A DNA stretch of 64,000 nt. Origin: Rickettsiales bacterium UBA6177 (GTDB lineage: Bacteria; Pseudomonadota; Alphaproteobacteria; Rickettsiales; UBA6177). The DNA lies in contig DITT01000029.1 of NCBI GenBank assembly GCA_002422875.1, positions 9,641 through 73,640 on the forward strand, read 5' to 3'. Made by a program: the position numbers and the translations under genes. Positions 1 through 64,000 of the stretch are shown here, piece by piece. The notes under the pieces were generated by a model. It was not told the DNA's origin, ran no database searches, and worked only from the letters and a program-made list of their open reading frames with translations. Positions within the stretch are counted from its first letter, which is position 1. The number at the start of each line of letters is the position of its first letter.

Positions 1-975
1 AGAATAGCAACAATTTTCTTGTCAATAATTCAAGGTTATGGTCTTGCAGTTGGTCTTGAAGCAATGCAAGCAGAATATGGTCAAATTGTTCAGGATCCAG
101 GGTTTTTCTTCAGAATTACAACAGTTGTAACTCTTTCAAGCGGAACAATGTTTTTGTTATGGATTGGTGACCAAATTACTTCTCGTGGTGTTGGCAATGG
201 TGTTTCATTGATAATATTTGCAGGTATTGTTGCTGGGTTACCTAATGCGATATTCTCGTTGTTTGAACTTGCTCGTGTTGGTTCAATTTCACCTGTGCTT
301 GTAATAGCTGTAATGGCAATTACTATTAGTTTAGTAACAATTATAATTTTCTTTGAAAAATCTACTCGTAAATTAGTTATTCAATACCCAAGAAGACAGG
401 TTGGTAATAAAATTTATGCTGGCGATACTTCGTATATGCCACTTAAATTAAATACAGCGGGTGTAATTCCGCCAATTTTTGCAAATTCCTTGTTACTTTT
501 TCCGGCAACAATCGCAGGTTTTGCAAAAGCAAATCCTTCAAGTGAAACATTTTTAAATAAACTGATGACTCTAATCGGGCATGGTAAACCTTTGTATATT
601 GTCTTAAGTTTAATATTAATTGTCTTTTTTAGCTTTTTTTATACAACTGCAGTATTTAATGCCAAAGAAACAGCCGATAATTTAAAAAAATATAATGGCT
701 TTATTCCTGGGATTAAACCTGGAGTAAACACTGAAAATCACTTAAATGAAGTACTAAATAGAATTACTTTAATTGGTGCTGCTTATTTAAGCTTTGTATG
801 TTTAGTTCCTGAGATTTTTATTAGTAGCTATTCACTCCCGTTTTACTTAGGTGGTACAGGCATGTTAATAGTTGTAAATGTTGTTATAGATACAACAGTA
901 CAAGTGCAAAGTCATCTTTTCTCTCATCAATATGATTCACTTCTTAAAAAAACAAAACTTAAGGGTAAGAAATGA
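1..975 (+). CDS. secY: Preprotein translocase subunit SecY, 5'-truncated by the window edge
   Basis: The frame is open from base 1. Multi-TM sequence with typical SecY C-terminal half (GNGVSLIIFAGIV, KLNTAGVIPPIFA, GGTGMLIVV). Conserved secY-adk-rpsM context. Confidence 0.95.
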   Translation, partial: RIATIFLSIIQGYGLAVGLEAMQAEYGQIVQDPGFFFRITTVVTLSSGTMFLLWIGDQITSRGVGNGVSLIIFAGIVAGLPNAIFSLFELARVGSISPVLVIAVMAITISLVTIIIFFEKSTRKLVIQYPRRQVGNKIYAGDTSYMPLKLNTAGVIPPIFANSLLLFPATIAGFAKANPSSETFLNKLMTLIGHGKPLYIVLSLILIVFFSFFYTTAVFNAKETADNLKKYNGFIPGIKPGVNTENHLNEVLNRITLIGAAYLSFVCLVPEIFISSYSLPFYLGGTGMLIVVNVVIDTTVQVQSHLFSHQYDSLLKKTKLKGKK

Positions 976-1628
976 AAAATATTATAATTTTAGGGGCTCC
1001 AGGATCAGGTAAAGGTACTATTTCTTCTTTTTTAGTTAAAGAATATGGTTTTTATCAGATATCTACTGGTGAATTATTAAGAGAAATCTCAAACTCTAAT
1101 AGCGAATTATCAAGTAGAATTAAGATAATTTTAAGTAAAGGTGAGTTAGTACCTGATGAAATAGTTGCTGAAATATTAGATGCAAAAATAATTGAATGTA
1201 CTAAACTTAATATCAAAGGTCTGATCTTTGATGGTTATCCAAGAACTCAATTACAAACAACTATGCTTGATACATTACTTATCAAACATAATTTAAATAT
1301 TACTAATGTTTTAGAACTTGATATAAGTTTAGAAGATCTTCAGTCGAGAATTTTAAATCGTTATTTATGCATTGATTGTGGAGAAATTTATAATCATATT
1401 TCTAAGCCTACAAAGCTTGTTGATATTTGTGATAAATGTGGTTCCCATAATTTTACTACAAGAAGCGATGATAATAAGGAAATTCTTGAGCAAAGATATA
1501 AAATATATCAGCAAAATATTGCTCATATTAAAGAATATTATTCTAATAAGGGGCTTTATCAAAGAATTAATGCAACATTAACTACGCATGAAATTCAAGA
1601 TATAGTTAAAAGTATTTTTAAAAATTAA
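972..1628 (+). CDS. adk: Adenylate kinase with Zn-finger type lid
   Basis: P-loop GAPGSGKGT, and a lid with CIDCG...CDKCG. 4-bp ATGA overlap with secY. Confidence 0.95.
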   Translation: MKNIIILGAPGSGKGTISSFLVKEYGFYQISTGELLREISNSNSELSSRIKIILSKGELVPDEIVAEILDAKIIECTKLNIKGLIFDGYPRTQLQTTMLDTLLIKHNLNITNVLELDISLEDLQSRILNRYLCIDCGEIYNHISKPTKLVDICDKCGSHNFTTRSDDNKEILEQRYKIYQQNIAHIKEYYSNKGLYQRINATLTTHEIQDIVKSIFKN

Positions 1629-1680
1629 ACATAAACTAAGAAAGTTAAAGTACTTATTTTTAGGAAGCTAAAAGTAAATA

Positions 1681-1708
1681 TTGACATAATATAAAATAAA
1701 ATTATGAT
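1681..1708 (+). promoter_or_regulatory. Candidate sigma70 promoter for rpsM-rpsK-rpoA-rplQ
   Basis: TTGACA (1681-1686), 16-nt spacer, TATGAT (1703-1708), about 35 bp upstream of the rpsM GTG. The AT-rich background raises the chance of a random match. Confidence 0.3.
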
Positions 1709-1742
1709 CAATTTTCTAGTTGCAAATAAATAGGAGTAAAAA

Positions 1743-2111
1743 GTGGCACGTATAGCAAGTGTTAATATACCAGATAACAAACGAGTTGAGATTTCCTTAA
1801 CTTATATATTTGGAATAGGTCCAACTTCTGCCAAAAAGATTACACAGAAAGTTGGTATTCCTTTAGCAAAAAGAGTAAAGGATCTATCTGAAGAAGAGTT
1901 ACTAGCTTTAAGAGAGCACATCAACGAAAATTATAAAGTTGAAGGTGATCTAAGAAAAGTTGTGATGTCTAATATAAAAGGCAAAATGGACTTAGGTTCT
2001 TATCAAGGTATAAGACATAGAAGGGGCCTTCCTGTTAGAGGACAAAACACTCATAATAATGCTAGAACCCGTAAAGGTAAGGCAAAAACAATTGCAAACA
2101 AGAAAAAGTAG
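1743..2111 (+). CDS. rpsM: 30S ribosomal protein S13
   Basis: [10 protein letters not shown]...YIFGIG...[16 protein letters not shown] start preceded by AGGAG. Confidence 0.97.
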
Positions 2112-2123
2112 GTCAACATAATT

Positions 2124-2516
2124 ATGGCTGCAAAAAAAGAAAAAGTAGTAAAGAAAAAAGTTAAGAAAAATATAATGGTTGGAATTGCACATGTTCAAGC
2201 AACATTCAATAACACAATTGTTACAATTACTGACTTAAAAGGTAATGTGATTGCATGGAGTTCTGCCGGTAGTCATGGATTTAAAGGTGCTAAAAAAGCT
2301 ACCCCTCATGCTGCACAAGTTACTACAGAAGCTGTAGTACGTAATGCAAAAGATCATGGTATGCAAACAGTAACAGTTAAAGCAAAAGGTCCTGGTGGCG
2401 GCAGAGAAGCTGCACTTAGAGCTCTTGCTGCTAATGGTTTAGTAGTTGCTTCCATCAAAGATGTTACGCCAATAGCTCATAATGGTTGTAGACCTAAAAA
2501 ACGTAGAAGAGCGTAA
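2124..2516 (+). CDS. rpsK: 30S ribosomal protein S11
   Basis: [18 protein letters not shown]...[17 protein letters not shown] is a canonical S11 sequence. Confidence 0.97.
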
Positions 2517-2549
2517 TATTATAATATTAATTATAAAGGAAGTATATTC

Positions 2550-3557
2550 ATGCCTGTAATTTCCAAAAATTGGAATGAGTTGATTAAACCAACAAAAATA
2601 ATTGTTGATAGTAAACATAATATCTCAGAGATAATAGTAGAACCACTTGAAAGAGGTTTTGGCTTAACACTTGGTAATGCCCTTCGCAGAATTTTATTAT
2701 CTTCTTTGCAAGGTGCAGCAGTTACAAATGTAAAGATTGATGGAGTTGTCCATGAATTCTCTTCAATCGAAGGTGTTGTTGAAGATGTTCCAGAAATAAT
2801 ATTAAACCTTAAAAGTTTAGTTCTATCTCTACTTGAAAGCGATAAAAAAAAGATCACCCTTAATGCTGTAGGTCCAATTACAGTTACTGCTGATATGATA
2901 GAAACAGGTGCTCACGTTGAAATTATCAATAAAGACCTAGTTTTATGTACACTTGGTGAAGGTGCTTCTTTAAACATGGAGCTTACAGTTGAGTCTGGTA
3001 AAGGTTATGTAACTACAGCACAAAATAGAAAAGATAATGAAATTGGAGTTATGCCTATTGATTCATTATTTAGTCCTGTAAAAACAGTGTTTTATAATGT
3101 TGAAAATAGCCGTGTTGGTCAAATAACAGATTATGATAAGTTAATCTTAACTATTGAAACAAATGGCGCTATTACTCCAGAGAACGCTTTAGCTTATTCT
3201 GCAAGAATTTTACAAGATCAGTTAAGTTTGTTTATAAATTTTGAAGAAGAAAAAGAGCTAGAAAAAAATGAACTTGAACAGCTGACTTTTGATCCAAATC
3301 TTTTAAAGAAAGTTGAAGAGCTTGAATTATCTGTTAGATCACAAAATTGTCTTAAAAATGATAATATAATTTATATTGGTGATTTAGTTACTAAAACTGA
3401 ATCGGCGATGCTTAAAACACCAAATTTTGGTAGAAAGTCTTTGAACGAGATAAAGGAATTATTATCAAGTATGAGTTTAAGCTTCGGTATGGTTGTACCA
3501 GATTGGCCTCCTGAGAGTGTGGAAACACTAGCTAAAAAATACGAAGATCCATATTAG
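2550..3557 (+). CDS. rpoA: DNA-directed RNA polymerase alpha subunit
   Basis: N-terminal domain ([22 protein letters not shown]) and C-terminal domain ([22 protein letters not shown]). Confidence 0.97.
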
Positions 3558-3580
3558 AATAGTTTTTAAGGAAGAAAAAA

Positions 3581-3997
3581 ATGAGACATAGAACAAGTGC
3601 AAGAAAGTTAAATAGAACTTCAAGTCACAGAAAAGCCTTATTAAAAAATATGGCCAATTCATTACTAAATCATGAGCAAATTGTAACAACTTTACCAAAA
3701 GCTAAAACTTTACGCCCATATGTTGAAAAGTTAATAACTTTTGCTAAAAAAGGCGGATTGCACTCACAAAGAATTGTTATTTCTAAACAAGCTGATAAAG
3801 AAGTAGTTAAAAAACTATTTACTGAACTTAAAGACAGATATCTTACACGTAATGGTGGTTATACTAGAATTATGAAAGCTGGCTTTAGATATGGTGATAA
3901 TGCACCAATGGCAGTGATTGAGCTAGTTGATAGGAATCCTGAAGCAAGAGGTAAGCAACCTTTTGTAATAGAAGAAGATGCTAATGAAGTGAAATAG
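3581..3997 (+). CDS. rplQ: 50S ribosomal protein L17
   Basis: [25 protein letters not shown]...GGYTRI. Confidence 0.95.
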
Positions 3998-4016
3998 GTT
4001 TTACCTATTCCACTTC
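3986..4016 (+). terminator. Hairpin overlapping the rplQ stop codon, a possible intrinsic terminator
   Basis: GAAGTGAAATAGGT-TTT-ACCTATTCCACTTC: 14-nt arms with one mismatch, followed by a T-rich tract. Confidence 0.4.
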
Positions 4017-4201
4017 ATTTCTCTAAAAAATATCTAATATTTTCTCTATAGTTAATTTTCTAAAATAGCTAATAGAAAGCTAATATATTCTAAAATTTCT
4101 TACAACTTATCACTATAATCCAAAAATTTCTGCCTTTAAGGTTAATATTTTGGATTATATGATTTATGTTGAAGTTTATACTAAACACAATAAGTATAGG
4201 C

Positions 4202-4330
4202 TAGAAAAGTCAATATAGTGAATTAAGTTGATAATCCTGCTAGGATAAAAAAAGAGCACGCTAGCTAAATCTAGCTAAACTACGATTAAGAATGCACAAA
4301 ATTTAACAGAATCAACTATATTTAGCCAAT
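4202..4330. repeat. Dispersed intergenic repeat, copy A, inside the 533-bp rplQ-clpB spacer
   Basis: Shares the blocks AAGTATAGG, AATTA(A/T)AGTTGA, AAATCTAGCTAAA(C/T)(T/A)ACG(A/G)TTAA and GAATC(A/T)ACTATA, in the same order, with 59374-59490. The same blocks occur inverted at 41395-41522. Confidence 0.5.
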
Positions 4331-4470
4331 AATAACTAAACATTAAAACCAACATAATTCATTATATAATATACTATTGCTTTAATCTTACCTAGCATAA
4401 TTCTTAACCTAATCTTACTATATCAAGCGCTAGTACTGCTAACATAAAAAATTTATTATTATCGTTATAT

Positions 4471-4497
4471 CTTGAATATTAGTTTTCTAATCTATAT
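4471..4497 (+). promoter_or_regulatory. Candidate RpoH (sigma32)-type heat-shock promoter for clpB
   Basis: CTTG (4471-4474), N17, CTATAT (4492-4497), about 35 bp upstream of the clpB ATG. Matches the alphaproteobacterial CTTG-N17-CYTAT-NT pattern. Confidence 0.4.
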
Positions 4498-4530
4498 ATG
4501 TATTAAAATATTAGCAGGAGCTTCACGATT

Positions 4531-7089
4531 ATGGATCTAAATAATTTTACTGAATATGCAAAGAAAATACTTCAAGACACTCAGTTTTTTGCAATTTCAA
4601 ATAATAATCAGCAACTTACTAGCATACATTTACTTAAAATTTTACTCGATGATAAAGATAAGCTTTTTAAAAATTTAATGACAAGTACAAAATTAAATAT
4701 TGAAAAACTTGATAGTTTGCTTGCAATTGAATTAAATAAAATACCAAAAGTTTCAGGAGAGTCTGGGCTTATACTCGGTAATGATTTAGCACAGGTAATT
4801 GCTAAAGCAAAAGAAATTGCTCAAAATGATGCTCATGAGTTCATATCAATAGAAACTATAATTCAAGCTATTGCTAGTTTAGAAAATATTCCAGCTGGGA
4901 AAATTCTAAAAAACTCTGGCCTTGTACTAAGTGATTTAAATAAAGCAATTATCACTTTAAGAAAAGGTAAGAAGGTTTCATCATCTAGTGCTGAAGCAAA
5001 TTATAATTCCTTAGAGAAATATACTAAAGATATTACTAAACTCGCAAGAGAAGGAAAAATTGATCCTGTAATTGGAAGGGATGATGAAATTAGACGTGTA
5101 ATTCAAGTATTATCACGCCGAACAAAAAATAATCCTGTTTTAATTGGTGAACCAGGAGTTGGTAAAACAGCTATAATTGAAGGAATAGCAAACAGAATAA
5201 TAGACGGTGATGTTCCTGATAATATGAAACAATCAATTTTACTTACACTCGATTTAGGAGCTTTAATAGCTGGAGCAAAATTTAGAGGTGAATTCGAAGA
5301 AAGATTAAAGGCTGTACTTAATGAAGTGTTAGCAAATGACGGCGAAACCATCTTATTTATTGATGAATTACATACTCTAGTTGGTGCAGGGGCAGCAGAA
5401 GGCTCAATGGATGCATCTAATCTATTAAAGCCAGCTCTAGCAAGAGGTGAACTCCATTGTGTAGGGGCTACTACTCTTGATGAATATCGTAAATACATTG
5501 AAAAAGACGCAGCTCTAGCTCGTAGATTTCAAGCAGTATATGTAAGTGAACCAACGGTTGCTGATACAATTTCGATTTTAAGAGGTATTAAAGATAAATA
5601 TGAACTACACCACGGAATTGGTATAACTGATAATGCAATAGTTGCTGCTGCTACTTTATCTAATAGATATATTACGGATAGGTTTTTGCCAGATAAAGCA
5701 ATTGATTTAATCGATGAAGCTGCAAGTAAACTTAGAATGGAAGTTGATAGCAAGCCACAAGAAATTGATGAGCTAGACCGCAGAATAATTCAGTTAAAAA
5801 TAGAAAGTGAAGTTCTAAAAAAAGAAAAAGATAGTTTTTCAAAAGAAAGGCTAGAAACAATTAATAATGAGCTTACTCTCTTAGAAGCACAATCTTATGA
5901 ACTAAATTCCAGTTGGAATAATGAAAAGCTTAAAATAGCTAATATCAAAAAATTAAAAGAAGATTTAGATGAAGCTAAAATAAAACTAGAAATAGCCCAA
6001 AGAAATGGTGAACTTGCATCTGCAGGTGAACTTGCATATGGTGTTATTCCAACGTTAACTACTAAACTTGCTGAGGCAGAAAAATTAAAAGTTAATAGCA
6101 CATTGCTAAGAGAAGCTATTAATGAAAAAGATATAGCTTATATTATTTCTAAAATTACTGGTATTCCTATTGATAAAATGCTAAGTGGCGAGAAAGAAAA
6201 ACTACTAAACATGGAAAATGAAATAAGTAGTAAAGTGATAGGACAGCATGCAGCCGTAAAAGCAATAAGTAATGCGATTAAAAGATCACGAACCGGAATA
6301 AATGATCCAAATAAACCAATAGGTTCTTTTATGTTTTTAGGGCCTACAGGAGTTGGTAAAACCGAGCTTTCTAAAGTACTTGCTCAGTTTATGTTTAATG
6401 ATAAAGATTCTTTACTCAGATTTGATATGTCAGAATATATGGAGAAACATGCTGTTGCAAGATTAATAGGAGCTCCTCCTGGGTATATTGGTTATGATGA
6501 AGGTGGTAAGCTTACAGAAGCTGTTAGAAGAAGACCATATCAAGTAATTTTATTCGATGAAATAGAGAAAGCACATCCTGATGTATTTAATATTTTATTA
6601 CAAGTTTTAGATGATGGTAGATTAACTGACGGACGAGGTAGAATTGTAGATTTTAAAAATACAATTATTATCCTAACTTCTAATCTTGGAGCTTCATTTT
6701 TGCTTGAAGAAGAAAATATTGTAATTGCACAAAAAAAAGTACTAGATTTAGTTAAATCCACATTTAAGCCAGAATTTATTAATCGCTTAGATGAAATTTT
6801 AATATTTAACAAACTTGAAAAGACTGACATGAAAGCAGTAGTAGCTGTGCAGTTAAAAACCTTACAAACTTTTCTAGAGCAGAAAAAAATTTATATAGCA
6901 TATCAAGATGATTTAATAAATTGGCTTGTTGATGTAGGATATGATAAAGACTACGGTGCAAGACCGCTCAAAAGAATAATTCAAAAAGAAATCAAAGATA
7001 AGTTAGCTGCTCATATTTTAGAAGGCAAAATATCTGATAGTGGTATAGTGAATATCGCAATAGAAAATAATCAATTAGTTGTTAGTTAG
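4531..7089 (+). CDS. clpB: ATP-dependent chaperone/disaggregase ClpB
   Basis: Two AAA+ modules (GEPGVGKT and GPTGVGKT Walker A), a long coiled-coil middle domain, and an 852-aa length. Confidence 0.97.
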
Positions 7090-8340
7090 CTTTTTAAAAA
7101 TAAAAATGGTTGGTATGTTAATTAAAGTAATTACAATAAAGAAAATATACCAACCAGTAAAATCTACAAGGTAGCCTGAAAAACTAGGGATGACAGTTCT
7201 TGCAAATCCCATTAAAGAAAATAATACTGCATACTGAATAGCTATATTATCACCTTTACATAGGCTACTCATATAAGAAATATAAATTGTAAGCACCATA
7301 CCACCAGTAAATGCTTGGATTCCTGAAATAATACTTAGGTAAAGAATACTAGAATTCTTTAAATAAATAAGTGGTAAGTATAATAAATGCGCTACAGAAT
7401 GAATTATGAGGAATTTTATTAAATAAGTTTCTAATAAATTATTTTTAGTAATAAAACCAGTCATGATTGTACCTAAAAGGGCCATAAAAAAACCAATAAA
7501 CTTAGAATAAATAGCAATTTCTTCGCTGCTAAATCCTAAATTTAAATAAAGAGGGTTTATCATTGTAATCATCATATTATCTGGTAAACGGTATAAAATA
7601 AGAAAAACAAAAATTAAAGAGATATTTTTTATATTACCAAAATGAGTAAATGGTAAAATAATATAATTATATAATGAGAATTTATATGGTTTTACTATAT
7701 TTTGCTTGGGTTCTTCAGTTGAAAATATAGTAATTAATAAAAAAATACCACATAGGAGTGCTAAACTTAAATATAATATTTGCCAAGGAAAGATAGCTGA
7801 AAAATAAATAGCACCAGCTCCAGAAATTAATAATCCAAAGCGATAGCCACAAACATAACTTGCTGAAGAAATATTTAGCTTATCTGCAAAAATATTAATT
7901 CTATAAGAATTAATTGAAAGATCTAGGATTACAGAAAATAGTGCTATAAAAAAAGCGATAAAACAAATTTCTAATAAATTGTTTGTTGGTGTTCTAAAAC
8001 TCATTAATATAAGTAATATTACACAAATAAATAAAGAGCAAATAATCCAAGATTTATGATGTGAAAGAAATTTAGATGTAAAAGGAAAATGTCTATAGGT
8101 AATTATTGGTGCTATAAGATATTTAAAAGAATAGGGAAGCGCAACAAGTGTTATAATACTAATTGTTTTGATATCAATTCCTTCAGATGTAAGCCAAAAA
8201 TTTAAAGTATTACCTGATATTAAAAGCAATGTACCATTAATAAGTCCTCCCAAAAATGAATTGAGAATTGCTTTTTTATTATAATGAAAATTATTAAATT
8301 TTTTTAAGATGTTATGTATAATTTGCGTAATGCAAAACAT
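7075..8340 (-). CDS. ampG: AmpG-family MFS permease (muropeptide transporter-like)
   Basis: 12-TM-like profile. The N-terminal region (LGGLINGTLLLISGNTLNFWLTSEGIDIKTISIITLVALPYSFKYLIAPI) matches the conserved AmpG N-terminal pattern. The 3' end overlaps the clpB 3' end by 15 bp (convergent). Confidence 0.75.
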   Translation of the reverse strand: MFCITQIIHNILKKFNNFHYNKKAILNSFLGGLINGTLLLISGNTLNFWLTSEGIDIKTISIITLVALPYSFKYLIAPIITYRHFPFTSKFLSHHKSWIICSLFICVILLILMSFRTPTNNLLEICFIAFFIALFSVILDLSINSYRINIFADKLNISSASYVCGYRFGLLISGAGAIYFSAIFPWQILYLSLALLCGIFLLITIFSTEEPKQNIVKPYKFSLYNYIILPFTHFGNIKNISLIFVFLILYRLPDNMMITMINPLYLNLGFSSEEIAIYSKFIGFFMALLGTIMTGFITKNNLLETYLIKFLIIHSVAHLLYLPLIYLKNSSILYLSIISGIQAFTGGMVLTIYISYMSSLCKGDNIAIQYAVLFSLMGFARTVIPSFSGYLVDFTGWYIFFIVITLINIPTIFIFKKLTNN

Positions 8341-8538
8341 TTATGCAAATTTCTTAGTTTCTTCTGATGTAAGGACTCTTGCTTTATCACTAAGCATCAT
8401 TGGTATACCATCTATTATTGGGTATGCAAGGCCTGCTTTAATAGAAATGATTTCTTGTTTTATTCTATCATATATTAAATTATCACTTTTGGTTACAGGG
8501 CAAGTTAGAACCTTTAATAATTCAGATGATAAATTCAT
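8341..8538 (-). CDS. Trm112/YcaR-family small protein
   Basis: 65 aa. [11 protein letters not shown]...[10 protein letters not shown] is the typical Trm112 pattern. It abuts the ampG start. Confidence 0.7.
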
Positions 8539-8589
8539 GATAGAAAAGTTATTAATTTTTAAAGAAAGTACATGATTATTATCATGAAG

Positions 8590-10071
8590 TCAATTTAATT
8601 TTGTTTTTTTGTTAAATGGGTTCATAAAAATCAATATTGCTAAAGTTGGAACAATAAAATTAATTAAATTAGTAGTAATCATTAACTCAGCAACATTGTG
8701 ATAGTCGCCCCTTTTAATAATATATATCTCAGATAAAATTCTTGTTAAAATACGTGCTCCACCAACATATGCAAGACTCATTAAAGTCATTACGATAGCA
8801 AACCAATTAGCAGTATGTTTCTTTGGTGCATAATAAGTAGCAGCTGTGCATAAGACTAGAAAAGCAAATGTGCTAGTAGGAGCATTAATACCAGTATCAG
8901 CTATGCCAATTATAGATAATGTAAAAATTCCAATACCTAAATATTTCTCAGTGAAATGATGTAAGCCGTATGCCATACCAAGCATAGGTAATTGCATAAT
9001 ACAGTGAATTAGATTTAAAATTAAGAAGGTTTTGGCAATATTAATTTTAAGTATTTTCTTACCAAGGGTGAGAAGCAAAATAAAGCTTATAATAATAGTA
9101 AGTAATTTTAAAAATGAAATAATTTGAGGAGTAAAATGAAGTACATCAATTTGCCACCATTCAACTCCAGGGCCAAAATTTGGTGAACAGCGATAACAAA
9201 ATGTAACAAAAATAATACTTAAGATTTTCTTTCTATTTTCGGGTATAATTTCTTTTATCAATTTGTTAATGCCAAAAATTGAAACTATTACTCCAATAAA
9301 AAATAATATCTCTTGGCTATAAGCAATTCTAAAGAAGGAAAGAATTATTACAGCTAAAAAATAAATACCTGAGATAAACACCATTGAATAATCTTGTTCA
9401 AATTCTGGTATTTGAGGTTCTTTTCTTACGATTATAATACCAAATATTGCAATTAATGATACTAATGGCAGAAAGTAGCTAATTGTACCATATGAGAATT
9501 TTGTTGCAATATAACCTCCTATTAAAACTCCGAAGAATGAGCCTGTAGTATCAAATATTTTTGAGTAAAGCTGAACTAAATTTATTTCTTCATGAATATT
9601 ATCCTTGTCAATAGGAGTGCCATTGCTGCTTGTTTTTTTTACTACGTCATAACATAAAGTATCAGCTATAAGATCTTGTAAAACAACACCAGTAGTTACA
9701 AGTGCTCCAGAAAGACAAAGTAATTGAAAAATACTTAAAAAAGCAAAATTAATTTTATTATTAGCAATCATTATAATTACTATATTACCAAGTAAAATTA
9801 GAATATTTGCAATAAATACATATATATTTCTGTGACTGTTGAATATTTTGATATTATCAACAATTTGTCCAAAAATAATCTTCATCGACCATGGTAATCC
9901 TGACCAAATAGTAATAGAAATTATTTCTGAAGTAGTTAAAGATAGTGAGTTTTTAATCCAAAATAATTGCGCAATATCAGAGAAAACTATAAAAGAATTT
10001 GCAAAATAAATAGTGAGTATTGGTAAATAGGCAAGCTTAAAGTTACTCGACAGGTACCTTAGGTAATTCAT
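8590..10071 (-). CDS. BT1 (folate/biopterin transporter)-like MFS permease
   Basis: Polytopic membrane protein. SGLPWSMKIIFGQIVDNIKIF resembles the BT1 signature (lPWs.Kp.yG...D). Confidence 0.5.
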   Translation of the reverse strand: MNYLRYLSSNFKLAYLPILTIYFANSFIVFSDIAQLFWIKNSLSLTTSEIISITIWSGLPWSMKIIFGQIVDNIKIFNSHRNIYVFIANILILLGNIVIIMIANNKINFAFLSIFQLLCLSGALVTTGVVLQDLIADTLCYDVVKKTSSNGTPIDKDNIHEEINLVQLYSKIFDTTGSFFGVLIGGYIATKFSYGTISYFLPLVSLIAIFGIIIVRKEPQIPEFEQDYSMVFISGIYFLAVIILSFFRIAYSQEILFFIGVIVSIFGINKLIKEIIPENRKKILSIIFVTFCYRCSPNFGPGVEWWQIDVLHFTPQIISFLKLLTIIISFILLLTLGKKILKINIAKTFLILNLIHCIMQLPMLGMAYGLHHFTEKYLGIGIFTLSIIGIADTGINAPTSTFAFLVLCTAATYYAPKKHTANWFAIVMTLMSLAYVGGARILTRILSEIYIIKRGDYHNVAELMITTNLINFIVPTLAILIFMNPFNKKTKLN

Positions 10072-10828
10072 TTAATCTCCATAATTTTTTATATGTAGTA
10101 ATACTTAAAGGAATCGATAATAAGTAAATAGTTGCAAGTATAGGTAATGCAATCCATGGTTGGATGATTATAATTGCTACTGTAAATCCTACAATTACAA
10201 AAAATAAAGGTACGTAATCTTTAGTTATAACAATTTTTTTAGTTGAAAATGTAGGAATAGTGCTTACAAGCATTAGTGATAGAAAAATAGAATATGCACT
10301 TAATATGTAATTTAAATGATCAATTTCAAAATTAAAGCTAAAGTGCAACATCATTGGTGTAAGTAATAAGTATGCACCTGCTGGTGCTGGAATCCCTTGG
10401 AAGAAATTGGCTTTCCACTCATTTTGTTTTTCATCGAGCGGTTCATTATTAAATCTTGCAAGTCTAATAGACATACAAACAGCAAAAAGAAGCACGCAAG
10501 CCCAACCAAGGCCTGTCTCTGAATCATTACTCATATTCCATAAATATATGACTATTCCTGGAGCAACACCAAAATTTATGAAATCAGCAAGTGAGTCAAG
10601 ATATGCCCCAAAGCTACTCGTAGCTTTTAAAAACCTAGCTAATCTTCCATCAACTAGATCAAGAAAACCAGCGATTATAATTAATGATACTGCTATTTCC
10701 CATTTATCACTTAAGGCGTATCTAATAGAGGACAGCCCACAACATATAGAAGTTAAGGTTATAATATTAGGAAATAATTTGCTTAAAGAAAGTTTTCTTT
10801 CATGAGCTTTTTGGTTTTCGTCAAACAT
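10043..10828 (-). CDS. pssA: CDP-diacylglycerol--serine O-phosphatidyltransferase
   Basis: CDP-alcohol phosphatidyltransferase motif DLVDGRLARFLKATSSFGAYLDSLADFINFG. Lies immediately downstream of psd. Confidence 0.85.
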   Translation of the reverse strand: MFDENQKAHERKLSLSKLFPNIITLTSICCGLSSIRYALSDKWEIAVSLIIIAGFLDLVDGRLARFLKATSSFGAYLDSLADFINFGVAPGIVIYLWNMSNDSETGLGWACVLLFAVCMSIRLARFNNEPLDEKQNEWKANFFQGIPAPAGAYLLLTPMMLHFSFNFEIDHLNYILSAYSIFLSLMLVSTIPTFSTKKIVITKDYVPLFFVIVGFTVAIIIIQPWIALPILATIYLLSIPLSITTYKKLWRLNELPKVPVE

Positions 10829-10829
10829 A

Positions 10830-11561
10830 TTATCTTATTTCTGCTGTTCTTGTTTTGTTATCGTCCATATTTGCAATAATTGTTTCGCCACCTATTACTC
10901 TATGACCAACAAAAACTTGTGGTTTAACACCATCTGGCAAGTATACATCCATTCTACTACCAAATCTAATAATACCAAATCTTTCACCAGCTTTCACTTC
11001 TTGATTTGGCTTAACATAGCAAACTATTCGTCTTGCAATTAGTCCTGCAATTTGTGTAAATACTATCTGTTTACCATTTTTCATTTCCATTAGAATTTCT
11101 TGTCTTTCATTGTTAACACTCGCTTTATCTAGAGAAGCATTCAAAAACATACCATGATGATAATATGTTTCTTTAATAATACCATCTGCTGGAACTCTGT
11201 TAACATGCACATCAAATACACTTAGAAAAATACTAACACGAGTAGCTTTCTTTTGGCCATCAAACCCTAAAGTTTCAGGAAGAATTGCTTCTTGAATGCT
11301 AGTAACATAACCATCTGCTGGGCTAAGAATAAAGTTTTCGCCAATTACAGTGAATCTTTCAGGGTCTCTGAAAAAGAATATGATAAAGATATTAATTAAT
11401 ATCATTACAATAGCGAGCTTTGTTGAGAGAAAGCATAATAATATAGCTATTACTAGGCCAATCATTAAAAAGAAAATCCCTTCTTTGTGTATGCTCGGTA
11501 TTAGTGCTTTTAAATATTCCATAAATCTCTCAAGTATAATTTTTAAATATGAATTATACAC
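10830..11561 (-). CDS. psd: Phosphatidylserine decarboxylase proenzyme; the true start is probably the ATG at 11522 (MEYLK)
   Basis: Self-cleavage region GERFGIIRFGSRMDVYLP and an N-terminal TM anchor. The codon at 11561 is GTG. Confidence 0.9.
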   Translation of the reverse strand: MYNSYLKIILERFMEYLKALIPSIHKEGIFFLMIGLVIAILLCFLSTKLAIVMILINIFIIFFFRDPERFTVIGENFILSPADGYVTSIQEAILPETLGFDGQKKATRVSIFLSVFDVHVNRVPADGIIKETYYHHGMFLNASLDKASVNNERQEILMEMKNGKQIVFTQIAGLIARRIVCYVKPNQEVKAGERFGIIRFGSRMDVYLPDGVKPQVFVGHRVIGGETIIANMDDNKTRTAEIR

Positions 11562-11598
11562 TAACTTTTAGAAAAGGAAATTTTTTCTTTAAGTTATT
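11382..11598. repeat. Direct repeat DR1: psd 5' coding end plus upstream leader
   Basis: About 217 bp, near-identical to 13427-13642 (a handful of substitutions and one 1-nt indel, aligned by eye). Confidence 0.9.
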
Positions 11599-11702
11599 CT
11601 GATGAATTACCTAAAAAATACAAGAAGAAGAAATTAATTTGCAAGTTTTTATAGAAAAACTAGGCGTTATAGCAAATATATCTTTGTTATGCCTTCAAAA
11701 GC

Positions 11703-11918
11703 TTAATCTCTTGCGTCTCTAGCCATATTCGCATTTTCATTTACTATAGTGTGCAATACGTCAACAGGTATGCTATTCTCTGCTTTTTCCTGCTTTTGAT
11801 ATTGTTGAGATGACATGCCTGCAATCCTGGTAAGGTATTTTTGTGTAAATCTTTCAAGCTTACGGATTTGTTTTAATAGTTCGACTAGGGTTTTATAAAA
11901 TAGTGTCGTGTTTAGCCT
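11703..11918 (-). pseudogene. XRE-family helix-turn-helix gene remnant with no usable start codon
   Basis: The minus-strand frame reads ...LVELLKQIRKLERFTQKYLTRIAGMSSQQYQKQEKAENSIPVDVLHTIVNENANMARDARD*. This is the classic XRE HTH pattern. The frame opens directly after a TAA and has no ATG/GTG/TTG before the HTH. Confidence 0.4.
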
Positions 11919-11938
11919 TTAAAATAAATACAACTTTC

Positions 11939-12970
11939 TTAGTCTTTTTCATATTTTAAAGTTCTATGAATCATTTTTATATAATCATTCATAACCCTAT
12001 CTATTGATCGATACTTTAGCACAAGATCTCTTAAGGATTCATAATTTAAAATGTTTGATTGTTTATTTGAAAATCCAACAAAATTTCTATTCATGCAATC
12101 AATAAAATTAGATTTATTTAAAAAGCCATTATAGTTAATATGAGAAGAAACAAAGACAGGTAAACCTAATAATGATGCCTCAAGAACAACGTTTCCAACT
12201 CCACACACAAATCTATATTTATTTTGATTAAGATGCTCTAGCGTCTTAATTTTTCCAATAAAACAGTCATCTTTAAGGTCGAACTCTTTTTTTAATTGTT
12301 CTTTGACAGAATAGGAAAAGGCAGAAATTCCCGCAATTTCAAAATTACACCTTACAGATTTACAATATTTTATGGCCGTTCTTATTTGATCTAACTTATC
12401 AGGATCTAGTCTTGATATAATTATCGCCTTATTTTGTTTTTCGCGCTTATATAAAGAAAGTTTTACCTTATCAGGTATCATATTCGGGAAAATATCATAA
12501 TTCCCGGGAGCGTCTCTTTTACAAGTGTTAATAGAATTTACTGCATTGTACAAAGCCTTTTTAAAAAATTCATAAGTGATTCCATGGTTTTGAATCCCAC
12601 AATCCCATCTTTTCATAATCTTATTGTAATTGATAAACTTGTCTTTATGGCCGGTTATTTGAAACTCAATAAGAAAAGGATCTAGCCTATCACATATTTT
12701 AACAATCGTATGCGTTGTATTATAAGATCTAAAACAGATTTGAAAGACTTTAAATTTTGAAAATATAGACTTATTATTGCTTTCTATGTCTGTGATTAAG
12801 TTTATGTCATAGCCCTTTTTTTCAAGAAAAGAAAACATATTAGAAAGCTTTGTTTCAACCCCTCCACATTCCTTTATATTCCTAATGATATAAACCAATC
12901 GCTTTGATCCCCCATTATTTTTTATTTTCTGGGTTCTAAACACATTCTTTAAAGAATTTATAATTTTCAT
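11939..12970 (-). CDS. Putative GT-B (group 1-like) glycosyltransferase
   Basis: N-terminal YIIRNIKECGGVETKLSNM (GGxE-type motif) and C-terminal VCGVGNVVLEASLLGLPVFVSS (E-A-x3-G-x-P-V pattern), as seen in GT4-like enzymes. Weak, motif-level call only. Confidence 0.45.
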   Translation of the reverse strand: MKIINSLKNVFRTQKIKNNGGSKRLVYIIRNIKECGGVETKLSNMFSFLEKKGYDINLITDIESNNKSIFSKFKVFQICFRSYNTTHTIVKICDRLDPFLIEFQITGHKDKFINYNKIMKRWDCGIQNHGITYEFFKKALYNAVNSINTCKRDAPGNYDIFPNMIPDKVKLSLYKREKQNKAIIISRLDPDKLDQIRTAIKYCKSVRCNFEIAGISAFSYSVKEQLKKEFDLKDDCFIGKIKTLEHLNQNKYRFVCGVGNVVLEASLLGLPVFVSSHINYNGFLNKSNFIDCMNRNFVGFSNKQSNILNYESLRDLVLKYRSIDRVMNDYIKMIHRTLKYEKD

Positions 12971-12992
12971 CTAAAAACCCTTCTCAATCTTT

Positions 12993-13358
12993 TTAATTGT
13001 AAATACATAAACAAAGGCTTTGTTTATGTATTTTTTTAGTAACAGCTAAAAGCGAGCTTGAAAAAACTATATCCTCCACAATATTTATATATTTGGAGCA
13101 ATAAAGGGCGTGAGTCAATAAAGAACGTTTAAAGATAAACCGCCAAGGGGCGCAAGCGTCAAACATTTGCTTTTTAAAGTATCGATTATAAAGGATTTTA
13201 TCTTTATGATAAGAGAAGAAACAATCAAAGGCCAAAAAATCGGTGCTTGTATTTTTAGTGTATTTATTAAAGACGTTAAAAATGACGGTGGTAATATAAA
13301 AACCGCCATAAACAAACCAGTATATAAATCCCGCAAAAGCCAAAATCAACATAATCAA
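12993..13358 (-). pseudogene. Possible 5'-truncated GT2-type glycosyltransferase fragment; otherwise hypothetical
   Basis: APWRFIFKRSLL...NIVEDIVFSSSLL...CLCIYN resembles the post-DxD part of GT-A/GT2 catalytic domains. No nucleotide-binding or DxD part is present. The ORF runs up to the DR2 junction. Confidence 0.25.
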
Positions 13359-13426
13359 TGCCCCTTAATTCATAGTATAATTTAAAAAAGTTAGTTTCTT
13401 CCTGTTTGCTTTCAAAAACACAATAC

Positions 13427-13642
13427 GATAAAGATATTAATTAATATCATTACAATAGCGAGCTTCGTTGAGAGAAAGCATAATAATACAGCTATTACCA
13501 AAACAATCTTAAAAAGAAAATCCCTTCTTTGTGGATGCTCGGTATTAGTGCTTTTAAATATTCCATAAATCTCTCAAGTATAATTTTTAAATATGAATTA
13601 TAAAATAACTTTTAGAAAAGGAAATTTTTTCTTTAAGTTATT
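13427..13642. repeat. Direct repeat DR2: decayed second copy of the psd 5' end
   Basis: Near-identical to 11382-11598. The duplicated psd start reads MEYLKALIPSIHKEGIFFLRLFW* because a 1-nt deletion causes an early stop. Confidence 0.9.
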
Positions 13643-13745
13643 TTATCTCAAGACATAAATAACTAAGAATTAGAGATAAATATGTATTTGCATTTATTAT
13701 GATTTTTGATTGAGGTTTAGCTAAAACTATAATGCATTCATAAGG

Positions 13746-14144
13746 TTAATCTACTTTACATAAATTACAATGACCTGATAGTTCATAAATGTGATGTTTT
13801 AAATTGAAGTTATTCTTTTTATAAAAATTATCTAACTGATGAAGCATATTATGGTCTTCAAGCTCTTCAACCTTTAAACATTTACTGCATGTTAGAATAA
13901 TATGTTTTACGGAGTGATCATGATGGCTAGAGTTATTATTGCACATAGTAAAAATATTTGAGCTTTGTATTTTGTGTAGGATACCATTTTCAACAAGTAA
14001 ATTTAGTATACGGTAAACAGTATTAGGTTTTATTGAAGGTTTAGTTTTTGAGAGTATATCAATAACATCATAAGCTTTGAGGCTATTATTATTTTCTTTA
14101 AAAATAGACAATATTTCATTTCTTAGAGGGGTGATATTGATCAT
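13746..14144 (-). CDS. zur: Fur-family metalloregulator, Zur-like
   Basis: Winged-helix N-terminal region (TVYRILNLLVENGILHK), an HHDH cluster, and two CxxC pairs (CSKC, CNLC). Confidence 0.8.
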   Translation of the reverse strand: MINITPLRNEILSIFKENNNSLKAYDVIDILSKTKPSIKPNTVYRILNLLVENGILHKIQSSNIFTMCNNNSSHHDHSVKHIILTCSKCLKVEELEDHNMLHQLDNFYKKNNFNLKHHIYELSGHCNLCKVD

Positions 14145-14230
14145 ATTTTTTAAGTTAATTATTTTAATGGTAATAATCTAGCATAAGTTAGAAAATTTAT
14201 CATTAGATTATATTGACTTACAATTAATAA

Positions 14231-14247
14231 ATGTTACGTTGTAACAT
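14231..14247. promoter_or_regulatory. Candidate Zur/Fur operator in the divergent promoter region
   Basis: Perfect inverted repeat ATGTTAC-GTT-GTAACAT, containing the TGTTA/TAACA half-sites typical of Zur boxes. Lies 27 bp upstream of the 14274 ATG and just downstream of a TTGACT at 14213. Confidence 0.45.
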
Positions 14248-14273
14248 AACTTAATAAAGCAAAAGATAAATTT

Positions 14274-14864
14274 ATGAATGATTTAGAAAATAAAAAACCT
14301 AGTAATGAATTATCAAATTCACTCAACGAGTTTGCAGATGCTACAAATATACCAATTGAATCTAATCACAAAGTAGCAGATATTGATAGTAATAATTATG
14401 GACTATATGCCTCTTATTATGCAACAGGAATTGTTGCTCATTGTGTAGGTTATATGACAGAGCTTACTAGTAATTATGCTCTAAGAAGATGGTTTCCTGA
14501 GAGCAATAATAAATGGTTATTCTTTGTTGTTGGTAAGATTATGCATGAAGGAGTAGAAAACATGATTAGCTCTGGAAGTATTATTAATTTAATGAATTTA
14601 GAGAGCTTTCAAGATAGCTTGCTAGGCGCATTAAAACCAATCTATGCAAAACCAGGGCAATTTCTATCTGCTGCAGTTTTTTCATATTCAGCAGAAAAGC
14701 TACTTGGAGATTATATGTATTCAGAGCATAACCACGGTCATGGTGAAGGTTTCCACAATCAATGTCACGGACACCATCCTACTGAAATTGCTTTAACAGC
14801 TTTGATTTCAGTAGTAGGTACTACAATTGGTATTGATATTTATGATTATTTTTTTGAAGGCTAA
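14274..14864 (+). CDS. Hypothetical membrane protein with a C-terminal His/Cys cluster; putative metal-binding protein and Zur target
   Basis: Several hydrophobic segments plus the cluster SEHNHGHGEGFHNQCHGHHPTE. Divergent from the Fur-family gene, with the palindrome between them. Confidence 0.5.
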   Translation: MNDLENKKPSNELSNSLNEFADATNIPIESNHKVADIDSNNYGLYASYYATGIVAHCVGYMTELTSNYALRRWFPESNNKWLFFVVGKIMHEGVENMISSGSIINLMNLESFQDSLLGALKPIYAKPGQFLSAAVFSYSAEKLLGDYMYSEHNHGHGEGFHNQCHGHHPTEIALTALISVVGTTIGIDIYDYFFEG

Positions 14865-14913
14865 AATATAGAGTGTCTTGTGTATTCCTTAGTTTTGTCA
14901 CCTATAAAAATGC

Positions 14914-15663
14914 TTAACCTTTTCCCTCTTTGCTAAGTAAGCTTTCATTAAAAATACAACCAACTTCACTACCTCTTCTAATAGTGTATTTAGAAGAAAT
15001 ACGATGAATTACAATATACCTTCCTTTGATTGAAAAATTAACAATACCTTCTGTATTATCTGGATAAACAACGTAAAATGCAGGTAATTCTTGGGTGTTT
15101 TTATCATATTCAATATATGTATGTACGCCATCATCAAATATTTTTACTGGTGCAATTGATTCATCACCACTAATAGTATAGTTATAATTTTTACTATTAT
15201 CATCTATTTCAAAAGCATCAGTATCATCATTACCTGCAAGTTCAGCGCCATTCTCATCTTCTGGATAAAGGAATTTGACAGAGAAAACCATATTGGGATC
15301 ATTAATACTTTTTGCATAATTTGCATGTAATTCAAAATGATACACTCTCTTATTAGTAATAACAGTCATGTTAGTTGTTGCATCATTCTCAATTGGTTTG
15401 ATAAACAGGCGATTTGCATTCGGAACAATTTGCCATGCTACAGAATCACCCATAGTAAGAGAACTTATAGTTTCATCTGGTGCAAAAACTATACTCGACT
15501 CATAGCCATAAAATCCGATATATTTAAAAACATCATTAGGATTATATACAATGACCCTTAATCTTTGATCTGTAGGTAGTGGTCGTGCTTCACGAATAGC
15601 CCAAGCTGTTTGGGCATTTAAGGAATGAAAGATAAATAAAAAAGCTAAAAATACTTTTTTCAT
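14914..15663 (-). CDS. virB9: Type IV secretion system protein VirB9
   Basis: Signal peptide, the N-terminal domain (RVIVYNPNDVFKYIGFYGYESSIVF...VAWQI...LFIKP...TTNMTVITNKRVYHFEL) and the C-terminal domain (KIFDDGVHTYIEY...). Confidence 0.9.
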   Translation of the reverse strand: MKKVFLAFLFIFHSLNAQTAWAIREARPLPTDQRLRVIVYNPNDVFKYIGFYGYESSIVFAPDETISSLTMGDSVAWQIVPNANRLFIKPIENDATTNMTVITNKRVYHFELHANYAKSINDPNMVFSVKFLYPEDENGAELAGNDDTDAFEIDDNSKNYNYTISGDESIAPVKIFDDGVHTYIEYDKNTQELPAFYVVYPDNTEGIVNFSIKGRYIVIHRISSKYTIRRGSEVGCIFNESLLSKEGKG

Positions 15664-15698
15664 AATGATTTCCTATAATTGATAATCATATTAAATTA

Positions 15699-16394
15699 TT
15701 AGTTGAATGTTTTTGCAAGATATTTAGTAACTTTGAAGTCAATAATTTTATCATTATTATTTAAAAGTTGCTCTATATCACTAAAACTATAAAAAATTTC
15801 TGCTTTACCCTTTTGAATCTGAACCTGATTTTTAAGAATAATACTCTTTTCAAAGTCAACAACAGCAATTTTCTCATTAACCTTCTTGCTCTCTTTAAAG
15901 TTAGTAGCTATTACTTTTACAGTGCTAATAAACTTTGTACCATAGATTAATAAGGGACTATCTTCATTATCTATACTAATGTTTTTTAGATATTTATTAT
16001 ATTCTTCAGTAGAAGAGTGATTTTTTATATAAACATCTTTATCTCCTTGTTCGCTTAATTTAAAAGACTCTCTATTTTCAAGATATTCTGTAACAAGCTG
16101 TTTCTCAAGAGCAAGTTGCGGAGAAATATTAATAGGTAATGTATTAATATAGCTATATGTATTATCAATATCATTGTTATAAGATAGAAATGATATTTGA
16201 TTAGTGTATGAGCTTATATTGCTTGCATATAAAAATGCAATACCAGCTGCAAGCGCAAGTATAGATCCTATAACGACTATAAAAGTTCTCTCAACATGAG
16301 GCCCTACGAATTTGTCTAAATACCATCTTCTAGCATCAATAAAATATTGACCAGAGTTTATAGATTTTGCTATTGCTTTGTTGGCTTCATTCAT
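15699..16394 (-). CDS. virB8: Type IV secretion system protein VirB8
   Basis: Bitopic protein: a cytoplasmic N-terminus (YFIDARRWY), one TM segment and an NTF2-like periplasmic domain of the right length. Sits directly upstream of virB9. Confidence 0.8.
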   Translation of the reverse strand: MNEANKAIAKSINSGQYFIDARRWYLDKFVGPHVERTFIVVIGSILALAAGIAFLYASNISSYTNQISFLSYNNDIDNTYSYINTLPINISPQLALEKQLVTEYLENRESFKLSEQGDKDVYIKNHSSTEEYNKYLKNISIDNEDSPLLIYGTKFISTVKVIATNFKESKKVNEKIAVVDFEKSIILKNQVQIQKGKAEIFYSFSDIEQLLNNNDKIIDFKVTKYLAKTFN

Positions 16395-16410
16395 TTTTTT
16401 TACCTATTAC

Positions 16411-17790
16411 TTAAGTCATTTTAGCTGGTATAACAAGTCTATCAAAATCTTCACTAGATAAAAGTCCAAGCAGTGTAGCAGCTTCTTTTAACGTACAGTG
16501 ATGATTATGAGCATATTTTGCAATTTTAGCAGCATTATCGTATCCAATATGATTATTAAGGGCCGTAACAAGCATTAATGATTGATTAAGCAGAAGCTCA
16601 ATTCTAGTTTCATTTGCTTGTAAATCATTAATACATTTATCTGTGAAATTACGACAAGCATCTGCTAAAAGTTTTATTGATTGCAATAAATTTAGGATCA
16701 TAACTGGCTTAAAAACATTGAGCTCGAAGTGACCATTTGATCCTGCAATTGTAATAGTTACATTATTACCCATCACTTGAGTACATACCATGGTGAGTGC
16801 CTCACATTGAGTTGGATTTACTTTACCAGGCATTATTGATGATCCAGGTTCATTTTCTGGTAAAGTAATTTCACCTATGCCACATCTTGGCCCTGAAGCA
16901 AGCATACGGATGTCATTTGCAATTTTCATAAGGCTTGTTGCAAGCACATTAAGAGCTCCTGAAACTTCAACAATAGTATCATTAGATGCTAATGCTTCAA
17001 ATTTATTTTCAGCTGAGATAAATTTTTCATTTAAGAATTCTGAAAGATTAGTAGCAAATTTTTCTGCAAATTCTTTTTTGGCATTAATGCCAGTACCAAC
17101 AGCTGTACCACCTTGTGCAATATATGAAAGCCTAGTTAAAGTAGCTTCAATTCTTTCAAGTGAAAGTTTTAATTGCATTACATATCCAGAAAATTCCTGA
17201 CCAAGAGTCAGAGGGGTCGCATCTTGTAAGTGAGTGCGGCCAATTTTAATAATTTTTGTAAAACTTTTACTTTTTTTCTCAAGTGCATCTTTCAAATATT
17301 TTATTTGTGGGATTAGCTCTTTTTTTATTTTGAGCAATGCTGCTACATGCATAGCGGTAGGAAAAGTATCGTTTGAAGATTGAGATTTATTAACATGGTC
17401 ATTAGGGTGAATAGGATGTTTCGTACCTTTTTCTTGACCTAAACTTTCGTTACATAAATTAGATATTACTTCATTGATATTCATATTTGTTTGAGTACCA
17501 GATCCTGTTTGCCAAACTGATAAAGGGAATTGATTATCATATTCGCCAGCCATTATTTTCTTTACAAATTTCTTAATAGCTACAAAAAGCTCTTCTTTTA
17601 AGTCTCCAAGTTCAAAATTAGTTTTAGCTGCCGCAAGTTTTATTGCAGCTAACGCATGAATTATATCAATAGGCATTTTTTCATCGCCTATTTTAAAGTT
17701 TTGCATCGATCTTTGCGTTTGTGCTCCCCAATATGATGTAACTGGTACTTCAATTTCACCAAAAGAGTCATTTTCTATTCTATATAGCAT
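16411..17790 (-). CDS. fumC: Class II fumarate hydratase
   Basis: Signature [16 protein letters not shown]; 459 aa. Confidence 0.97.
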
Positions 17791-17853
17791 GCTATTTTCC
17801 TCAATTACTAAGCTTAAATCTTAGTTTAAAATAATTATTATTAGTTATCAATA

Positions 17854-18663
17854 TTACTGTATATATATGCCTGTATAATCTGGGTTATAAATTTTAAAAT
17901 CATGTTTTATATTCATGATGGTTTCAGATGATCCTAAAAAAAGAACACCATGAGGGTCTAATATAGTCTTTAAAGAAGATAAAGCAGCTTCTTTATTTTT
18001 AGAGTCAAAATAGATTAAAACATTACGGCAAAAAATAATATCGAATTTTTCATAAAAATTAAGTTTTGCTAGTAAATTGGCTTGTTTAAATTTTACTAAA
18101 TGTAGAATATCATTTTTAAGCTGCCAGTCCTTATCAACTTGAATAAAATATTTAAGCAATAGTTGGATAGGAAGGCCTCTTTGTACTTCAAATTGTGAGA
18201 AAATTCCTTTTTCAGCTCTTTTTACAACACTTGCATTAATATCTGATGCCAAAATATTAAATAGATGGGCTTTATCAGGAAAATTTTCTTTAATTAACAT
18301 AGCAATTGAATAAGGTTCTTGGCCACTTGAACAGGCAGCACACCAAATTCTAATTTTTTGATTAGGTTTTCTCAAAAGTAAATTAGGTATTACTTCATTT
18401 TTTAAAATATCAAAAGGATTTCTATCCCTAAAAAAAGATGACTCATTAGTTGTCATTAACTCAATCATTGAATTTATTAAATCAGGTGAACGAGTAAGTT
18501 TTATGTGTGTAATTAATTCGTCAACACTATCACAACTCTTAGTTTTAGCTAAAGGTATTAATCTTGCTTCAAGCAAGTAGCTTTTTTCTTTGCAAATAGA
18601 TATTCCTGATAAGGCTTCAATAGTTTCGCATGCATATTTTAGATTTTGTGGGCTGATATTCAT
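17854..18663 (-). CDS. cheR: Chemotaxis protein methyltransferase CheR
   Basis: N-terminal helical domain and a SAM-binding fold (IRIWCAACSSGQEPYSIAM, IFCRNVLIYF). Confidence 0.9.
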   Translation of the reverse strand: MNISPQNLKYACETIEALSGISICKEKSYLLEARLIPLAKTKSCDSVDELITHIKLTRSPDLINSMIELMTTNESSFFRDRNPFDILKNEVIPNLLLRKPNQKIRIWCAACSSGQEPYSIAMLIKENFPDKAHLFNILASDINASVVKRAEKGIFSQFEVQRGLPIQLLLKYFIQVDKDWQLKNDILHLVKFKQANLLAKLNFYEKFDIIFCRNVLIYFDSKNKEAALSSLKTILDPHGVLFLGSSETIMNIKHDFKIYNPDYTGIYIQ

Positions 18664-19787
18664 TTGCTACCATTTTTTATTATAAAATTTGCTATTTCAT
18701 TTAAAGGTAGTACAGCAGAGCACAAATTGTTAACAGCAACATTACCTGGCATCCCCCATACGATGCTTGATGTTTCATCTTGTGCGATTACACTGCTACC
18801 CATCATTACAGCAGCTTTAGATCCTTCTAAAGCATCCTTACCCATTCCGGTGAGTACAATTGTAATCATTTTATCCTTGAAAATACTAGCTGCAGATTCA
18901 ATCATTGGGTCAGCAGATGGTTTGCAGAAATTAATAGCTGGACCATTATCTAGAGTTATACAAGCTTTCCTAGCTTTAAGAGTAATCTTCATGTGAATAT
19001 TGCCTGGTGCAATATATAAATTACCCTCAGTAAGTATTTCTCCATCTTGAGCTTCTTTACATTTTATTATACCTAGCTTATCAAGATTTTCTGCAAATAG
19101 TTTAGTAAATAAAACTGGCATATGCTGGGTAATAATAATTATTTTATTAGCAAGGTAGTTTGCACCAAAGCTAACCAATAAGTCACTTATAGCTTTTGGT
19201 CCACCAGTTGAAGAGGCAATAGCTAAAATTTTTGGTTCAAAGTTAATAGGTCGATCTGTTCTAAGTACTATATCACTAGATAATAATCTGTATGTTAGTG
19301 CGCTGCTTAAATGATTATTACACTGATCAATACTTGATAAAGGAGGAGAGATATAAGAATTATAAGTCTTTTTAGCGATATTTTTAATTTTAGCAATTAA
19401 ATTATCTTGAAATGCATTACCATTTGTCATGGTATTTGAATCTGGTTTTTCAATATAATCAACAGCACCAAGAGTTAATGCTTTAATTGCAATAGGTGCA
19501 TTCTTAGTGGTTAATGTTGAAACCATAAAGATTTTGATATTGCTATCTTTGTTTAAAATATGAGGGATAGCTTCAATACCGTTCATTCCAGGCATTTCAA
19601 TGTCGAGTAATAAAACATCTGCAACTATATTATCCATTGCTCGTAGTAAGCTTTCTGCAGAATGGTATAAACCAACTATTTCGATATTATCATCCTTAGT
19701 TATAATTCTTTTTAAAACACTTCTAACAACTAGTGAATCGTCAACAATCATAACTCGTATTTTGGAATTATTTGGCAAATCTTTCAT
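18660..19787 (-). CDS. cheB: Chemotaxis response regulator protein-glutamate methylesterase CheB
   Basis: REC domain (VMIVDDS...LLLDIEMPGMNG) plus an esterase domain (IASSTGGP, ITQHMP, AQDETSSIVWGMPG). Confidence 0.9.
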   Translation of the reverse strand: MKDLPNNSKIRVMIVDDSLVVRSVLKRIITKDDNIEIVGLYHSAESLLRAMDNIVADVLLLDIEMPGMNGIEAIPHILNKDSNIKIFMVSTLTTKNAPIAIKALTLGAVDYIEKPDSNTMTNGNAFQDNLIAKIKNIAKKTYNSYISPPLSSIDQCNNHLSSALTYRLLSSDIVLRTDRPINFEPKILAIASSTGGPKAISDLLVSFGANYLANKIIIITQHMPVLFTKLFAENLDKLGIIKCKEAQDGEILTEGNLYIAPGNIHMKITLKARKACITLDNGPAINFCKPSADPMIESAASIFKDKMITIVLTGMGKDALEGSKAAVMMGSSVIAQDETSSIVWGMPGNVAVNNLCSAVLPLNEIANFIIKNGSK

Positions 19788-20152
19788 GTCAAGATGCCTG
19801 TTTGAATAAATTTAGATCTAATAAGTTCAAGATCAAAAGGTTTCATGATATATTCATCAGCACCAGCATCCATTGCTTCTTTAATTTTTGGGAAATCATT
19901 TTCACTAGTACAAAAAATTATTTTTACACCAGTGTTTTTAGGATTTTTTCTAAATTCTTTTATAAAAGCAAGGCCATCCATAATTGGCATATTCCAATCA
20001 AGTAAAATACAGTCTGGTTTGATTTGTTCGCATAATTCTAGAGCTTCTTTACCGTCTGCAGCCTCTTTTACTTCAAAGCCAAGTTGTATTAACATAGCTG
20101 AAACAAGCTTTCTTACTACTTTTGAATCGTCAACGGTTAAGCATATTTTCAT
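19784..20152 (-). CDS. cheY: Single-domain response regulator CheY
   Basis: 122 aa, with TVDDS...LLDWNMPIMDG...KIIFCTS...YIMKPF. Confidence 0.85.
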   Translation of the reverse strand: MKICLTVDDSKVVRKLVSAMLIQLGFEVKEAADGKEALELCEQIKPDCILLDWNMPIMDGLAFIKEFRKNPKNTGVKIIFCTSENDFPKIKEAMDAGADEYIMKPFDLELIRSKFIQTGILT

Positions 20153-20175
20153 ATAAATTTCCTATTAGAATTTAA

Positions 20176-20637
20176 TCAAGTTAAAAGAAGATCAAATAAT
20201 TTTTTTATATCTATTACGACTATTAATTCATCTTTGCCTAAAATAATACCTGTAGCAATATTATGCCAATGTTGCTCTATACTATCAGGTTTAGGCAAGA
20301 TCTCATTTTCAGTTATAGAAATTACCTCTTCTACAGAATCAGCAATAATACTATATAAATCATTCTTGATTTCGATTACTACATTCATGCTATTCTCGCA
20401 AATAGAGGTATCATCCATTTTTAGAAGATTTTTAATATTAATAGCTGTAACTATCCTACCTCTTAAATTAATTAGGCCGATGATTGTATCAGGAGCAAGT
20501 GGCACTTTAGTCACTTTACTTAGGACCAGAATATCACGAATATTAACGATAGGGATTGCTATAGTTTGCTTATTAATTTTCATTTTCAGAAGTCTCTGTA
20601 TAGGCGCAGGATTAAAATTTGTATTAACTTCGCTCAT
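20176..20637 (-). CDS. cheW: Chemotaxis coupling protein CheW
   Basis: 153-aa single CheW-like domain (IAIPIVNIRDIL...LINLRGRIVTAI...LIVVIDIKKL). Confidence 0.85.
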   Translation of the reverse strand: MSEVNTNFNPAPIQRLLKMKINKQTIAIPIVNIRDILVLSKVTKVPLAPDTIIGLINLRGRIVTAINIKNLLKMDDTSICENSMNVVIEIKNDLYSIIADSVEEVISITENEILPKPDSIEQHWHNIATGIILGKDELIVVIDIKKLFDLLLT

Positions 20638-20649
20638 TAGTTATTATCC

Positions 20650-23253
20650 CTAATCTATAATTTCAGATAAATGTTTTAGTATGTCATGATGGTTTGTTTT
20701 TGCCACGCAATATAAAATGCCATGTTCAATAGCTTCCTGCATTTTCCTTTCTTCATTAGTTGATGTAAGAGCAATTATAGGAATTTTATTAAATTTAGTG
20801 TCGTTTTTACAAAATTGAGCAAATTCTATACCAGACATTTTAGGCATATTGATATCAGTTATGATAGCCTTTATTTGTTGAGTGGTATTTTTTTGCATAA
20901 ATTCAATAGCGCTAAGAGCACTTTCAAAAGCGATAACTTCTTTTTCTAAATGACTTAAAGAAGGGGGAATAAATTTTCTAAAAAAAATACTATCATCAAC
21001 GTAAATAATAACTTCTTTATTATTTTCATTAACCAAATTTTTAGTATTATCTCCTTCTTCGGAATAAAAAGATTGGAATAATTCACCTACATTTACAATA
21101 TCCATTGTTTTTTCATGAATAACAACTGCATTATGGGAGAAATAATTTATATCATTATTTATTTCTATGGTAACTGCATCCACTATTTCCTTAACAATTA
21201 AACCAAGAATCGATTCTTTATTATTAAAGACTACTACTTGAAGCTCGCCATGTTCTGGATATATGAGTTGATCACTAATTTTTAATAGAGGCATCAAAGT
21301 ACCGCGATATTGTACAACCTCTTGGTTATTTGATACTTCAATAGAATCTACGTTTATTTCTTCTAACCTTGAAACGATTTCAAGAGGAATAGCCTTATGA
21401 GTGTTATTATCTGATTTAACAACAAGGAAAGTTATAGTATTCTCAATATTATTTTTAGCTTTTGTAAGGGTATCTTCATTGTGTTCTTGATAGTTTTCAG
21501 TGAGGCAAATAGTTTTAAACAAACCTACTGGGTCAAGAATCATAATAACCTTGCCATTTCCTAAAATAGTATTCCCAGAATAAAGGCCAATCTTCATTAG
21601 GGATTCTACAATAGGTTTTACAACTATTTCTTCGCTGTCAAAGACTTTATCAACAATTATACCAAAATTATTGCCACTTATTTCACAAATTACTACGTAT
21701 GAAGTTTTGTTCTCAATAATCTCACTATGAGGTAACGCAAATAGTTTAGTTAAATCGACTATAGGTAATAAATTATCCCTAATTCTGAGTAGGTAGCTTT
21801 CGTTAATTTTTTCAATTTTATTTTCTTCATTTTTGCCTGCTTTACAAATCTCAAGAACATTTATTTGAGGTATCGCTAGATTTTCACCACCTGCTTCAAT
21901 AATTAATACTGGCATAATTGCAAGCGTAAGAGGTATTTTGATTGTAAAAACTGAGCCTTTCCCAGTAACTGATTTAAGATCGACACTGCCATTTATTTTG
22001 TTGATATTGTTTTTGACTACATCCATACCAACACCTCTTCCTGAAACCGCAGTAACAGTAGTAGCTGTGGAGAAGCCAGCTCTGAAAATATATTGAATAA
22101 TTTGCACTTCGCTCATCTGCGCTACTTGCTCAGCATTAGCAAGCTTACTGGTAATTATTTTTTCTTTTACTCTCTCAATATTAATGCCTCGACCATCATC
22201 TGAAATTTCAATAATAATATGACCACCTTGATGGAAGGCTTTTAGCACTATAGTTCCAGATTCGTTTTTACCTTGTTCAATCCTTTCTTGGGGTAGTTCA
22301 AGGCCATGATCTGCAGAGTTTCTAATCATATGAATTAGAGGGTCTTTAATAGATTCAATTAACTGCCTATCAAGCTCGGTTTCTTCGCCGACCATTTTTA
22401 AAATTATTTTTTTATCAAGTTCTTTAGCGAGATCTCTGATCATGCGTGGCAATTTAGTCCAAGCACTACTTATAGGCTGCATTCTGGTTTTCATAATACC
22501 TTCTTGCAGCTGTGAAGTAATATGACTGAGGTTTTGTATAGAGTTACTAAATTGAGTATTATTATTGCCTCTATTGAGCTGTAGTAATTGATTTCTGTTT
22601 AAAACAAGCTCCCCTACTATCTGCATTAAATTTTCAAGCACATCTATGCTTACTCTTATAGTATGGTTTTCAGACTTAGAGTTTATTTGAACAGCACTGC
22701 TAGCAACTTGATTTGCTTCCTTGGTTAAATTATTCTCAGGAGAGTTTGCTGGTTTTGTTGGTTGCGCTGTTGAAACTTCAGGGATAGTCTTGAGAGGCGT
22801 ATCAAAAATTGTAGTAATATCAGTATCTGATTTTAAAGAATCATCATCTGTTGTAGCGATTGTGTCTTCTAGAATATTTCCTTTGGCTGCCTCATTTAGT
22901 CTAAAAATAAGGTTGTCATCTTTGCCTTCTGGCTCGGAACCATTTGCTTCAATTGCTACAATTATTTCCTTAATTTTATCAACGCACTCAAGGATAAGTG
23001 AAACAATATCACCGTTAACAATTAGTTGGTTACTACGAATTTTATCCATAATATTTTCGCCGGCATGAGCAACAGACTCAAGCCTTGAGAGCGCTAAAAA
23101 GCCACATGTGCCTTTTATAGTATGCATAATTCTAAAAATGCTACCTAGTAACTCTTTATCATTAGGGTTTTGTTCTAGACTAACAAGTTGATTATCAAGA
23201 TTATCTAATCCTTCTTTTGTTTCTGCTAAAAAATCTGAAATTAGATCATCCAT
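20650..23253 (-). CDS. cheA: Hybrid chemotaxis histidine kinase CheA: Hpt, dimerization, HATPase, two CheW-like domains, C-terminal REC
   Basis: Hpt HTIKGTCGFLAL; catalytic core HMIRNSADHG, DDGRGI, GRGVGMDVV; two consecutive CheW-like segments; a terminal receiver (IIYVDDS...AIITDINMPKMSG...IIALTS). Confidence 0.92.
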   Translation of the reverse strand: MDDLISDFLAETKEGLDNLDNQLVSLEQNPNDKELLGSIFRIMHTIKGTCGFLALSRLESVAHAGENIMDKIRSNQLIVNGDIVSLILECVDKIKEIIVAIEANGSEPEGKDDNLIFRLNEAAKGNILEDTIATTDDDSLKSDTDITTIFDTPLKTIPEVSTAQPTKPANSPENNLTKEANQVASSAVQINSKSENHTIRVSIDVLENLMQIVGELVLNRNQLLQLNRGNNNTQFSNSIQNLSHITSQLQEGIMKTRMQPISSAWTKLPRMIRDLAKELDKKIILKMVGEETELDRQLIESIKDPLIHMIRNSADHGLELPQERIEQGKNESGTIVLKAFHQGGHIIIEISDDGRGINIERVKEKIITSKLANAEQVAQMSEVQIIQYIFRAGFSTATTVTAVSGRGVGMDVVKNNINKINGSVDLKSVTGKGSVFTIKIPLTLAIMPVLIIEAGGENLAIPQINVLEICKAGKNEENKIEKINESYLLRIRDNLLPIVDLTKLFALPHSEIIENKTSYVVICEISGNNFGIIVDKVFDSEEIVVKPIVESLMKIGLYSGNTILGNGKVIMILDPVGLFKTICLTENYQEHNEDTLTKAKNNIENTITFLVVKSDNNTHKAIPLEIVSRLEEINVDSIEVSNNQEVVQYRGTLMPLLKISDQLIYPEHGELQVVVFNNKESILGLIVKEIVDAVTIEINNDINYFSHNAVVIHEKTMDIVNVGELFQSFYSEEGDNTKNLVNENNKEVIIYVDDSIFFRKFIPPSLSHLEKEVIAFESALSAIEFMQKNTTQQIKAIITDINMPKMSGIEFAQFCKNDTKFNKIPIIALTSTNEERKMQEAIEHGILYCVAKTNHHDILKHLSEIID

Positions 23254-23267
23254 ATTTATTCACCGTG

Positions 23268-23912
23268 TTACATGCTATTAAAAATTAAATCGAAAATTAG
23301 TTCATTGTCCTGAGTTGTAATATTAAGTTTAACATTCGAAGTTTTGATAAGCCTAGAAGAGTAATATAAATGAATATTCTTTGTTGTTAGTTCTTCTTCC
23401 TTAGCGCCTTTAGTAAGAATATAATGGTTGTCCTGGTCGAATTTTATAAGTTCGCCACTTGCTTTGATCTTAACTATGTAGTTATTATCTTTTTTAGCGA
23501 TAATACAATCTATTTTACCTTTCTTTATAACTGCTAAGCTAGCAATGTTAATTATGTTTGCAATGATTTTTGCTTGTAAGGCGCTAATATCATTTACTAC
23601 TTCTTGATTTTCAAATTCCCAATGAAATGGAATCTTGTTACTTTCAAGGTAATTAGTTATTACTTCTTTTGTTTGATCTAGTGAGGCATCAGTATCTGGC
23701 TTGTTATAGCCGTAAATATTTCTATAAAATTGCAATCTGAGTAATGCTTGTTTAGATCCAAGTTCTAAGATATGAAAAGCTTTCTTTTTAATATCTTCAT
23801 TTTCATTTGTAAGAAATTCAACTCCATTACTAATTGCGCCAATTGGGCCTGCTAAATCATGGCAGAACCTAGCGTTTAGAAGCTCGGATAATTTAAATTC
23901 ATTTATCATCAT
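23268..23912 (-). CDS. chpT: ChpT-like histidine phosphotransferase
   Basis: LLNARFCHDLAGPIGAISNGVEFL and LLRLQFYRNIYGY parallel the Caulobacter ChpT H-box (LLAARLCHDFISPASAI) and LQFTRVAFG helix. About 210 aa, with a degenerate HATPase-like C-terminal half. Confidence 0.7.
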   Translation of the reverse strand: MMINEFKLSELLNARFCHDLAGPIGAISNGVEFLTNENEDIKKKAFHILELGSKQALLRLQFYRNIYGYNKPDTDASLDQTKEVITNYLESNKIPFHWEFENQEVVNDISALQAKIIANIINIASLAVIKKGKIDCIIAKKDNNYIVKIKASGELIKFDQDNHYILTKGAKEEELTTKNIHLYYSSRLIKTSNVKLNITTQDNELIFDLIFNSM

Positions 23913-24055
23913 TTACCTTTTAATTTGCTTATATCCAAAGCTATTATAGCAATAAAAATATTTAATAAAATCACTATTCATTTAAATGACATTATCTTAT
24001 GGATATTATATTAATAAAGTACTAATGAAGTTTGGTTATAGGAAAATAATTAAAA

Positions 24056-24616
24056 ATGATATCTGAGAGTAAAATTAGATTACGCAAAAATATGCAGTTA
24101 CTTAGAAGTAAAATACCAAGTAATGAAAGAATAATATACGAAAGATCGATAGTAAATAATTTTATGAAATATGTACCTAATTTAAAATTAAAAACTATAT
24201 CTGGGTTTAAGGCAATCAACGGTGAGCCTAATTTAGATTCTTTATATTCAGAATTAGCAGCAGATAATATTATATGTTTTCCATGTATTGTTGATAAAAA
24301 TATTATTTTTAAAAAACAAGAAGAGGGAGGTAAATTTGTTATAAATCCCATTTATCAAATATTAGAGCCAGAATCAGGATCTTTAGAAATAATACCAGAT
24401 ATTTTGCTACTGCCATTACTTGCAGCAGACAAACAAGGTAATAGGCTTGGGTTTGGAGGTGGATTTTATGATCGTTATTTACAATATGCATCTGAAGTTA
24501 AAAAAATAATAACGATAGGTATTTGCTTTGATGGGCAAATTGTAGAAGAAGTACCAGTAGAAAATCATGATCAAAAATTAGATTTTATCTTAAGTGATAA
24601 AAGATTCATTAGATAG
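24056..24616 (+). CDS. 5-formyltetrahydrofolate cyclo-ligase
   Basis: Length and C-terminal motif GNRLGFGGGFYDRYL. Confidence 0.85.
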   Translation: MISESKIRLRKNMQLLRSKIPSNERIIYERSIVNNFMKYVPNLKLKTISGFKAINGEPNLDSLYSELAADNIICFPCIVDKNIIFKKQEEGGKFVINPIYQILEPESGSLEIIPDILLLPLLAADKQGNRLGFGGGFYDRYLQYASEVKKIITIGICFDGQIVEEVPVENHDQKLDFILSDKRFIR

Positions 24617-24635
24617 TGATCTAGGTTGAAATTTA

Positions 24636-25553
24636 CTATAAAATAAATTTAATAGCCCATGGTATACAAACAGCGGCAAAAACCGTTGTAAGTAATATAG
24701 CTGAAGCTGCTTTTGGTTGAGAAGATTTTAATATAGTACAAAACACTATATTGTTTGCGGCAAGAGGTGCCATTGATGCAAGCATCAATAATTGATATAT
24801 TTGAGGATCAAAAATATTTAGAAGATTTTTGTCTATAGTAATTAAAGTGAGAGTAACCATAGGTTGAATAATGAATTTACCAATAAAAGCTGTACTAATA
24901 TATCTAAAATCTAATTTAGTCCAAGTAATATCAGCTAGTGCCATCCCAACAATCATCATGCCAAAAAGCGAGTATGCGCTTCTAATTTGTAAAAAAAGAT
25001 CATCAAAAACAGCAGGGATTTCTAAATTAAGAATACTAACTAACATTGCAGCTAATAGAGCATACATCGCTGGCAATCTTAATAATTTTATAAAGCTTTC
25101 CCTAGCAGTAAAATTACCTTTTGCAGCAATATAAAATCCAAAAGTATTTTCATAAATTATATTACCTGTGATAATAAGAATAAAAACCCCTAATACTTCC
25201 TGATTAAAAAGATAAGTTGCTATAGGTAATAAAAAATAACCAACGTTAGCATTAGGAGAGGCAAAAGCTAAGAACCTACGAGTGTTATTATCTGGGTACA
25301 AAAATTTGCATTTAAGAATAATCATACAGCTTGTAGAAGATGCTAAGGCAACTAGAAGAGGGATAAGAACATTCATTTTAGTTACTTCAAGTTTTACAAC
25401 TGAAGAGAAAAATAAGAGTGGTACAAATATATAAAGCAGTAACTTTGCTATCGAATCTTTTTCAATTTTTAGCACAGTATTTGCGATATAACCGAGTATA
25501 ATTACAGTAAATGATAAAGAGAGCTTTAATAAAACAACCAGGCTAATATCCAT
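24636..25553 (-). CDS. AEC (auxin efflux carrier) family transporter
   Basis: About 10 TM segments and 305 aa, with the two-halves architecture typical of Mem_trans/AEC permeases. Family call from overall pattern only. Confidence 0.6.
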   Translation of the reverse strand: MDISLVVLLKLSLSFTVIILGYIANTVLKIEKDSIAKLLLYIFVPLLFFSSVVKLEVTKMNVLIPLLVALASSTSCMIILKCKFLYPDNNTRRFLAFASPNANVGYFLLPIATYLFNQEVLGVFILIITGNIIYENTFGFYIAAKGNFTARESFIKLLRLPAMYALLAAMLVSILNLEIPAVFDDLFLQIRSAYSLFGMMIVGMALADITWTKLDFRYISTAFIGKFIIQPMVTLTLITIDKNLLNIFDPQIYQLLMLASMAPLAANNIVFCTILKSSQPKAASAILLTTVFAAVCIPWAIKFIL

Positions 25554-25555
25554 AA

Positions 25556-26539
25556 TTATCTGCTAATTATTTTAGCTACATCAAGGGCAGCATATGTTAA
25601 AATTCCTGTTGCACCAGCTCTTTTAAAGGATATTAAGCTTTCAATTAAAATTTCTTCGTAATTAAAACAGCCATTTAAGCTTGCAAATTTTAGCATTGCA
25701 TATTCACCACTTACTTGATAAGCAAATAAAGGGGCTAAGCAATTATTAGCAGCATCACGTAAGATATCTAAATATAACATTCCTGGCTTAATAATAATCA
25801 TATCTGCCCCTTCAGCTATATCTTGCTTTATTTTAAGGAGAGCATCATTTCTATTGCGGTAATCTAATTGGTAGGTTTGTTTGCTAATTTCATGAGTTGT
25901 TGAGCGTGATGATACTGCATCTCTAAAAGGACCATATAATTTTGAAGCATATTTAGCTGCATAAGACATAATTGCAATGTTCTGAAAATTTTCACGATCA
26001 AGTACCGTTCTAATAGCTGCAACTCTGCCATCCATCATATCAGAAGGTGCTATAATATCACAGCCAGCATGTGCTTGTACTAAAGCTTGTTTTACTAACA
26101 ATTCTACTGTTTCATCGTTAGCAACTTCGCCGTTTATTACCACACCGTCGTGGCCATCAAGAGTATATGGGTCAAGTGCTACATCGCATATTATACCAAT
26201 ATCAATATTACTCTTTATTTCTTTTATTGCTCTACATACTAAATTATCAGGGTTAAATGCTTCCCTAGCACAAGAAGATTTTTTTCCGCGTTCAATAGAA
26301 GGAAAAATAGCGATAGCTTTAATGCCAAAAGAAAGGGCTTCCTTGATATAATCAATAGCCTGATCGATAGAATATCTATAGATACCTGGCATGGTAGGTA
26401 TAGCAATTTTTTGATGCTTACCTTCTGTAATAAATATTGGCAAAATAAGATCGCTAGTATTTAAGCAATTTTGAGCCACTAAATCTCGAACCCATGCTGA
26501 TTGTTTATTTCTTCTTAAGCGGGCAATCGAGTGAATCAT
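25556..26539 (-). CDS. hemB: Porphobilinogen synthase (delta-aminolevulinate dehydratase)
   Basis: RLRRNKQSAWVRDLV N-terminus, active-site Lys region MIIIKPGMLYLDI, and C-terminal YQVSGEYAM. Confidence 0.95.
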   Translation of the reverse strand: MIHSIARLRRNKQSAWVRDLVAQNCLNTSDLILPIFITEGKHQKIAIPTMPGIYRYSIDQAIDYIKEALSFGIKAIAIFPSIERGKKSSCAREAFNPDNLVCRAIKEIKSNIDIGIICDVALDPYTLDGHDGVVINGEVANDETVELLVKQALVQAHAGCDIIAPSDMMDGRVAAIRTVLDRENFQNIAIMSYAAKYASKLYGPFRDAVSSRSTTHEISKQTYQLDYRNRNDALLKIKQDIAEGADMIIIKPGMLYLDILRDAANNCLAPLFAYQVSGEYAMLKFASLNGCFNYEEILIESLISFKRAGATGILTYAALDVAKIISR

Positions 26540-26647
26540 TTTTTTATCCTAATAGTTTATAAATGGTTAATTTATAGCGATTCTTAATTAAGTAATTTTT
26601 AAATTATTAACGTTAAATTGTAAATGATATAAAATAACGTTAGTTAT

Positions 26648-27082
26648 ATGAAATCTTTAATAAGAAGCATTTTTAAGTCAAGAAAAAAGATTTTTAATAA
26701 AGCTTTTTTTATTAGTTTTTTACGTTTGTTATTTAAGAAAAAATTACAATTACATAAAAAACATAAAATAGTAAAAACTAGTGTTTTAATACAAAAAAAT
26801 ACATATAATAGCTTAATTATCAAGCAGCGAGTTGTCTTAAGAAAATATTTAATAGAGCACTATAATGTATCTATTAAGAATTTGCCGTTTATTTTAAAAT
26901 TTATTGAGATGAATAATTGTTTATTTGCTGATCTATTAATCATAGAGCAATTAATAGTTAAAGCTAATAAGAAGCTTGAATATAAATCTAATATTTCAAA
27001 CAATATCAAGCCATTCATGTGGCAAAGCTTTATTAGTAATCAAAGAACAGCTTATGAAGAAAAATATTACTTAAAAGGTTGA
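26648..27082 (+). CDS. Hypothetical highly basic 144-aa protein; may be a spurious AT-rich ORF
   Basis: It is the only long ORF in the hemB-htpG spacer. No recognisable motif; Lys-rich. Confidence 0.25.
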   Translation: MKSLIRSIFKSRKKIFNKAFFISFLRLLFKKKLQLHKKHKIVKTSVLIQKNTYNSLIIKQRVVLRKYLIEHYNVSIKNLPFILKFIEMNNCLFADLLIIEQLIVKANKKLEYKSNISNNIKPFMWQSFISNQRTAYEEKYYLKG

Positions 27083-27105
27083 AAAATTAAAATATATACT
27101 TATAT
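27078..27105 (+). promoter_or_regulatory. Candidate RpoH (sigma32)-type promoter for htpG
   Basis: GTTG (27078-27081), N17, CTTATAT (27099-27105), about 45 bp upstream of the htpG ATG. Same geometry as the clpB candidate. Confidence 0.35.
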
Positions 27106-27148
27106 CAATTTCATGAAGATAAAATTATTTCAAGTTAAGTAGGTGGTT

Positions 27149-29035
27149 ATGGCTAATAATAATGATGTAGAAGTAAAGAAATTTGGTGCTGAAACAGGCA
27201 AGATATTGAATTTAATGATTCATTCTCTTTATACTAATAAAGATATTTTTTTAAGGGAATTAATTTCTAATTCTTCTGATGCTTGTGATAAATTAAGATA
27301 CCTTGCAATTGAGAATCCTAGCTTAATTAGTGATAATGCTAATTTTAAAATTCTTATAAGCTACGATAAAGATAAAAAAATATTAGTTATCGAAGATAAC
27401 GGTATTGGCATGAACAAGGAAGATTTAATTAATAATATCGGGACTATTGCAAGTTCAGGAACTGAAAAGTTTTTTGATCAAATGACAGGTGATAAAGCAA
27501 AAGATATGCAATTAATTGGCCAATTTGGGGTAGGTTTTTATGCATGTTTTATGATTGCTGATGAAGTTGAAGTAATTTCTAAAAAAGCTGGTGAAGATAA
27601 AAGCTTTAAATGGGTATCTGATGGCAAAAATGATTATAAAATTTCAGAGATAGATGATCAAAATATAGTCAGAGGAACAAAAATTAGCCTACATCTTAAA
27701 GAAAATATGGATGAGTATTTGGATAGCTTTAGGATAAAGCATATTGTTAAAACATATTCAGATCATATTTCTGTACCAGTAGAGCTTTTAGGCGAAGATG
27801 GTAAGGCAGAAACAATAAATAGTGCTGCAGCTTTGTGGAAGAAAAGTAAGAATGAAATTTCAGAAGAAGAATATAGAAGCTTCTATAAATCAGTTTCGCA
27901 TCAACCAGATGATCCATGGCTTACAATGCATAATAAAAATGAAGGAGTGATAGAATATACTAATTTGTTATTTATTCCTTCAATGAAGCCTTTTGATTTA
28001 TTTCATCCTGATCGAAAAACCAGAGTTAAACTTTATGTAAAAAGAGTTTATATTGCTGAAGAAGGAGTGGATTTAGTACCTTCAAATCTTCGTTTCTTAC
28101 GAGGAGTAGTTGATTCAGAGGACTTGCCGTTAAATATTAGTAGGGAATCTCTACAATATAGTAGTGTAATTAACAAAATAAAAAAATCAGTAGCAAAGAA
28201 AGTCTATACAGAACTTAAAAAGAAATTAAATGACGATAGAGAGAGTTATGAAAAATTTTGGCAAAATTTTGGTTCTTGTGTCAAAGAAGGCTTATGCGAG
28301 CATATTGAAGATAAAGATCAAATTCTTGATATTTGCTTATTTAAAAGCACTTTAAAAGATAAATATCTAACTCTTAATGAATATATTGCTGGAATGCCAG
28401 AAAAACAAAAAATGATTTATTTCTTGCGCGGCGAAGAAAATGAAAAACTGACTCAAAGCGCGCAAATAGAAGGATTTATTAAAAATAATATCGATGTATT
28501 ATTATTTACAGATACTGTAGATGATTTTTGGGTTAATGTTTGCAGCTCTTATAAAGAGCATGAAATTAAATCTGTAACTAGATCAAGTATTGAGTTAGAT
28601 GAAATTCTTGATAAAAAATCAGAAAAAACAGAATCAGCTGAAGATGACGATAAAAATAATCATAACCAAGAGTTGATTAATTTCTTTAAAGAGACTTTAG
28701 CTACTAATGTTAGTGATGTTAAAATATCTAAAAAATTAGTTGATAGTCCTGTTTGTCTAGGTGTTGCAGAGAATGCAATGGATATTAGAATGGAACGTTA
28801 TCTTAAAGAGCAAAAGCAGATTATGCATGGTTCTGCTAAGGTTCTGGAAATAAATATAAAGCATCCAATCATTATTAAAATTGCAGCTTATTTAAGTGGA
28901 AATGATAAAGAATTAGCTGCTAATTTAGCTCATCTTCTATTTGATGAAGCATGTATTATGGAAGGTGAAAATGTTGTTGATCTTACTGGTTTTGCTGCAA
29001 GATTAAATAGTTTAATTACAAAAGCTATTAATTAA
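27149..29035 (+). CDS. htpG: Molecular chaperone HtpG (Hsp90)
   Basis: ELISNSSDACDKLRY and GQFGVGFYACFM. ATG at 27149 follows AGGTGG; the GTG at 27143 is the alternative start. Confidence 0.95.
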   Translation: MANNNDVEVKKFGAETGKILNLMIHSLYTNKDIFLRELISNSSDACDKLRYLAIENPSLISDNANFKILISYDKDKKILVIEDNGIGMNKEDLINNIGTIASSGTEKFFDQMTGDKAKDMQLIGQFGVGFYACFMIADEVEVISKKAGEDKSFKWVSDGKNDYKISEIDDQNIVRGTKISLHLKENMDEYLDSFRIKHIVKTYSDHISVPVELLGEDGKAETINSAAALWKKSKNEISEEEYRSFYKSVSHQPDDPWLTMHNKNEGVIEYTNLLFIPSMKPFDLFHPDRKTRVKLYVKRVYIAEEGVDLVPSNLRFLRGVVDSEDLPLNISRESLQYSSVINKIKKSVAKKVYTELKKKLNDDRESYEKFWQNFGSCVKEGLCEHIEDKDQILDICLFKSTLKDKYLTLNEYIAGMPEKQKMIYFLRGEENEKLTQSAQIEGFIKNNIDVLLFTDTVDDFWVNVCSSYKEHEIKSVTRSSIELDEILDKKSEKTESAEDDDKNNHNQELINFFKETLATNVSDVKISKKLVDSPVCLGVAENAMDIRMERYLKEQKQIMHGSAKVLEINIKHPIIIKIAAYLSGNDKELAANLAHLLFDEACIMEGENVVDLTGFAARLNSLITKAIN

Positions 29036-29046
29036 TAATATATAAA

Positions 29047-29081
29047 ATGATGCGCAAAAGTTTGATATTTTTGTGCATCAT
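29047..29081 (+). terminator. Hairpin downstream of htpG
   Basis: ATGATGCGCAAAA...TTTTGTGCATCAT: 13-nt arms with one mismatch and a 9-nt loop. Confidence 0.4.
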
Positions 29082-29165
29082 CAGTTTAAAATAACCAAAA
29101 GCAGTTAAAGCAGTTGCATCTAATTAATTTCACTCAAAATTCTTATTGACAAATTAAGGTAATTA

Positions 29166-29918
29166 TTGATTTATATCAATAAAAATTTTATGTATATCAT
29201 TATGGAAAATGCAAAGATAGCATATAGAGAAGATAAAACTATATCGCAAGTAGCTTATTTTAGACAAAATAGTAATACTTCTTTAAATCAACTTCATATT
29301 TATAGAGAAAATGGTAAAGATATAGAGCAAGTATTAGCTTTTAGAATAGATGGCACATTAGAGCAGGCACGTATTTATACAAAGAATGGTATGTTCTTAG
29401 AGAGGGATATATTTTATAGAGAAGATGGCAAGACTATAGAGCAAATTTATATTTATAAAAAAGACAGTCGTTTTATAGATAAAAAAATATTTTATAGAGA
29501 AGATGGCAAAACTATAGATCAAATTCATTTTTGTAATGGAATAAATGATAAAATATATTTAGGTAATGTCTATAGAGAAGATGGTCAAACTTTAAAAGAA
29601 ACTCATTTTTATAAAGATGATGGTAAAACTATAGAGAAAAAAACATTATATAAAGATGATGGTAAAACTATAGACCAAATTCATTTTTATAATGGAAACA
29701 ACTCTTCTCCTGTAAAAGCTGAGTTTTATAAAGCAGATGGCTTAACCAAAATACAAGCCAAATATTTTAAAGAAGGAACTGATCATCTTGATAATACAGT
29801 ATGTTATAAACAGGATGGTAAAAATATAGGAGCGACCCTTTATTATGCTGATGATGGAAGCTTAAAACAAGTTGTGTTAGGAGAGTCAGCAGACAACAAT
29901 CATAATGTTTTTGAATAA
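29166..29918 (+). CDS. Tandem-repeat protein with about 17 copies of a 12-13-aa (F/Y)Y(R/K)xDGKTIxQ(I/V) unit; the start is probably ATG 29190 or 29202
   Basis: Periodic motif read directly: IFYREDGKTIEQI / YIYKKDSRFIDKK / IFYREDGKTIDQI / HFYKDDGKTIEKK / TLYKDDGKTIDQI and so on. A TTGACA at 29146 would put a promoter across the TTG at 29166. Confidence 0.6.
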   Translation: MIYINKNFMYIIMENAKIAYREDKTISQVAYFRQNSNTSLNQLHIYRENGKDIEQVLAFRIDGTLEQARIYTKNGMFLERDIFYREDGKTIEQIYIYKKDSRFIDKKIFYREDGKTIDQIHFCNGINDKIYLGNVYREDGQTLKETHFYKDDGKTIEKKTLYKDDGKTIDQIHFYNGNNSSPVKAEFYKADGLTKIQAKYFKEGTDHLDNTVCYKQDGKNIGATLYYADDGSLKQVVLGESADNNHNVFE

Positions 29919-30035
29919 AACTTCCCTAGTACATTTCTCAATTTAATTTATTATTAACAAGTGATATATATCAAAGAATCTTTTTTAACAATAAGTATTA
30001 TTAAAAATATATGAGACGAACTTTATATAAAAAGA

Positions 30036-39886: not shown

Positions 39887-39966
39887 CATAGAAAGCTCTT
39901 TATTTTTAATAATTTATGATATAAAGTGACTAACTGGTCATTAGCTGAAAATAAATGAGGTAAGGT

Positions 39967-40341
39967 ATGTCTAAGTTGCTACAGCAATTTGAAAAGAAAC
40001 AATTGGAAAAGTTAGTTTCTAAAGACAAAATAGAAGAATTTTCTTACGGGGACACTGTTAGAGTAGGTGTAATTATTTCTGAAGGTACTACTGAAAGAGT
40101 GCAGATTTTTGAAGGTGTATGTATAAAAAGAAAAAATAGAGGTCTTCATTCTGCTTTTACTGTTAGAAAAATATCTAATGGTGGTTTCGGTGTTGAAAGA
40201 ACTTTCCCACTATATTCTCCTAAGATAGAAAGCATAAAGACTCTTAAGCGCGGTATAGTAAGAAGAGCTAAACTCTACTATATGAGAGGCTTAAAAGGTA
40301 AAGCTGCTAGAATTGCTGAAAGAAGAGTAGTTAATAATTAA
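39967..40341 (+). CDS. rplS: 50S ribosomal protein L19
   Basis: [29 protein letters not shown]...FTVRK. Conserved trmD-rplS pair. Confidence 0.95.
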
Positions 40342-40355
40342 TATAAGAGCAATAT

Positions 40356-41369
40356 ATGGGGCTTAAGGCTAAAATAATTTTATTATTATTAATAAAAAAT
40401 TTAGCCTTTGCTTCAACCTTAACAGAGAAGCCTATACTTACTGTATATGGTCACAATTCCTTAGTTAAGGGCCTTTTTAATCAAAAAACAGAATTTAAAA
40501 AAAAATTTGAAGAACAATGCTTGTGTACTCTAAATCTATTGGGATTAGATTCAAGTGGTGTAATGCTTTCAAGAGTTTCTCTTGAAGCTGAAAATACCAA
40601 AGCTGATGTTGTAATTGGTTTTGATATGAATCAATTAGGTCAAGCTGAGGCAACTGGTTTATTTCAAAAATTTGATATAGTTGATATTCCAAACTTTAAT
40701 ATACCTATAAAATGGGATAATAAAAATTTCTTGCCATATGCCTATGGTTATTTTTCATTTATTTATAATAAAACAAAGCTAAAAAAAGTACCAAAAAGTT
40801 TTTATGATTTAATTTATGGTGATAATGATATTAAAATTATACTGCAAGATCCCAGAAGCTCTTCAGTAGGTTTTGGTATGGTAGTATGGTTAAATTTAAT
40901 TTTTGGCGATGAAACTGAACAAGCATTAAAAAAAATGCGCTCTAAGATTTTAACTATTACTAAAAGCTGGGGTGAAGCATATTCGCTATTTTTAAAAGGT
41001 GAAGCCGATATGGTAGCAACCTATACAACGTCTCCAGCCTATCATATGATTAATGAAAATAATTATTCATATGAATCTGTAACTTTTTCAGAAGGTCATT
41101 ATTTGCAGATAGAAGTAATTGGTAAAATAGCAAAAACAAAGCACCCTGAGCTTGCTGATATGTTTATAAAGTTTATTCTTTCAGAAAAATTCCAAAGGCA
41201 TATACCTCTTAATGATTTTATTTATCCAGTTATAGATTTGAAAAAAGAAATGCCTGAAGAGTATAATTACATAAAAAAACCTGAGAAAATTCTATTTATA
41301 GATTATCAAGAAATAAATTTAAAAAAGAAAAAGTGGTTTAAAGAATGGCTCAAAGCAATAGCTTACTAA
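40356..41369 (+). CDS. thiB: Thiamine/TPP ABC transporter substrate-binding protein
   Basis: Signal peptide and a type II periplasmic-binding-protein fold, followed by thiP-thiQ-like genes. Substrate assignment is by context. Confidence 0.7.
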   Translation: MGLKAKIILLLLIKNLAFASTLTEKPILTVYGHNSLVKGLFNQKTEFKKKFEEQCLCTLNLLGLDSSGVMLSRVSLEAENTKADVVIGFDMNQLGQAEATGLFQKFDIVDIPNFNIPIKWDNKNFLPYAYGYFSFIYNKTKLKKVPKSFYDLIYGDNDIKIILQDPRSSSVGFGMVVWLNLIFGDETEQALKKMRSKILTITKSWGEAYSLFLKGEADMVATYTTSPAYHMINENNYSYESVTFSEGHYLQIEVIGKIAKTKHPELADMFIKFILSEKFQRHIPLNDFIYPVIDLKKEMPEEYNYIKKPEKILFIDYQEINLKKKKWFKEWLKAIAY

Positions 41370-41394
41370 AAGTTTTTGAATATAAATAAACTAC

Positions 41395-41522
41395 ACTAAA
41401 TTTAGCTGGATTATGTATTTCGTTAATTGTTGTTTAGCAAAATTTAACTAGTATGCACTCGTTTCTCTGTAGCACAATTCTCAACTTAATTTGCTATACC
41501 TACTACAACTCTTAACTTAAGC
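41395..41522. repeat. Dispersed intergenic repeat, copy C, inverted relative to A and B; sits inside the thiB-thiP spacer
   Basis: The reverse complement carries TTAAGTTAAGAG, TAGG, AATTAAGTTGAG, CTAGTTAAA and CAGCTAAATTT in the same order as copy B (59361-59490). Roughly 60-65 percent identity by eye. Confidence 0.45.
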
Positions 41523-41601
41523 TTTAAGATACTAAAATAAATAACTTTTATTATCAGGTAAAATTTAAAAACTTTTCAAGTTTGTATATTATAGTATTAT
41601 A

Positions 41602-43251
41602 ATGGAAAAATATAAGGTTAAACGCATGAAGTGGAATTTTTTAAAGGCATTTAGAATGCTTTTGCCTATTACTTTATTTGTTGTTTTGCTGTTAACTCTT
41701 CTAATATCTCTTGCTACAACTTTTTTTTCAGAAATAAATAAACAAGCATTAATAGAGGTCTTTTCTGATGAGCAAATATTACATGTTATTTTGTTTACTA
41801 TTAAACAAGCATTAATTTCGACTGTTGCAACAATTATTATAGCCATCCCTATTGCTAGGGCTATTCATCGAAGAAAATTTTTTTTTGGTCGTAGTATCAT
41901 TATAAAAGTAATAAGTTTATCATTTGTTGTTCCAAGTGTAGTTCTAGTTTTAGGATTAGCAGAAATACATGGTACAAATGGATGGATAAATAAATTTCTA
42001 GCTTTATTTAATTTATCATTTAAACAATATTTATATGGATTTTCTGGAATAATTTTAGGGCATATAACTTTTAATATCCCTATTGCAGTACGAATATTTT
42101 TAAATAAATTAGATGCTATTCCTGATGATACATGGAAGCTTGCAACTAATTTGGGATTTTCAAGTTATAGAATTTTTAAAAATATTGAGAAACCAATATT
42201 AAAAATAGCAATCACTCAAGTATTTACTATTATTTTTATTATTAGTTTTACAAGTTTTGTGATAGTTCTAGATTTAGGAGCAAATCCTGCAAATACCTCT
42301 ATGGAAGTAGCGATATATCAAGCTCTACGTTTTGAATTCGATATCTCAAAAGCAGTAATTTTATGTGTTTTACAATTTGTTATATGTTTAATATTAATGT
42401 TATTTGTTAGTAGAGGTCAGTACTCACCAATTTTCCTTAAAACCACATATAATATTCATTTTCATAGGCCAGATTTAAAAAATAAATTTGAAATAATGAT
42501 CGATTATTTTTTTATATTATTAACTTGTATTATTATAATATTACCAATTATAGCAATAGGCAAAGCAGGTTTTAATAGTGGTTTGCTTAGATTGTTTTAT
42601 AATGAGGAATTTTGGAAAGCATTTGGTTATAGTATATTTATTGCGCTTTCCTCAGGAATATTATCAATTATATTTGCTGCAAGCATTATGAGTGGGGTAT
42701 TTTATTTTAAGTATATTCAAAAAAATAATACTATGTTACGCATAACAAGTTTAATTAGTAATTTTACCATTATTCTTTCACCTTACATAATAGGCACAGG
42801 GCTTTTTATAATATTTAAACCTTCGATAAATTTATTTTTTGTAGGGAAGTATATTTTAATCCTTATCAATGCATTGTTAGTGCTACCTTTTGTTATAAGT
42901 ATTTTGATTAATCCAATTATCTCATTTCCTATAAAAAAAATTTGGTTATGTCGGAATTTAAATATAAAGTCGTATGATTTTTTTCGCTTGATAATATGGC
43001 GTGAAATCAGAAAGTATGTAGCCTATGCTCTATCAATAGCAATAACTCTTAGTTGGGGAGATTTCTCAATTATTGCTTTATTTGGTAATGAAGATTTTAT
43101 AACTTTACCGTATTTACTGAACTACAATATGTCAAATTATAACACAAGTGATGCAGCAAATATTAGCTTTGTAATGTTATTTTTAGCATTTTTACTAATT
43201 TGGATAGTTGAAGAATTTATAGGGGGAGCTGAAAATGTTAAAATTAAATAA
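41602..43251 (+). CDS. thiP: Thiamine ABC transporter permease (duplicated BPD_transp_1 type)
   Basis: 549 aa, about 12 TM, with two internal permease repeats. Overlaps the thiQ start. Confidence 0.75.
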   Translation: MEKYKVKRMKWNFLKAFRMLLPITLFVVLLLTLLISLATTFFSEINKQALIEVFSDEQILHVILFTIKQALISTVATIIIAIPIARAIHRRKFFFGRSIIIKVISLSFVVPSVVLVLGLAEIHGTNGWINKFLALFNLSFKQYLYGFSGIILGHITFNIPIAVRIFLNKLDAIPDDTWKLATNLGFSSYRIFKNIEKPILKIAITQVFTIIFIISFTSFVIVLDLGANPANTSMEVAIYQALRFEFDISKAVILCVLQFVICLILMLFVSRGQYSPIFLKTTYNIHFHRPDLKNKFEIMIDYFFILLTCIIIILPIIAIGKAGFNSGLLRLFYNEEFWKAFGYSIFIALSSGILSIIFAASIMSGVFYFKYIQKNNTMLRITSLISNFTIILSPYIIGTGLFIIFKPSINLFFVGKYILILINALLVLPFVISILINPIISFPIKKIWLCRNLNIKSYDFFRLIIWREIRKYVAYALSIAITLSWGDFSIIALFGNEDFITLPYLLNYNMSNYNTSDAANISFVMLFLAFLLIWIVEEFIGGAENVKIK

Positions 43252-43942
43252 TATTGGATTCATTTTCAATAAAAGTAATTGGAGATGTAATTATAGTCTA
43301 TCTCTTGAAAAGTATGATATGTTAGGCATTATGGGTCCGAGTGGTTCAGGAAAAAGTACGTTACTGAATTTAATTGCTGGGTTTACTAAAATTCTTTCAG
43401 GCTCGTTATTTATTGATGGAGAAGATTTTACTTATGTAGAGCCAAGTAAGAGACCAGTGAATATTTTATTTCAAGAATATAATCTTTTTGAGCATTTAAC
43501 AGTTTATGAAAATATAGCAGTGGGGATAAGCCCATCACTAAAGCTTACAGCAGAAGAGATAGACATAGTAAATTTTTCTTTAAATAGACTGGGCTTAAAT
43601 GGCTTTAATAAACGTTTCCCTATTCAGCTATCTGGGGGGCAACGTCAAAGAGTGGCAATAGCAAGAGCTATGGTAAGAAAAATTCCTATTTTATTACTTG
43701 ATGAGCCTTTTTCATTTCTTGATCCTAACTTAAGGCTTGAAATGCTTGACTTAGTTAAGGAAATTCATCAAGAGAAAAAGCTAACTACAATTGTAGTAAC
43801 TCATGATTTTAAAGATTGCCAGCGAGTATGTAATAAAACAGCATTTATTGAACATGGTAAACTGATACATCAAGATAATACTGGAAAGTTTGTTGCAAGT
43901 GGTTATGAAAAAGAACCAATCAGATCTTATTTAGGATTATAG
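43235..43942 (+). CDS. thiQ: Thiamine ABC transporter ATP-binding protein
   Basis: Walker A GPSGSGKST, signature LSGGQRQR, Walker B LLLDEPF. Confidence 0.85.
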   Translation: MLKLNNIGFIFNKSNWRCNYSLSLEKYDMLGIMGPSGSGKSTLLNLIAGFTKILSGSLFIDGEDFTYVEPSKRPVNILFQEYNLFEHLTVYENIAVGISPSLKLTAEEIDIVNFSLNRLGLNGFNKRFPIQLSGGQRQRVAIARAMVRKIPILLLDEPFSFLDPNLRLEMLDLVKEIHQEKKLTTIVVTHDFKDCQRVCNKTAFIEHGKLIHQDNTGKFVASGYEKEPIRSYLGL

Positions 43943-44060
43943 TAGATTAAGTATCATGAACTTGGGCATATTTACTTAGCGATAAAGTTTTGTAATTTAA
44001 CTAATTTTTTACATTTGTATTATAATATAAGGATTTATATGTCATTAGTGGAAAAATAAT

Positions 44061-47000
44061 ATGTTAGATTTTTTTGCAATATTAGAGCAACTAGAGAGTA
44101 AAAAACTTGAACTAACAGAAGAATTATTCCAAGATTTACAAAAAGAAGCAAAAACAAGAATCACTTCTAGCAATCAATTAACAGAACAAGCTCAAATCGA
44201 AGCTAAAAATGCTGATCTTGATAATACAGCATATAAATCTTTTTTAAGAGTTTTATTAAATAAAAATAATGAAGAAAATTTTAAGCAACATTTCGATTCA
44301 GCAAAGAAAATTTATAACAATGGCTTAATCTCAATAGAAGAACTGATTGCTTCTAAAAAAGTAAACCTGCTTGCAAGCAAATATAATAAGTATAAAAGTA
44401 CAATAGATCATACACAACTGTTACATCTAAATCCAGGAGAAGAATCGGAAGAGCAGTCTTTAACTTTTAGACATTCAACAACTTTTGTTCATGCTTTATT
44501 TCAAGCAAATGCTTTACCTGAAGACATTATTTTTTATTTTCAAAGAATCAACCAAGCTTTAAGCACAAATCCAGAGCTTGCCAATAATTATTTAGAACTA
44601 GCAGATCAAGATGGAGCATCAATCAAAGATATCTTGGGATCAAAAGGATTATCTCAAAGATATAAGGGTATTGATAGAGAAATAATAAACATGTGTCCGA
44701 AATTATTTTCAAACAAAAGTACACAAAAAGCAGATCCTGCAGTAGATACCCACACTGCCTCAATTCATAATAGTATCGATCAATCATTATTAAGACTCGC
44801 TCAATTGTATGATAGATCTCTAAGTATCTCTCCAAATCAGAATGCTATTAACATTCTTCGATCTTCTGAGGTTAATATAAGAATTAATAAAGACTTTAAT
44901 ACCTTAAAAGACTTATTAACAAAAGTAGTTTCAGATGATCCAAAACACTTGAATAATTTAATTAATCCTACTTTTACGGTTAAAGATACTGAAGAAGAAA
45001 AAAGTGAGGCAAAAGCTAAATTATTATTTCAGTGTCAAACTGCTTTACGAATGATAAAAGGATTAGAACAAGGATCTTACGGAAATGAGTATCCTATTCG
45101 CTCAAATGAGAGAACTAATTCTGGTCTAACTATTAAAGAAATTGTAGCAATTGGCTTTGCTTCATTAAATGATTCTACTCAATGGAATAATCCTGAACAG
45201 ATTTCTCAACATACTATTAGTTTTTTTGAAAATTTATACAAATCACATCGTGGTTATAATATTGATTCATATGGAGATAGCGAATGGAAAACACAAAGCG
45301 ATGAGATAGATAGAAATAAATGCAGTACTGGTATAGTTAACCAGGTATTAGCTGGATTAAGCGATCATAAATTAGTTAAAATAGAAGTAATTGATTCAAT
45401 CACCATGTCAGGGCCAATCAAAGTACATTTACCTAAGGTTCTTAAGGAATTAGCTAATGATAAGCAGATGAAACTTGATATTACTCAGTGGTTAGATAGT
45501 AGCCCTTTACAAACTCGACTATTAGAAGCTATCATTAATAAAATCACGCAATCTAGTGAGTTTAGTAACCAATTTAGTCAAGATCAAATAAAACAATTTG
45601 CTCCTAGTGCTATAAGAACACTTAATGTTCAAGATTTAGGGAATGAATTATTAACAAAATATCCTGAGACTTTTTTCTCCCTTTCTTCTATTGATAATGA
45701 ACAATCAATCTCAACATTTAAATTTGATAAAGAAAATGGATATATTAGTTATTTAGAATCTTTATATAAGCAAGATCCTAAAGCAGCTAAAATGCTTATT
45801 ACTGAAAAAGTAAAATTAATCTCTTCAGCAGAAACAACATCTTTAATAAATTTTATTGGTAGCTCTCCTAATTCAGATTTTACTACAGAAGTGCAAAACA
45901 TTGTTCTTGCAAACTTAAAAAGCTATGATCAACTTACAAGAAATCAATTATTTTTAGCATCTGCAAAGGATAGCCACCTTTTCTTACTGCAAACTTTTCT
46001 GAAAGCAAATGTAGATATAAATATAAATACAAACATAGTTAATGACCATGGTAGCACAGCTCTACATTATGCTGCTAAAAAAAGAGATACATCAATACTA
46101 AAAGCTTTATTAGCTCATGGAGCTAATGTAAATGTTCAAGATTACGATGGCCACATGGCTATACATCATGCTGCCCATTTTGGAATGCAAGAAAGTATAG
46201 AAGTTTTAGTAGATGGTGGAGCTAATATCGAAACTAGAAATAGTATCGGTTGTACAGCTTTACATATTGCTGCTAAAAATAAAAATAAGGCAATAGTAGG
46301 AGCGTTATTAGCTAAGGGAGCTGATATTCATGCTGCAGATGCACTTGGTTTGACAGCTATACATTATGCTGCTGAATCTGGAACGGCAGAAACTATAGAA
46401 ACTTTAGTAGCTGGTGGAGCTGATATAAATACTAAAAGTAGCTATAATGGTTATACAGCTTTACATATTGCTGCTAAAAATAAAAATACGGCAATAGTAG
46501 GAGCGTTATTAGCTAAGGGAGCTGATATGAATGCTGTAGATTCATTTGGTTTAACAGCTATACATTATGCTGTTCAACATAGTGATACATTAATACTAAA
46601 GGCTTTGCTAGATAATGGAGCTGATGTAGATGCTAAATCTTACAGTGGACAAACAGCTCTACATTATGCTGCTGAACTTGGAAATGTAGAAAAGATAAAA
46701 TTGCTACTAGATAATGGAGCTAATATCACTGCTAAAAGTAAAGATGGTAAAACAGCTCTATATTATAGTAAAGAGAGCAAGAATGTAGAAGCTACTGATA
46801 TTTTAAATAGCGAGTCCAGAAAAATATCAGGAGCAGTAAAATTAATGACAACGCTAACCAAAACCTTAGCTCAGGAAAAACTAGAAAATGTAGATTATAA
46901 AACAGCTGCTACAACTTTATATAAAGCTCTAAATAATCATGAACCCTCTGATAAAGATTTGCAACCATATGCAAAGGAACTAAAAAATGTACGTGGCTTG

Positions 47001-47132
47001 CACATTAGCCAAGAAAGGAAAAAAGGAGGGCTAGGTTATTTATTCTCTAAAAACCCAGATATTGATACAACAACTCATGTATACAATCTTGTGCGTAGTA
47101 AAAATAAGGAAAGTAAGCGTGAGTTGAAATAA
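44061..47132 (+). CDS. Large ankyrin-repeat effector-like protein: about 650 aa unassigned N-terminal region plus about 8 ANK repeats
   Basis: ANK units from about nt 46020 to 46780 (GSTALHYAAKK..., CTALHIAAKNKNKAIVGALLAKGADI..., GQTALHYAAELGNVEKIKLLLDNGANI...). No motif recognised in the N-terminal part. Confidence 0.8.
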   Translation: MLDFFAILEQLESKKLELTEELFQDLQKEAKTRITSSNQLTEQAQIEAKNADLDNTAYKSFLRVLLNKNNEENFKQHFDSAKKIYNNGLISIEELIASKKVNLLASKYNKYKSTIDHTQLLHLNPGEESEEQSLTFRHSTTFVHALFQANALPEDIIFYFQRINQALSTNPELANNYLELADQDGASIKDILGSKGLSQRYKGIDREIINMCPKLFSNKSTQKADPAVDTHTASIHNSIDQSLLRLAQLYDRSLSISPNQNAINILRSSEVNIRINKDFNTLKDLLTKVVSDDPKHLNNLINPTFTVKDTEEEKSEAKAKLLFQCQTALRMIKGLEQGSYGNEYPIRSNERTNSGLTIKEIVAIGFASLNDSTQWNNPEQISQHTISFFENLYKSHRGYNIDSYGDSEWKTQSDEIDRNKCSTGIVNQVLAGLSDHKLVKIEVIDSITMSGPIKVHLPKVLKELANDKQMKLDITQWLDSSPLQTRLLEAIINKITQSSEFSNQFSQDQIKQFAPSAIRTLNVQDLGNELLTKYPETFFSLSSIDNEQSISTFKFDKENGYISYLESLYKQDPKAAKMLITEKVKLISSAETTSLINFIGSSPNSDFTTEVQNIVLANLKSYDQLTRNQLFLASAKDSHLFLLQTFLKANVDININTNIVNDHGSTALHYAAKKRDTSILKALLAHGANVNVQDYDGHMAIHHAAHFGMQESIEVLVDGGANIETRNSIGCTALHIAAKNKNKAIVGALLAKGADIHAADALGLTAIHYAAESGTAETIETLVAGGADINTKSSYNGYTALHIAAKNKNTAIVGALLAKGADMNAVDSFGLTAIHYAVQHSDTLILKALLDNGADVDAKSYSGQTALHYAAELGNVEKIKLLLDNGANITAKSKDGKTALYYSKESKNVEATDILNSESRKISGAVKLMTTLTKTLAQEKLENVDYKTAATTLYKALNNHEPSDKDLQPYAKELKNVRGLHISQERKKGGLGYLFSKNPDIDTTTHVYNLVRSKNKESKRELK
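46254..46572 (+). repeat. Internal near-identical duplication within the ankyrin gene (period 201 bp, two ANK units)
   Basis: 46254-46371 and 46455-46572 differ at only a few positions (ACAGCTTTACATATTGCTGCTAAAAATAAAAATA(A/C)GGCAATAGTAGGAGCGTTATTAGCTAAGGGAGCTGATAT...). Confidence 0.9.
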
Positions 47133-47344
47133 ATACATATAAAGCAAGTTTTAAGCATGGTGTAGAAATATTGCAAAATAGAAAAATAATGAGGTGATTC
47201 TTATAATCATATCTTCTATGAAATCTTTATCTCGAACTCAGGTATTTTATATATTCATAAATTAATTTACAATAAATTAAAGGTTGCAAAGAAAAATCTA
47301 ATAATTTAGAGTAAAATTGATATGTTTTCTAGGGGTGAATTTAA

Positions 47345-49660
47345 ATGTTTTGGTCTATTAATGTTATTAAGGATTCTACAATATTAATTTTTAAGGAATT
47401 AAAAATTAATATTGGTGAGAAGTTTAAAATAGCTGCATACGTAATTTTACAAATATCTTTATCACTTCTTGAGACATATTTTTCTCATACAATATCTAAT
47501 TTAGAACGTTCACTTAGTAAAAATAATGATAAAGAAAATAGTAATTTATTGAGCATTATAGGTCCATTTTTAATGCCATACTTCTTCCAAGCTATAGGTA
47601 AGACTATATCAGCAATTTCAACTTCACATCTTTATAAAAATACATATAAAAAAGTTTCAAGTGAAGTTTTAGAAGATACAATGAAGCCAAAAAACCTTTT
47701 AGAAGCAGATAGGAGCTTAAAAGCAGGTATAGGGTCAGAGCAATTAATAGCTAAATACTCAAGATACTTTGGTAGTTTTTACTCTGATGCAGTAAGTGCT
47801 GCAATATCCACGACAATAAAGTTTGCAGGAGGTGTGATTGTATTACTACAATTTTCATATTTGTTAGCTGCAACTGTCTGTTGTTTATCAATATCACTAG
47901 GCTATTGTGTATCTTATATATGTAAAAAATATAGTCAAAATGCAGATGCACAAGACATTGAATCAAACCACTTATTTAAAATAACCCAACAGATTGAAAA
48001 TGGAGCTGAAGCACTTGCAAATATCAATGGCAAGAAATCGGCTGTAAATGTTTTTGAGAAAAAAAGGGAAGAGATAATAGCTCTAGTAAAAAAAGGTGGC
48101 CAAATTAATTCATTGATGCAAGGTGTTAAAGTATTATCAATGGTTATTAGTACAGTACCAATTATTGTATTGGCATATGGTGCTATTTCGCCTGAATATA
48201 TTAGGCAAGCTGCAGCAATTACAGCATGCGCAGTTTCTGAAATAGAGTTGCGTGCAGTAATAGTTTATTTATCAATTTATACAGATAGGCTAAAGGAATA
48301 TGTCCAACATAGAAAAGAAAATAGCCATAATGTGTCATTTAATATTAATTTTAATAATAGCAAAAATATTAATATAAAAAATATTAATTTAAATAGCCCA
48401 ACAGGAGGGGATAAGGTTTTTGATAAGCTTTCTATAGATTTTTCTCATGGCAAAAGTAAAGATAGAGGCTTGATATATAGACTGATAGGCAGTAATGGAG
48501 CTGGAAAAAGTTGCTTAAGCAGAATTATTAGTCGCAGCTTAAGCGCAAACTCTGGAAATGTCTCTTTGCCATATTTAGCAAGCGATGAAAAAAATAACTC
48601 TATTAGAAGAATAGATGCCGGAAAAATCTTTAAATTAAGTGACTCACATTCAGTCAAAGATATAGCATTATATCCAAAAAGCATAGAGAATATTAATTTA
48701 GAAATTAAATCTTTATTAAAGGATAACGAAAATATCTCTCGAGATAATTCTGTTAAGAGTATAAGTAAGTATCTTAGCAAGATTGGGCATATATTATCTG
48801 GAAATGAAAAAAATGTATTATTGAAGAAAGTAGGAACAGAATTTCCTAATCAAGCTAGAATAATTGACCTGGTCTCGGAATGCATACAGCAGGCAAGGAT
48901 AAAAAAAATTGAAGAGCTTTTTAAACACCTTGATCAAAGCAAATTATTTACTGAAACAATTAAAGGTAAAAGTGATGGGCAAATCCAAATCATTAAAATT
49001 GTTCAGTTACTTGTATCATGTCCAGCTCCTGATTGGATAATTCTTGACGAGGCTTTTAGTAATTTGACCCCAAATAATATAACAAAAATTCAAAAATTAT
49101 TAAGAGAAACTTTCCCTAAAGCAAATATAATATTTATAGATCATTATCTTGGTAATGATGATCCTGAATGGCCAATACATCAAGTTTTTGCAATACAAAA
49201 TAGTAAGGCTAGTAGAGTAATGGAAGATGAAAAAAGTGGGAAAAATTCTACCGCATCAAAGAATAAGCTAGCATTACTTAATAAGATTGATTTACAAGCT
49301 TCATCTTGTAAAAATAATAAAGACCCAAATGTCTTAGATAAAATAAGTATTAGTACACAAACAGAAGAGCATCTACCTATTTCTCGAGAATCTCGTTCTG
49401 GTTTGCAAACTCCGGTAATGCAAAATGGTGGCAAGCCTTCTCCAGATCTAAGGGGAAATCGAAATTATGAAGAGATACCACCACTTTCTGGTAGTGCTAA
49501 TTCTGCTAGATCTTCTCGAGGTTCGTCACCTTCACGTCAATCGATAAGTGAAAATTTAGCCTCTCCAGCTCCGCAGTTATCTGGTAGAAGGGGGATAAGT
49601 TTTGCAGCTAGAGTATCTTCTGGGCGGGAAGAAGATAAAAGAACGGTTTCTATAAGCTGA
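47345..49660 (+). CDS. ABC half-transporter-like protein: N-terminal TM domain, divergent NBD, and a Ser/Arg/Pro-rich C-terminal tail
   Basis: Walker A LIGSNGAGKS, degenerate signature KSDGQIQI, Walker B WIILDEAF, H-loop-like IIFIDH. The spacing between Walker A and the signature is unusually long. The last roughly 140 aa are low-complexity. Confidence 0.65.
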   Translation: MFWSINVIKDSTILIFKELKINIGEKFKIAAYVILQISLSLLETYFSHTISNLERSLSKNNDKENSNLLSIIGPFLMPYFFQAIGKTISAISTSHLYKNTYKKVSSEVLEDTMKPKNLLEADRSLKAGIGSEQLIAKYSRYFGSFYSDAVSAAISTTIKFAGGVIVLLQFSYLLAATVCCLSISLGYCVSYICKKYSQNADAQDIESNHLFKITQQIENGAEALANINGKKSAVNVFEKKREEIIALVKKGGQINSLMQGVKVLSMVISTVPIIVLAYGAISPEYIRQAAAITACAVSEIELRAVIVYLSIYTDRLKEYVQHRKENSHNVSFNINFNNSKNINIKNINLNSPTGGDKVFDKLSIDFSHGKSKDRGLIYRLIGSNGAGKSCLSRIISRSLSANSGNVSLPYLASDEKNNSIRRIDAGKIFKLSDSHSVKDIALYPKSIENINLEIKSLLKDNENISRDNSVKSISKYLSKIGHILSGNEKNVLLKKVGTEFPNQARIIDLVSECIQQARIKKIEELFKHLDQSKLFTETIKGKSDGQIQIIKIVQLLVSCPAPDWIILDEAFSNLTPNNITKIQKLLRETFPKANIIFIDHYLGNDDPEWPIHQVFAIQNSKASRVMEDEKSGKNSTASKNKLALLNKIDLQASSCKNNKDPNVLDKISISTQTEEHLPISRESRSGLQTPVMQNGGKPSPDLRGNRNYEEIPPLSGSANSARSSRGSSPSRQSISENLASPAPQLSGRRGISFAARVSSGREEDKRTVSIS

Positions 49661-49662
49661 AA

Positions 49663-50304
49663 CTATAATATATGAATAAAATATTTTTGATATTTATTAA
49701 AAATATAGCTGCTGAATTTAGTAAAAAATTTGTGATTTATATTTACTATTATAAAGTTAATAACTAAGGCTCCTACAATATCAATGATAGAGTGAGCGCC
49801 AATCATTATTCTTGAAAGAGAAACTGCACATACTAATAAACATAAAATAAATTTAAAAAACTTATTACAATATCTAAAAGTTACTAAACTAAAAATTACA
49901 GCAAAGGAAGTATGTCCGCTAGGGAAGCTTTGGTTGCAGTATAAATTGCTAGTAATATTAGTTATAACATCGGGATTGGCTAAGATAATATTTTTGCAAA
50001 CAGGTCTTACAGCATCTATTAAGGTTTTAAGTGACAGTACAACTAAGCCTGAAATAAAGAAATTAATGCTTAAATTATAATAATATTCAAAAATAGCTTT
50101 TTTTGTTGCGGTGTTTTTATCTTTGAGTAATAATTTAACGCATACAAAGATAATTGCAAAAAGAATATAAAATTTTTTATAATCAAAGATATTATCGAGT
50201 ACTAAAATGCTGGAAATAAAAGGAGATATTTGGCTATTTAAAGTAAGAATTAACTTATCATTTAAGTTGTTGTAAAGTAAAATTAAATGGGTAAAAAAAC
50301 TCAT
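49663..50304 (-). CDS. PAP2-family membrane phosphatase
   Basis: The three PAP2 motifs are present: KTLIDAVRP, FPSGHTS and SRIMIGAHSIIDIVGA. Confidence 0.8.
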   Translation of the reverse strand: MSFFTHLILLYNNLNDKLILTLNSQISPFISSILVLDNIFDYKKFYILFAIIFVCVKLLLKDKNTATKKAIFEYYYNLSINFFISGLVVLSLKTLIDAVRPVCKNIILANPDVITNITSNLYCNQSFPSGHTSFAVIFSLVTFRYCNKFFKFILCLLVCAVSLSRIMIGAHSIIDIVGALVINFIIVNINHKFFTKFSSYIFNKYQKYFIHIL

Positions 50305-50354
50305 ATTCTTTTAAAAAAATATTAATCATTATAGCATATAGAAAAAATATAAGA

Positions 50355-51131
50355 ATGAAAGTAAAAATACTCGGTTGTGGATCGTCAAATGCTTGTCCTG
50401 TAATAGGTTGTAAGTGTAAAGTTTGTAAGTCATTAGATATAAAAAACCGGAGAACACGATCATCAATTTTTTTTAATTTCAAAGATAGCAATATTATAAT
50501 AGATACAGGACCTGATCTATATAGCCAAAGTATTAATCACAATTTAGAAAAGTTAGATGCGGTTCTATATACTCATGCTCATTACGATCATATTGGGGGT
50601 ATAGATGAATTAAGACAATTTAATTATCTTAATAACAAAGTAATTCCTGCTTTTGGTGATCAAGAAACTATGGATTATTTAGAGCGATCTTATAAGTATA
50701 TATTTGAAGAAAAACTTCCTGGTAGTATCTGGTATAAGCCGCAATTAAAGAAAAACATCATTCCAGTTGATTCTTGTTTCTATTTTAATGATATCAAAAT
50801 AGAAACTATCAAATTACCGCATGGCAATTTAAATGTAGTAGGATATAAAATTGGCAATTTAGCATATATAGTTGATACTACTTTTTTGAGTGATTATGCT
50901 TTTGAAATTTTAAAAAATATAGACTTACTCATTATTGCCTGTCTTGGATATAAAGAATCAGCATCTCATCCTAATTATCATCAAGTAATGGAATGGCTTA
51001 GTAAAATTAATGCTAAAAAAACAGTACTTACACATATGTCGCATGAGATTGATTATCATGAGATTTCTACAAAATTGCCAATAAATATAATTGCAGCTTA
51101 CGATGGTTTGGAGCTTAAAATTAATGGTTAA
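50355..51131 (+). CDS. MBL-fold metallo-hydrolase (PhnP/GPI-like subgroup)
   Basis: YTHAHYDHIGG motif, a later TH/HP His ligand pattern, and 258 aa. Confidence 0.8.
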   Translation: MKVKILGCGSSNACPVIGCKCKVCKSLDIKNRRTRSSIFFNFKDSNIIIDTGPDLYSQSINHNLEKLDAVLYTHAHYDHIGGIDELRQFNYLNNKVIPAFGDQETMDYLERSYKYIFEEKLPGSIWYKPQLKKNIIPVDSCFYFNDIKIETIKLPHGNLNVVGYKIGNLAYIVDTTFLSDYAFEILKNIDLLIIACLGYKESASHPNYHQVMEWLSKINAKKTVLTHMSHEIDYHEISTKLPINIIAAYDGLELKING

Positions 51132-52377
51132 TTTTAAAGATCTAGATGATATCTTACAAAATAATGATGATTTGTCATTTAAACTTTTTATTGAATCTGG
51201 TGCAGCTGCTAAAAGCCAATCACTGCTATCGGGTTATAAAGATATTATAGTTATATGCGATGATAATACTAAGACTATAGCACAACAACTATTTGTAGAT
51301 AAAAAAATTTACTCACTAGGTTCTTGTGTAAAGCCAACATTTAAGAACGTAAATCAGGTAATAGATATTATAAAAAGTGCAAATTTACTAATTGCAGTAG
51401 GTAGTGGTACTATTAATGATATTTGTAAATACGCAGCTTTTATTAATAAAACCGATTATTTTGTTTATGCTACAGCACCATCAATGAATGGCTATTTTTC
51501 GATTACTTCATCGCTAATTTCTGAGGATGATAACATCAAAAAATCATATTTAGCTCGTGTTCCTACTGCAATAATAATGGATCTTGAGATAATTGCCAAT
51601 GCTCCTATGCGTTTAATACAATCAGGACTTGGAGATTTATTATGTAGGTCTACTGTATATGTAGATTGGTTGATAGGTAGTCAATTATTTAAAATGCATA
51701 AATTTAATCAAAAGTTTTGCAATATTTTAATAAAGCACGAAAAAAACCTTTTAGCAAATATTGATCTTATTCTAAAAAGAGATATTACTGCAATGCAAAA
51801 AATGTGTGAAGTCATCATTTTGCAAGGGGCTATGATGTGTGTAGATAATAGCAGTAATCCTGCAAGCCAGAGCGAACATATGGTAGCTCATTTATATAAT
51901 CAGCTATGTAGTTATAATACAAACCATACTCATGGCGAAGAAATAGCTCTTACAACAACTATGATGCTTAGCTTACAAAAACAAATTTTGGCAAGTAGTG
52001 ATCTAATTTTTAATATTGATAATACCAATAATTATAAGGATTTACCTTGTTTTGAAATTAAGCTTGATTGCTACAAGAAATTGATAGCAAATAATATGTT
52101 AAATAATAATAGTTGGTTGCAAATAAAGCCTCATATAGAAGCAATTCATTATAATAGCGGAGAGATCTTAAGCGCTTTTAAAAAGATAGGGCTTCCTATG
52201 ACAATAGATGATCTTAATTGGGATTATCAAAAAGTAAAACAGGCAATAACTGAAGCAGCATTTTATCGCGAGCGTTATACAATTTTAGATATAGCAATAC
52301 TTACATGTAGGTTACAATCTTTCCTTAGAAGTATAGTAAATTCAGTCAGATCTGGTGCCTCGTCAACCGAAGTTTGA
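51124..52377 (+). CDS. Fe-ADH/DHQS-superfamily dehydrogenase, glycerol-1-phosphate dehydrogenase (AraM/EgsA)-like
   Basis: Nucleotide-binding loop AVGSGTINDICKYAAF and metal-ligand-like SEHMVAH...HGEEIAL. The ATG at 51124 gives an 8-bp overlap with the MBL gene and is preferred over the 51091 start. Confidence 0.5.
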   Translation: MVNFKDLDDILQNNDDLSFKLFIESGAAAKSQSLLSGYKDIIVICDDNTKTIAQQLFVDKKIYSLGSCVKPTFKNVNQVIDIIKSANLLIAVGSGTINDICKYAAFINKTDYFVYATAPSMNGYFSITSSLISEDDNIKKSYLARVPTAIIMDLEIIANAPMRLIQSGLGDLLCRSTVYVDWLIGSQLFKMHKFNQKFCNILIKHEKNLLANIDLILKRDITAMQKMCEVIILQGAMMCVDNSSNPASQSEHMVAHLYNQLCSYNTNHTHGEEIALTTTMMLSLQKQILASSDLIFNIDNTNNYKDLPCFEIKLDCYKKLIANNMLNNNSWLQIKPHIEAIHYNSGEILSAFKKIGLPMTIDDLNWDYQKVKQAITEAAFYRERYTILDIAILTCRLQSFLRSIVNSVRSGASSTEV

Positions 52378-52407
52378 GCTACGGTTTTTGCTTAAGCTAG
52401 GGCTTTG

Positions 52408-52421
52408 TGTGCTTAAGCACA
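52408..52421 (+). terminator. Short hairpin followed by a T-run
   Basis: TGTGC-TTAA-GCACA followed by ATTTTTAAT, in the convergent spacer before carD. Confidence 0.3.
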
Positions 52422-52445
52422 ATTTTTAATTTAATCTACAAAACC

Positions 52446-52964
52446 TTAAGCTGCTTCAAGAGTATCTATTAAAAGTTCAAGAATTTTAGTTGTAGCTACC
52501 CCAATTTCAACCTTTTCAATAGCTGCATATTCACCAGATAGTCTTTGAAGAGCTGATTCATAAATAATTCTTTCGCTATAAGATCTATCAGGATCAGTAG
52601 CATTACGGTATAAATCTCTTACAACTTCAGCAATTGCAATAATATCACCAGAGTTTATTTTACTTTCGTATTCTTGAGCTCGTTTGCTCCACATGCCTTT
52701 GCCCGTCTTAGGCTTGCCTTGAAGAGTATCGATAACTTTATTGATTGAATCCTTGTTGCTAATTGCTCTTAAGCCAATAGATAAAGCTTTTTTAACTGGT
52801 ACGCGTAATGTAACATTTTCTCTTTCAAGCGTAATTACATAAACTTGTAATTCATAGCCACCAATTATTTGCGTTTCAATTGCTTGGATTGTACCAATTC
52901 CATGTGAAGGGTAAATTACTCTTTCACCCACATTAAATTTGTCAGATAAATTACTATTTTGCAT
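52446..52964 (-). CDS. carD: CarD/CdnL-family RNA polymerase-binding regulator
   Basis: FNVGERVIYPSHGIGTIQAIE...; 172 aa. Confidence 0.9.
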   Translation of the reverse strand: MQNSNLSDKFNVGERVIYPSHGIGTIQAIETQIIGGYELQVYVITLERENVTLRVPVKKALSIGLRAISNKDSINKVIDTLQGKPKTGKGMWSKRAQEYESKINSGDIIAIAEVVRDLYRNATDPDRSYSERIIYESALQRLSGEYAAIEKVEIGVATTKILELLIDTLEAA

Positions 52965-53079
52965 ACTTGTTGCCCAGTAGAAGTTTGGTTAGGATCACAT
53001 TAACATATTTTCCTATAAAGATAAAGTAAGAAATTAATAAAGAATTAATCTCTCGTAGTTAATTGTATTTATTCACTAT

Positions 53080-53652
53080 TTATAAAACTAACTTTAGAAA
53101 ATTTGTAAGAAGTAATAAACCATATTCACTGGCGATACTTTCAGGATGAAACTGCACGCCGTAAACAGGATATAGTTTATGTTTTACAGCCATAATTAAA
53201 TTACTATCTTCGCATATAGCTAAAATTTCAAGGTTATTACCCAAAGTTCTCCGATCAATAATTAATGAGTGGTACCGTGCAACAGTAAAATTTGTAGGGA
53301 TATTACTAAAAAAAATATCTCCATTATGCTTGATAATTGAAGTTTTCCCGTGCATGGGTATGGGTGCTCTGATTATTTGGCTGCCAAATACATGTCCTAT
53401 TACTTGATGGCCAAGGCATACTCCTAAGATGGGAATTAAACCTTTAAAATAATTTACAACCTCGCAACTAATTCCGGCCTCAAGAGGCGAACAAGGGCCA
53501 GGTGATATTACGATCACATTTGGGTTTAAGCTTTTGATTTCATTCAAGCTAATTGAGTCATTGCGGAATATTAAAACTTCTTGTTTTAGTATTTTGAAAT
53601 AACTAACAAGATTATACGTAAAGCTATCATAATTATCTATTATTAAGATCAT
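53080..53652 (-). CDS. pabA: Class I glutamine amidotransferase, PabA/TrpG type
   Basis: MILIIDNYDSFTYNLV, a catalytic GVCLGHQ, and VQFHPESI. Confidence 0.85.
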   Translation of the reverse strand: MILIIDNYDSFTYNLVSYFKILKQEVLIFRNDSISLNEIKSLNPNVIVISPGPCSPLEAGISCEVVNYFKGLIPILGVCLGHQVIGHVFGSQIIRAPIPMHGKTSIIKHNGDIFFSNIPTNFTVARYHSLIIDRRTLGNNLEILAICEDSNLIMAVKHKLYPVYGVQFHPESIASEYGLLLLTNFLKLVL

Positions 53653-53755
53653 TGGTTCAAAATTGGTTTATAAACCTTTTAAGTTTAGGTTTTTTGTTAT
53701 ATATAATTTCTACTATATTATTATAAACTTACAAAAAAATCATTAGTTGATATTT

Positions 53756-54454
53756 ATGAACTTTACTGAATTTGAAAATAAATTAGGCTATCACTTTAAA
53801 AATCGTGATCTTTTAATTCAAGCTTTAACTCATCCAAGTAACCATGTTTGCAATAAAAAAGATTTACCAGATTATGAAAGACTTGAATTTTTAGGAGATG
53901 CAGTACTTTGCCTAATAGTAACTATCTTCTTAATAGATACTTATCCAAGCGAACAAGAAGGAGATCTCGCCAAGCGTAGATCAGCTTTAGTATGCGGTAG
54001 AACACTCGCAGAAATTGCTAGGACTATTGATCTAGGTGAACAAATTATGATGTCTTATGGTGAAGAGCATGTAGGTGGTAGGCAGAATGATCATAATCTA
54101 GAAGATGCTATGGAAGCCTTACTTGGTGCCATTTTTGTTGATGGTGGGCTGGAGCAAGCTAAAAAGATAATAGCTTCTTTTTGGCTACCAAAAATAAAAG
54201 AAATGAAGATTATTCCATATAATCCCAAAACAAAATTACAAGAAATTAGCCAGGCAAAAAAACATGGTATACCCGTATATGAATTAATGTCTGTTGAAGG
54301 TGAAGCTCATAATCCACTATTTGAAATTCAAGTATCAATACATCAAGATTTAAGAGCTAGTGGTAAAGGATCGTCAAAGAAAATTGCTGAAAATATAGCA
54401 GCTGAAGAATTACTTAAAATTATAGAAAGAGAAAATAATGAATCAAGATCGTAG
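53756..54454 (+). CDS. rnc: Ribonuclease III
   Basis: Signature ERLEFLGDAVL and a C-terminal dsRBD (GKGSSKKIAENIAAEELL). A TTG at 53747 is the alternative start. Confidence 0.93.
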   Translation: MNFTEFENKLGYHFKNRDLLIQALTHPSNHVCNKKDLPDYERLEFLGDAVLCLIVTIFLIDTYPSEQEGDLAKRRSALVCGRTLAEIARTIDLGEQIMMSYGEEHVGGRQNDHNLEDAMEALLGAIFVDGGLEQAKKIIASFWLPKIKEMKIIPYNPKTKLQEISQAKKHGIPVYELMSVEGEAHNPLFEIQVSIHQDLRASGKGSSKKIAENIAAEELLKIIERENNESRS

Positions 54455-55334
54455 GTTTTGTATTTGTTCAATCGTTGGCAAAACAAATGTAGGTAAATCA
54501 ACTTTATTAAATAAGTTATTAGGTGAAAAAATTTCGATTGTTACACCCAAAGTTCAAACTACTAGAACTTTAATTAGAGGAATCTTAACCAAAGATCACT
54601 TGCAGGCTGTGTTTATTGATACTCCTGGTATCTTTACGCCAAATAAACAACTTGAAAGATCGATGGTAAGAGCTGCGTGGGCTGGACTTGAAGAGGGGAT
54701 GGATTACTGTTTTCATATTTTTGATGCAACTAGAGGTATTACTAAATATGATCAGAATATTATGGAAGTAATTAAAAGTCGTTCTGCTATAAATCTAGCA
54801 GTCATTAATAAAATTGACAGAGTATCTAAAGAAAAACTAATTACTTTAGCAGCTGAAATATTTAATAGCGGTATGTACCAGGAAGTATTTATGACTTGTT
54901 CTGTTAAAGGAGATGGTATTGAAGATATTATTACTTACTTAAATAAAAATGCACCTTTATCTGTATGGATGTATGGTGAAGATGAGGTAACGACGGTACC
55001 TGCAAAATTTTTAGCTTCAGAAATTACTCGTGAAAAATTATTTATGGAGCTTGGTGAAGAGCTGCCATATAATTTAACTGTTGAAACTGAGAATTGGGAA
55101 GAAACTGATACTGCTATCAAAATTAATCAGCTAATTTATGTAACAAAGGCAAATCATAAAAAGATCATTATTGGTAAGCAAGGGCAGATGTTAAAATTAA
55201 TAGGTAGTAAATCTAGGCATGAGCTGATGGATATTTTTGCTAAAAAAGTTCATTTATTCTTATTTGTTAAAGTGCGTGAAAATTGGATGGATGATCCGCA
55301 TATATATAATTATATGGGGATTGATAAAGCATAA
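54438..55334 (+). CDS. era: GTPase Era
   Basis: G1 GKTNVGKST, G3 DTPG, G4 NKID, and a KH domain at the C-terminus. Conserved rnc-era pair. Confidence 0.95.
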   Translation: MNQDRRFCICSIVGKTNVGKSTLLNKLLGEKISIVTPKVQTTRTLIRGILTKDHLQAVFIDTPGIFTPNKQLERSMVRAAWAGLEEGMDYCFHIFDATRGITKYDQNIMEVIKSRSAINLAVINKIDRVSKEKLITLAAEIFNSGMYQEVFMTCSVKGDGIEDIITYLNKNAPLSVWMYGEDEVTTVPAKFLASEITREKLFMELGEELPYNLTVETENWEETDTAIKINQLIYVTKANHKKIIIGKQGQMLKLIGSKSRHELMDIFAKKVHLFLFVKVRENWMDDPHIYNYMGIDKA

Positions 55335-55380
55335 GAATATTTGGCCTGTAATGTTCGTGCCTGGTGCAAACTTTATATAT

Positions 55381-55405
55381 AGGTCTAAAATAAAATTTTA
55401 GACCT
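55381..55405. terminator. Bidirectional hairpin between convergent era and xseB
   Basis: Perfect 11-bp stem: AGGTCTAAAAT-AAA-ATTTTAGACCT. Confidence 0.5.
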
Positions 55406-55422
55406 TAATCTTTCTTAAATAG

Positions 55423-55671
55423 CTAACTTAATTCAATTTGCTCTGTTATAATAGCACCAGAGCTATCTTTAGTAATTTTTTCTACCTTAAGTTTAGCTTC
55501 TTGTAATTTTTTTTCGCAGAATTTTTGTAGTTCACTACCATACTCATATTCCATAATTGCTTCTTCAAGAGCACCATTACCACCTTCAAGCTTATTTACT
55601 ACTTTTTCAAGTTCTTGCATGGCTTGTTCGAAAGTCATTTGACTAATTTTTTCGTAGTATTTATTTGACAT
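55423..55671 (-). CDS. xseB: Exodeoxyribonuclease VII small subunit
   Basis: 82 aa, with FEQAMQELEKVVNKLEGG...LEEAI..YE.G..L. Confidence 0.9.
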   Translation of the reverse strand: MSNKYYEKISQMTFEQAMQELEKVVNKLEGGNGALEEAIMEYEYGSELQKFCEKKLQEAKLKVEKITKDSSGAIITEQIELS

Positions 55672-55734
55672 ATTAACCTCTCATCAAATAAAATTATACT
55701 AACTGTTTATAAGCTAAAATCAAGGATAACTATC

Positions 55735-56010
55735 GTGCATGTAAATATCTATCAGCCTACGAAGAGTGTTACTCAATCTGGTAAAGGTAATAATAAATGG
55801 GTTATAGAGTTTGTAAGTAAATCTCCTAAAACTATAGATCCATTAATGGGATGGAAAGGATCAAGTGATATGAATGAAGAGGTTAAAATGACTTTTTCTT
55901 CAAAGGAGAATGCTATTAAATTTGCAGAAAAAAATAATTTAGATTATAAAGTATATGAACCACAAGCAAGGAAGCTTATAATTCGGTCTTATTCTGATAA
56001 TTTTAAATAA
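55735..56010 (+). CDS. ETC complex I NDUFS4-like small protein
   Basis: IYQPTKSVTQSGKGNNKW...DPLMGWKGSSD...FSSKENAIKFAEKNNLDYKV. GTG start. Confidence 0.8.
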   Translation: MHVNIYQPTKSVTQSGKGNNKWVIEFVSKSPKTIDPLMGWKGSSDMNEEVKMTFSSKENAIKFAEKNNLDYKVYEPQARKLIIRSYSDNFK

Positions 56011-56019
56011 GGTTTACTT

Positions 56020-58146
56020 TTGGAAGAGCAACAAAATCATCTACAAAATTTAAATGACAAACAGCTAGAAGCAGTTTTGCATACTGATGGTCCAATCTTA
56101 ATTTTGGCAGGTGCAGGTACTGGTAAAACTAGAGTGCTAACTAGTAGAATTATTCAATTAGTTGCATCTCGTAAAGCGTATCCTAGTCAAATTTTGGGTG
56201 TTACTTTTACCAATAAGGCAGCACGCGAAATGGTAGTGCGAATTTCAGGACATATTGAAAATGAATTGCACTGGCTTGGCACATTTCACTCAATATCAGT
56301 TAAAATCTTAAGGCAGCATGCTGATAAATTTGAACTGAGTCCTAATTTTAGCATAATTAATGCTGATGATCAGCTGCGAGTAATAAAGAACCTACTGCAA
56401 GAAAATAATATTGATGACAAAGATTTCCCTCCTAAGTTAGTTTTAGGAATCATTCAGCGCTGGAAGGACTTGGGTCTTAAGCCAAAAAATTTATCGATAA
56501 ATGATCTTAAAAAGCCTGCACATCATAAGGCTAAATTTATTTACCAGCTATATCAAGATAGGCTTAAAATGCTTGATGCAGTAGATTTTGGGGATCTTTT
56601 GTTGCTTGTTATAGATTTGCTTAGTAATTTTGTAGAAGTTCAAGAATATTATCATCAAAAATTTAAATATATTTTGGTTGATGAGTATCAAGATACTAAC
56701 GTAGCGCAGTATATGTGGCTGCGTCTTATTACTAATAGCGATAAAAATATATGTTGTGTTGGCGATGAGGACCAATCAATTTATGGTTGGCGTGGTGCAG
56801 AAATTGGTAATATTTTGCGCTTTGAAAAGGAATTTAATAATACTAAAGTTGTAAGACTTGAACAAAACTATCGCTCTACTAACAATATTTTAAATAGTGC
56901 ATCAACCCTAATTGCTTATAACCGTGAGCGTTTAGGAAAAAATTTATGGTCAGCATCAGATGATGGTGAACTAATAAAGCTTGTAACTCTATGGGATGAA
57001 AACGCTGAAGCAAAATATATAGCCAAAGCTATTAGTGATGAAGTAAGGCTTGGTAGGTCGTATAATGATATTGCAGTGCTTGTACGTGCTACTTTCCAAA
57101 CACGAAATATCGAGGAATCTCTGCTAAATTATACAATCCCTTATAAGATTATAGGTGGGCTTAAATTTTATGATAGGCAAGAGATAAGAGATGTTACAGC
57201 CTATATCAGAGCAAGTATTAATCCAAATGATAGTATCGCTACAGAGCGCATAATTAATGTACCAAAAAGAGGTGTAGGTCCTACTACTGTGCGTGAGATT
57301 GCTTATTATGCTCAAAGTCATAATATTTCGATGCAATATGCTATTAAAGAAATGCTTGTAAATAAGCAGCTAAAGGGTAAAACAGCAGAGACGCTCAATG
57401 AACTACTTAATAAGTTCGAGCAGTGGCGTGGTTTTTTAATGCATAATCCAATTGAGCAAGCGATAGAACGTATTATTTTGGAATCTAGTTATTTGCAAAT
57501 GTGGAAAACTCTTAATTCACCTGAAGCACAAGGAAAAATTGAAAATATAAAAGAGCTACTCAATGCTGTGCGCGATTTCCATACTGTACATGAATTTATT
57601 GAGCATGTAAGTCTAGTTACTGATAATGAAAATTCAACTAATGAAAACACAGTCAGTGTAATGACAATTCATGCTGCAAAAGGGTTGGAGTTTGAAACAG
57701 TGATTTTACCAGGTCTTGAAGAAAGTATATTCCCTCATCAACGTTCACTCGAAGATGGTTCGATCGAAGAAGAGAGGCGGCTTGCTTATGTTGCAATTAC
57801 TCGTGCTAAAAGAAATTTATATATAACAAAAACTTTAAGCCGTAAAATATTTGGCAAGTGGCAAACAACAATCCCTTCACGTTTTGTTAATGAGCTACCG
57901 GACACTGCTGTGCAAAAGATTGAAGTTGCTTATAATAATTATAATGGAAATTCTTCTTATCAGAGTTATACGCCTAAAACTACATATAATTTTGCAAGCC
58001 ACAGAAGCTTCAAGATAGGCGATAGGGTGATCCATAGTAAATTTGGTGAAGGATATGTACTTTCAATGTCTGATGATCAGGTAGAAGTTTCATTTGATAA
58101 TGTTGGGGTTAAGCGTCTGCTTGAGAACTTTATCCGTAAGAAATAG
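56020..58146 (+). CDS. uvrD: UvrD/PcrA-type ATP-dependent DNA helicase
   Basis: Motif I AGAGTGKT, motif II VDEYQDTN, LEQNYRST, and TIHAAKGLEF. TTG start. Confidence 0.93.
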   Translation: MEEQQNHLQNLNDKQLEAVLHTDGPILILAGAGTGKTRVLTSRIIQLVASRKAYPSQILGVTFTNKAAREMVVRISGHIENELHWLGTFHSISVKILRQHADKFELSPNFSIINADDQLRVIKNLLQENNIDDKDFPPKLVLGIIQRWKDLGLKPKNLSINDLKKPAHHKAKFIYQLYQDRLKMLDAVDFGDLLLLVIDLLSNFVEVQEYYHQKFKYILVDEYQDTNVAQYMWLRLITNSDKNICCVGDEDQSIYGWRGAEIGNILRFEKEFNNTKVVRLEQNYRSTNNILNSASTLIAYNRERLGKNLWSASDDGELIKLVTLWDENAEAKYIAKAISDEVRLGRSYNDIAVLVRATFQTRNIEESLLNYTIPYKIIGGLKFYDRQEIRDVTAYIRASINPNDSIATERIINVPKRGVGPTTVREIAYYAQSHNISMQYAIKEMLVNKQLKGKTAETLNELLNKFEQWRGFLMHNPIEQAIERIILESSYLQMWKTLNSPEAQGKIENIKELLNAVRDFHTVHEFIEHVSLVTDNENSTNENTVSVMTIHAAKGLEFETVILPGLEESIFPHQRSLEDGSIEEERRLAYVAITRAKRNLYITKTLSRKIFGKWQTTIPSRFVNELPDTAVQKIEVAYNNYNGNSSYQSYTPKTTYNFASHRSFKIGDRVIHSKFGEGYVLSMSDDQVEVSFDNVGVKRLLENFIRKK

Positions 58147-58279
58147 CTTTTATACTTTTAATGTATGGTGATTTTAATAGTTTGTTACTATTATTTTAGT
58201 CAGGCTTTTCTAGCCTGTGCTCACAGTGATTGAAATAATTTAAAATTATTAGCTAGATGGCTTAAGAGGAACATTCGAA

Positions 58280-58365
58280 TGGTACCCGCGGCCGGACTTG
58301 AACCGGCAAGAGCTAACGCTCCACGGATTTTAAGTCCGTTATGTCTACCATTCCATCACGCGGGC
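58280..58365 (-). tRNA. tRNA-Leu (TAA)
   Basis: The reverse complement GCCCGCGTGATGGAATGGTAGACATAACGGACTTAAAATCCGTGGAGCGTTAGCTCTTGCCGGTTCAAGTCCGGCCGCGGGTACCA has anticodon loop CT-TAA-AA, a long variable arm and an encoded CCA. Confidence 0.9.
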
Positions 58366-58591
58366 AAAACATATTAATTATTTTTATAGTGTAATGTAAT
58401 TTAAATCAAGTGCTATTTAGGATAATTTAAATTTTTATTTTGTATATATAGCATATTTATTTCTACAACTAAAAGATCTGCCCCTAGAAGTATCAATAAT
58501 AGTAATATTATTAACTACTTTTTAATAATATAATTGTAAAAACAATAAGTAATGTAAAAAAAGTAATTTAAAAATAGAAAAGGAAGTTTTT

Positions 58592-59278
58592 ATGACTAGT
58601 AAATTTTGTTTAAATGTTGCGTTGCGTGACGCAATAATAGTTACCGTAGCACTAGTATCTATATCTAGTATAAGTGGTTATGCTATTTATTTAAAGGCTG
58701 CTTCGGCTTTTAAAGAAGAGGTGAAAAGCAATTTATCATTTTTTGTTAAAGGCACTTCAGGGTTGGTAGATGGAGATCTCCATGAAAAGCTTTTAGTTTC
58801 TGATGATATGTCATCTGAAAACTATAACAAAGTTAAAGCTCCATTAAATCGTATCCTAGAAGGATTTGAAAATATTGATTCAATTTATACTCTTGTTAAA
58901 AAAGATAACAAATTTTATTTTATTATGAATATTCCAGGATTAGGACAAGCTAATAATACGATTCCTGTAATGACAGAATATAAAGGCCCAACTCCGATAT
59001 TAGATTCAACTTTTGCTACCCAAGATGTAATGGTAGAAAATGAGCTTTATAGTGATGAATTGGGAACATTCCTGAGTGCTTATGCGCCTATTTATAACAG
59101 TAAAAAAGAGTTTATAGGAGTTATTGGTGCTGATCTTAAGGATAATAAATATTATGAAGGCATAGACAAAGTTAAAGAGTCATTATTTTCTGGTACTCTA
59201 GTTGCAATGTTTGTATCTATCTTAAGTGGTGTTGGAGTTTGGTTTGTTAGGAACTCTGCAATTAAGGCAGTTAATTAA
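58592..59278 (+). CDS. Stand-alone Cache/PDC-type extracytoplasmic sensor flanked by two TM helices, with no output domain
   Basis: TM1 (IIVTVALVSISSISGYAIY), a PDC-like core (IDSIYTLVKKDNKFYFIMN...DELGTFLSAYAPIYNSKKEFIGVIGADL), TM2 (LVAMFVSILSGVGVWFV), then the stop. Confidence 0.55.
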   Translation: MTSKFCLNVALRDAIIVTVALVSISSISGYAIYLKAASAFKEEVKSNLSFFVKGTSGLVDGDLHEKLLVSDDMSSENYNKVKAPLNRILEGFENIDSIYTLVKKDNKFYFIMNIPGLGQANNTIPVMTEYKGPTPILDSTFATQDVMVENELYSDELGTFLSAYAPIYNSKKEFIGVIGADLKDNKYYEGIDKVKESLFSGTLVAMFVSILSGVGVWFVRNSAIKAVN

Positions 59279-59299
59279 GTAACAAAGTGATAATTTAAT

Positions 59300-59330
59300 A
59301 ATGAAGTGTATGAAATTCATACACTTCATT
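59300..59330 (+). terminator. Intrinsic terminator after the Cache-sensor gene
   Basis: Perfect 13-bp stem AATGAAGTGTATG-AAATT-CATACACTTCATT, followed by TATT. Confidence 0.55.
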
Positions 59331-59360
59331 TATTATAACTCTACAGGATAATAGATCTTT

Positions 59361-59490
59361 TTAAGTTAAGAGTAAGTATAGGAATTATAGTTGAGGTTTG
59401 TAGGAATGCAGGCCACAAAAATCTAGCTAAATAACGGTTAACAAACAAATCCAAATGAATCTACTATAACTCTAGAGCAGCTAAAATATT
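59361..59490. repeat. Dispersed intergenic repeat, copy B
   Basis: See copies A (4202-4330) and C (41395-41522). Shared ordered blocks are TTAAGTTAAGAG, AAGTATAGG, AATTATAGTTGAG, AAATCTAGCTAAATAACGGTTAAC, GAATCTACTATA and CAGCTAAAAT. Confidence 0.5.
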
Positions 59491-59597
59491 GACAAAGGCA
59501 TAGATATAAGTCTATGCCCTTTATGCTTATATCTAGCATGTTTTTTAAAGAGCAAAAAATTGTTTCAATTAATAGGTGTGGTTTAAAGTTAACTATT

Positions 59598-60002
59598 TTA
59601 TAATAATTTACTTAATGTTTGCTTACAGAATTTAAGTAGATTCAAAATCTCTTTAAGTTCGTTAGTATTTGAAAAAGTTTCGCTAGTTTTAATTACAGGC
59701 ATTTGCTCATTTTTAATAGACTTAGAGATAGTATTATTATTTTTAAGAGTTAGTGCTACTCCTTTAAGAGTAAGGCCATTGTTGTATAATAAATGTTTAA
59801 TAGTCGTTATCTGTTCAATATCAGTGGGCCGATAATATCTGCGGCCATTTATTTTTTGAGGAGCAATAGTTGGAAATTTACTTTCCCAGAATCTCAGAAC
59901 ATGTTGAGGTATATTGGTTATTTTAGCTACTTCACCAATAGTACGATAGGCAGAGCTAGATTTTGTTTTAGAAAGTGGTAAGAGTTGATTATCTTCAAGC
60001 AT
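59598..60002 (-). CDS. MerR-family transcriptional regulator (the type conserved next to ihfA in alphaproteobacteria)
   Basis: [45 protein letters not shown]. Confidence 0.8.
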
Positions 60003-60019
60003 ATTTCATAAATAATTTT

Positions 60020-60310
60020 TTAAGAATTAAGTTGCTGTTTTAATTTGTTAGAGGCATAAAATTTCACTACCTTACGGTTAGAAATCATTACTTCCTCTTT
60101 TGTCTTTGGATTGCGACCAATACGAGCACTTTTGTTTTTTAGTTCAAAGCTGCCGAAAGATGGTAATTTAACAGCGCCTTCATTATTAATGCCAAGAGCA
60201 ATTTCACTAAAAAAAAGATCAACAATAACACTACATTCAGCTAGTGAAATTCCTACCTCATGATAAACAGCTTCTGATAAATCTTGTCTGGTAATTGTAG
60301 TTTTTTTCAT
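60020..60310 (-). CDS. ihfA: Integration host factor alpha subunit; start taken at the internal MKKTTITRQDL
   Basis: HU/IHF fold: LSEAV...KLPSFGSFELKNKSARIGRNPKTKEEVMISNRKVVKF. The 60370 start would overlap comEC and add an atypical leader. Confidence 0.85.
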   Translation of the reverse strand: MKKTTITRQDLSEAVYHEVGISLAECSVIVDLFFSEIALGINNEGAVKLPSFGSFELKNKSARIGRNPKTKEEVMISNRKVVKFYASNKLKQQLNS

Positions 60311-60351
60311 TGAGCTTAAAATAAAGTTTTGATAATTATGTTTAATATACC

Positions 60352-62397
60352 TTAATTTTTTATTGACCACAACCTATTAGTTCTACTGCTATTTGTTGTT
60401 TGTAAGTAAATATTAGCATTGTAGCTTTTTATAAATAGTAAATGGCTACCTTGGTTTTGTAAATTAGCTTTGGTAATTACTAATTGTGCTTTGCACGGGG
60501 TATAATCAAGTTTAACAGCAATGATAACATCAACATTTGGACAAGTAAGGTTTTCACCTTGTATGATTGCGACATGCTTGTTTCTTATGTTAAATACACA
60601 CATTTGGGGATCACAGGTAAAATCTAGATCATTATAGAAATATTCTCTTAAAGTAATTCCCTTTTCATATCCAAAATATTTACTATAAATATCTTTTTTA
60701 ATTCTTGAATATATAGTATCAAAAAATATGACTCTATTATTGTTATCTTTTAAAATAATAGCTCCTTTTTGATCAATGATAACATCAGGTAAGGGAGTCA
60801 AATAAGCGTTTATAATACCTATAATGATTACAACAAAGCCTAAATAACGCGAGCGGCTTTGCCAAAGCAAAAACCATAAGCCCCCTATAATGATAATAAT
60901 AAAAGAGTAAGTATCAAGGTGCCTAATAGTGCTATAGCTGTGTGGTAGCTTGGCTACAAAGCTTGAGATTTTAACTACATAACTAATACCAATATCAGCA
61001 AGATTAAGTGGGTAATGCATTGCTCCAAATGGATATAAAAACATGCTTATAATCATTAAAGGCATTACATAAATTGAAATAAGTGGCACTGCAAATAAAT
61101 TTGCCAGCATGCTATAATACGAAGCTTGGTTAAAGTGGTAAGCTGCAAAAGGTGCGATCGCTAGTGATGCAACAAGAGAAGTAAATAATAATGATACACC
61201 TGATAGAATAATGTTTAGTACAAAATTCTGATGTTTAAAAAAGATATTTTTTTGTGCTAGCAATTCATACACTGAAATTAATGCGAGTACTGCTGCAAAA
61301 GACATCTGAAAACTTGGATGGATAATATATTCAGGCCAGAATACTAACAAAAGTAGTGCAGCAATTGCAATAGAGCGCATGCCTATCTGGATGCGATCAA
61401 TTAAAATAGCAAATAAAAATAAGCTAGTCATGATATATGATCTAATAGCTGCAATTTGTAATCCTGTTAGCAATAAATAGAAATAGCCACCGATGATAGC
61501 TGTGATACTTGCTATTTTTTTAAGGTTAAAATTTAGAGCTAGGGTATTTGAAAATGCAAGAATTTGCCGGCACAAAAAGAAAAAAATCCCACTAATAACA
61601 GTCATATGGAGACCAGAGACTGACAAAATATGAGCAAGGCCAGAAATACGCATTTCATCTAAAATATTTCTTGGTAATTGTGAATATTCGCCAATAATCA
61701 GAGCGCTTGCAATACTGCCATTAACTTGATCTAAAGTTTGATGGATAGTTTTTAGCATATGTTGCCTAAGCTTAGCAAGATATGAGATATTAGTAGTGTT
61801 TTTTATGATTTTAAGATTTGAAACAGCATATCCTACTGCTTTAATGTTTTCAAAAAATGCATATCTAGCAAAATTAAAATGATCTGGCAAAATTGATTCA
61901 GCAGGTTTTGATAATATGGCCTTAAAGTCAACGATATCACCCTCATTTAAGTTATCAGGGATATTTTTAAATCTGACTCTAATCTTAAAACTATTGGTAA
62001 AATATTCTAAATTCTTAAAATCAAGATTTTTAAATATTACCCTATAATTATCTTGAGTCTTTTGAATGTTTACTACTTCAGCATTAACTATTACGAATTG
62101 ATCATTATAGTCAAATTCTTCGCTAGAACGTGCAATTGTGTGCAAATTTGTAATAGTGAATCCTAATAAAGAGATGATTGTAATTTGTGCAAATATTTTT
62201 ATATGGTTGTTCTTACTTAGTAAAAAATAGCCAAAAATACTACTACAAAGAGCAAGTATAGTTGCATATAAATCTGGCTCAAATGGTAGAGCAAAATAAA
62301 TACCTACACCTATCCCATAAAAAACTGGAATAAAATAAAAAAAATTACTTTGGTTTTCATTTAAGTGACTTATTAAAAAGCTAAATAAATTTTTCAT
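60352..62397 (-). CDS. comEC: ComEC/Rec2-family membrane channel protein
   Basis: An N-terminal OB/DUF4131-like region and a polytopic competence domain (SGLAHILSVSGLHMTVISG). No HxHxDH metallo-beta-lactamase motif in the C-terminal region. Confidence 0.85.
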   Translation of the reverse strand: MKNLFSFLISHLNENQSNFFYFIPVFYGIGVGIYFALPFEPDLYATILALCSSIFGYFLLSKNNHIKIFAQITIISLLGFTITNLHTIARSSEEFDYNDQFVIVNAEVVNIQKTQDNYRVIFKNLDFKNLEYFTNSFKIRVRFKNIPDNLNEGDIVDFKAILSKPAESILPDHFNFARYAFFENIKAVGYAVSNLKIIKNTTNISYLAKLRQHMLKTIHQTLDQVNGSIASALIIGEYSQLPRNILDEMRISGLAHILSVSGLHMTVISGIFFFLCRQILAFSNTLALNFNLKKIASITAIIGGYFYLLLTGLQIAAIRSYIMTSLFLFAILIDRIQIGMRSIAIAALLLLVFWPEYIIHPSFQMSFAAVLALISVYELLAQKNIFFKHQNFVLNIILSGVSLLFTSLVASLAIAPFAAYHFNQASYYSMLANLFAVPLISIYVMPLMIISMFLYPFGAMHYPLNLADIGISYVVKISSFVAKLPHSYSTIRHLDTYSFIIIIIGGLWFLLWQSRSRYLGFVVIIIGIINAYLTPLPDVIIDQKGAIILKDNNNRVIFFDTIYSRIKKDIYSKYFGYEKGITLREYFYNDLDFTCDPQMCVFNIRNKHVAIIQGENLTCPNVDVIIAVKLDYTPCKAQLVITKANLQNQGSHLLFIKSYNANIYLQTTNSSRTNRLWSIKN

Positions 62398-62465
62398 ATT
62401 TGCGGTTTAATCTTGTTTAGGTTATACTTTATTAAGGATAGCCAGAAAATTAAAGGTAACTTAAG

Positions 62466-63500
62466 TTGTTTATAGACAAAGTCAAAGAAATAAGCATTAG
62501 TCCAAGCCAAGTATACGCCAATTTTGATTTAAGTGTGCCTGTGATTTATAAGGAAATTATTGCTATTAATCAAGAACATAATACTAATATTCTAAAATCA
62601 CTCGCTACTATTATAACTATTTATGATCTCAATAAATATAGTGTATTTGAAATAAACGAATTAGAAAGCAGAGCCGTTGATTATGCAAGAGCTGTAAGAG
62701 AATATTTAGAACTATTTTCGTTTAGAAGTAATTTTAATGATTGGGTAGATTTTCTTTCGTTTTTATATCTAAAAAGTAAACCAGAAGAGAAATTATTAAG
62801 TCAAGAACTTGAACAAAATAAGGAACAAGACCAAGAACAAGAATTTTCAGGAATAATTGCTGAATCTGCTACACGCGAAATAGTCCGGGAAATTTCTTAT
62901 GAGGATAAAGAAATAATTCTTGAAATAGTAAGGGAAAATATTAAAAAAAATTCCCGTTTAAAGGGAAGATATTTTCAGTTGGTAATTGAAAAAATCTTAG
63001 AAAATAAAAAAAAGATATCTGCTAAAATAAAAGAGCAAGTGAAAAGGAATCATAAAAAAGAAAATCTTTTTTTAAGAACAATGAGGTTCTTTGGTTGGAA
63101 TTTAATAGAAGGAGCATTGAACAGATATAGAATGACCAATGTTACTGAGAAATCTGTAGATGCAAGTTTAACTTCGTTAAAACGCAGATCCTTTGCAAAG
63201 AGTGGGCTTGAATATAATTTAAAAACTAGGCAAGCTAAGATCTTAAAAGATATAGTAAGTAAAAAAGGTCAAAACACGCAGTATTTATATAGCGCTTTTC
63301 ATAGCCATAATCCTGAAGAGAAAATAAAATTACCAACAGGTATCGTTAATAATATTGAACTTAAGAGAGAAGCTCATAGGCTTGGCTCTACAGGAATGAG
63401 TAAATATGCTGCAGCACATGAAGCTGAGAATAATATTAATCATCGCCATGCAGATCAGGTTTTAAATTCCAAAACTAACAGCAAAGGTAGAGGTGCTTAA
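62466..63500 (+). CDS. Hypothetical 344-aa protein with no recognisable motif and an acidic EQNKEQDQEQE tract
   Basis: Long ORF with a TTG start. Charged and helical-looking. Divergent from comEC. Confidence 0.4.
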   Translation: MFIDKVKEISISPSQVYANFDLSVPVIYKEIIAINQEHNTNILKSLATIITIYDLNKYSVFEINELESRAVDYARAVREYLELFSFRSNFNDWVDFLSFLYLKSKPEEKLLSQELEQNKEQDQEQEFSGIIAESATREIVREISYEDKEIILEIVRENIKKNSRLKGRYFQLVIEKILENKKKISAKIKEQVKRNHKKENLFLRTMRFFGWNLIEGALNRYRMTNVTEKSVDASLTSLKRRSFAKSGLEYNLKTRQAKILKDIVSKKGQNTQYLYSAFHSHNPEEKIKLPTGIVNNIELKREAHRLGSTGMSKYAAAHEAENNINHRHADQVLNSKTNSKGRGA

Positions 63501-63735
63501 GTAAAGAAAATTACATTTTGGAGAGGAACAATATCGATATAAAATTTTCTGCTAAATCTAAGAACGACATTACTTTCTATATTAGATAGTAAGTAATGCT
63601 ATCACAAGCAGAAAACCATTCTAAATCTTCTAGTAAGTGTGTAATGATTTAAAAATCAATTCTTACCCTTATGCTTTACTTTCCTTTAAAAGTTATGTAT
63701 TCTTTGGCGCATAACAAGATAATTAATATTGTAAA

Positions 63736-64000
63736 ATGTCTGATTTATTTTATGAAATAGAAAATGAGTTAAACCGTGAAAAGTTTCTAGCTTTTTTTTA
63801 TAAACACATGTTGAAACTAATTATAGTTGTAATTACTTTAATAATAATTGCAGTAATTTACCCTATTTATGAAAACAAGCAAAATGTACATAAAGCAGAA
63901 CTCGTAAATGAATATTATGTATCTTACGAACAAAGAGCTCAGAATAAATCAGAAGAATACTTAAAATCATTGAAAAAGATTTATAATCACCAGCAATGCG
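63736..64000 (+). CDS. Hypothetical single-TM protein, 3'-truncated by the window edge
   Basis: ATG at 63736. The frame is open to the end of the window: MSDLFYEIENELNREKFLAFFYKHMLKLIIVVITLIIIAVIYPIY.... The N-terminal layout resembles YfgM/DUF2659-like anchored proteins. Confidence 0.4.
   Translation, partial: MSDLFYEIENELNREKFLAFFYKHMLKLIIVVITLIIIAVIYPIYENKQNVHKAELVNEYYVSYEQRAQNKSEEYLKSLKKIYNHQQC

What the first reader, a model, noticed from the sequence alone, without database searches (positions are those of the whole stretch)
11382..13642. Glycosyltransferase mini-island bracketed by about 217-bp direct repeats that duplicate the psd 5' end
Seen: 11382-11598 and 13427-13642 are near-identical direct repeats. 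DR1 supplies the start and first roughly 47-60 codons of the intact psd. DR2 carries the same start, but a 1-nt deletion truncates it after 23 codons. The 1.83 kb between them holds a start-less XRE-HTH remnant, a 343-aa GT-B-like ORF, and a GT2-like fragment that ends at the DR2 junction. There is no integrase or transposase. Established: integrative elements that target the end of a gene carry a replacement copy of that end, which generates long direct repeats (attL/attR). IS target-site duplications are far shorter. Inference: this is the decayed footprint of an integrative element or a duplication-mediated insertion. It displaced the original psd promoter region next to the zur gene.
Basis: partly seen in the sequence, partly recalled or inferred. 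Interest (0 to 1): 0.6.

Follow-up and report, generated by a model that had tools for sequence, protein, structure and literature searches.

The report
Glycosyltransferase islet inserted into psd start
A 1.8-kb piece of DNA carrying one sugar-transferase gene sits inside the start of the psd lipid-synthesis gene of an uncultured Rickettsia-like bacterium; it is flanked by two copies of that gene's start, is absent from a near-identical strain, and is an ordinary though well-documented case of gene gain or loss by recombination.

Summary
DR1 (11382-11598) and DR2 (13427-13642) are 217/216-nt direct repeats with 9 substitutions and one 1-nt deletion. They are the only long dispersed repeat in the window. 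Each holds 77 nt upstream of psd plus psd codons 1-47. DR1 continues into an intact psd. DR2 is frameshifted and stops after 23 codons.

The 1,828 bp between them holds one intact GT-B/GT4-like glycosyltransferase, a weak start-less XRE-HTH remnant and 456 nt without detectable homology. The "GT2 fragment" is not supported. No recombinase is found anywhere in the 64 kb.

Two relatives at ~81% identity have zur next to psd with one copy. A Logan contig (L006) is identical to the window in both flanks and has a single copy and no island. That copy is DR2-type upstream and DR1-type downstream, so exchange occurred within a 68-nt identical block over the psd start codon. The coding differences between the repeats are mostly synonymous.

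Best reading: a Campbell-type single crossover between chromosomal psd and a ~5% diverged psd 5' segment on incoming DNA, most likely by host homologous recombination. Direction (recent gain or recent repeat-mediated loss) is unresolved. This is a new member of a known kind, of modest interest.

The parts
11382..11598 (-). DR1: 77 nt upstream of psd (11523-11598) plus psd codons 1-47 (11382-11522). It is continuous with the intact psd.
   Evidence: The upstream SNPs at 11559/11561 (AGTGTAT) match the outgroups L009/L010 but not the empty-site contig L006.
13427..13642 (-). DR2: the same 77 nt upstream (13567-13642) plus a frameshifted psd' stub (ATG 13566; 23-codon ORF 13495-13566).
   Evidence: Its upstream part is identical to L006. 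Its coding part differs from DR1 and L006 by 7 substitutions (5 synonymous) and one 1-nt deletion.
11491..11558 (-). 68-nt block identical in DR1 and DR2 (13535-13602 in DR2), spanning the psd start codon. This is the inferred crossover interval.
   Evidence: In L006 the variants switch from DR2-type to DR1-type across this block.
11599..13426 (-). Inserted segment (islet), 1,828 bp. GC is 29.4% against 29.9% for the window.
   Evidence: Absent from L006, L009 and L010. Present at 100% identity in L001, L002, L005 and L008. GC.
11939..12970 (-). Intact 343-aa GT-B (GT4-like) glycosyltransferase gene, co-oriented with psd.
   Evidence: 119 remote homologues, best 34% identity. It keeps all family-invariant residues. 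Family members match Glyco_transf_4 / Glycos_transf_1 weakly. AF2 mean pLDDT is 88. Top Foldseek hits are BshA, LPS glycosyltransferases and Rickettsia africae GT 7mi0.
11703..11918 (-). Start-less XRE-type HTH remnant: a 71-codon open frame whose only start codon is at residue 35.
   Evidence: translation. HTH_3 E=0.003, below cut-off. PHROG transcriptional regulators E=4e-4. RstR/HipB-like matches, weak.
12971..13426 (-). 456 nt without detectable homology.
   Evidence: no hits. (hairpin self-match).
10830..11522 (-). psd (230 aa), intact, followed by pssA (10043-10828).
   Evidence: PF02666 E=6e-47, full profile; PF01066 for pssA.
13746..14144 (-). Fur-family regulator, best match Zur. It is the ancestral upstream neighbour of psd.
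   Evidence: PF01475; Zur E=3e-26, below the equivalog cut-off. Adjacent to psd in L006, L009 and L010.

Best explanation
A 1,828-bp islet lies inside the 5' end of psd in an uncultured, AT-rich, Rickettsiales-like endosymbiont. It carries one intact GT4-like glycosyltransferase gene plus non-coding debris.

The structure is that of a Campbell-type (insertion-duplication) event. Incoming DNA carried a roughly 217-bp copy of the psd promoter-proximal region and first 47 codons, taken from a lineage about 5% diverged. That copy underwent one reciprocal exchange with the chromosomal psd, inside a 68-nt identical block over the start codon.

The result has two halves. On the zur side, the native upstream region is fused to the foreign psd 5' stub (DR2, now frameshifted), followed by the island. 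On the psd side, the foreign upstream region is fused to the native psd (DR1), which stays intact and keeps a proximal upstream region.

The island has no recombinase. The exchange is therefore most likely done by the host's homologous recombination system (inferred). The same repeats allow precise loss. The GT gene is co-oriented with psd and lies downstream of the native psd upstream region, so it is probably read from it (inferred). The likely phenotype is strain-variable surface-glycan modification (inferred).

Shown: the repeats, the empty site, the chimeric variant pattern, the GT fold. Inferred: the enzyme that makes the crossover, the direction of the event (gain or loss), expression and function.
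For: - Repeats and gene content.
- Ancestral zur-psd adjacency with one copy in relatives at ~81% identity (L009, L010).
- Empty site: L006 has 752/752 identical left flank and 434/436 identical from the repeat into psd. The only two mismatches are the DR2-type bases at 11559/11561. The single copy is therefore DR2-type upstream and DR1-type downstream, the reciprocal pattern a single crossover predicts.
- Each repeat half carries its own mix of ancestral and derived states against the outgroups. AGTGTAT and GGC are ancestral in DR1; GTA at codon 27 is ancestral in DR2. This fits two diverged alleles rather than one decaying copy.
- DR1 versus DR2 coding: 5 synonymous and 2 non-synonymous differences, pN/pS 0.11, binomial P=0.007. 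The non-synonymous changes are conservative (G->V, I->V), and V27 is the residue seen in related psd proteins. Most divergence therefore arose while both copies were functional genes.
- No integrase or transposase in the island or the window.
- A ComEC-type DNA-uptake protein is encoded in the window.
- The GT is intact and GT-B-folded. Its one remote homologue with readable context sits between two GT2 genes in a glycan-type cluster.
Against: - The empty site rests on one short (1,188-nt) k=31 Logan contig from a sample that appears to have low coverage. A mis-join across the 68-nt identical block in an island-bearing genome would produce the same chimeric pattern. I judge this unlikely, because both island arms would also have to be lost from the graph, and in SRR5323106 the contigs do break at the repeats. 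Reads were not available to check.
- The same three sequences fit an older insertion followed by recent repeat-mediated deletion.
- The synonymous excess rests on 7 substitutions, and several cannot be polarised.
- No donor lineage carrying the DR2-type psd allele, and no other copy of the island, was found in any collection.
- recA is not in the window, so the host's recombination ability was not checked.
Confidence: 0.5

Rival explanations
1. Old insertion, recent loss. The island and its repeats were formed long ago by the same kind of crossover, possibly with initially identical repeats. DR2 then decayed in place (2 upstream changes, up to 7 coding changes, a frameshift). L006 is a recent precise deletion by homologous recombination between DR2 and DR1 within the 68-nt identical block.
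For: - A deletion product would have exactly the chimeric copy seen in L006, with flanks identical to the window.
- The island looks worn: a start-less HTH, 456 nt of debris and a frameshifted psd'.
- Its GC equals the host's.
- Deletion between 217-bp repeats that share a 68-nt identical block is mechanistically easy (established knowledge of RecA-dependent recombination).
Against: - The coding differences between DR1 and DR2 are biased toward synonymous and conservative changes, which is not expected for a stub decaying neutrally. By my own rough estimate, not a tool result, the likelihood ratio against this reading is about 4-8.
- It needs about 10 extra mutations plus a second event.
- The island is seen only in sequences 100% identical to each other, and no diverged carriers were found.
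Confidence: 0.28
2. Site-specific integrative element. The repeats are attL/attR of a prophage-like or island-like element that targets the psd 5' end and carries a replacement 5' end. Its integrase has been deleted or acts in trans from elsewhere in the genome.
For: - Replacement of the target-gene end with a slightly diverged, mostly synonymous copy is the classical signature of such elements. Examples are e14 or phage 21 in icd, and SXT in the prfC 5' end (own knowledge).
- An XRE-type repressor remnant lies next to one end.
- A palindrome with 20-nt arms and a 7-nt spacer sits at the outer edge of the repeat (I16).
Against: - No integrase, excisionase or transposase in the island or in 64 kb.
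- No similarity to phages, viral contigs or plasmids.
- The L006 variant pattern places the exchange downstream of the palindrome, inside plain homology.
- If the gain was recent, the element was already only 2 kb and recombinase-free on arrival.
Confidence: 0.15
3. Assembly artefact: the two repeat copies or the island placement result from mis-assembly.
For: The source is a metagenome assembly, and repeats are classical mis-assembly sites.
Against: - The repeats differ at 10 positions, so no identical block exceeds 68 nt. A k=141 assembly resolves them.
- JGI contigs independently cross DR2 and DR1.
- The k=31 contigs of SRR5323106 end exactly 30 nt inside the repeat edges, as expected for a true two-copy structure.
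Confidence: 0.02

Closest known systems
Laboratory insertion-duplication (Campbell-type) integration of a non-replicating circle carrying a promoter plus 5' gene fragment
   Same: The product has the same topology. The cloned homology is duplicated as direct repeats around the insert. The upstream copy is truncated at the end of the fragment. The downstream copy is complete and keeps the upstream region carried by the fragment. The event is reversible by recombination between the repeats. Variants are exchanged reciprocally at the crossover.
   Different: This is a natural event in an uncultured endosymbiont. The homology is about 5% diverged. The origin of the circle or fragment is unknown.
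Integrative elements that replace the end of their target gene: e14 and phage 21 in icd (3' end), SXT/R391 in prfC (5' end, supplying a new promoter and 5' coding sequence). Recalled from own knowledge.
   Same: The element carries a diverged, largely synonymous copy of the target-gene end, so the gene stays functional and a pseudo-copy is left at the other junction. As with SXT, the 5' end and upstream region are supplied.
   Different: No integrase or excisionase. The element is only 1.8 kb. The exchange maps to a 68-nt homology block rather than a defined short core. No phage or ICE genes are present.
Minimal mobile elements / genomic islets exchanged by homologous recombination after DNA uptake, as described in Neisseria (own knowledge)
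   Same: A small, recombinase-free cassette present or absent between conserved chromosomal genes. It is moved by host homologous recombination. A ComEC-type uptake protein is encoded in the window.
   Different: Those elements use two different flanking genes as homology arms and do not create direct repeats. Here one homology segment is duplicated.
GT4-family GT-B glycosyltransferases (BshA, LPS core/O-antigen glycosyltransferases, Rickettsia africae GT 7mi0)
   Same: A two-Rossmann-domain fold with TM-score 0.57-0.68 to these structures, and the conserved ...GxGxxxLEAxxxGxP... segment.
   Different: Sequence identity is only 11-18%. Pfam scores are below the gathering cut-off. The first Glu of the canonical E-x7-E motif is not present in this family (my reading of the sequence against the consensus). 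The substrate is unknown.

Membership tests
Site-specific integrative element (prophage / ICE / IME-type island with attL/attR) | Encodes its own integrase or recombinase | tested here: not met
   No recombinase domain in any island ORF or frame. None in the 64-kb window.
Site-specific integrative element (prophage / ICE / IME-type island with attL/attR) | Direct repeats at both ends and an empty site with one copy in related genomes | tested here: met
   DR1 and DR2. Single copy in L006, L009 and L010.
Site-specific integrative element (prophage / ICE / IME-type island with attL/attR) | Exchange at a fixed short core flanked by recombinase-binding inverted repeats | tested here: inconclusive
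   The exchange maps to the 68-nt block 11491-11558. The palindrome at the outer edge (13600-13646) lies outside that interval according to L006. Only one event is available.
Site-specific integrative element (prophage / ICE / IME-type island with attL/attR) | Excised circular form | not testable with these tools
   Needs reads or PCR.
Campbell-type (insertion-duplication) homologous integration | The insert is flanked by a direct duplication of a chromosomal segment; the upstream copy is truncated and the downstream copy is complete | tested here: met
Campbell-type (insertion-duplication) homologous integration | Reciprocal chimeric distribution of sequence variants between the two repeats relative to the empty site | tested here: met
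   L006 is DR2-type at 11559/11561 and DR1-type at all 7 coding differences and the indel. Caveat: this rests on a single k=31 contig.
Campbell-type (insertion-duplication) homologous integration | Host homologous-recombination machinery (RecA) present | not tested
   recA is not in the window. The rest of the genome was not available.
IS element / transposon | Transposase, terminal inverted repeats, short (2-14 bp) target-site duplication | tested here: not met
   No transposase. The duplication is 217 bp. No terminal inverted repeats at the island ends.
GT-B fold glycosyltransferase (GT4-like) | Two Rossmann-like domains with a GT-B topology | tested here: met
   AF2 mean pLDDT 88, pTM 0.87. 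271 PDB matches at E<=1e-3, and the best matches are GT-B enzymes, mostly GT4-type.
GT-B fold glycosyltransferase (GT4-like) | Pfam Glycos_transf_1 / Glyco_transf_4 match at the curated cut-off | tested here: not met
   19 bits against a cut-off of 26.4. About a third of the 30 family members match weakly, best E=2e-6.
GT2 (GT-A) glycosyltransferase fragment (121-aa ORF) | Detectable similarity to GT2 profiles or proteins | tested here: not met
   No hit in Pfam at E<=10, PHROGs or NCBIfam. No homologue other than itself. BLASTP against a GT2 gives E=3.7.
XRE-family HTH regulator (remnant) | HTH_3 domain at the curated cut-off and a usable start codon | tested here: inconclusive
   HTH_3 scores 18 bits against a cut-off of 23, E=0.003. 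PHROG regulators E=4e-4. The only start codon falls in the middle of the HTH.

The most novel reading that the evidence does not exclude
The islet is a recombinase-free, self-addressing mobile cassette. Its 217-bp mimic of the promoter and 5' end of an essential gene acts as a homology 'address label'. Through this label the 2-kb unit loops out and re-inserts by host RecA, possibly after ComEC-mediated uptake. It restores the essential gene each time and hijacks the gene's native promoter to express a surface-glycan-modifying enzyme. This would be a reversible, transferable switch among co-infecting Rickettsiales strains.
Probability: 0.08. Interest if true: 0.6.

Novelty: new member of a known kind. 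Interest (0 to 1): 0.3.

Why it matters
This is a clean natural example of recent gene gain or loss in an obligate-intracellular-type genome. Such genomes are usually thought of as closed and slowly eroding. Here occupied and empty alleles, an inferred crossover interval and outgroups are all in hand. It shows that a single accessory glycosyltransferase can be added to or removed from such a genome without any dedicated recombinase, while an essential lipid-synthesis gene stays intact. If the GT alters a surface glycan, this is a simple route to strain-level surface variation. In itself the mechanism is textbook recombination, so the finding is of local rather than general importance.

Tried and rejected
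- Genome-contig scan with psd gave only a 41%-identity psd in an unrelated MAG.
- Two metagenome-contig scans found nothing: the 35-nt repeat core and the psd protein. That collection evidently does not hold JGI 3300001605.
- A search for a donor-lineage psd N-terminus of DR2 type found only two irrelevant fragments and missed even the known relatives.
- Cluster look-ups for the island's small ORFs and for the L006 partial psd found no variants.
- Island DNA against plasmids and phages, and the GT family against viral contigs, gave no match. PHROGs gave only the weak HTH hits. I found no phage or plasmid link.
- The sigma-70 promoter and terminator scan was uninformative in this AT-rich DNA: 22 sites against 18.8 expected. 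The promoter statement therefore rests only on a conserved TATAAT/TATGAT at the same position in the relatives.
- Rfam found only three tRNAs, far from the site, so tRNA-targeted integration is rejected.
- The GT2-fragment idea was rejected.
- A literature search for psd as an attachment site found nothing relevant.
- The palindrome at the repeat's outer edge was considered as a recombinase core. L006 places the exchange downstream of it, so this is not favoured.
Full report
**1. Observation**

The window holds two direct repeats. DR1 is 11382-11598 (217 nt) and DR2 is 13427-13642 (216 nt). They differ by nine substitutions and one 1-nt indel, and their identical blocks are 39, 22, 9, 25, 68 and 37 nt. 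No other dispersed repeat of 50 nt or more exists in the 64 kb. The remaining repeat families are intragenic tandem repeats.

All genes here are on the minus strand, in the order zur (13746-14144), DR2, island, DR1/psd (10830-11522), pssA (10043-10828). The conserved psd start is the ATG at 11522, giving the 230-aa product called in public assemblies. It matches PF02666 over the full profile at E=6e-47. Each repeat therefore holds 77 nt of upstream sequence plus codons 1-47. In DR2 a 1-nt deletion in codon 20 leaves a 23-codon ORF, 13495-13566.

**2. Content of the 1,828-bp interval (11599-13426)**

*The 343-aa ORF (11939-12970).* It has only a sub-threshold Pfam hit to Glycos_transf_1 (19 bits, cut-off 26.4). 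The word-indexed search of 5.8 billion proteins found only one other protein, at 25% identity. An exhaustive HMMER search of 1.84 billion cluster representatives found 119 relatives, the best at 34% identity, aligned over almost the full length.

In a 30-member alignment the window protein keeps every invariant residue. About a third of the members match Glyco_transf_4, Glyco_trans_1_4 or Glycos_transf_1. AlphaFold2 on that alignment gives mean pLDDT 88 and pTM 0.87. Foldseek against the PDB returns GT-B enzymes at the top, mostly GT4-type glycosyltransferases. These include BshA, LPS glycosyltransferases, the tll1591 glucosyltransferase and Rickettsia africae 7mi0 (TM 0.68). The gene is therefore an intact, divergent GT-B/GT4-like glycosyltransferase. 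The one homologue whose context I could read lies between two GT2 genes (L011), which looks like a glycan-synthesis setting.

*The HTH remnant.* Downstream of the GT, a 71-codon open frame (11703-11918) resembles XRE-type HTH regulators only weakly: HTH_3 E=0.003, PHROG regulators E=4e-4, and RstR/HipB-like matches. It has no start codon before residue 35, which lies in the middle of the HTH. It is a plausible remnant.

That ORF has no profile hit, no homologue and no similarity to a real GT2. Its 3' end is a perfect hairpin at 13001-13033. I treat this segment as non-coding debris.

*Other features.* Island GC is 29.4%, against 29.9% for the window. There is no integrase, transposase or tRNA nearby.

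**3. Provenance and assembly**

The window is identical to an 89-kb ENA metagenome contig (ERZ27315062). The same proteins are also on a 185-kb NCBI contig.

JGI metagenome 3300001605 is surface water of the Syncrude Mildred Lake tailings pond (PMC5029510). It holds two contigs at 100% identity. One crosses DR2 into the GT (L005) and the other runs from the GT across DR1 into psd and pssA (L008).

In the Logan (k=31) assembly of SRR5323106 the island is a separate 1,888-nt contig covering 11569-13456. The psd-side contig starts at 11411. Both breaks lie exactly 30 nt inside the repeat edges, which is what a de Bruijn graph of a true two-copy structure gives. Mis-assembly is excluded for practical purposes.

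The gene content includes a TLC ATP/ADP translocase, VirB8/VirB9, ankyrin proteins, a BT1 transporter and 30% GC. This points to a Rickettsiales-like endosymbiont, one that retains a chemotaxis cluster.

**4. Empty sites**

Two Logan contigs from relatives at ~81% nucleotide identity (L009, L010) have the zur 3' end directly followed by a single psd upstream region and psd. Neither has an island. The zur-psd adjacency is therefore ancestral, which refutes an ancient fixed duplication.

The key sequence is Logan contig L006 (SRR943326, 1,188 nt). It carries an identical zur. Its left flank matches the window 752/752. It has one repeat copy and continues into psd with 434/436 matches. The only two mismatches to DR1 are at 11559 and 11561, where L006 has the DR2 bases. 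At all seven coding differences and the indel it has the DR1 state.

The single copy is thus DR2-type upstream and DR1-type downstream. The switch falls within the 68-nt identical block 11491-11558, which contains the start codon. This is the reciprocal pattern expected from one crossover between the chromosomal site and a second, diverged copy. It applies equally to insertion into an L006-like genome and to deletion from a window-like genome.

**5. Gain or loss**

Against the outgroups, each repeat half has its own mix of states. DR1's upstream AGTGTAT and its GGC at codon 22 are ancestral. DR2's GTA at codon 27 is ancestral. ATTTTAT (DR2 and L006), GTT at codon 22 and the deletion (DR2), and ATA at codon 27 (DR1 and L006) are derived.

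The 46 comparable codons differ by 5 synonymous and 2 non-synonymous changes. These include a double synonymous CTA/TTG, and the amino-acid changes are G->V and I->V. pN/pS is 0.11 and the binomial P is 0.007. V27 is the residue found in related psd proteins. This looks like divergence between two functional psd alleles in different lineages, not neutral decay of a stub.

I therefore favour the following. The incoming DNA carried a psd 5' segment from a lineage about 5% diverged, and L006 represents the never-occupied state. The alternative is an old insertion, in-place divergence and recent deletion between the repeats. It needs more events and fits the substitution pattern less well. By my own rough estimate, not a tool result, the likelihood ratio is 4-8. 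With seven substitutions, several of them unpolarised, the alternative remains quite possible.

**6. Mechanism**

The anatomy equals that of laboratory insertion-duplication. A circle, or a fragment with repeat arms, carries a gene's promoter and 5' part and integrates by one crossover. This leaves a truncated upstream copy and a complete downstream copy.

Nothing in the island or the window encodes a site-specific recombinase, and the exchange lies in plain homology. Host homologous recombination is therefore the most likely agent (inference; recA was not available to check). A ComEC-type competence protein at 60352-62397 (PF03772, E=5e-56) offers a possible uptake route (inference).

A site-specific enzyme acting in trans is not excluded. 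A palindrome with 20-nt arms and a 7-nt spacer sits at the outer edge of the repeat (13600-13646). L006, however, places the exchange downstream of it.

DR1 brings its own 77 nt of upstream sequence, including a TATAAT that is conserved in position as TATGAT in the relatives. The native copy next to zur now precedes the psd stub and the co-oriented GT, which has its own Shine-Dalgarno-like AGAAGGG. Expression of the GT from the psd upstream region is an inference. The consensus promoter scan is uninformative in this AT-rich DNA.

**7. Caveat on L006**

L006 is a short contig from a k=31 assembly, and other window genes were not recovered intact from that sample. A jump across the 68-nt block in an island-bearing genome would create the same chimera.

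For that to happen, both island arms would also have to be missing from the graph at the 37-nt and 39-nt blocks. In SRR5323106 the same assembler stops at exactly these places. I therefore put the chance that L006 is genuine at about 0.9 (my judgement, not a tool result). Read-level phasing is the decisive check.

**8. Comparison with known systems, and verdict**

The closest analogues are:
- Campbell-type insertion-duplication.
- Integrative elements that replace the end of their target gene, such as e14 or phage 21 in icd and SXT in the prfC 5' end (own knowledge).
- Recombinase-free islets exchanged by homologous recombination.

The finding fails the defining test for a self-encoded integrative element, because it has no recombinase. 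It also fails the test for an IS or transposon. It meets the structural tests for homologous insertion-duplication.

No donor, no second copy and no phage or plasmid relative were found.

The finding is real and neatly documented: occupied allele, empty allele, outgroups and a crossover interval. It is an instance of a known process carrying an ordinary type of cargo. Interest is 0.3, and I classify it as a new member of a known kind.

Noticed in passing
window 14231-14247 (between zur, 13746-14144 minus, and the ORF at 14274-14864 plus): A perfect 7-3-7 palindrome, ATGTTAC-GTT-GTAACAT, lies in the divergent promoter region between the Zur-like regulator and a 196-aa ORF. That ORF has no Pfam family and a His-rich tail (HNHGHGEGFHNQCHGHH). 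This looks like a Zur operator with a zinc-related target gene.
   Followed up: no
window 60352-62397 (minus): A 681-aa ComEC/Rec2-type competence protein (PF03772 E=5e-56, plus DUF4131) in an endosymbiont-like genome. It is a possible DNA-uptake route, relevant to how foreign DNA could reach the psd site.
   Followed up: partly
window 17854-23253 (minus), with 33990-35522 and 14914-16394: A complete-looking cheA-cheW-cheY-cheB-cheR cluster sits next to fumC and virB8/virB9. The same genome has a TLC ATP/ADP translocase and large ankyrin-repeat proteins. This is a Rickettsiales-like organism that retains chemotaxis. It was recovered from an oil-sands tailings-pond surface-water metagenome (JGI 3300001605).
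   Followed up: partly
window 13600-13646 (and the shorter equivalent at the outer edge of DR1, about 11556-11600): An imperfect palindrome with 20-nt arms and a 7-nt spacer (AATTTCC) lies exactly at the upstream boundary of the repeat. The two SNPs that distinguish DR1 from DR2 upstream shorten it in DR1. It could be an operator or promoter element of psd, or a recombinase site.
   Followed up: partly
window 13001-13033: A perfect 33-nt hairpin followed by a T-run on the plus strand, lying inside the 3' end of the 121-aa ORF. This suggests the ORF is not a real gene.
   Followed up: no
window 29337-29775 and 46050-46775: Five tandem 78-nt repeats lie inside ORF 29166-29918 (no Pfam hit on record). 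Six to seven 99-nt ankyrin-repeat units lie inside the 1,023-aa ankyrin protein (44061-47132). That ankyrin gene also breaks the k=31 assembly of SRR5323106.
   Followed up: no
window 30036-32768 (plus): A 907-910-aa ORF with no Pfam hit on record, conserved in the JGI and Logan assemblies of the same organism.
   Followed up: no
window 11559-11561 (minus strand, upstream of psd): The AGTGTAT variant in DR1, shared with the ~81% relatives, creates an in-frame GTG 13 codons upstream of the conserved ATG. ORF finders therefore call a 243-aa psd here, and 241-aa products in the relatives. The empty-site allele (ATTTTAT) lacks this GTG, which argues that the ATG at 11522 is the true start.
   Followed up: partly

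Follow-up and report, generated by a model that had tools for sequence, protein, structure and literature searches.

A canonical chpT gene in a conserved position upstream of an F5-class chemotaxis operon in a Rickettsiales genome

The minus-strand gene cluster at positions 17854–23912 is best explained as an ordinary, canonical chpT in its ancestral place, upstream of an F5 che operon and within an ancient chpT/F5-che/ctrA/fliI motility neighbourhood; we give this reading a probability of roughly 0.55. ChpT would then pass phosphate from CckA to CtrA (and CpdR), by analogy with other Alphaproteobacteria. Judging from their families, the Che proteins would form a conventional flagellar chemotaxis pathway, with the receptors and flagellar genes encoded elsewhere in the genome. 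Throughout, "the window" denotes the whole 64-kb stretch of DNA that was analysed.

The cluster consists of six intact, co-directional ORFs in the order chpT-cheA-cheW-cheY-cheB-cheR. Their coordinates reproduce exactly the packing described in the first-pass annotation, with spacers of 14, 12 and 23 bp and two 4-bp overlaps. The genes and their downstream neighbors are as follows:

23268..23912, minus strand: chpT, canonical histidine phosphotransferase, 214 aa (213 aa from the second ATG), identified by profiles, fold and tree
20650..23253, minus strand: cheA, F5-type hybrid kinase, 867 aa, P1(Hpt)-P3-P4-P5(CheW)-second CheW-like-REC (Pfam, own HMM and alignment)
20176..20637, minus strand: cheW (Pfam CheW, 1.6e-25)
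19784..20152, minus strand: cheY, single-domain response regulator of the F5 type (Pfam Response_reg, 2e-30; 54% identity with Azospirillum CheY1)
18660..19787, minus strand: cheB, REC plus methylesterase (NCBIfam CheB subfamily, 354.7 bits, above the cut-off)
17854..18663, minus strand: cheR methyltransferase (Pfam CheR, 3.8e-59)
14914..17790, minus strand: fumC, virB8 and virB9, immediately following the che operon (conserved Rickettsiales synteny frame)

The operon contains no CheZ, CheX or CheC, and in GC content the region does not differ from the window as a whole. The fumC-virB8-virB9 order next to the che operon is the same in two related loci, L003 and L004. The tlc gene (33990–35522), virB8, virB9 and two ankyrin proteins are all present in the window, as had been observed from the sequence alone. 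The earlier observation that the 64 kb hold no MCP, HAMP or flagellar gene also stands for the window: a Pfam scan of essentially all window ORFs of at least 120 aa detected none of these, nor cckA or ctrA, and tblastn searches of the window with MCP, FliI and CtrA queries also came up empty. Since Pfam matches nothing in a few ORFs, these absences are valid as far as Pfam sees. One ORF without a Pfam match is 910 aa long (30036–32768). The region extending about 8 kb past the right edge of the window encodes housekeeping genes only, and ctrA is absent from the approximately 72 kb examined. The description of the operon as "MCP-less" holds within the window and for the window only. The further suggestion that any che operon is unusual for this lineage is overstated: che genes are already on record for basal Rickettsiales and for basal Rickettsiaceae (PMC10847448).

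Could the operon be a decaying, functionless motility remnant in an intracellular bacterium, with chpT merely stranded beside it? The repeated loss of the che operon in Rickettsiales and the window's lack of MCP and flagellar genes would agree with such decay. On the other hand, all six ORFs are full length with intact catalytic residues, and all six are under purifying selection, with dN/dS of 0.08–0.17 against a 77%-identical relative at which synonymous sites are near saturation. We therefore regard decay as extremely improbable.

The first ORF of the cluster is a true, canonical ChpT by sequence, fold and phylogeny. It carries both the H-box ARFCHDLAGPIGAISNG and the LQFYRNIYGY segment on which the first-pass annotation had based its assignment, and the phospho-acceptor His sits in a CHD motif, invariant in eight homologues. 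Profile searches bore the assignment out, with a match to Pfam HPTransfase (PF10090; 2.2e-13, above the gathering score) and full-length matches to the NCBIfam ChpT models of the Brucella/Rhizobium type (2.7e-32) and the Caulobacter type (2.4e-26), both below the equivalog cut-offs. Brucella ChpT (4QPJ) was matched at 1.2e-14, and a database record exists for the 213-aa form that starts at the second ATG. The AlphaFold model (pLDDT 90.5) predicts a DHp-like helical hairpin bearing the phospho-His and a degenerate CA-like α/β domain. Its best PDB matches are the ChpT structures of Brucella and Caulobacter (4QPJ, 4QPK, 4FMT and 4FPP) with TM of 0.83–0.87, whereas true kinases reach a TM of 0.66 at most. 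The window protein accordingly has the fold and the His motif of the ChpT that serves the CckA–ChpT–CtrA/CpdR relay in Caulobacter crescentus and Brucella abortus, although it is only 15–24% identical to the ChpTs of these two genera. Among the searched genome contigs, its best match showed 33% identity.

In the phylogenetic tree, the window ChpT falls inside the Rickettsiales ChpT clade, together with Rickettsia-type ChpTs. This clade mixes che-linked and unlinked members, including those of Rickettsia-type genomes without che genes. The tree bears on the idea that the ORF is a Che-dedicated ChpT paralogue, an auxiliary Hpt of the F5 pathway, while a separate canonical chpT serves CckA–CtrA. 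In favor of a dedicated paralogue, che-linked proteins share the motif CHDLAGPI, unlike those of Caulobacter and Brucella (CHDF/IISP). However, the same motif is found in Rickettsia-type ChpT without che genes and in ChpTs directly adjoining ctrA, the tree intersperses linked with unlinked proteins, and two copies are unlikely in a reduced Rickettsiales genome. Moreover, one locus (L011) keeps chpT after deletion of the che operon, with fumC following directly. The same arrangement is probable in another (L017), where FumC is matched at the end of the contig, about 1.2 kb downstream of chpT. As chpT stays beside fumC where the che operon is absent, its core role appears to be independent of Che, and we consider a dedicated paralogue very improbable.

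CheA has the following domain composition:

22969..23247, minus strand: P1/Hpt, aa 3–95, phospho-His in MHTIKGTCGF (Pfam Hpt, 1.2e-12; H44 invariant)
21925..22665, minus strand: dimerisation and ATPase core, aa 197–443 (Pfam H-kinase_dim and HATPase_c)
21049..21909, minus strand: two CheW-like domains, aa 449–580 and about 605–735 (Pfam CheW, two stretches)
20677..21009, minus strand: C-terminal receiver, aa 749–859, with DD, D800, S831 and K852 (Pfam and alignment)

A custom CheW HMM detects both CheW-like domains, the second one weakly. The full receiver domain reported earlier at the C-terminus is indeed there, and its catalytic set is complete (D753, D754, D800, S831 and K852, all invariant across 10 orthologues); the F5 CheA-REC lacks the usual Pro after the conserved Lys (VAK-T/F). 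Two CheW-like domains plus a REC in CheA are a hallmark of the F5 class (PMC10782961), to which Che1 of Azospirillum brasilense Sp7 has been assigned (PMC6759762). The window CheA is 44–57% identical to its counterpart in A. brasilense Sp7 Che1, and the two operons are collinear. The order cheA(2xCheW+REC)-cheW-cheY-cheB-cheR is likewise that of Che1 in A. lipoferum 4B and Rhodospirillum centenum. Identity with Azospirillum Che1 amounts to 57% for the CheA core, 54% for CheY and 44–45% for CheR. One difference is the additional isoform with an N-terminal membrane segment (TMX) that published work describes for A. brasilense CheA1; the window CheA begins directly with P1. By homology, gene order and domain architecture, used here in place of a formal MiST/HMM assignment, the window operon is orthologous to Che1, the flagellar operon of the F5 class in Azospirillum and R. 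centenum, and is not a pathway with an alternative cellular function. The first-pass annotation had named hybrid CheA-REC kinases as typical of the latter; this feature is not diagnostic of such pathways.

What might the CheA receiver do? The REC of F5 CheA is required within chemotaxis signaling (PMC6759762, PMC10782961). Helicobacter pylori CheAY2 and the F5 CheA of Azorhizobium caulinodans, which act as a phosphate sink or an aid to P1 dephosphorylation, have a C-terminal REC with complete catalytic residues, as does the window CheA. By analogy with these reports on F5 CheAs, the window receiver may act inside the Che pathway, in P1 dephosphorylation or in a phosphate-sink-type role.

Regarding the neighborhood, chpT was found directly upstream of cheA(REC)-cheW-cheY-cheB-cheR in 23 non-redundant genome loci spanning Rickettsiales, Rhodospirillales, Marinibaculum, Sneathiellaceae, Acetobacteraceae and Pararhodospirillum. 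A. lipoferum 4B shares this order, as does A. brasilense Sp7, where the operon downstream of chpT is the much-studied F5 "Che1". A survey from the CheA side detected chpT adjacency in 58 of 69 assessable metagenomic loci, and in seven loci a REC-bearing F5 CheA had no adjoining chpT. The adjacency survives rearrangement of the flanks, which are quite different in locus L005 and differ just upstream between the window and L003. Thus, chpT upstream of a cheA-REC operon is an old and widespread alphaproteobacterial arrangement, not a peculiarity of the window genome. The gene order had in fact already been annotated (A. lipoferum 4B in RefSeq; "histidine phosphotransferase ChpT" at JGI), but we found no functional characterization of the link between chpT and the che genes.

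In many genomes, Azospirillum included, ctrA lies just downstream of the che operon, usually with fliI, where the window has fumC-virB8-virB9. Where che genes are reduced or absent, ctrA directly adjoins chpT; L011 and many Rhodospirillales loci have ctrA bordering either chpT itself or the block of chpT and che genes. This proximity in relatives of the window genome is a link shared with the CckA–ChpT–CtrA system. In Caulobacter itself, chpT is not known to adjoin a che operon.

The junction between chpT and cheA and the region upstream of chpT contain the following elements:

23254..23267, minus strand: chpT–cheA spacer, 14 bp, CACGGTGAATAAAT, with a GGTGA Shine-Dalgarno-like site
23913..24055, minus strand: intergenic region upstream of chpT, likely the chpT–che promoter region, conserved in L003
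23943..23951, minus strand: conserved extended −10-like element TGCTATAAT, a predicted promoter about 31 nt before the chpT ATG

The 14-bp spacer holds no terminator, a possibility raised at the outset, and has no room for a promoter. The intergenic region, which chpT shares with a divergent 5-formyl-THF cyclo-ligase gene, is 87% identical to the homologous region in L003 despite near-saturated synonymous sites, and the −10-like element falls in a 25-nt block that is identical in L003. Given the short spacer with its ribosome-binding site, the lack of a terminator and the conserved predicted promoter ahead of chpT, co-transcription of chpT and cheA is very probable in the window genome, as far as can be judged from the sequence.

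The chpT–cheA spacer measures 10–31 bp in several lineages, the window included, and about 160 bp in most relatives; in Azospirillum, in contrast to the window, it reaches 350–390 bp and contains CtrA-box-like sites. A 4-bp chpT/cheA overlap in Marinibaculum turned out to be a product of ORF calling and was dropped, as placing the start of cheA by homology leaves about 107 bp between the two genes. In the spacers of GC-rich relatives, the perfect CtrA box TTAA-N7-TTAA occurs seven times against 0.05 expected (0 of 1000 shuffles), and six of the seven boxes sit 128–131 bp before the cheA ATG. If one mismatch is tolerated, such a site is present in 33 of 70 loci, which may be phylogenetically clustered, against 1.3 expected; these sites cluster 122–136 bp upstream of cheA and include both Azospirillum strains. 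Upstream of the window chpT there is no perfect TTAA-N7-TTAA, in a 30% GC genome that gives this search little power, and the single one-mismatch site (24011–24025) does not exceed chance expectation, although the block around it is conserved.

The ~160-bp spacer with its own CtrA-type promoter in most relatives suggests that chpT and cheA are usually separate transcription units. In our preferred reading, a CtrA-box promoter would occupy the spacer in most relatives, and in the reduced Rickettsiales genome the spacer would have collapsed to 14 bp, leaving chpT and the che genes as apparently one expression unit driven from the conserved promoter upstream of chpT. The clustering of chpT, che, ctrA and fliI may have arisen because CtrA, as we propose, ancestrally regulated the genes for motility and chemotaxis. 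The CtrA-box promoter between chpT and cheA in relatives offers the simpler, regulatory reason for the clustering. Nevertheless, same-strand chpT–cheA adjacency across orders and through flank rearrangements seems to be conserved more strongly than co-regulation alone would usually produce. Two further observations also count against the regulatory-clustering view: genes that stay paired in evolution frequently have interacting products, and ChpT inherently docks REC domains, one of which is present in every che-linked CheA.

The alternative put forward in the first-pass annotation is that CheA-REC exchanges phosphoryl groups with ChpT, so that output of the F5 array feeds ChpT–CtrA/CpdR or, in a variant that we add, the CckA/ChpT state feeds back on CheA. 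Such an exchange is possible, if doubtful. It would couple chemosensing to the CtrA motility and differentiation program and is compatible with regulatory clustering. The very strong conservation of the chpT–cheA(REC) adjacency, seen from both sides and through flank changes, speaks for it, as do the spacers of only 10–31 bp in several lineages. Furthermore, 23 of 23 chpT-linked CheAs are REC hybrids whose catalytic residues are intact, and ChpT is structurally seen to dock REC domains (4QPJ). Sphingomonas melonis would offer a parallel, since ChpT there receives input from a second hybrid kinase with a REC, CcsA, beside CckA; unlike the window CheA, CcsA is a classical hybrid histidine kinase. 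Also in line with an exchange, A. brasilense Che1 affects cell length and clumping "by an unknown mechanism" (PMC8561660).

However, it is the adjacency of the genes from which this wiring is deduced. That adjacency is an ancestral trait, and many genomes have chpT and ctrA on either side of the che operon. REC is constant in F5 CheAs even without an adjoining chpT, as in Caulobacter and Azorhizobium (PMC10782961), and its documented roles lie inside the Che pathway. At contact positions, CheA-REC (1.22) is no closer to CtrA-REC than are CheY (1.52) or CheB-REC (1.47), in a crude comparison across 29 genomes that ran without CckA-REC and CpdR as positive controls. The ~160-bp spacer with a CtrA-type promoter in most relatives also argues against an exchange, and our literature search returned no paper linking ChpT with CheA or Che1, though a prior mention may exist. 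Taking these points together, we think it unlikely that the placement of chpT before F5 cheA-REC reflects real CheA-REC/ChpT phosphotransfer in many Alphaproteobacteria, with array activity modulating CtrA~P or the CckA/ChpT state modulating CheA. If it did, the link could explain the non-chemotaxis phenotypes of Che1 in A. brasilense (cell length and clumping), and in host-associated Rickettsiales host-seeking could be tied to CtrA-controlled differentiation.

With the ancestral-neighborhood reading, the window locus represents a well-preserved ancestral alphaproteobacterial gene cluster in a Rickettsiales genome that bears tlc and ankyrin genes, which fits the reports of chemotaxis genes in basal Rickettsiaceae. 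More broadly, the chpT/F5 che/ctrA/fliI neighborhood, together with the positioned CtrA box before cheA, supports the view that control of motility and chemotaxis was the ancestral job of CtrA.

Six co-directional ORFs occupy 23912-17854 on the minus strand; three of their junctions are spacers of 14, 12 and 23 bp, and at the other two the genes overlap by 4 bp. This arrangement was reported in the first-pass annotation and borne out when we re-read the sequence. Searches with Pfam and NCBIfam models identified the genes as follows:

Gene 1, 23268-23912 (-): HPTransfase/ChpT protein
Gene 2, 20650-23253 (-): CheA, comprising Hpt, dimerisation and ATPase domains, two CheW-like stretches and a C-terminal receiver (REC)
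Gene 3 (-): CheW
Gene 4 (-): CheY, single-domain
Gene 5 (-): CheB, REC plus methylesterase
Gene 6 (-): CheR

Compared with a 77%-identical relative, all six genes have dN/dS values of 0.08-0.17, indicating purifying selection. That cheB and cheR are intact and constrained implies that receptors are encoded elsewhere in the genome. The operon had been described as MCP-less, which holds for the visible sequence only: no MCP, HAMP, flagellar, cckA or ctrA genes were found within the 64-kb window. The window, with a GC content of ~30% throughout, also encodes ribosomal proteins, clpB, fur, virB8, virB9, fumC, hemB, htpG, tlc, two ankyrin proteins, transporters, rnc, era, uvrD and comEC. Several sizeable ORFs have no Pfam match, namely 30036-32768 (+, 910 aa; also a called gene in the public contig), 11939-12970 (-, 343 aa), 58592-59278 (+, 228 aa) and 62466-63500 (+, 344 aa). 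They could be lineage-specific effectors near the htpG, tlc and ankyrin genes.

The identification of the first ORF as ChpT is solid on both sequence and modelled structure. The protein matched both NCBIfam ChpT models over their full length, albeit with scores under the strict equivalog cut-offs, and it matched Brucella ChpT (4QPJ) with E = 1.2e-14. The CHD histidine motif is invariant among the ChpT homologues compared. For the AlphaFold model (pLDDT 90.5), the best PDB matches were four ChpT crystal structures (TM 0.83-0.87), whereas true kinases matched far more poorly. In a neighbour-joining tree, che-linked and unlinked ChpTs intermingle, and the window protein clusters with Rickettsia-type ChpTs from che-less loci. 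Both features argue that the che-linked protein is the canonical ChpT.

CheA is indeed a hybrid with a complete receiver, as proposed, and its catalytic residues (D753, D754, D800, S831 and K852) are all invariant in ten orthologues. However, a hybrid CheA-REC is not diagnostic of a pathway with alternative cellular functions, the class to which the operon had been assigned. Two CheW domains followed by REC are the known architecture of CheAs of the flagellar class F5 (PMC10782961), and the experimentally studied Che1 operon of Azospirillum brasilense is classed F5 (PMC6759762). The gene identities, operon structure and conservation of the earlier interpretation are therefore retained, but the pathway class becomes F5 flagellar. 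A che operon is uncommon in Rickettsiales, yet earlier work records che genes in basal members of the order and in basal Rickettsiaceae (PMC10847448; bioRxiv 10.1101/2021.08.31.458344). F5 CheA receivers lack the usual Pro after the conserved Lys (consensus DYVAKFDR; YCVAKTNH in the window, aa 849-855, nt ~20689-20709), and across all F5 loci they have a distinctive alpha-1 helix, DDSpFFRNlL.

How widespread is this gene order? ChpT homologues at 100, 77, 38 and 33% identity all stand in the order chpT-cheA(REC)-cheW-cheY-cheB-cheR, in one case (L005) among quite different flanking genes. A survey from the ChpT side (one genome per species, ChpT motif scan, then tblastn and ORF analysis) found the same order in 23 non-redundant loci, including further Rickettsiales MAGs, Marinibaculum pumilum, Sneathiellaceae, Acetobacteraceae, many Rhodospirillales and Pararhodospirillum oryzae; the linked CheA is a REC hybrid in 23/23. 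Searching plasmids and chromids by tblastn revealed the arrangement of the window in A. lipoferum 4B, where chpT is annotated as 'histidine phosphotransferase family protein', and in A. brasilense Sp7. Approached from the CheA side, the best 80 metagenomic relatives included 69 with room for an upstream gene, and ChpT was encoded immediately upstream on the same strand in 58 of these (84%).

Such unusually conserved same-strand adjacency, maintained even through flank rearrangements, together with the constant presence of REC in the linked CheA and the REC-docking nature of ChpT, speaks for the CheA-REC to ChpT to CtrA relay proposed in the first-pass annotation. On the other hand, REC is fixed in F5 CheAs even without an adjacent chpT, both in close relatives and in Caulobacter and Azorhizobium, and has documented roles within chemotaxis (PMC10782961). 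Moreover, in a crude comparison of contact positions, CheA-REC was no more CtrA-like than CheY or CheB-REC.

Several observations concern individual loci. Close CheA-REC relatives without upstream chpT (L128, L135, L139, L143, L146 and L150) tend to carry an MCP gene and may represent a distinct sub-arrangement of the class. RefSeq labels the 931-aa hybrid CheA1 orthologue of A. lipoferum 4B, AZOLI_RS26215 (L086 10047-12842), 'chemotaxis protein CheW', likely a misannotation due to its two CheW domains. Just upstream of chpT in the same genome, on the opposite strand, AZOLI_RS26230 (L086 6493-8298) encodes a hybrid sensor histidine kinase/response regulator that may feed ChpT as a further REC-bearing input. 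In the Rickettsiales MAG GCA_964574415.1 (L005/L012 14300-14926), the operon's cheB encodes the methylesterase domain only (208 aa, no receiver).

The wider neighborhood is also informative. Just past the downstream end of the che operon, ctrA is found on the opposite strand in many loci, both Azospirillum strains included, and fliI usually comes next. A reduced cluster is present in about 20 Rhodospirillaceae-type MAGs, where cheA, cheW and cheB are missing and convergent ctrA and fliI follow the remaining genes:

L034, L044, L047, L050, L052, L057-L063, L065, L069-L072, L075, L076, L079: chpT-cheY-cheR, at ~10.0-12.1 kb in most

The REC protein of these clusters is an F5 CheY orthologue. In other genomes chpT and ctrA are direct convergent neighbors. 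A Rickettsiales relative (L011) lacks the che operon and has the order fliI, ctrA, chpT, fumC; the window and two relatives have the operon between chpT and fumC-virB8-virB9. Read from gene order, the chpT/F5-che/ctrA/fliI neighborhood is ancestral, with che genes repeatedly lost and chpT kept. A rearrangement breakpoint between UBA6177 and the Rickettsiales relative L003 lies just outside the chpT-che-fumC-virB8-virB9 block, which is intact. In L003, the 5-FTHF-ligase/chpT block has ham1, hemN, murD-like, MFS, zapA, DUF1674 and rsmE on its upstream side; in the UBA6177 genome these genes are ~40 kb away, past the right edge of the window (window ~24056-64000 plus L168 versus L003 1-9845).

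We also analyzed the chpT-cheA spacers of 70 GC-rich loci (12,985 bp in total, median 162 bp). Perfect TTAA-N7-TTAA CtrA boxes occurred 7 times versus 0.05 expected (0/1000 shuffles), six of them 128-131 bp ahead of the cheA start. With one mismatch allowed, sites were present in 33/70 loci versus 1.3 expected, concentrated 122-136 bp upstream of cheA, both Azospirillum strains included; in seven loci they comprise perfect TTAAC-N5-GTTAA boxes. Spacers with CtrA-box-like sites include:

L086 (A. lipoferum 4B), 9661-10046
L087 (A. brasilense Sp7), ~9622-9982
L097, L103, L107, L115, L119, L124, L155 (metagenomic loci)

Given this enrichment at a fixed distance, most relatives appear to express the F5 che operon from a separate CtrA-type promoter located between chpT and cheA. 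Such a promoter agrees with the established control by CtrA of alphaproteobacterial genes for motility and chemotaxis, of which the Caulobacter che operon is an example cited in PMC2877005. It also counts against the relay, since chpT and cheA would then normally be distinct transcription units.

In the window the chpT-cheA spacer is only 14 bp, and no CtrA box above chance was found upstream of chpT, a search with little power at 30% GC. A GGTGA ribosome-binding site is present at the junction, where no terminator was found. Upstream of chpT, window 23913-24055 and L003 9846-10000 share 87% identity, with synonymous sites near saturation. This region includes a conserved -10-like element, TGCTATAAT (23943-23951, -), shared with the relative. 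Co-transcription from a promoter ahead of chpT is the natural reading of these features. Within the divergent chpT/5-formyl-THF cyclo-ligase intergenic region, two blocks, ATTAGTACTTTATTAATA and ATTAAATATTTTTATTGCTATAAT, are perfectly conserved between the window and L003. Such identity despite near-saturated synonymous sites suggests conserved regulatory sites for some factor.

Full-text searching found no literature tying ChpT to CheA or Che1, although earlier mention in subscription papers is possible. We regard a genuine phosphotransfer link between CheA-REC and ChpT as the main rival explanation, less likely than the one we favor. A. brasilense Che1 affects clumping and cell length in ways that lack an explanation (PMC8561660), and the relay is for that reason still worth testing. 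The two explanations are not mutually exclusive. The one we favor, with a probability of roughly 0.55, is that a canonical ChpT resides in an ancestral, CtrA-associated motility neighborhood, in which shared CtrA regulation would be the reason for the clustering of chpT with che genes, and which in the reduced UBA6177 genome would have been compacted into a single operon.
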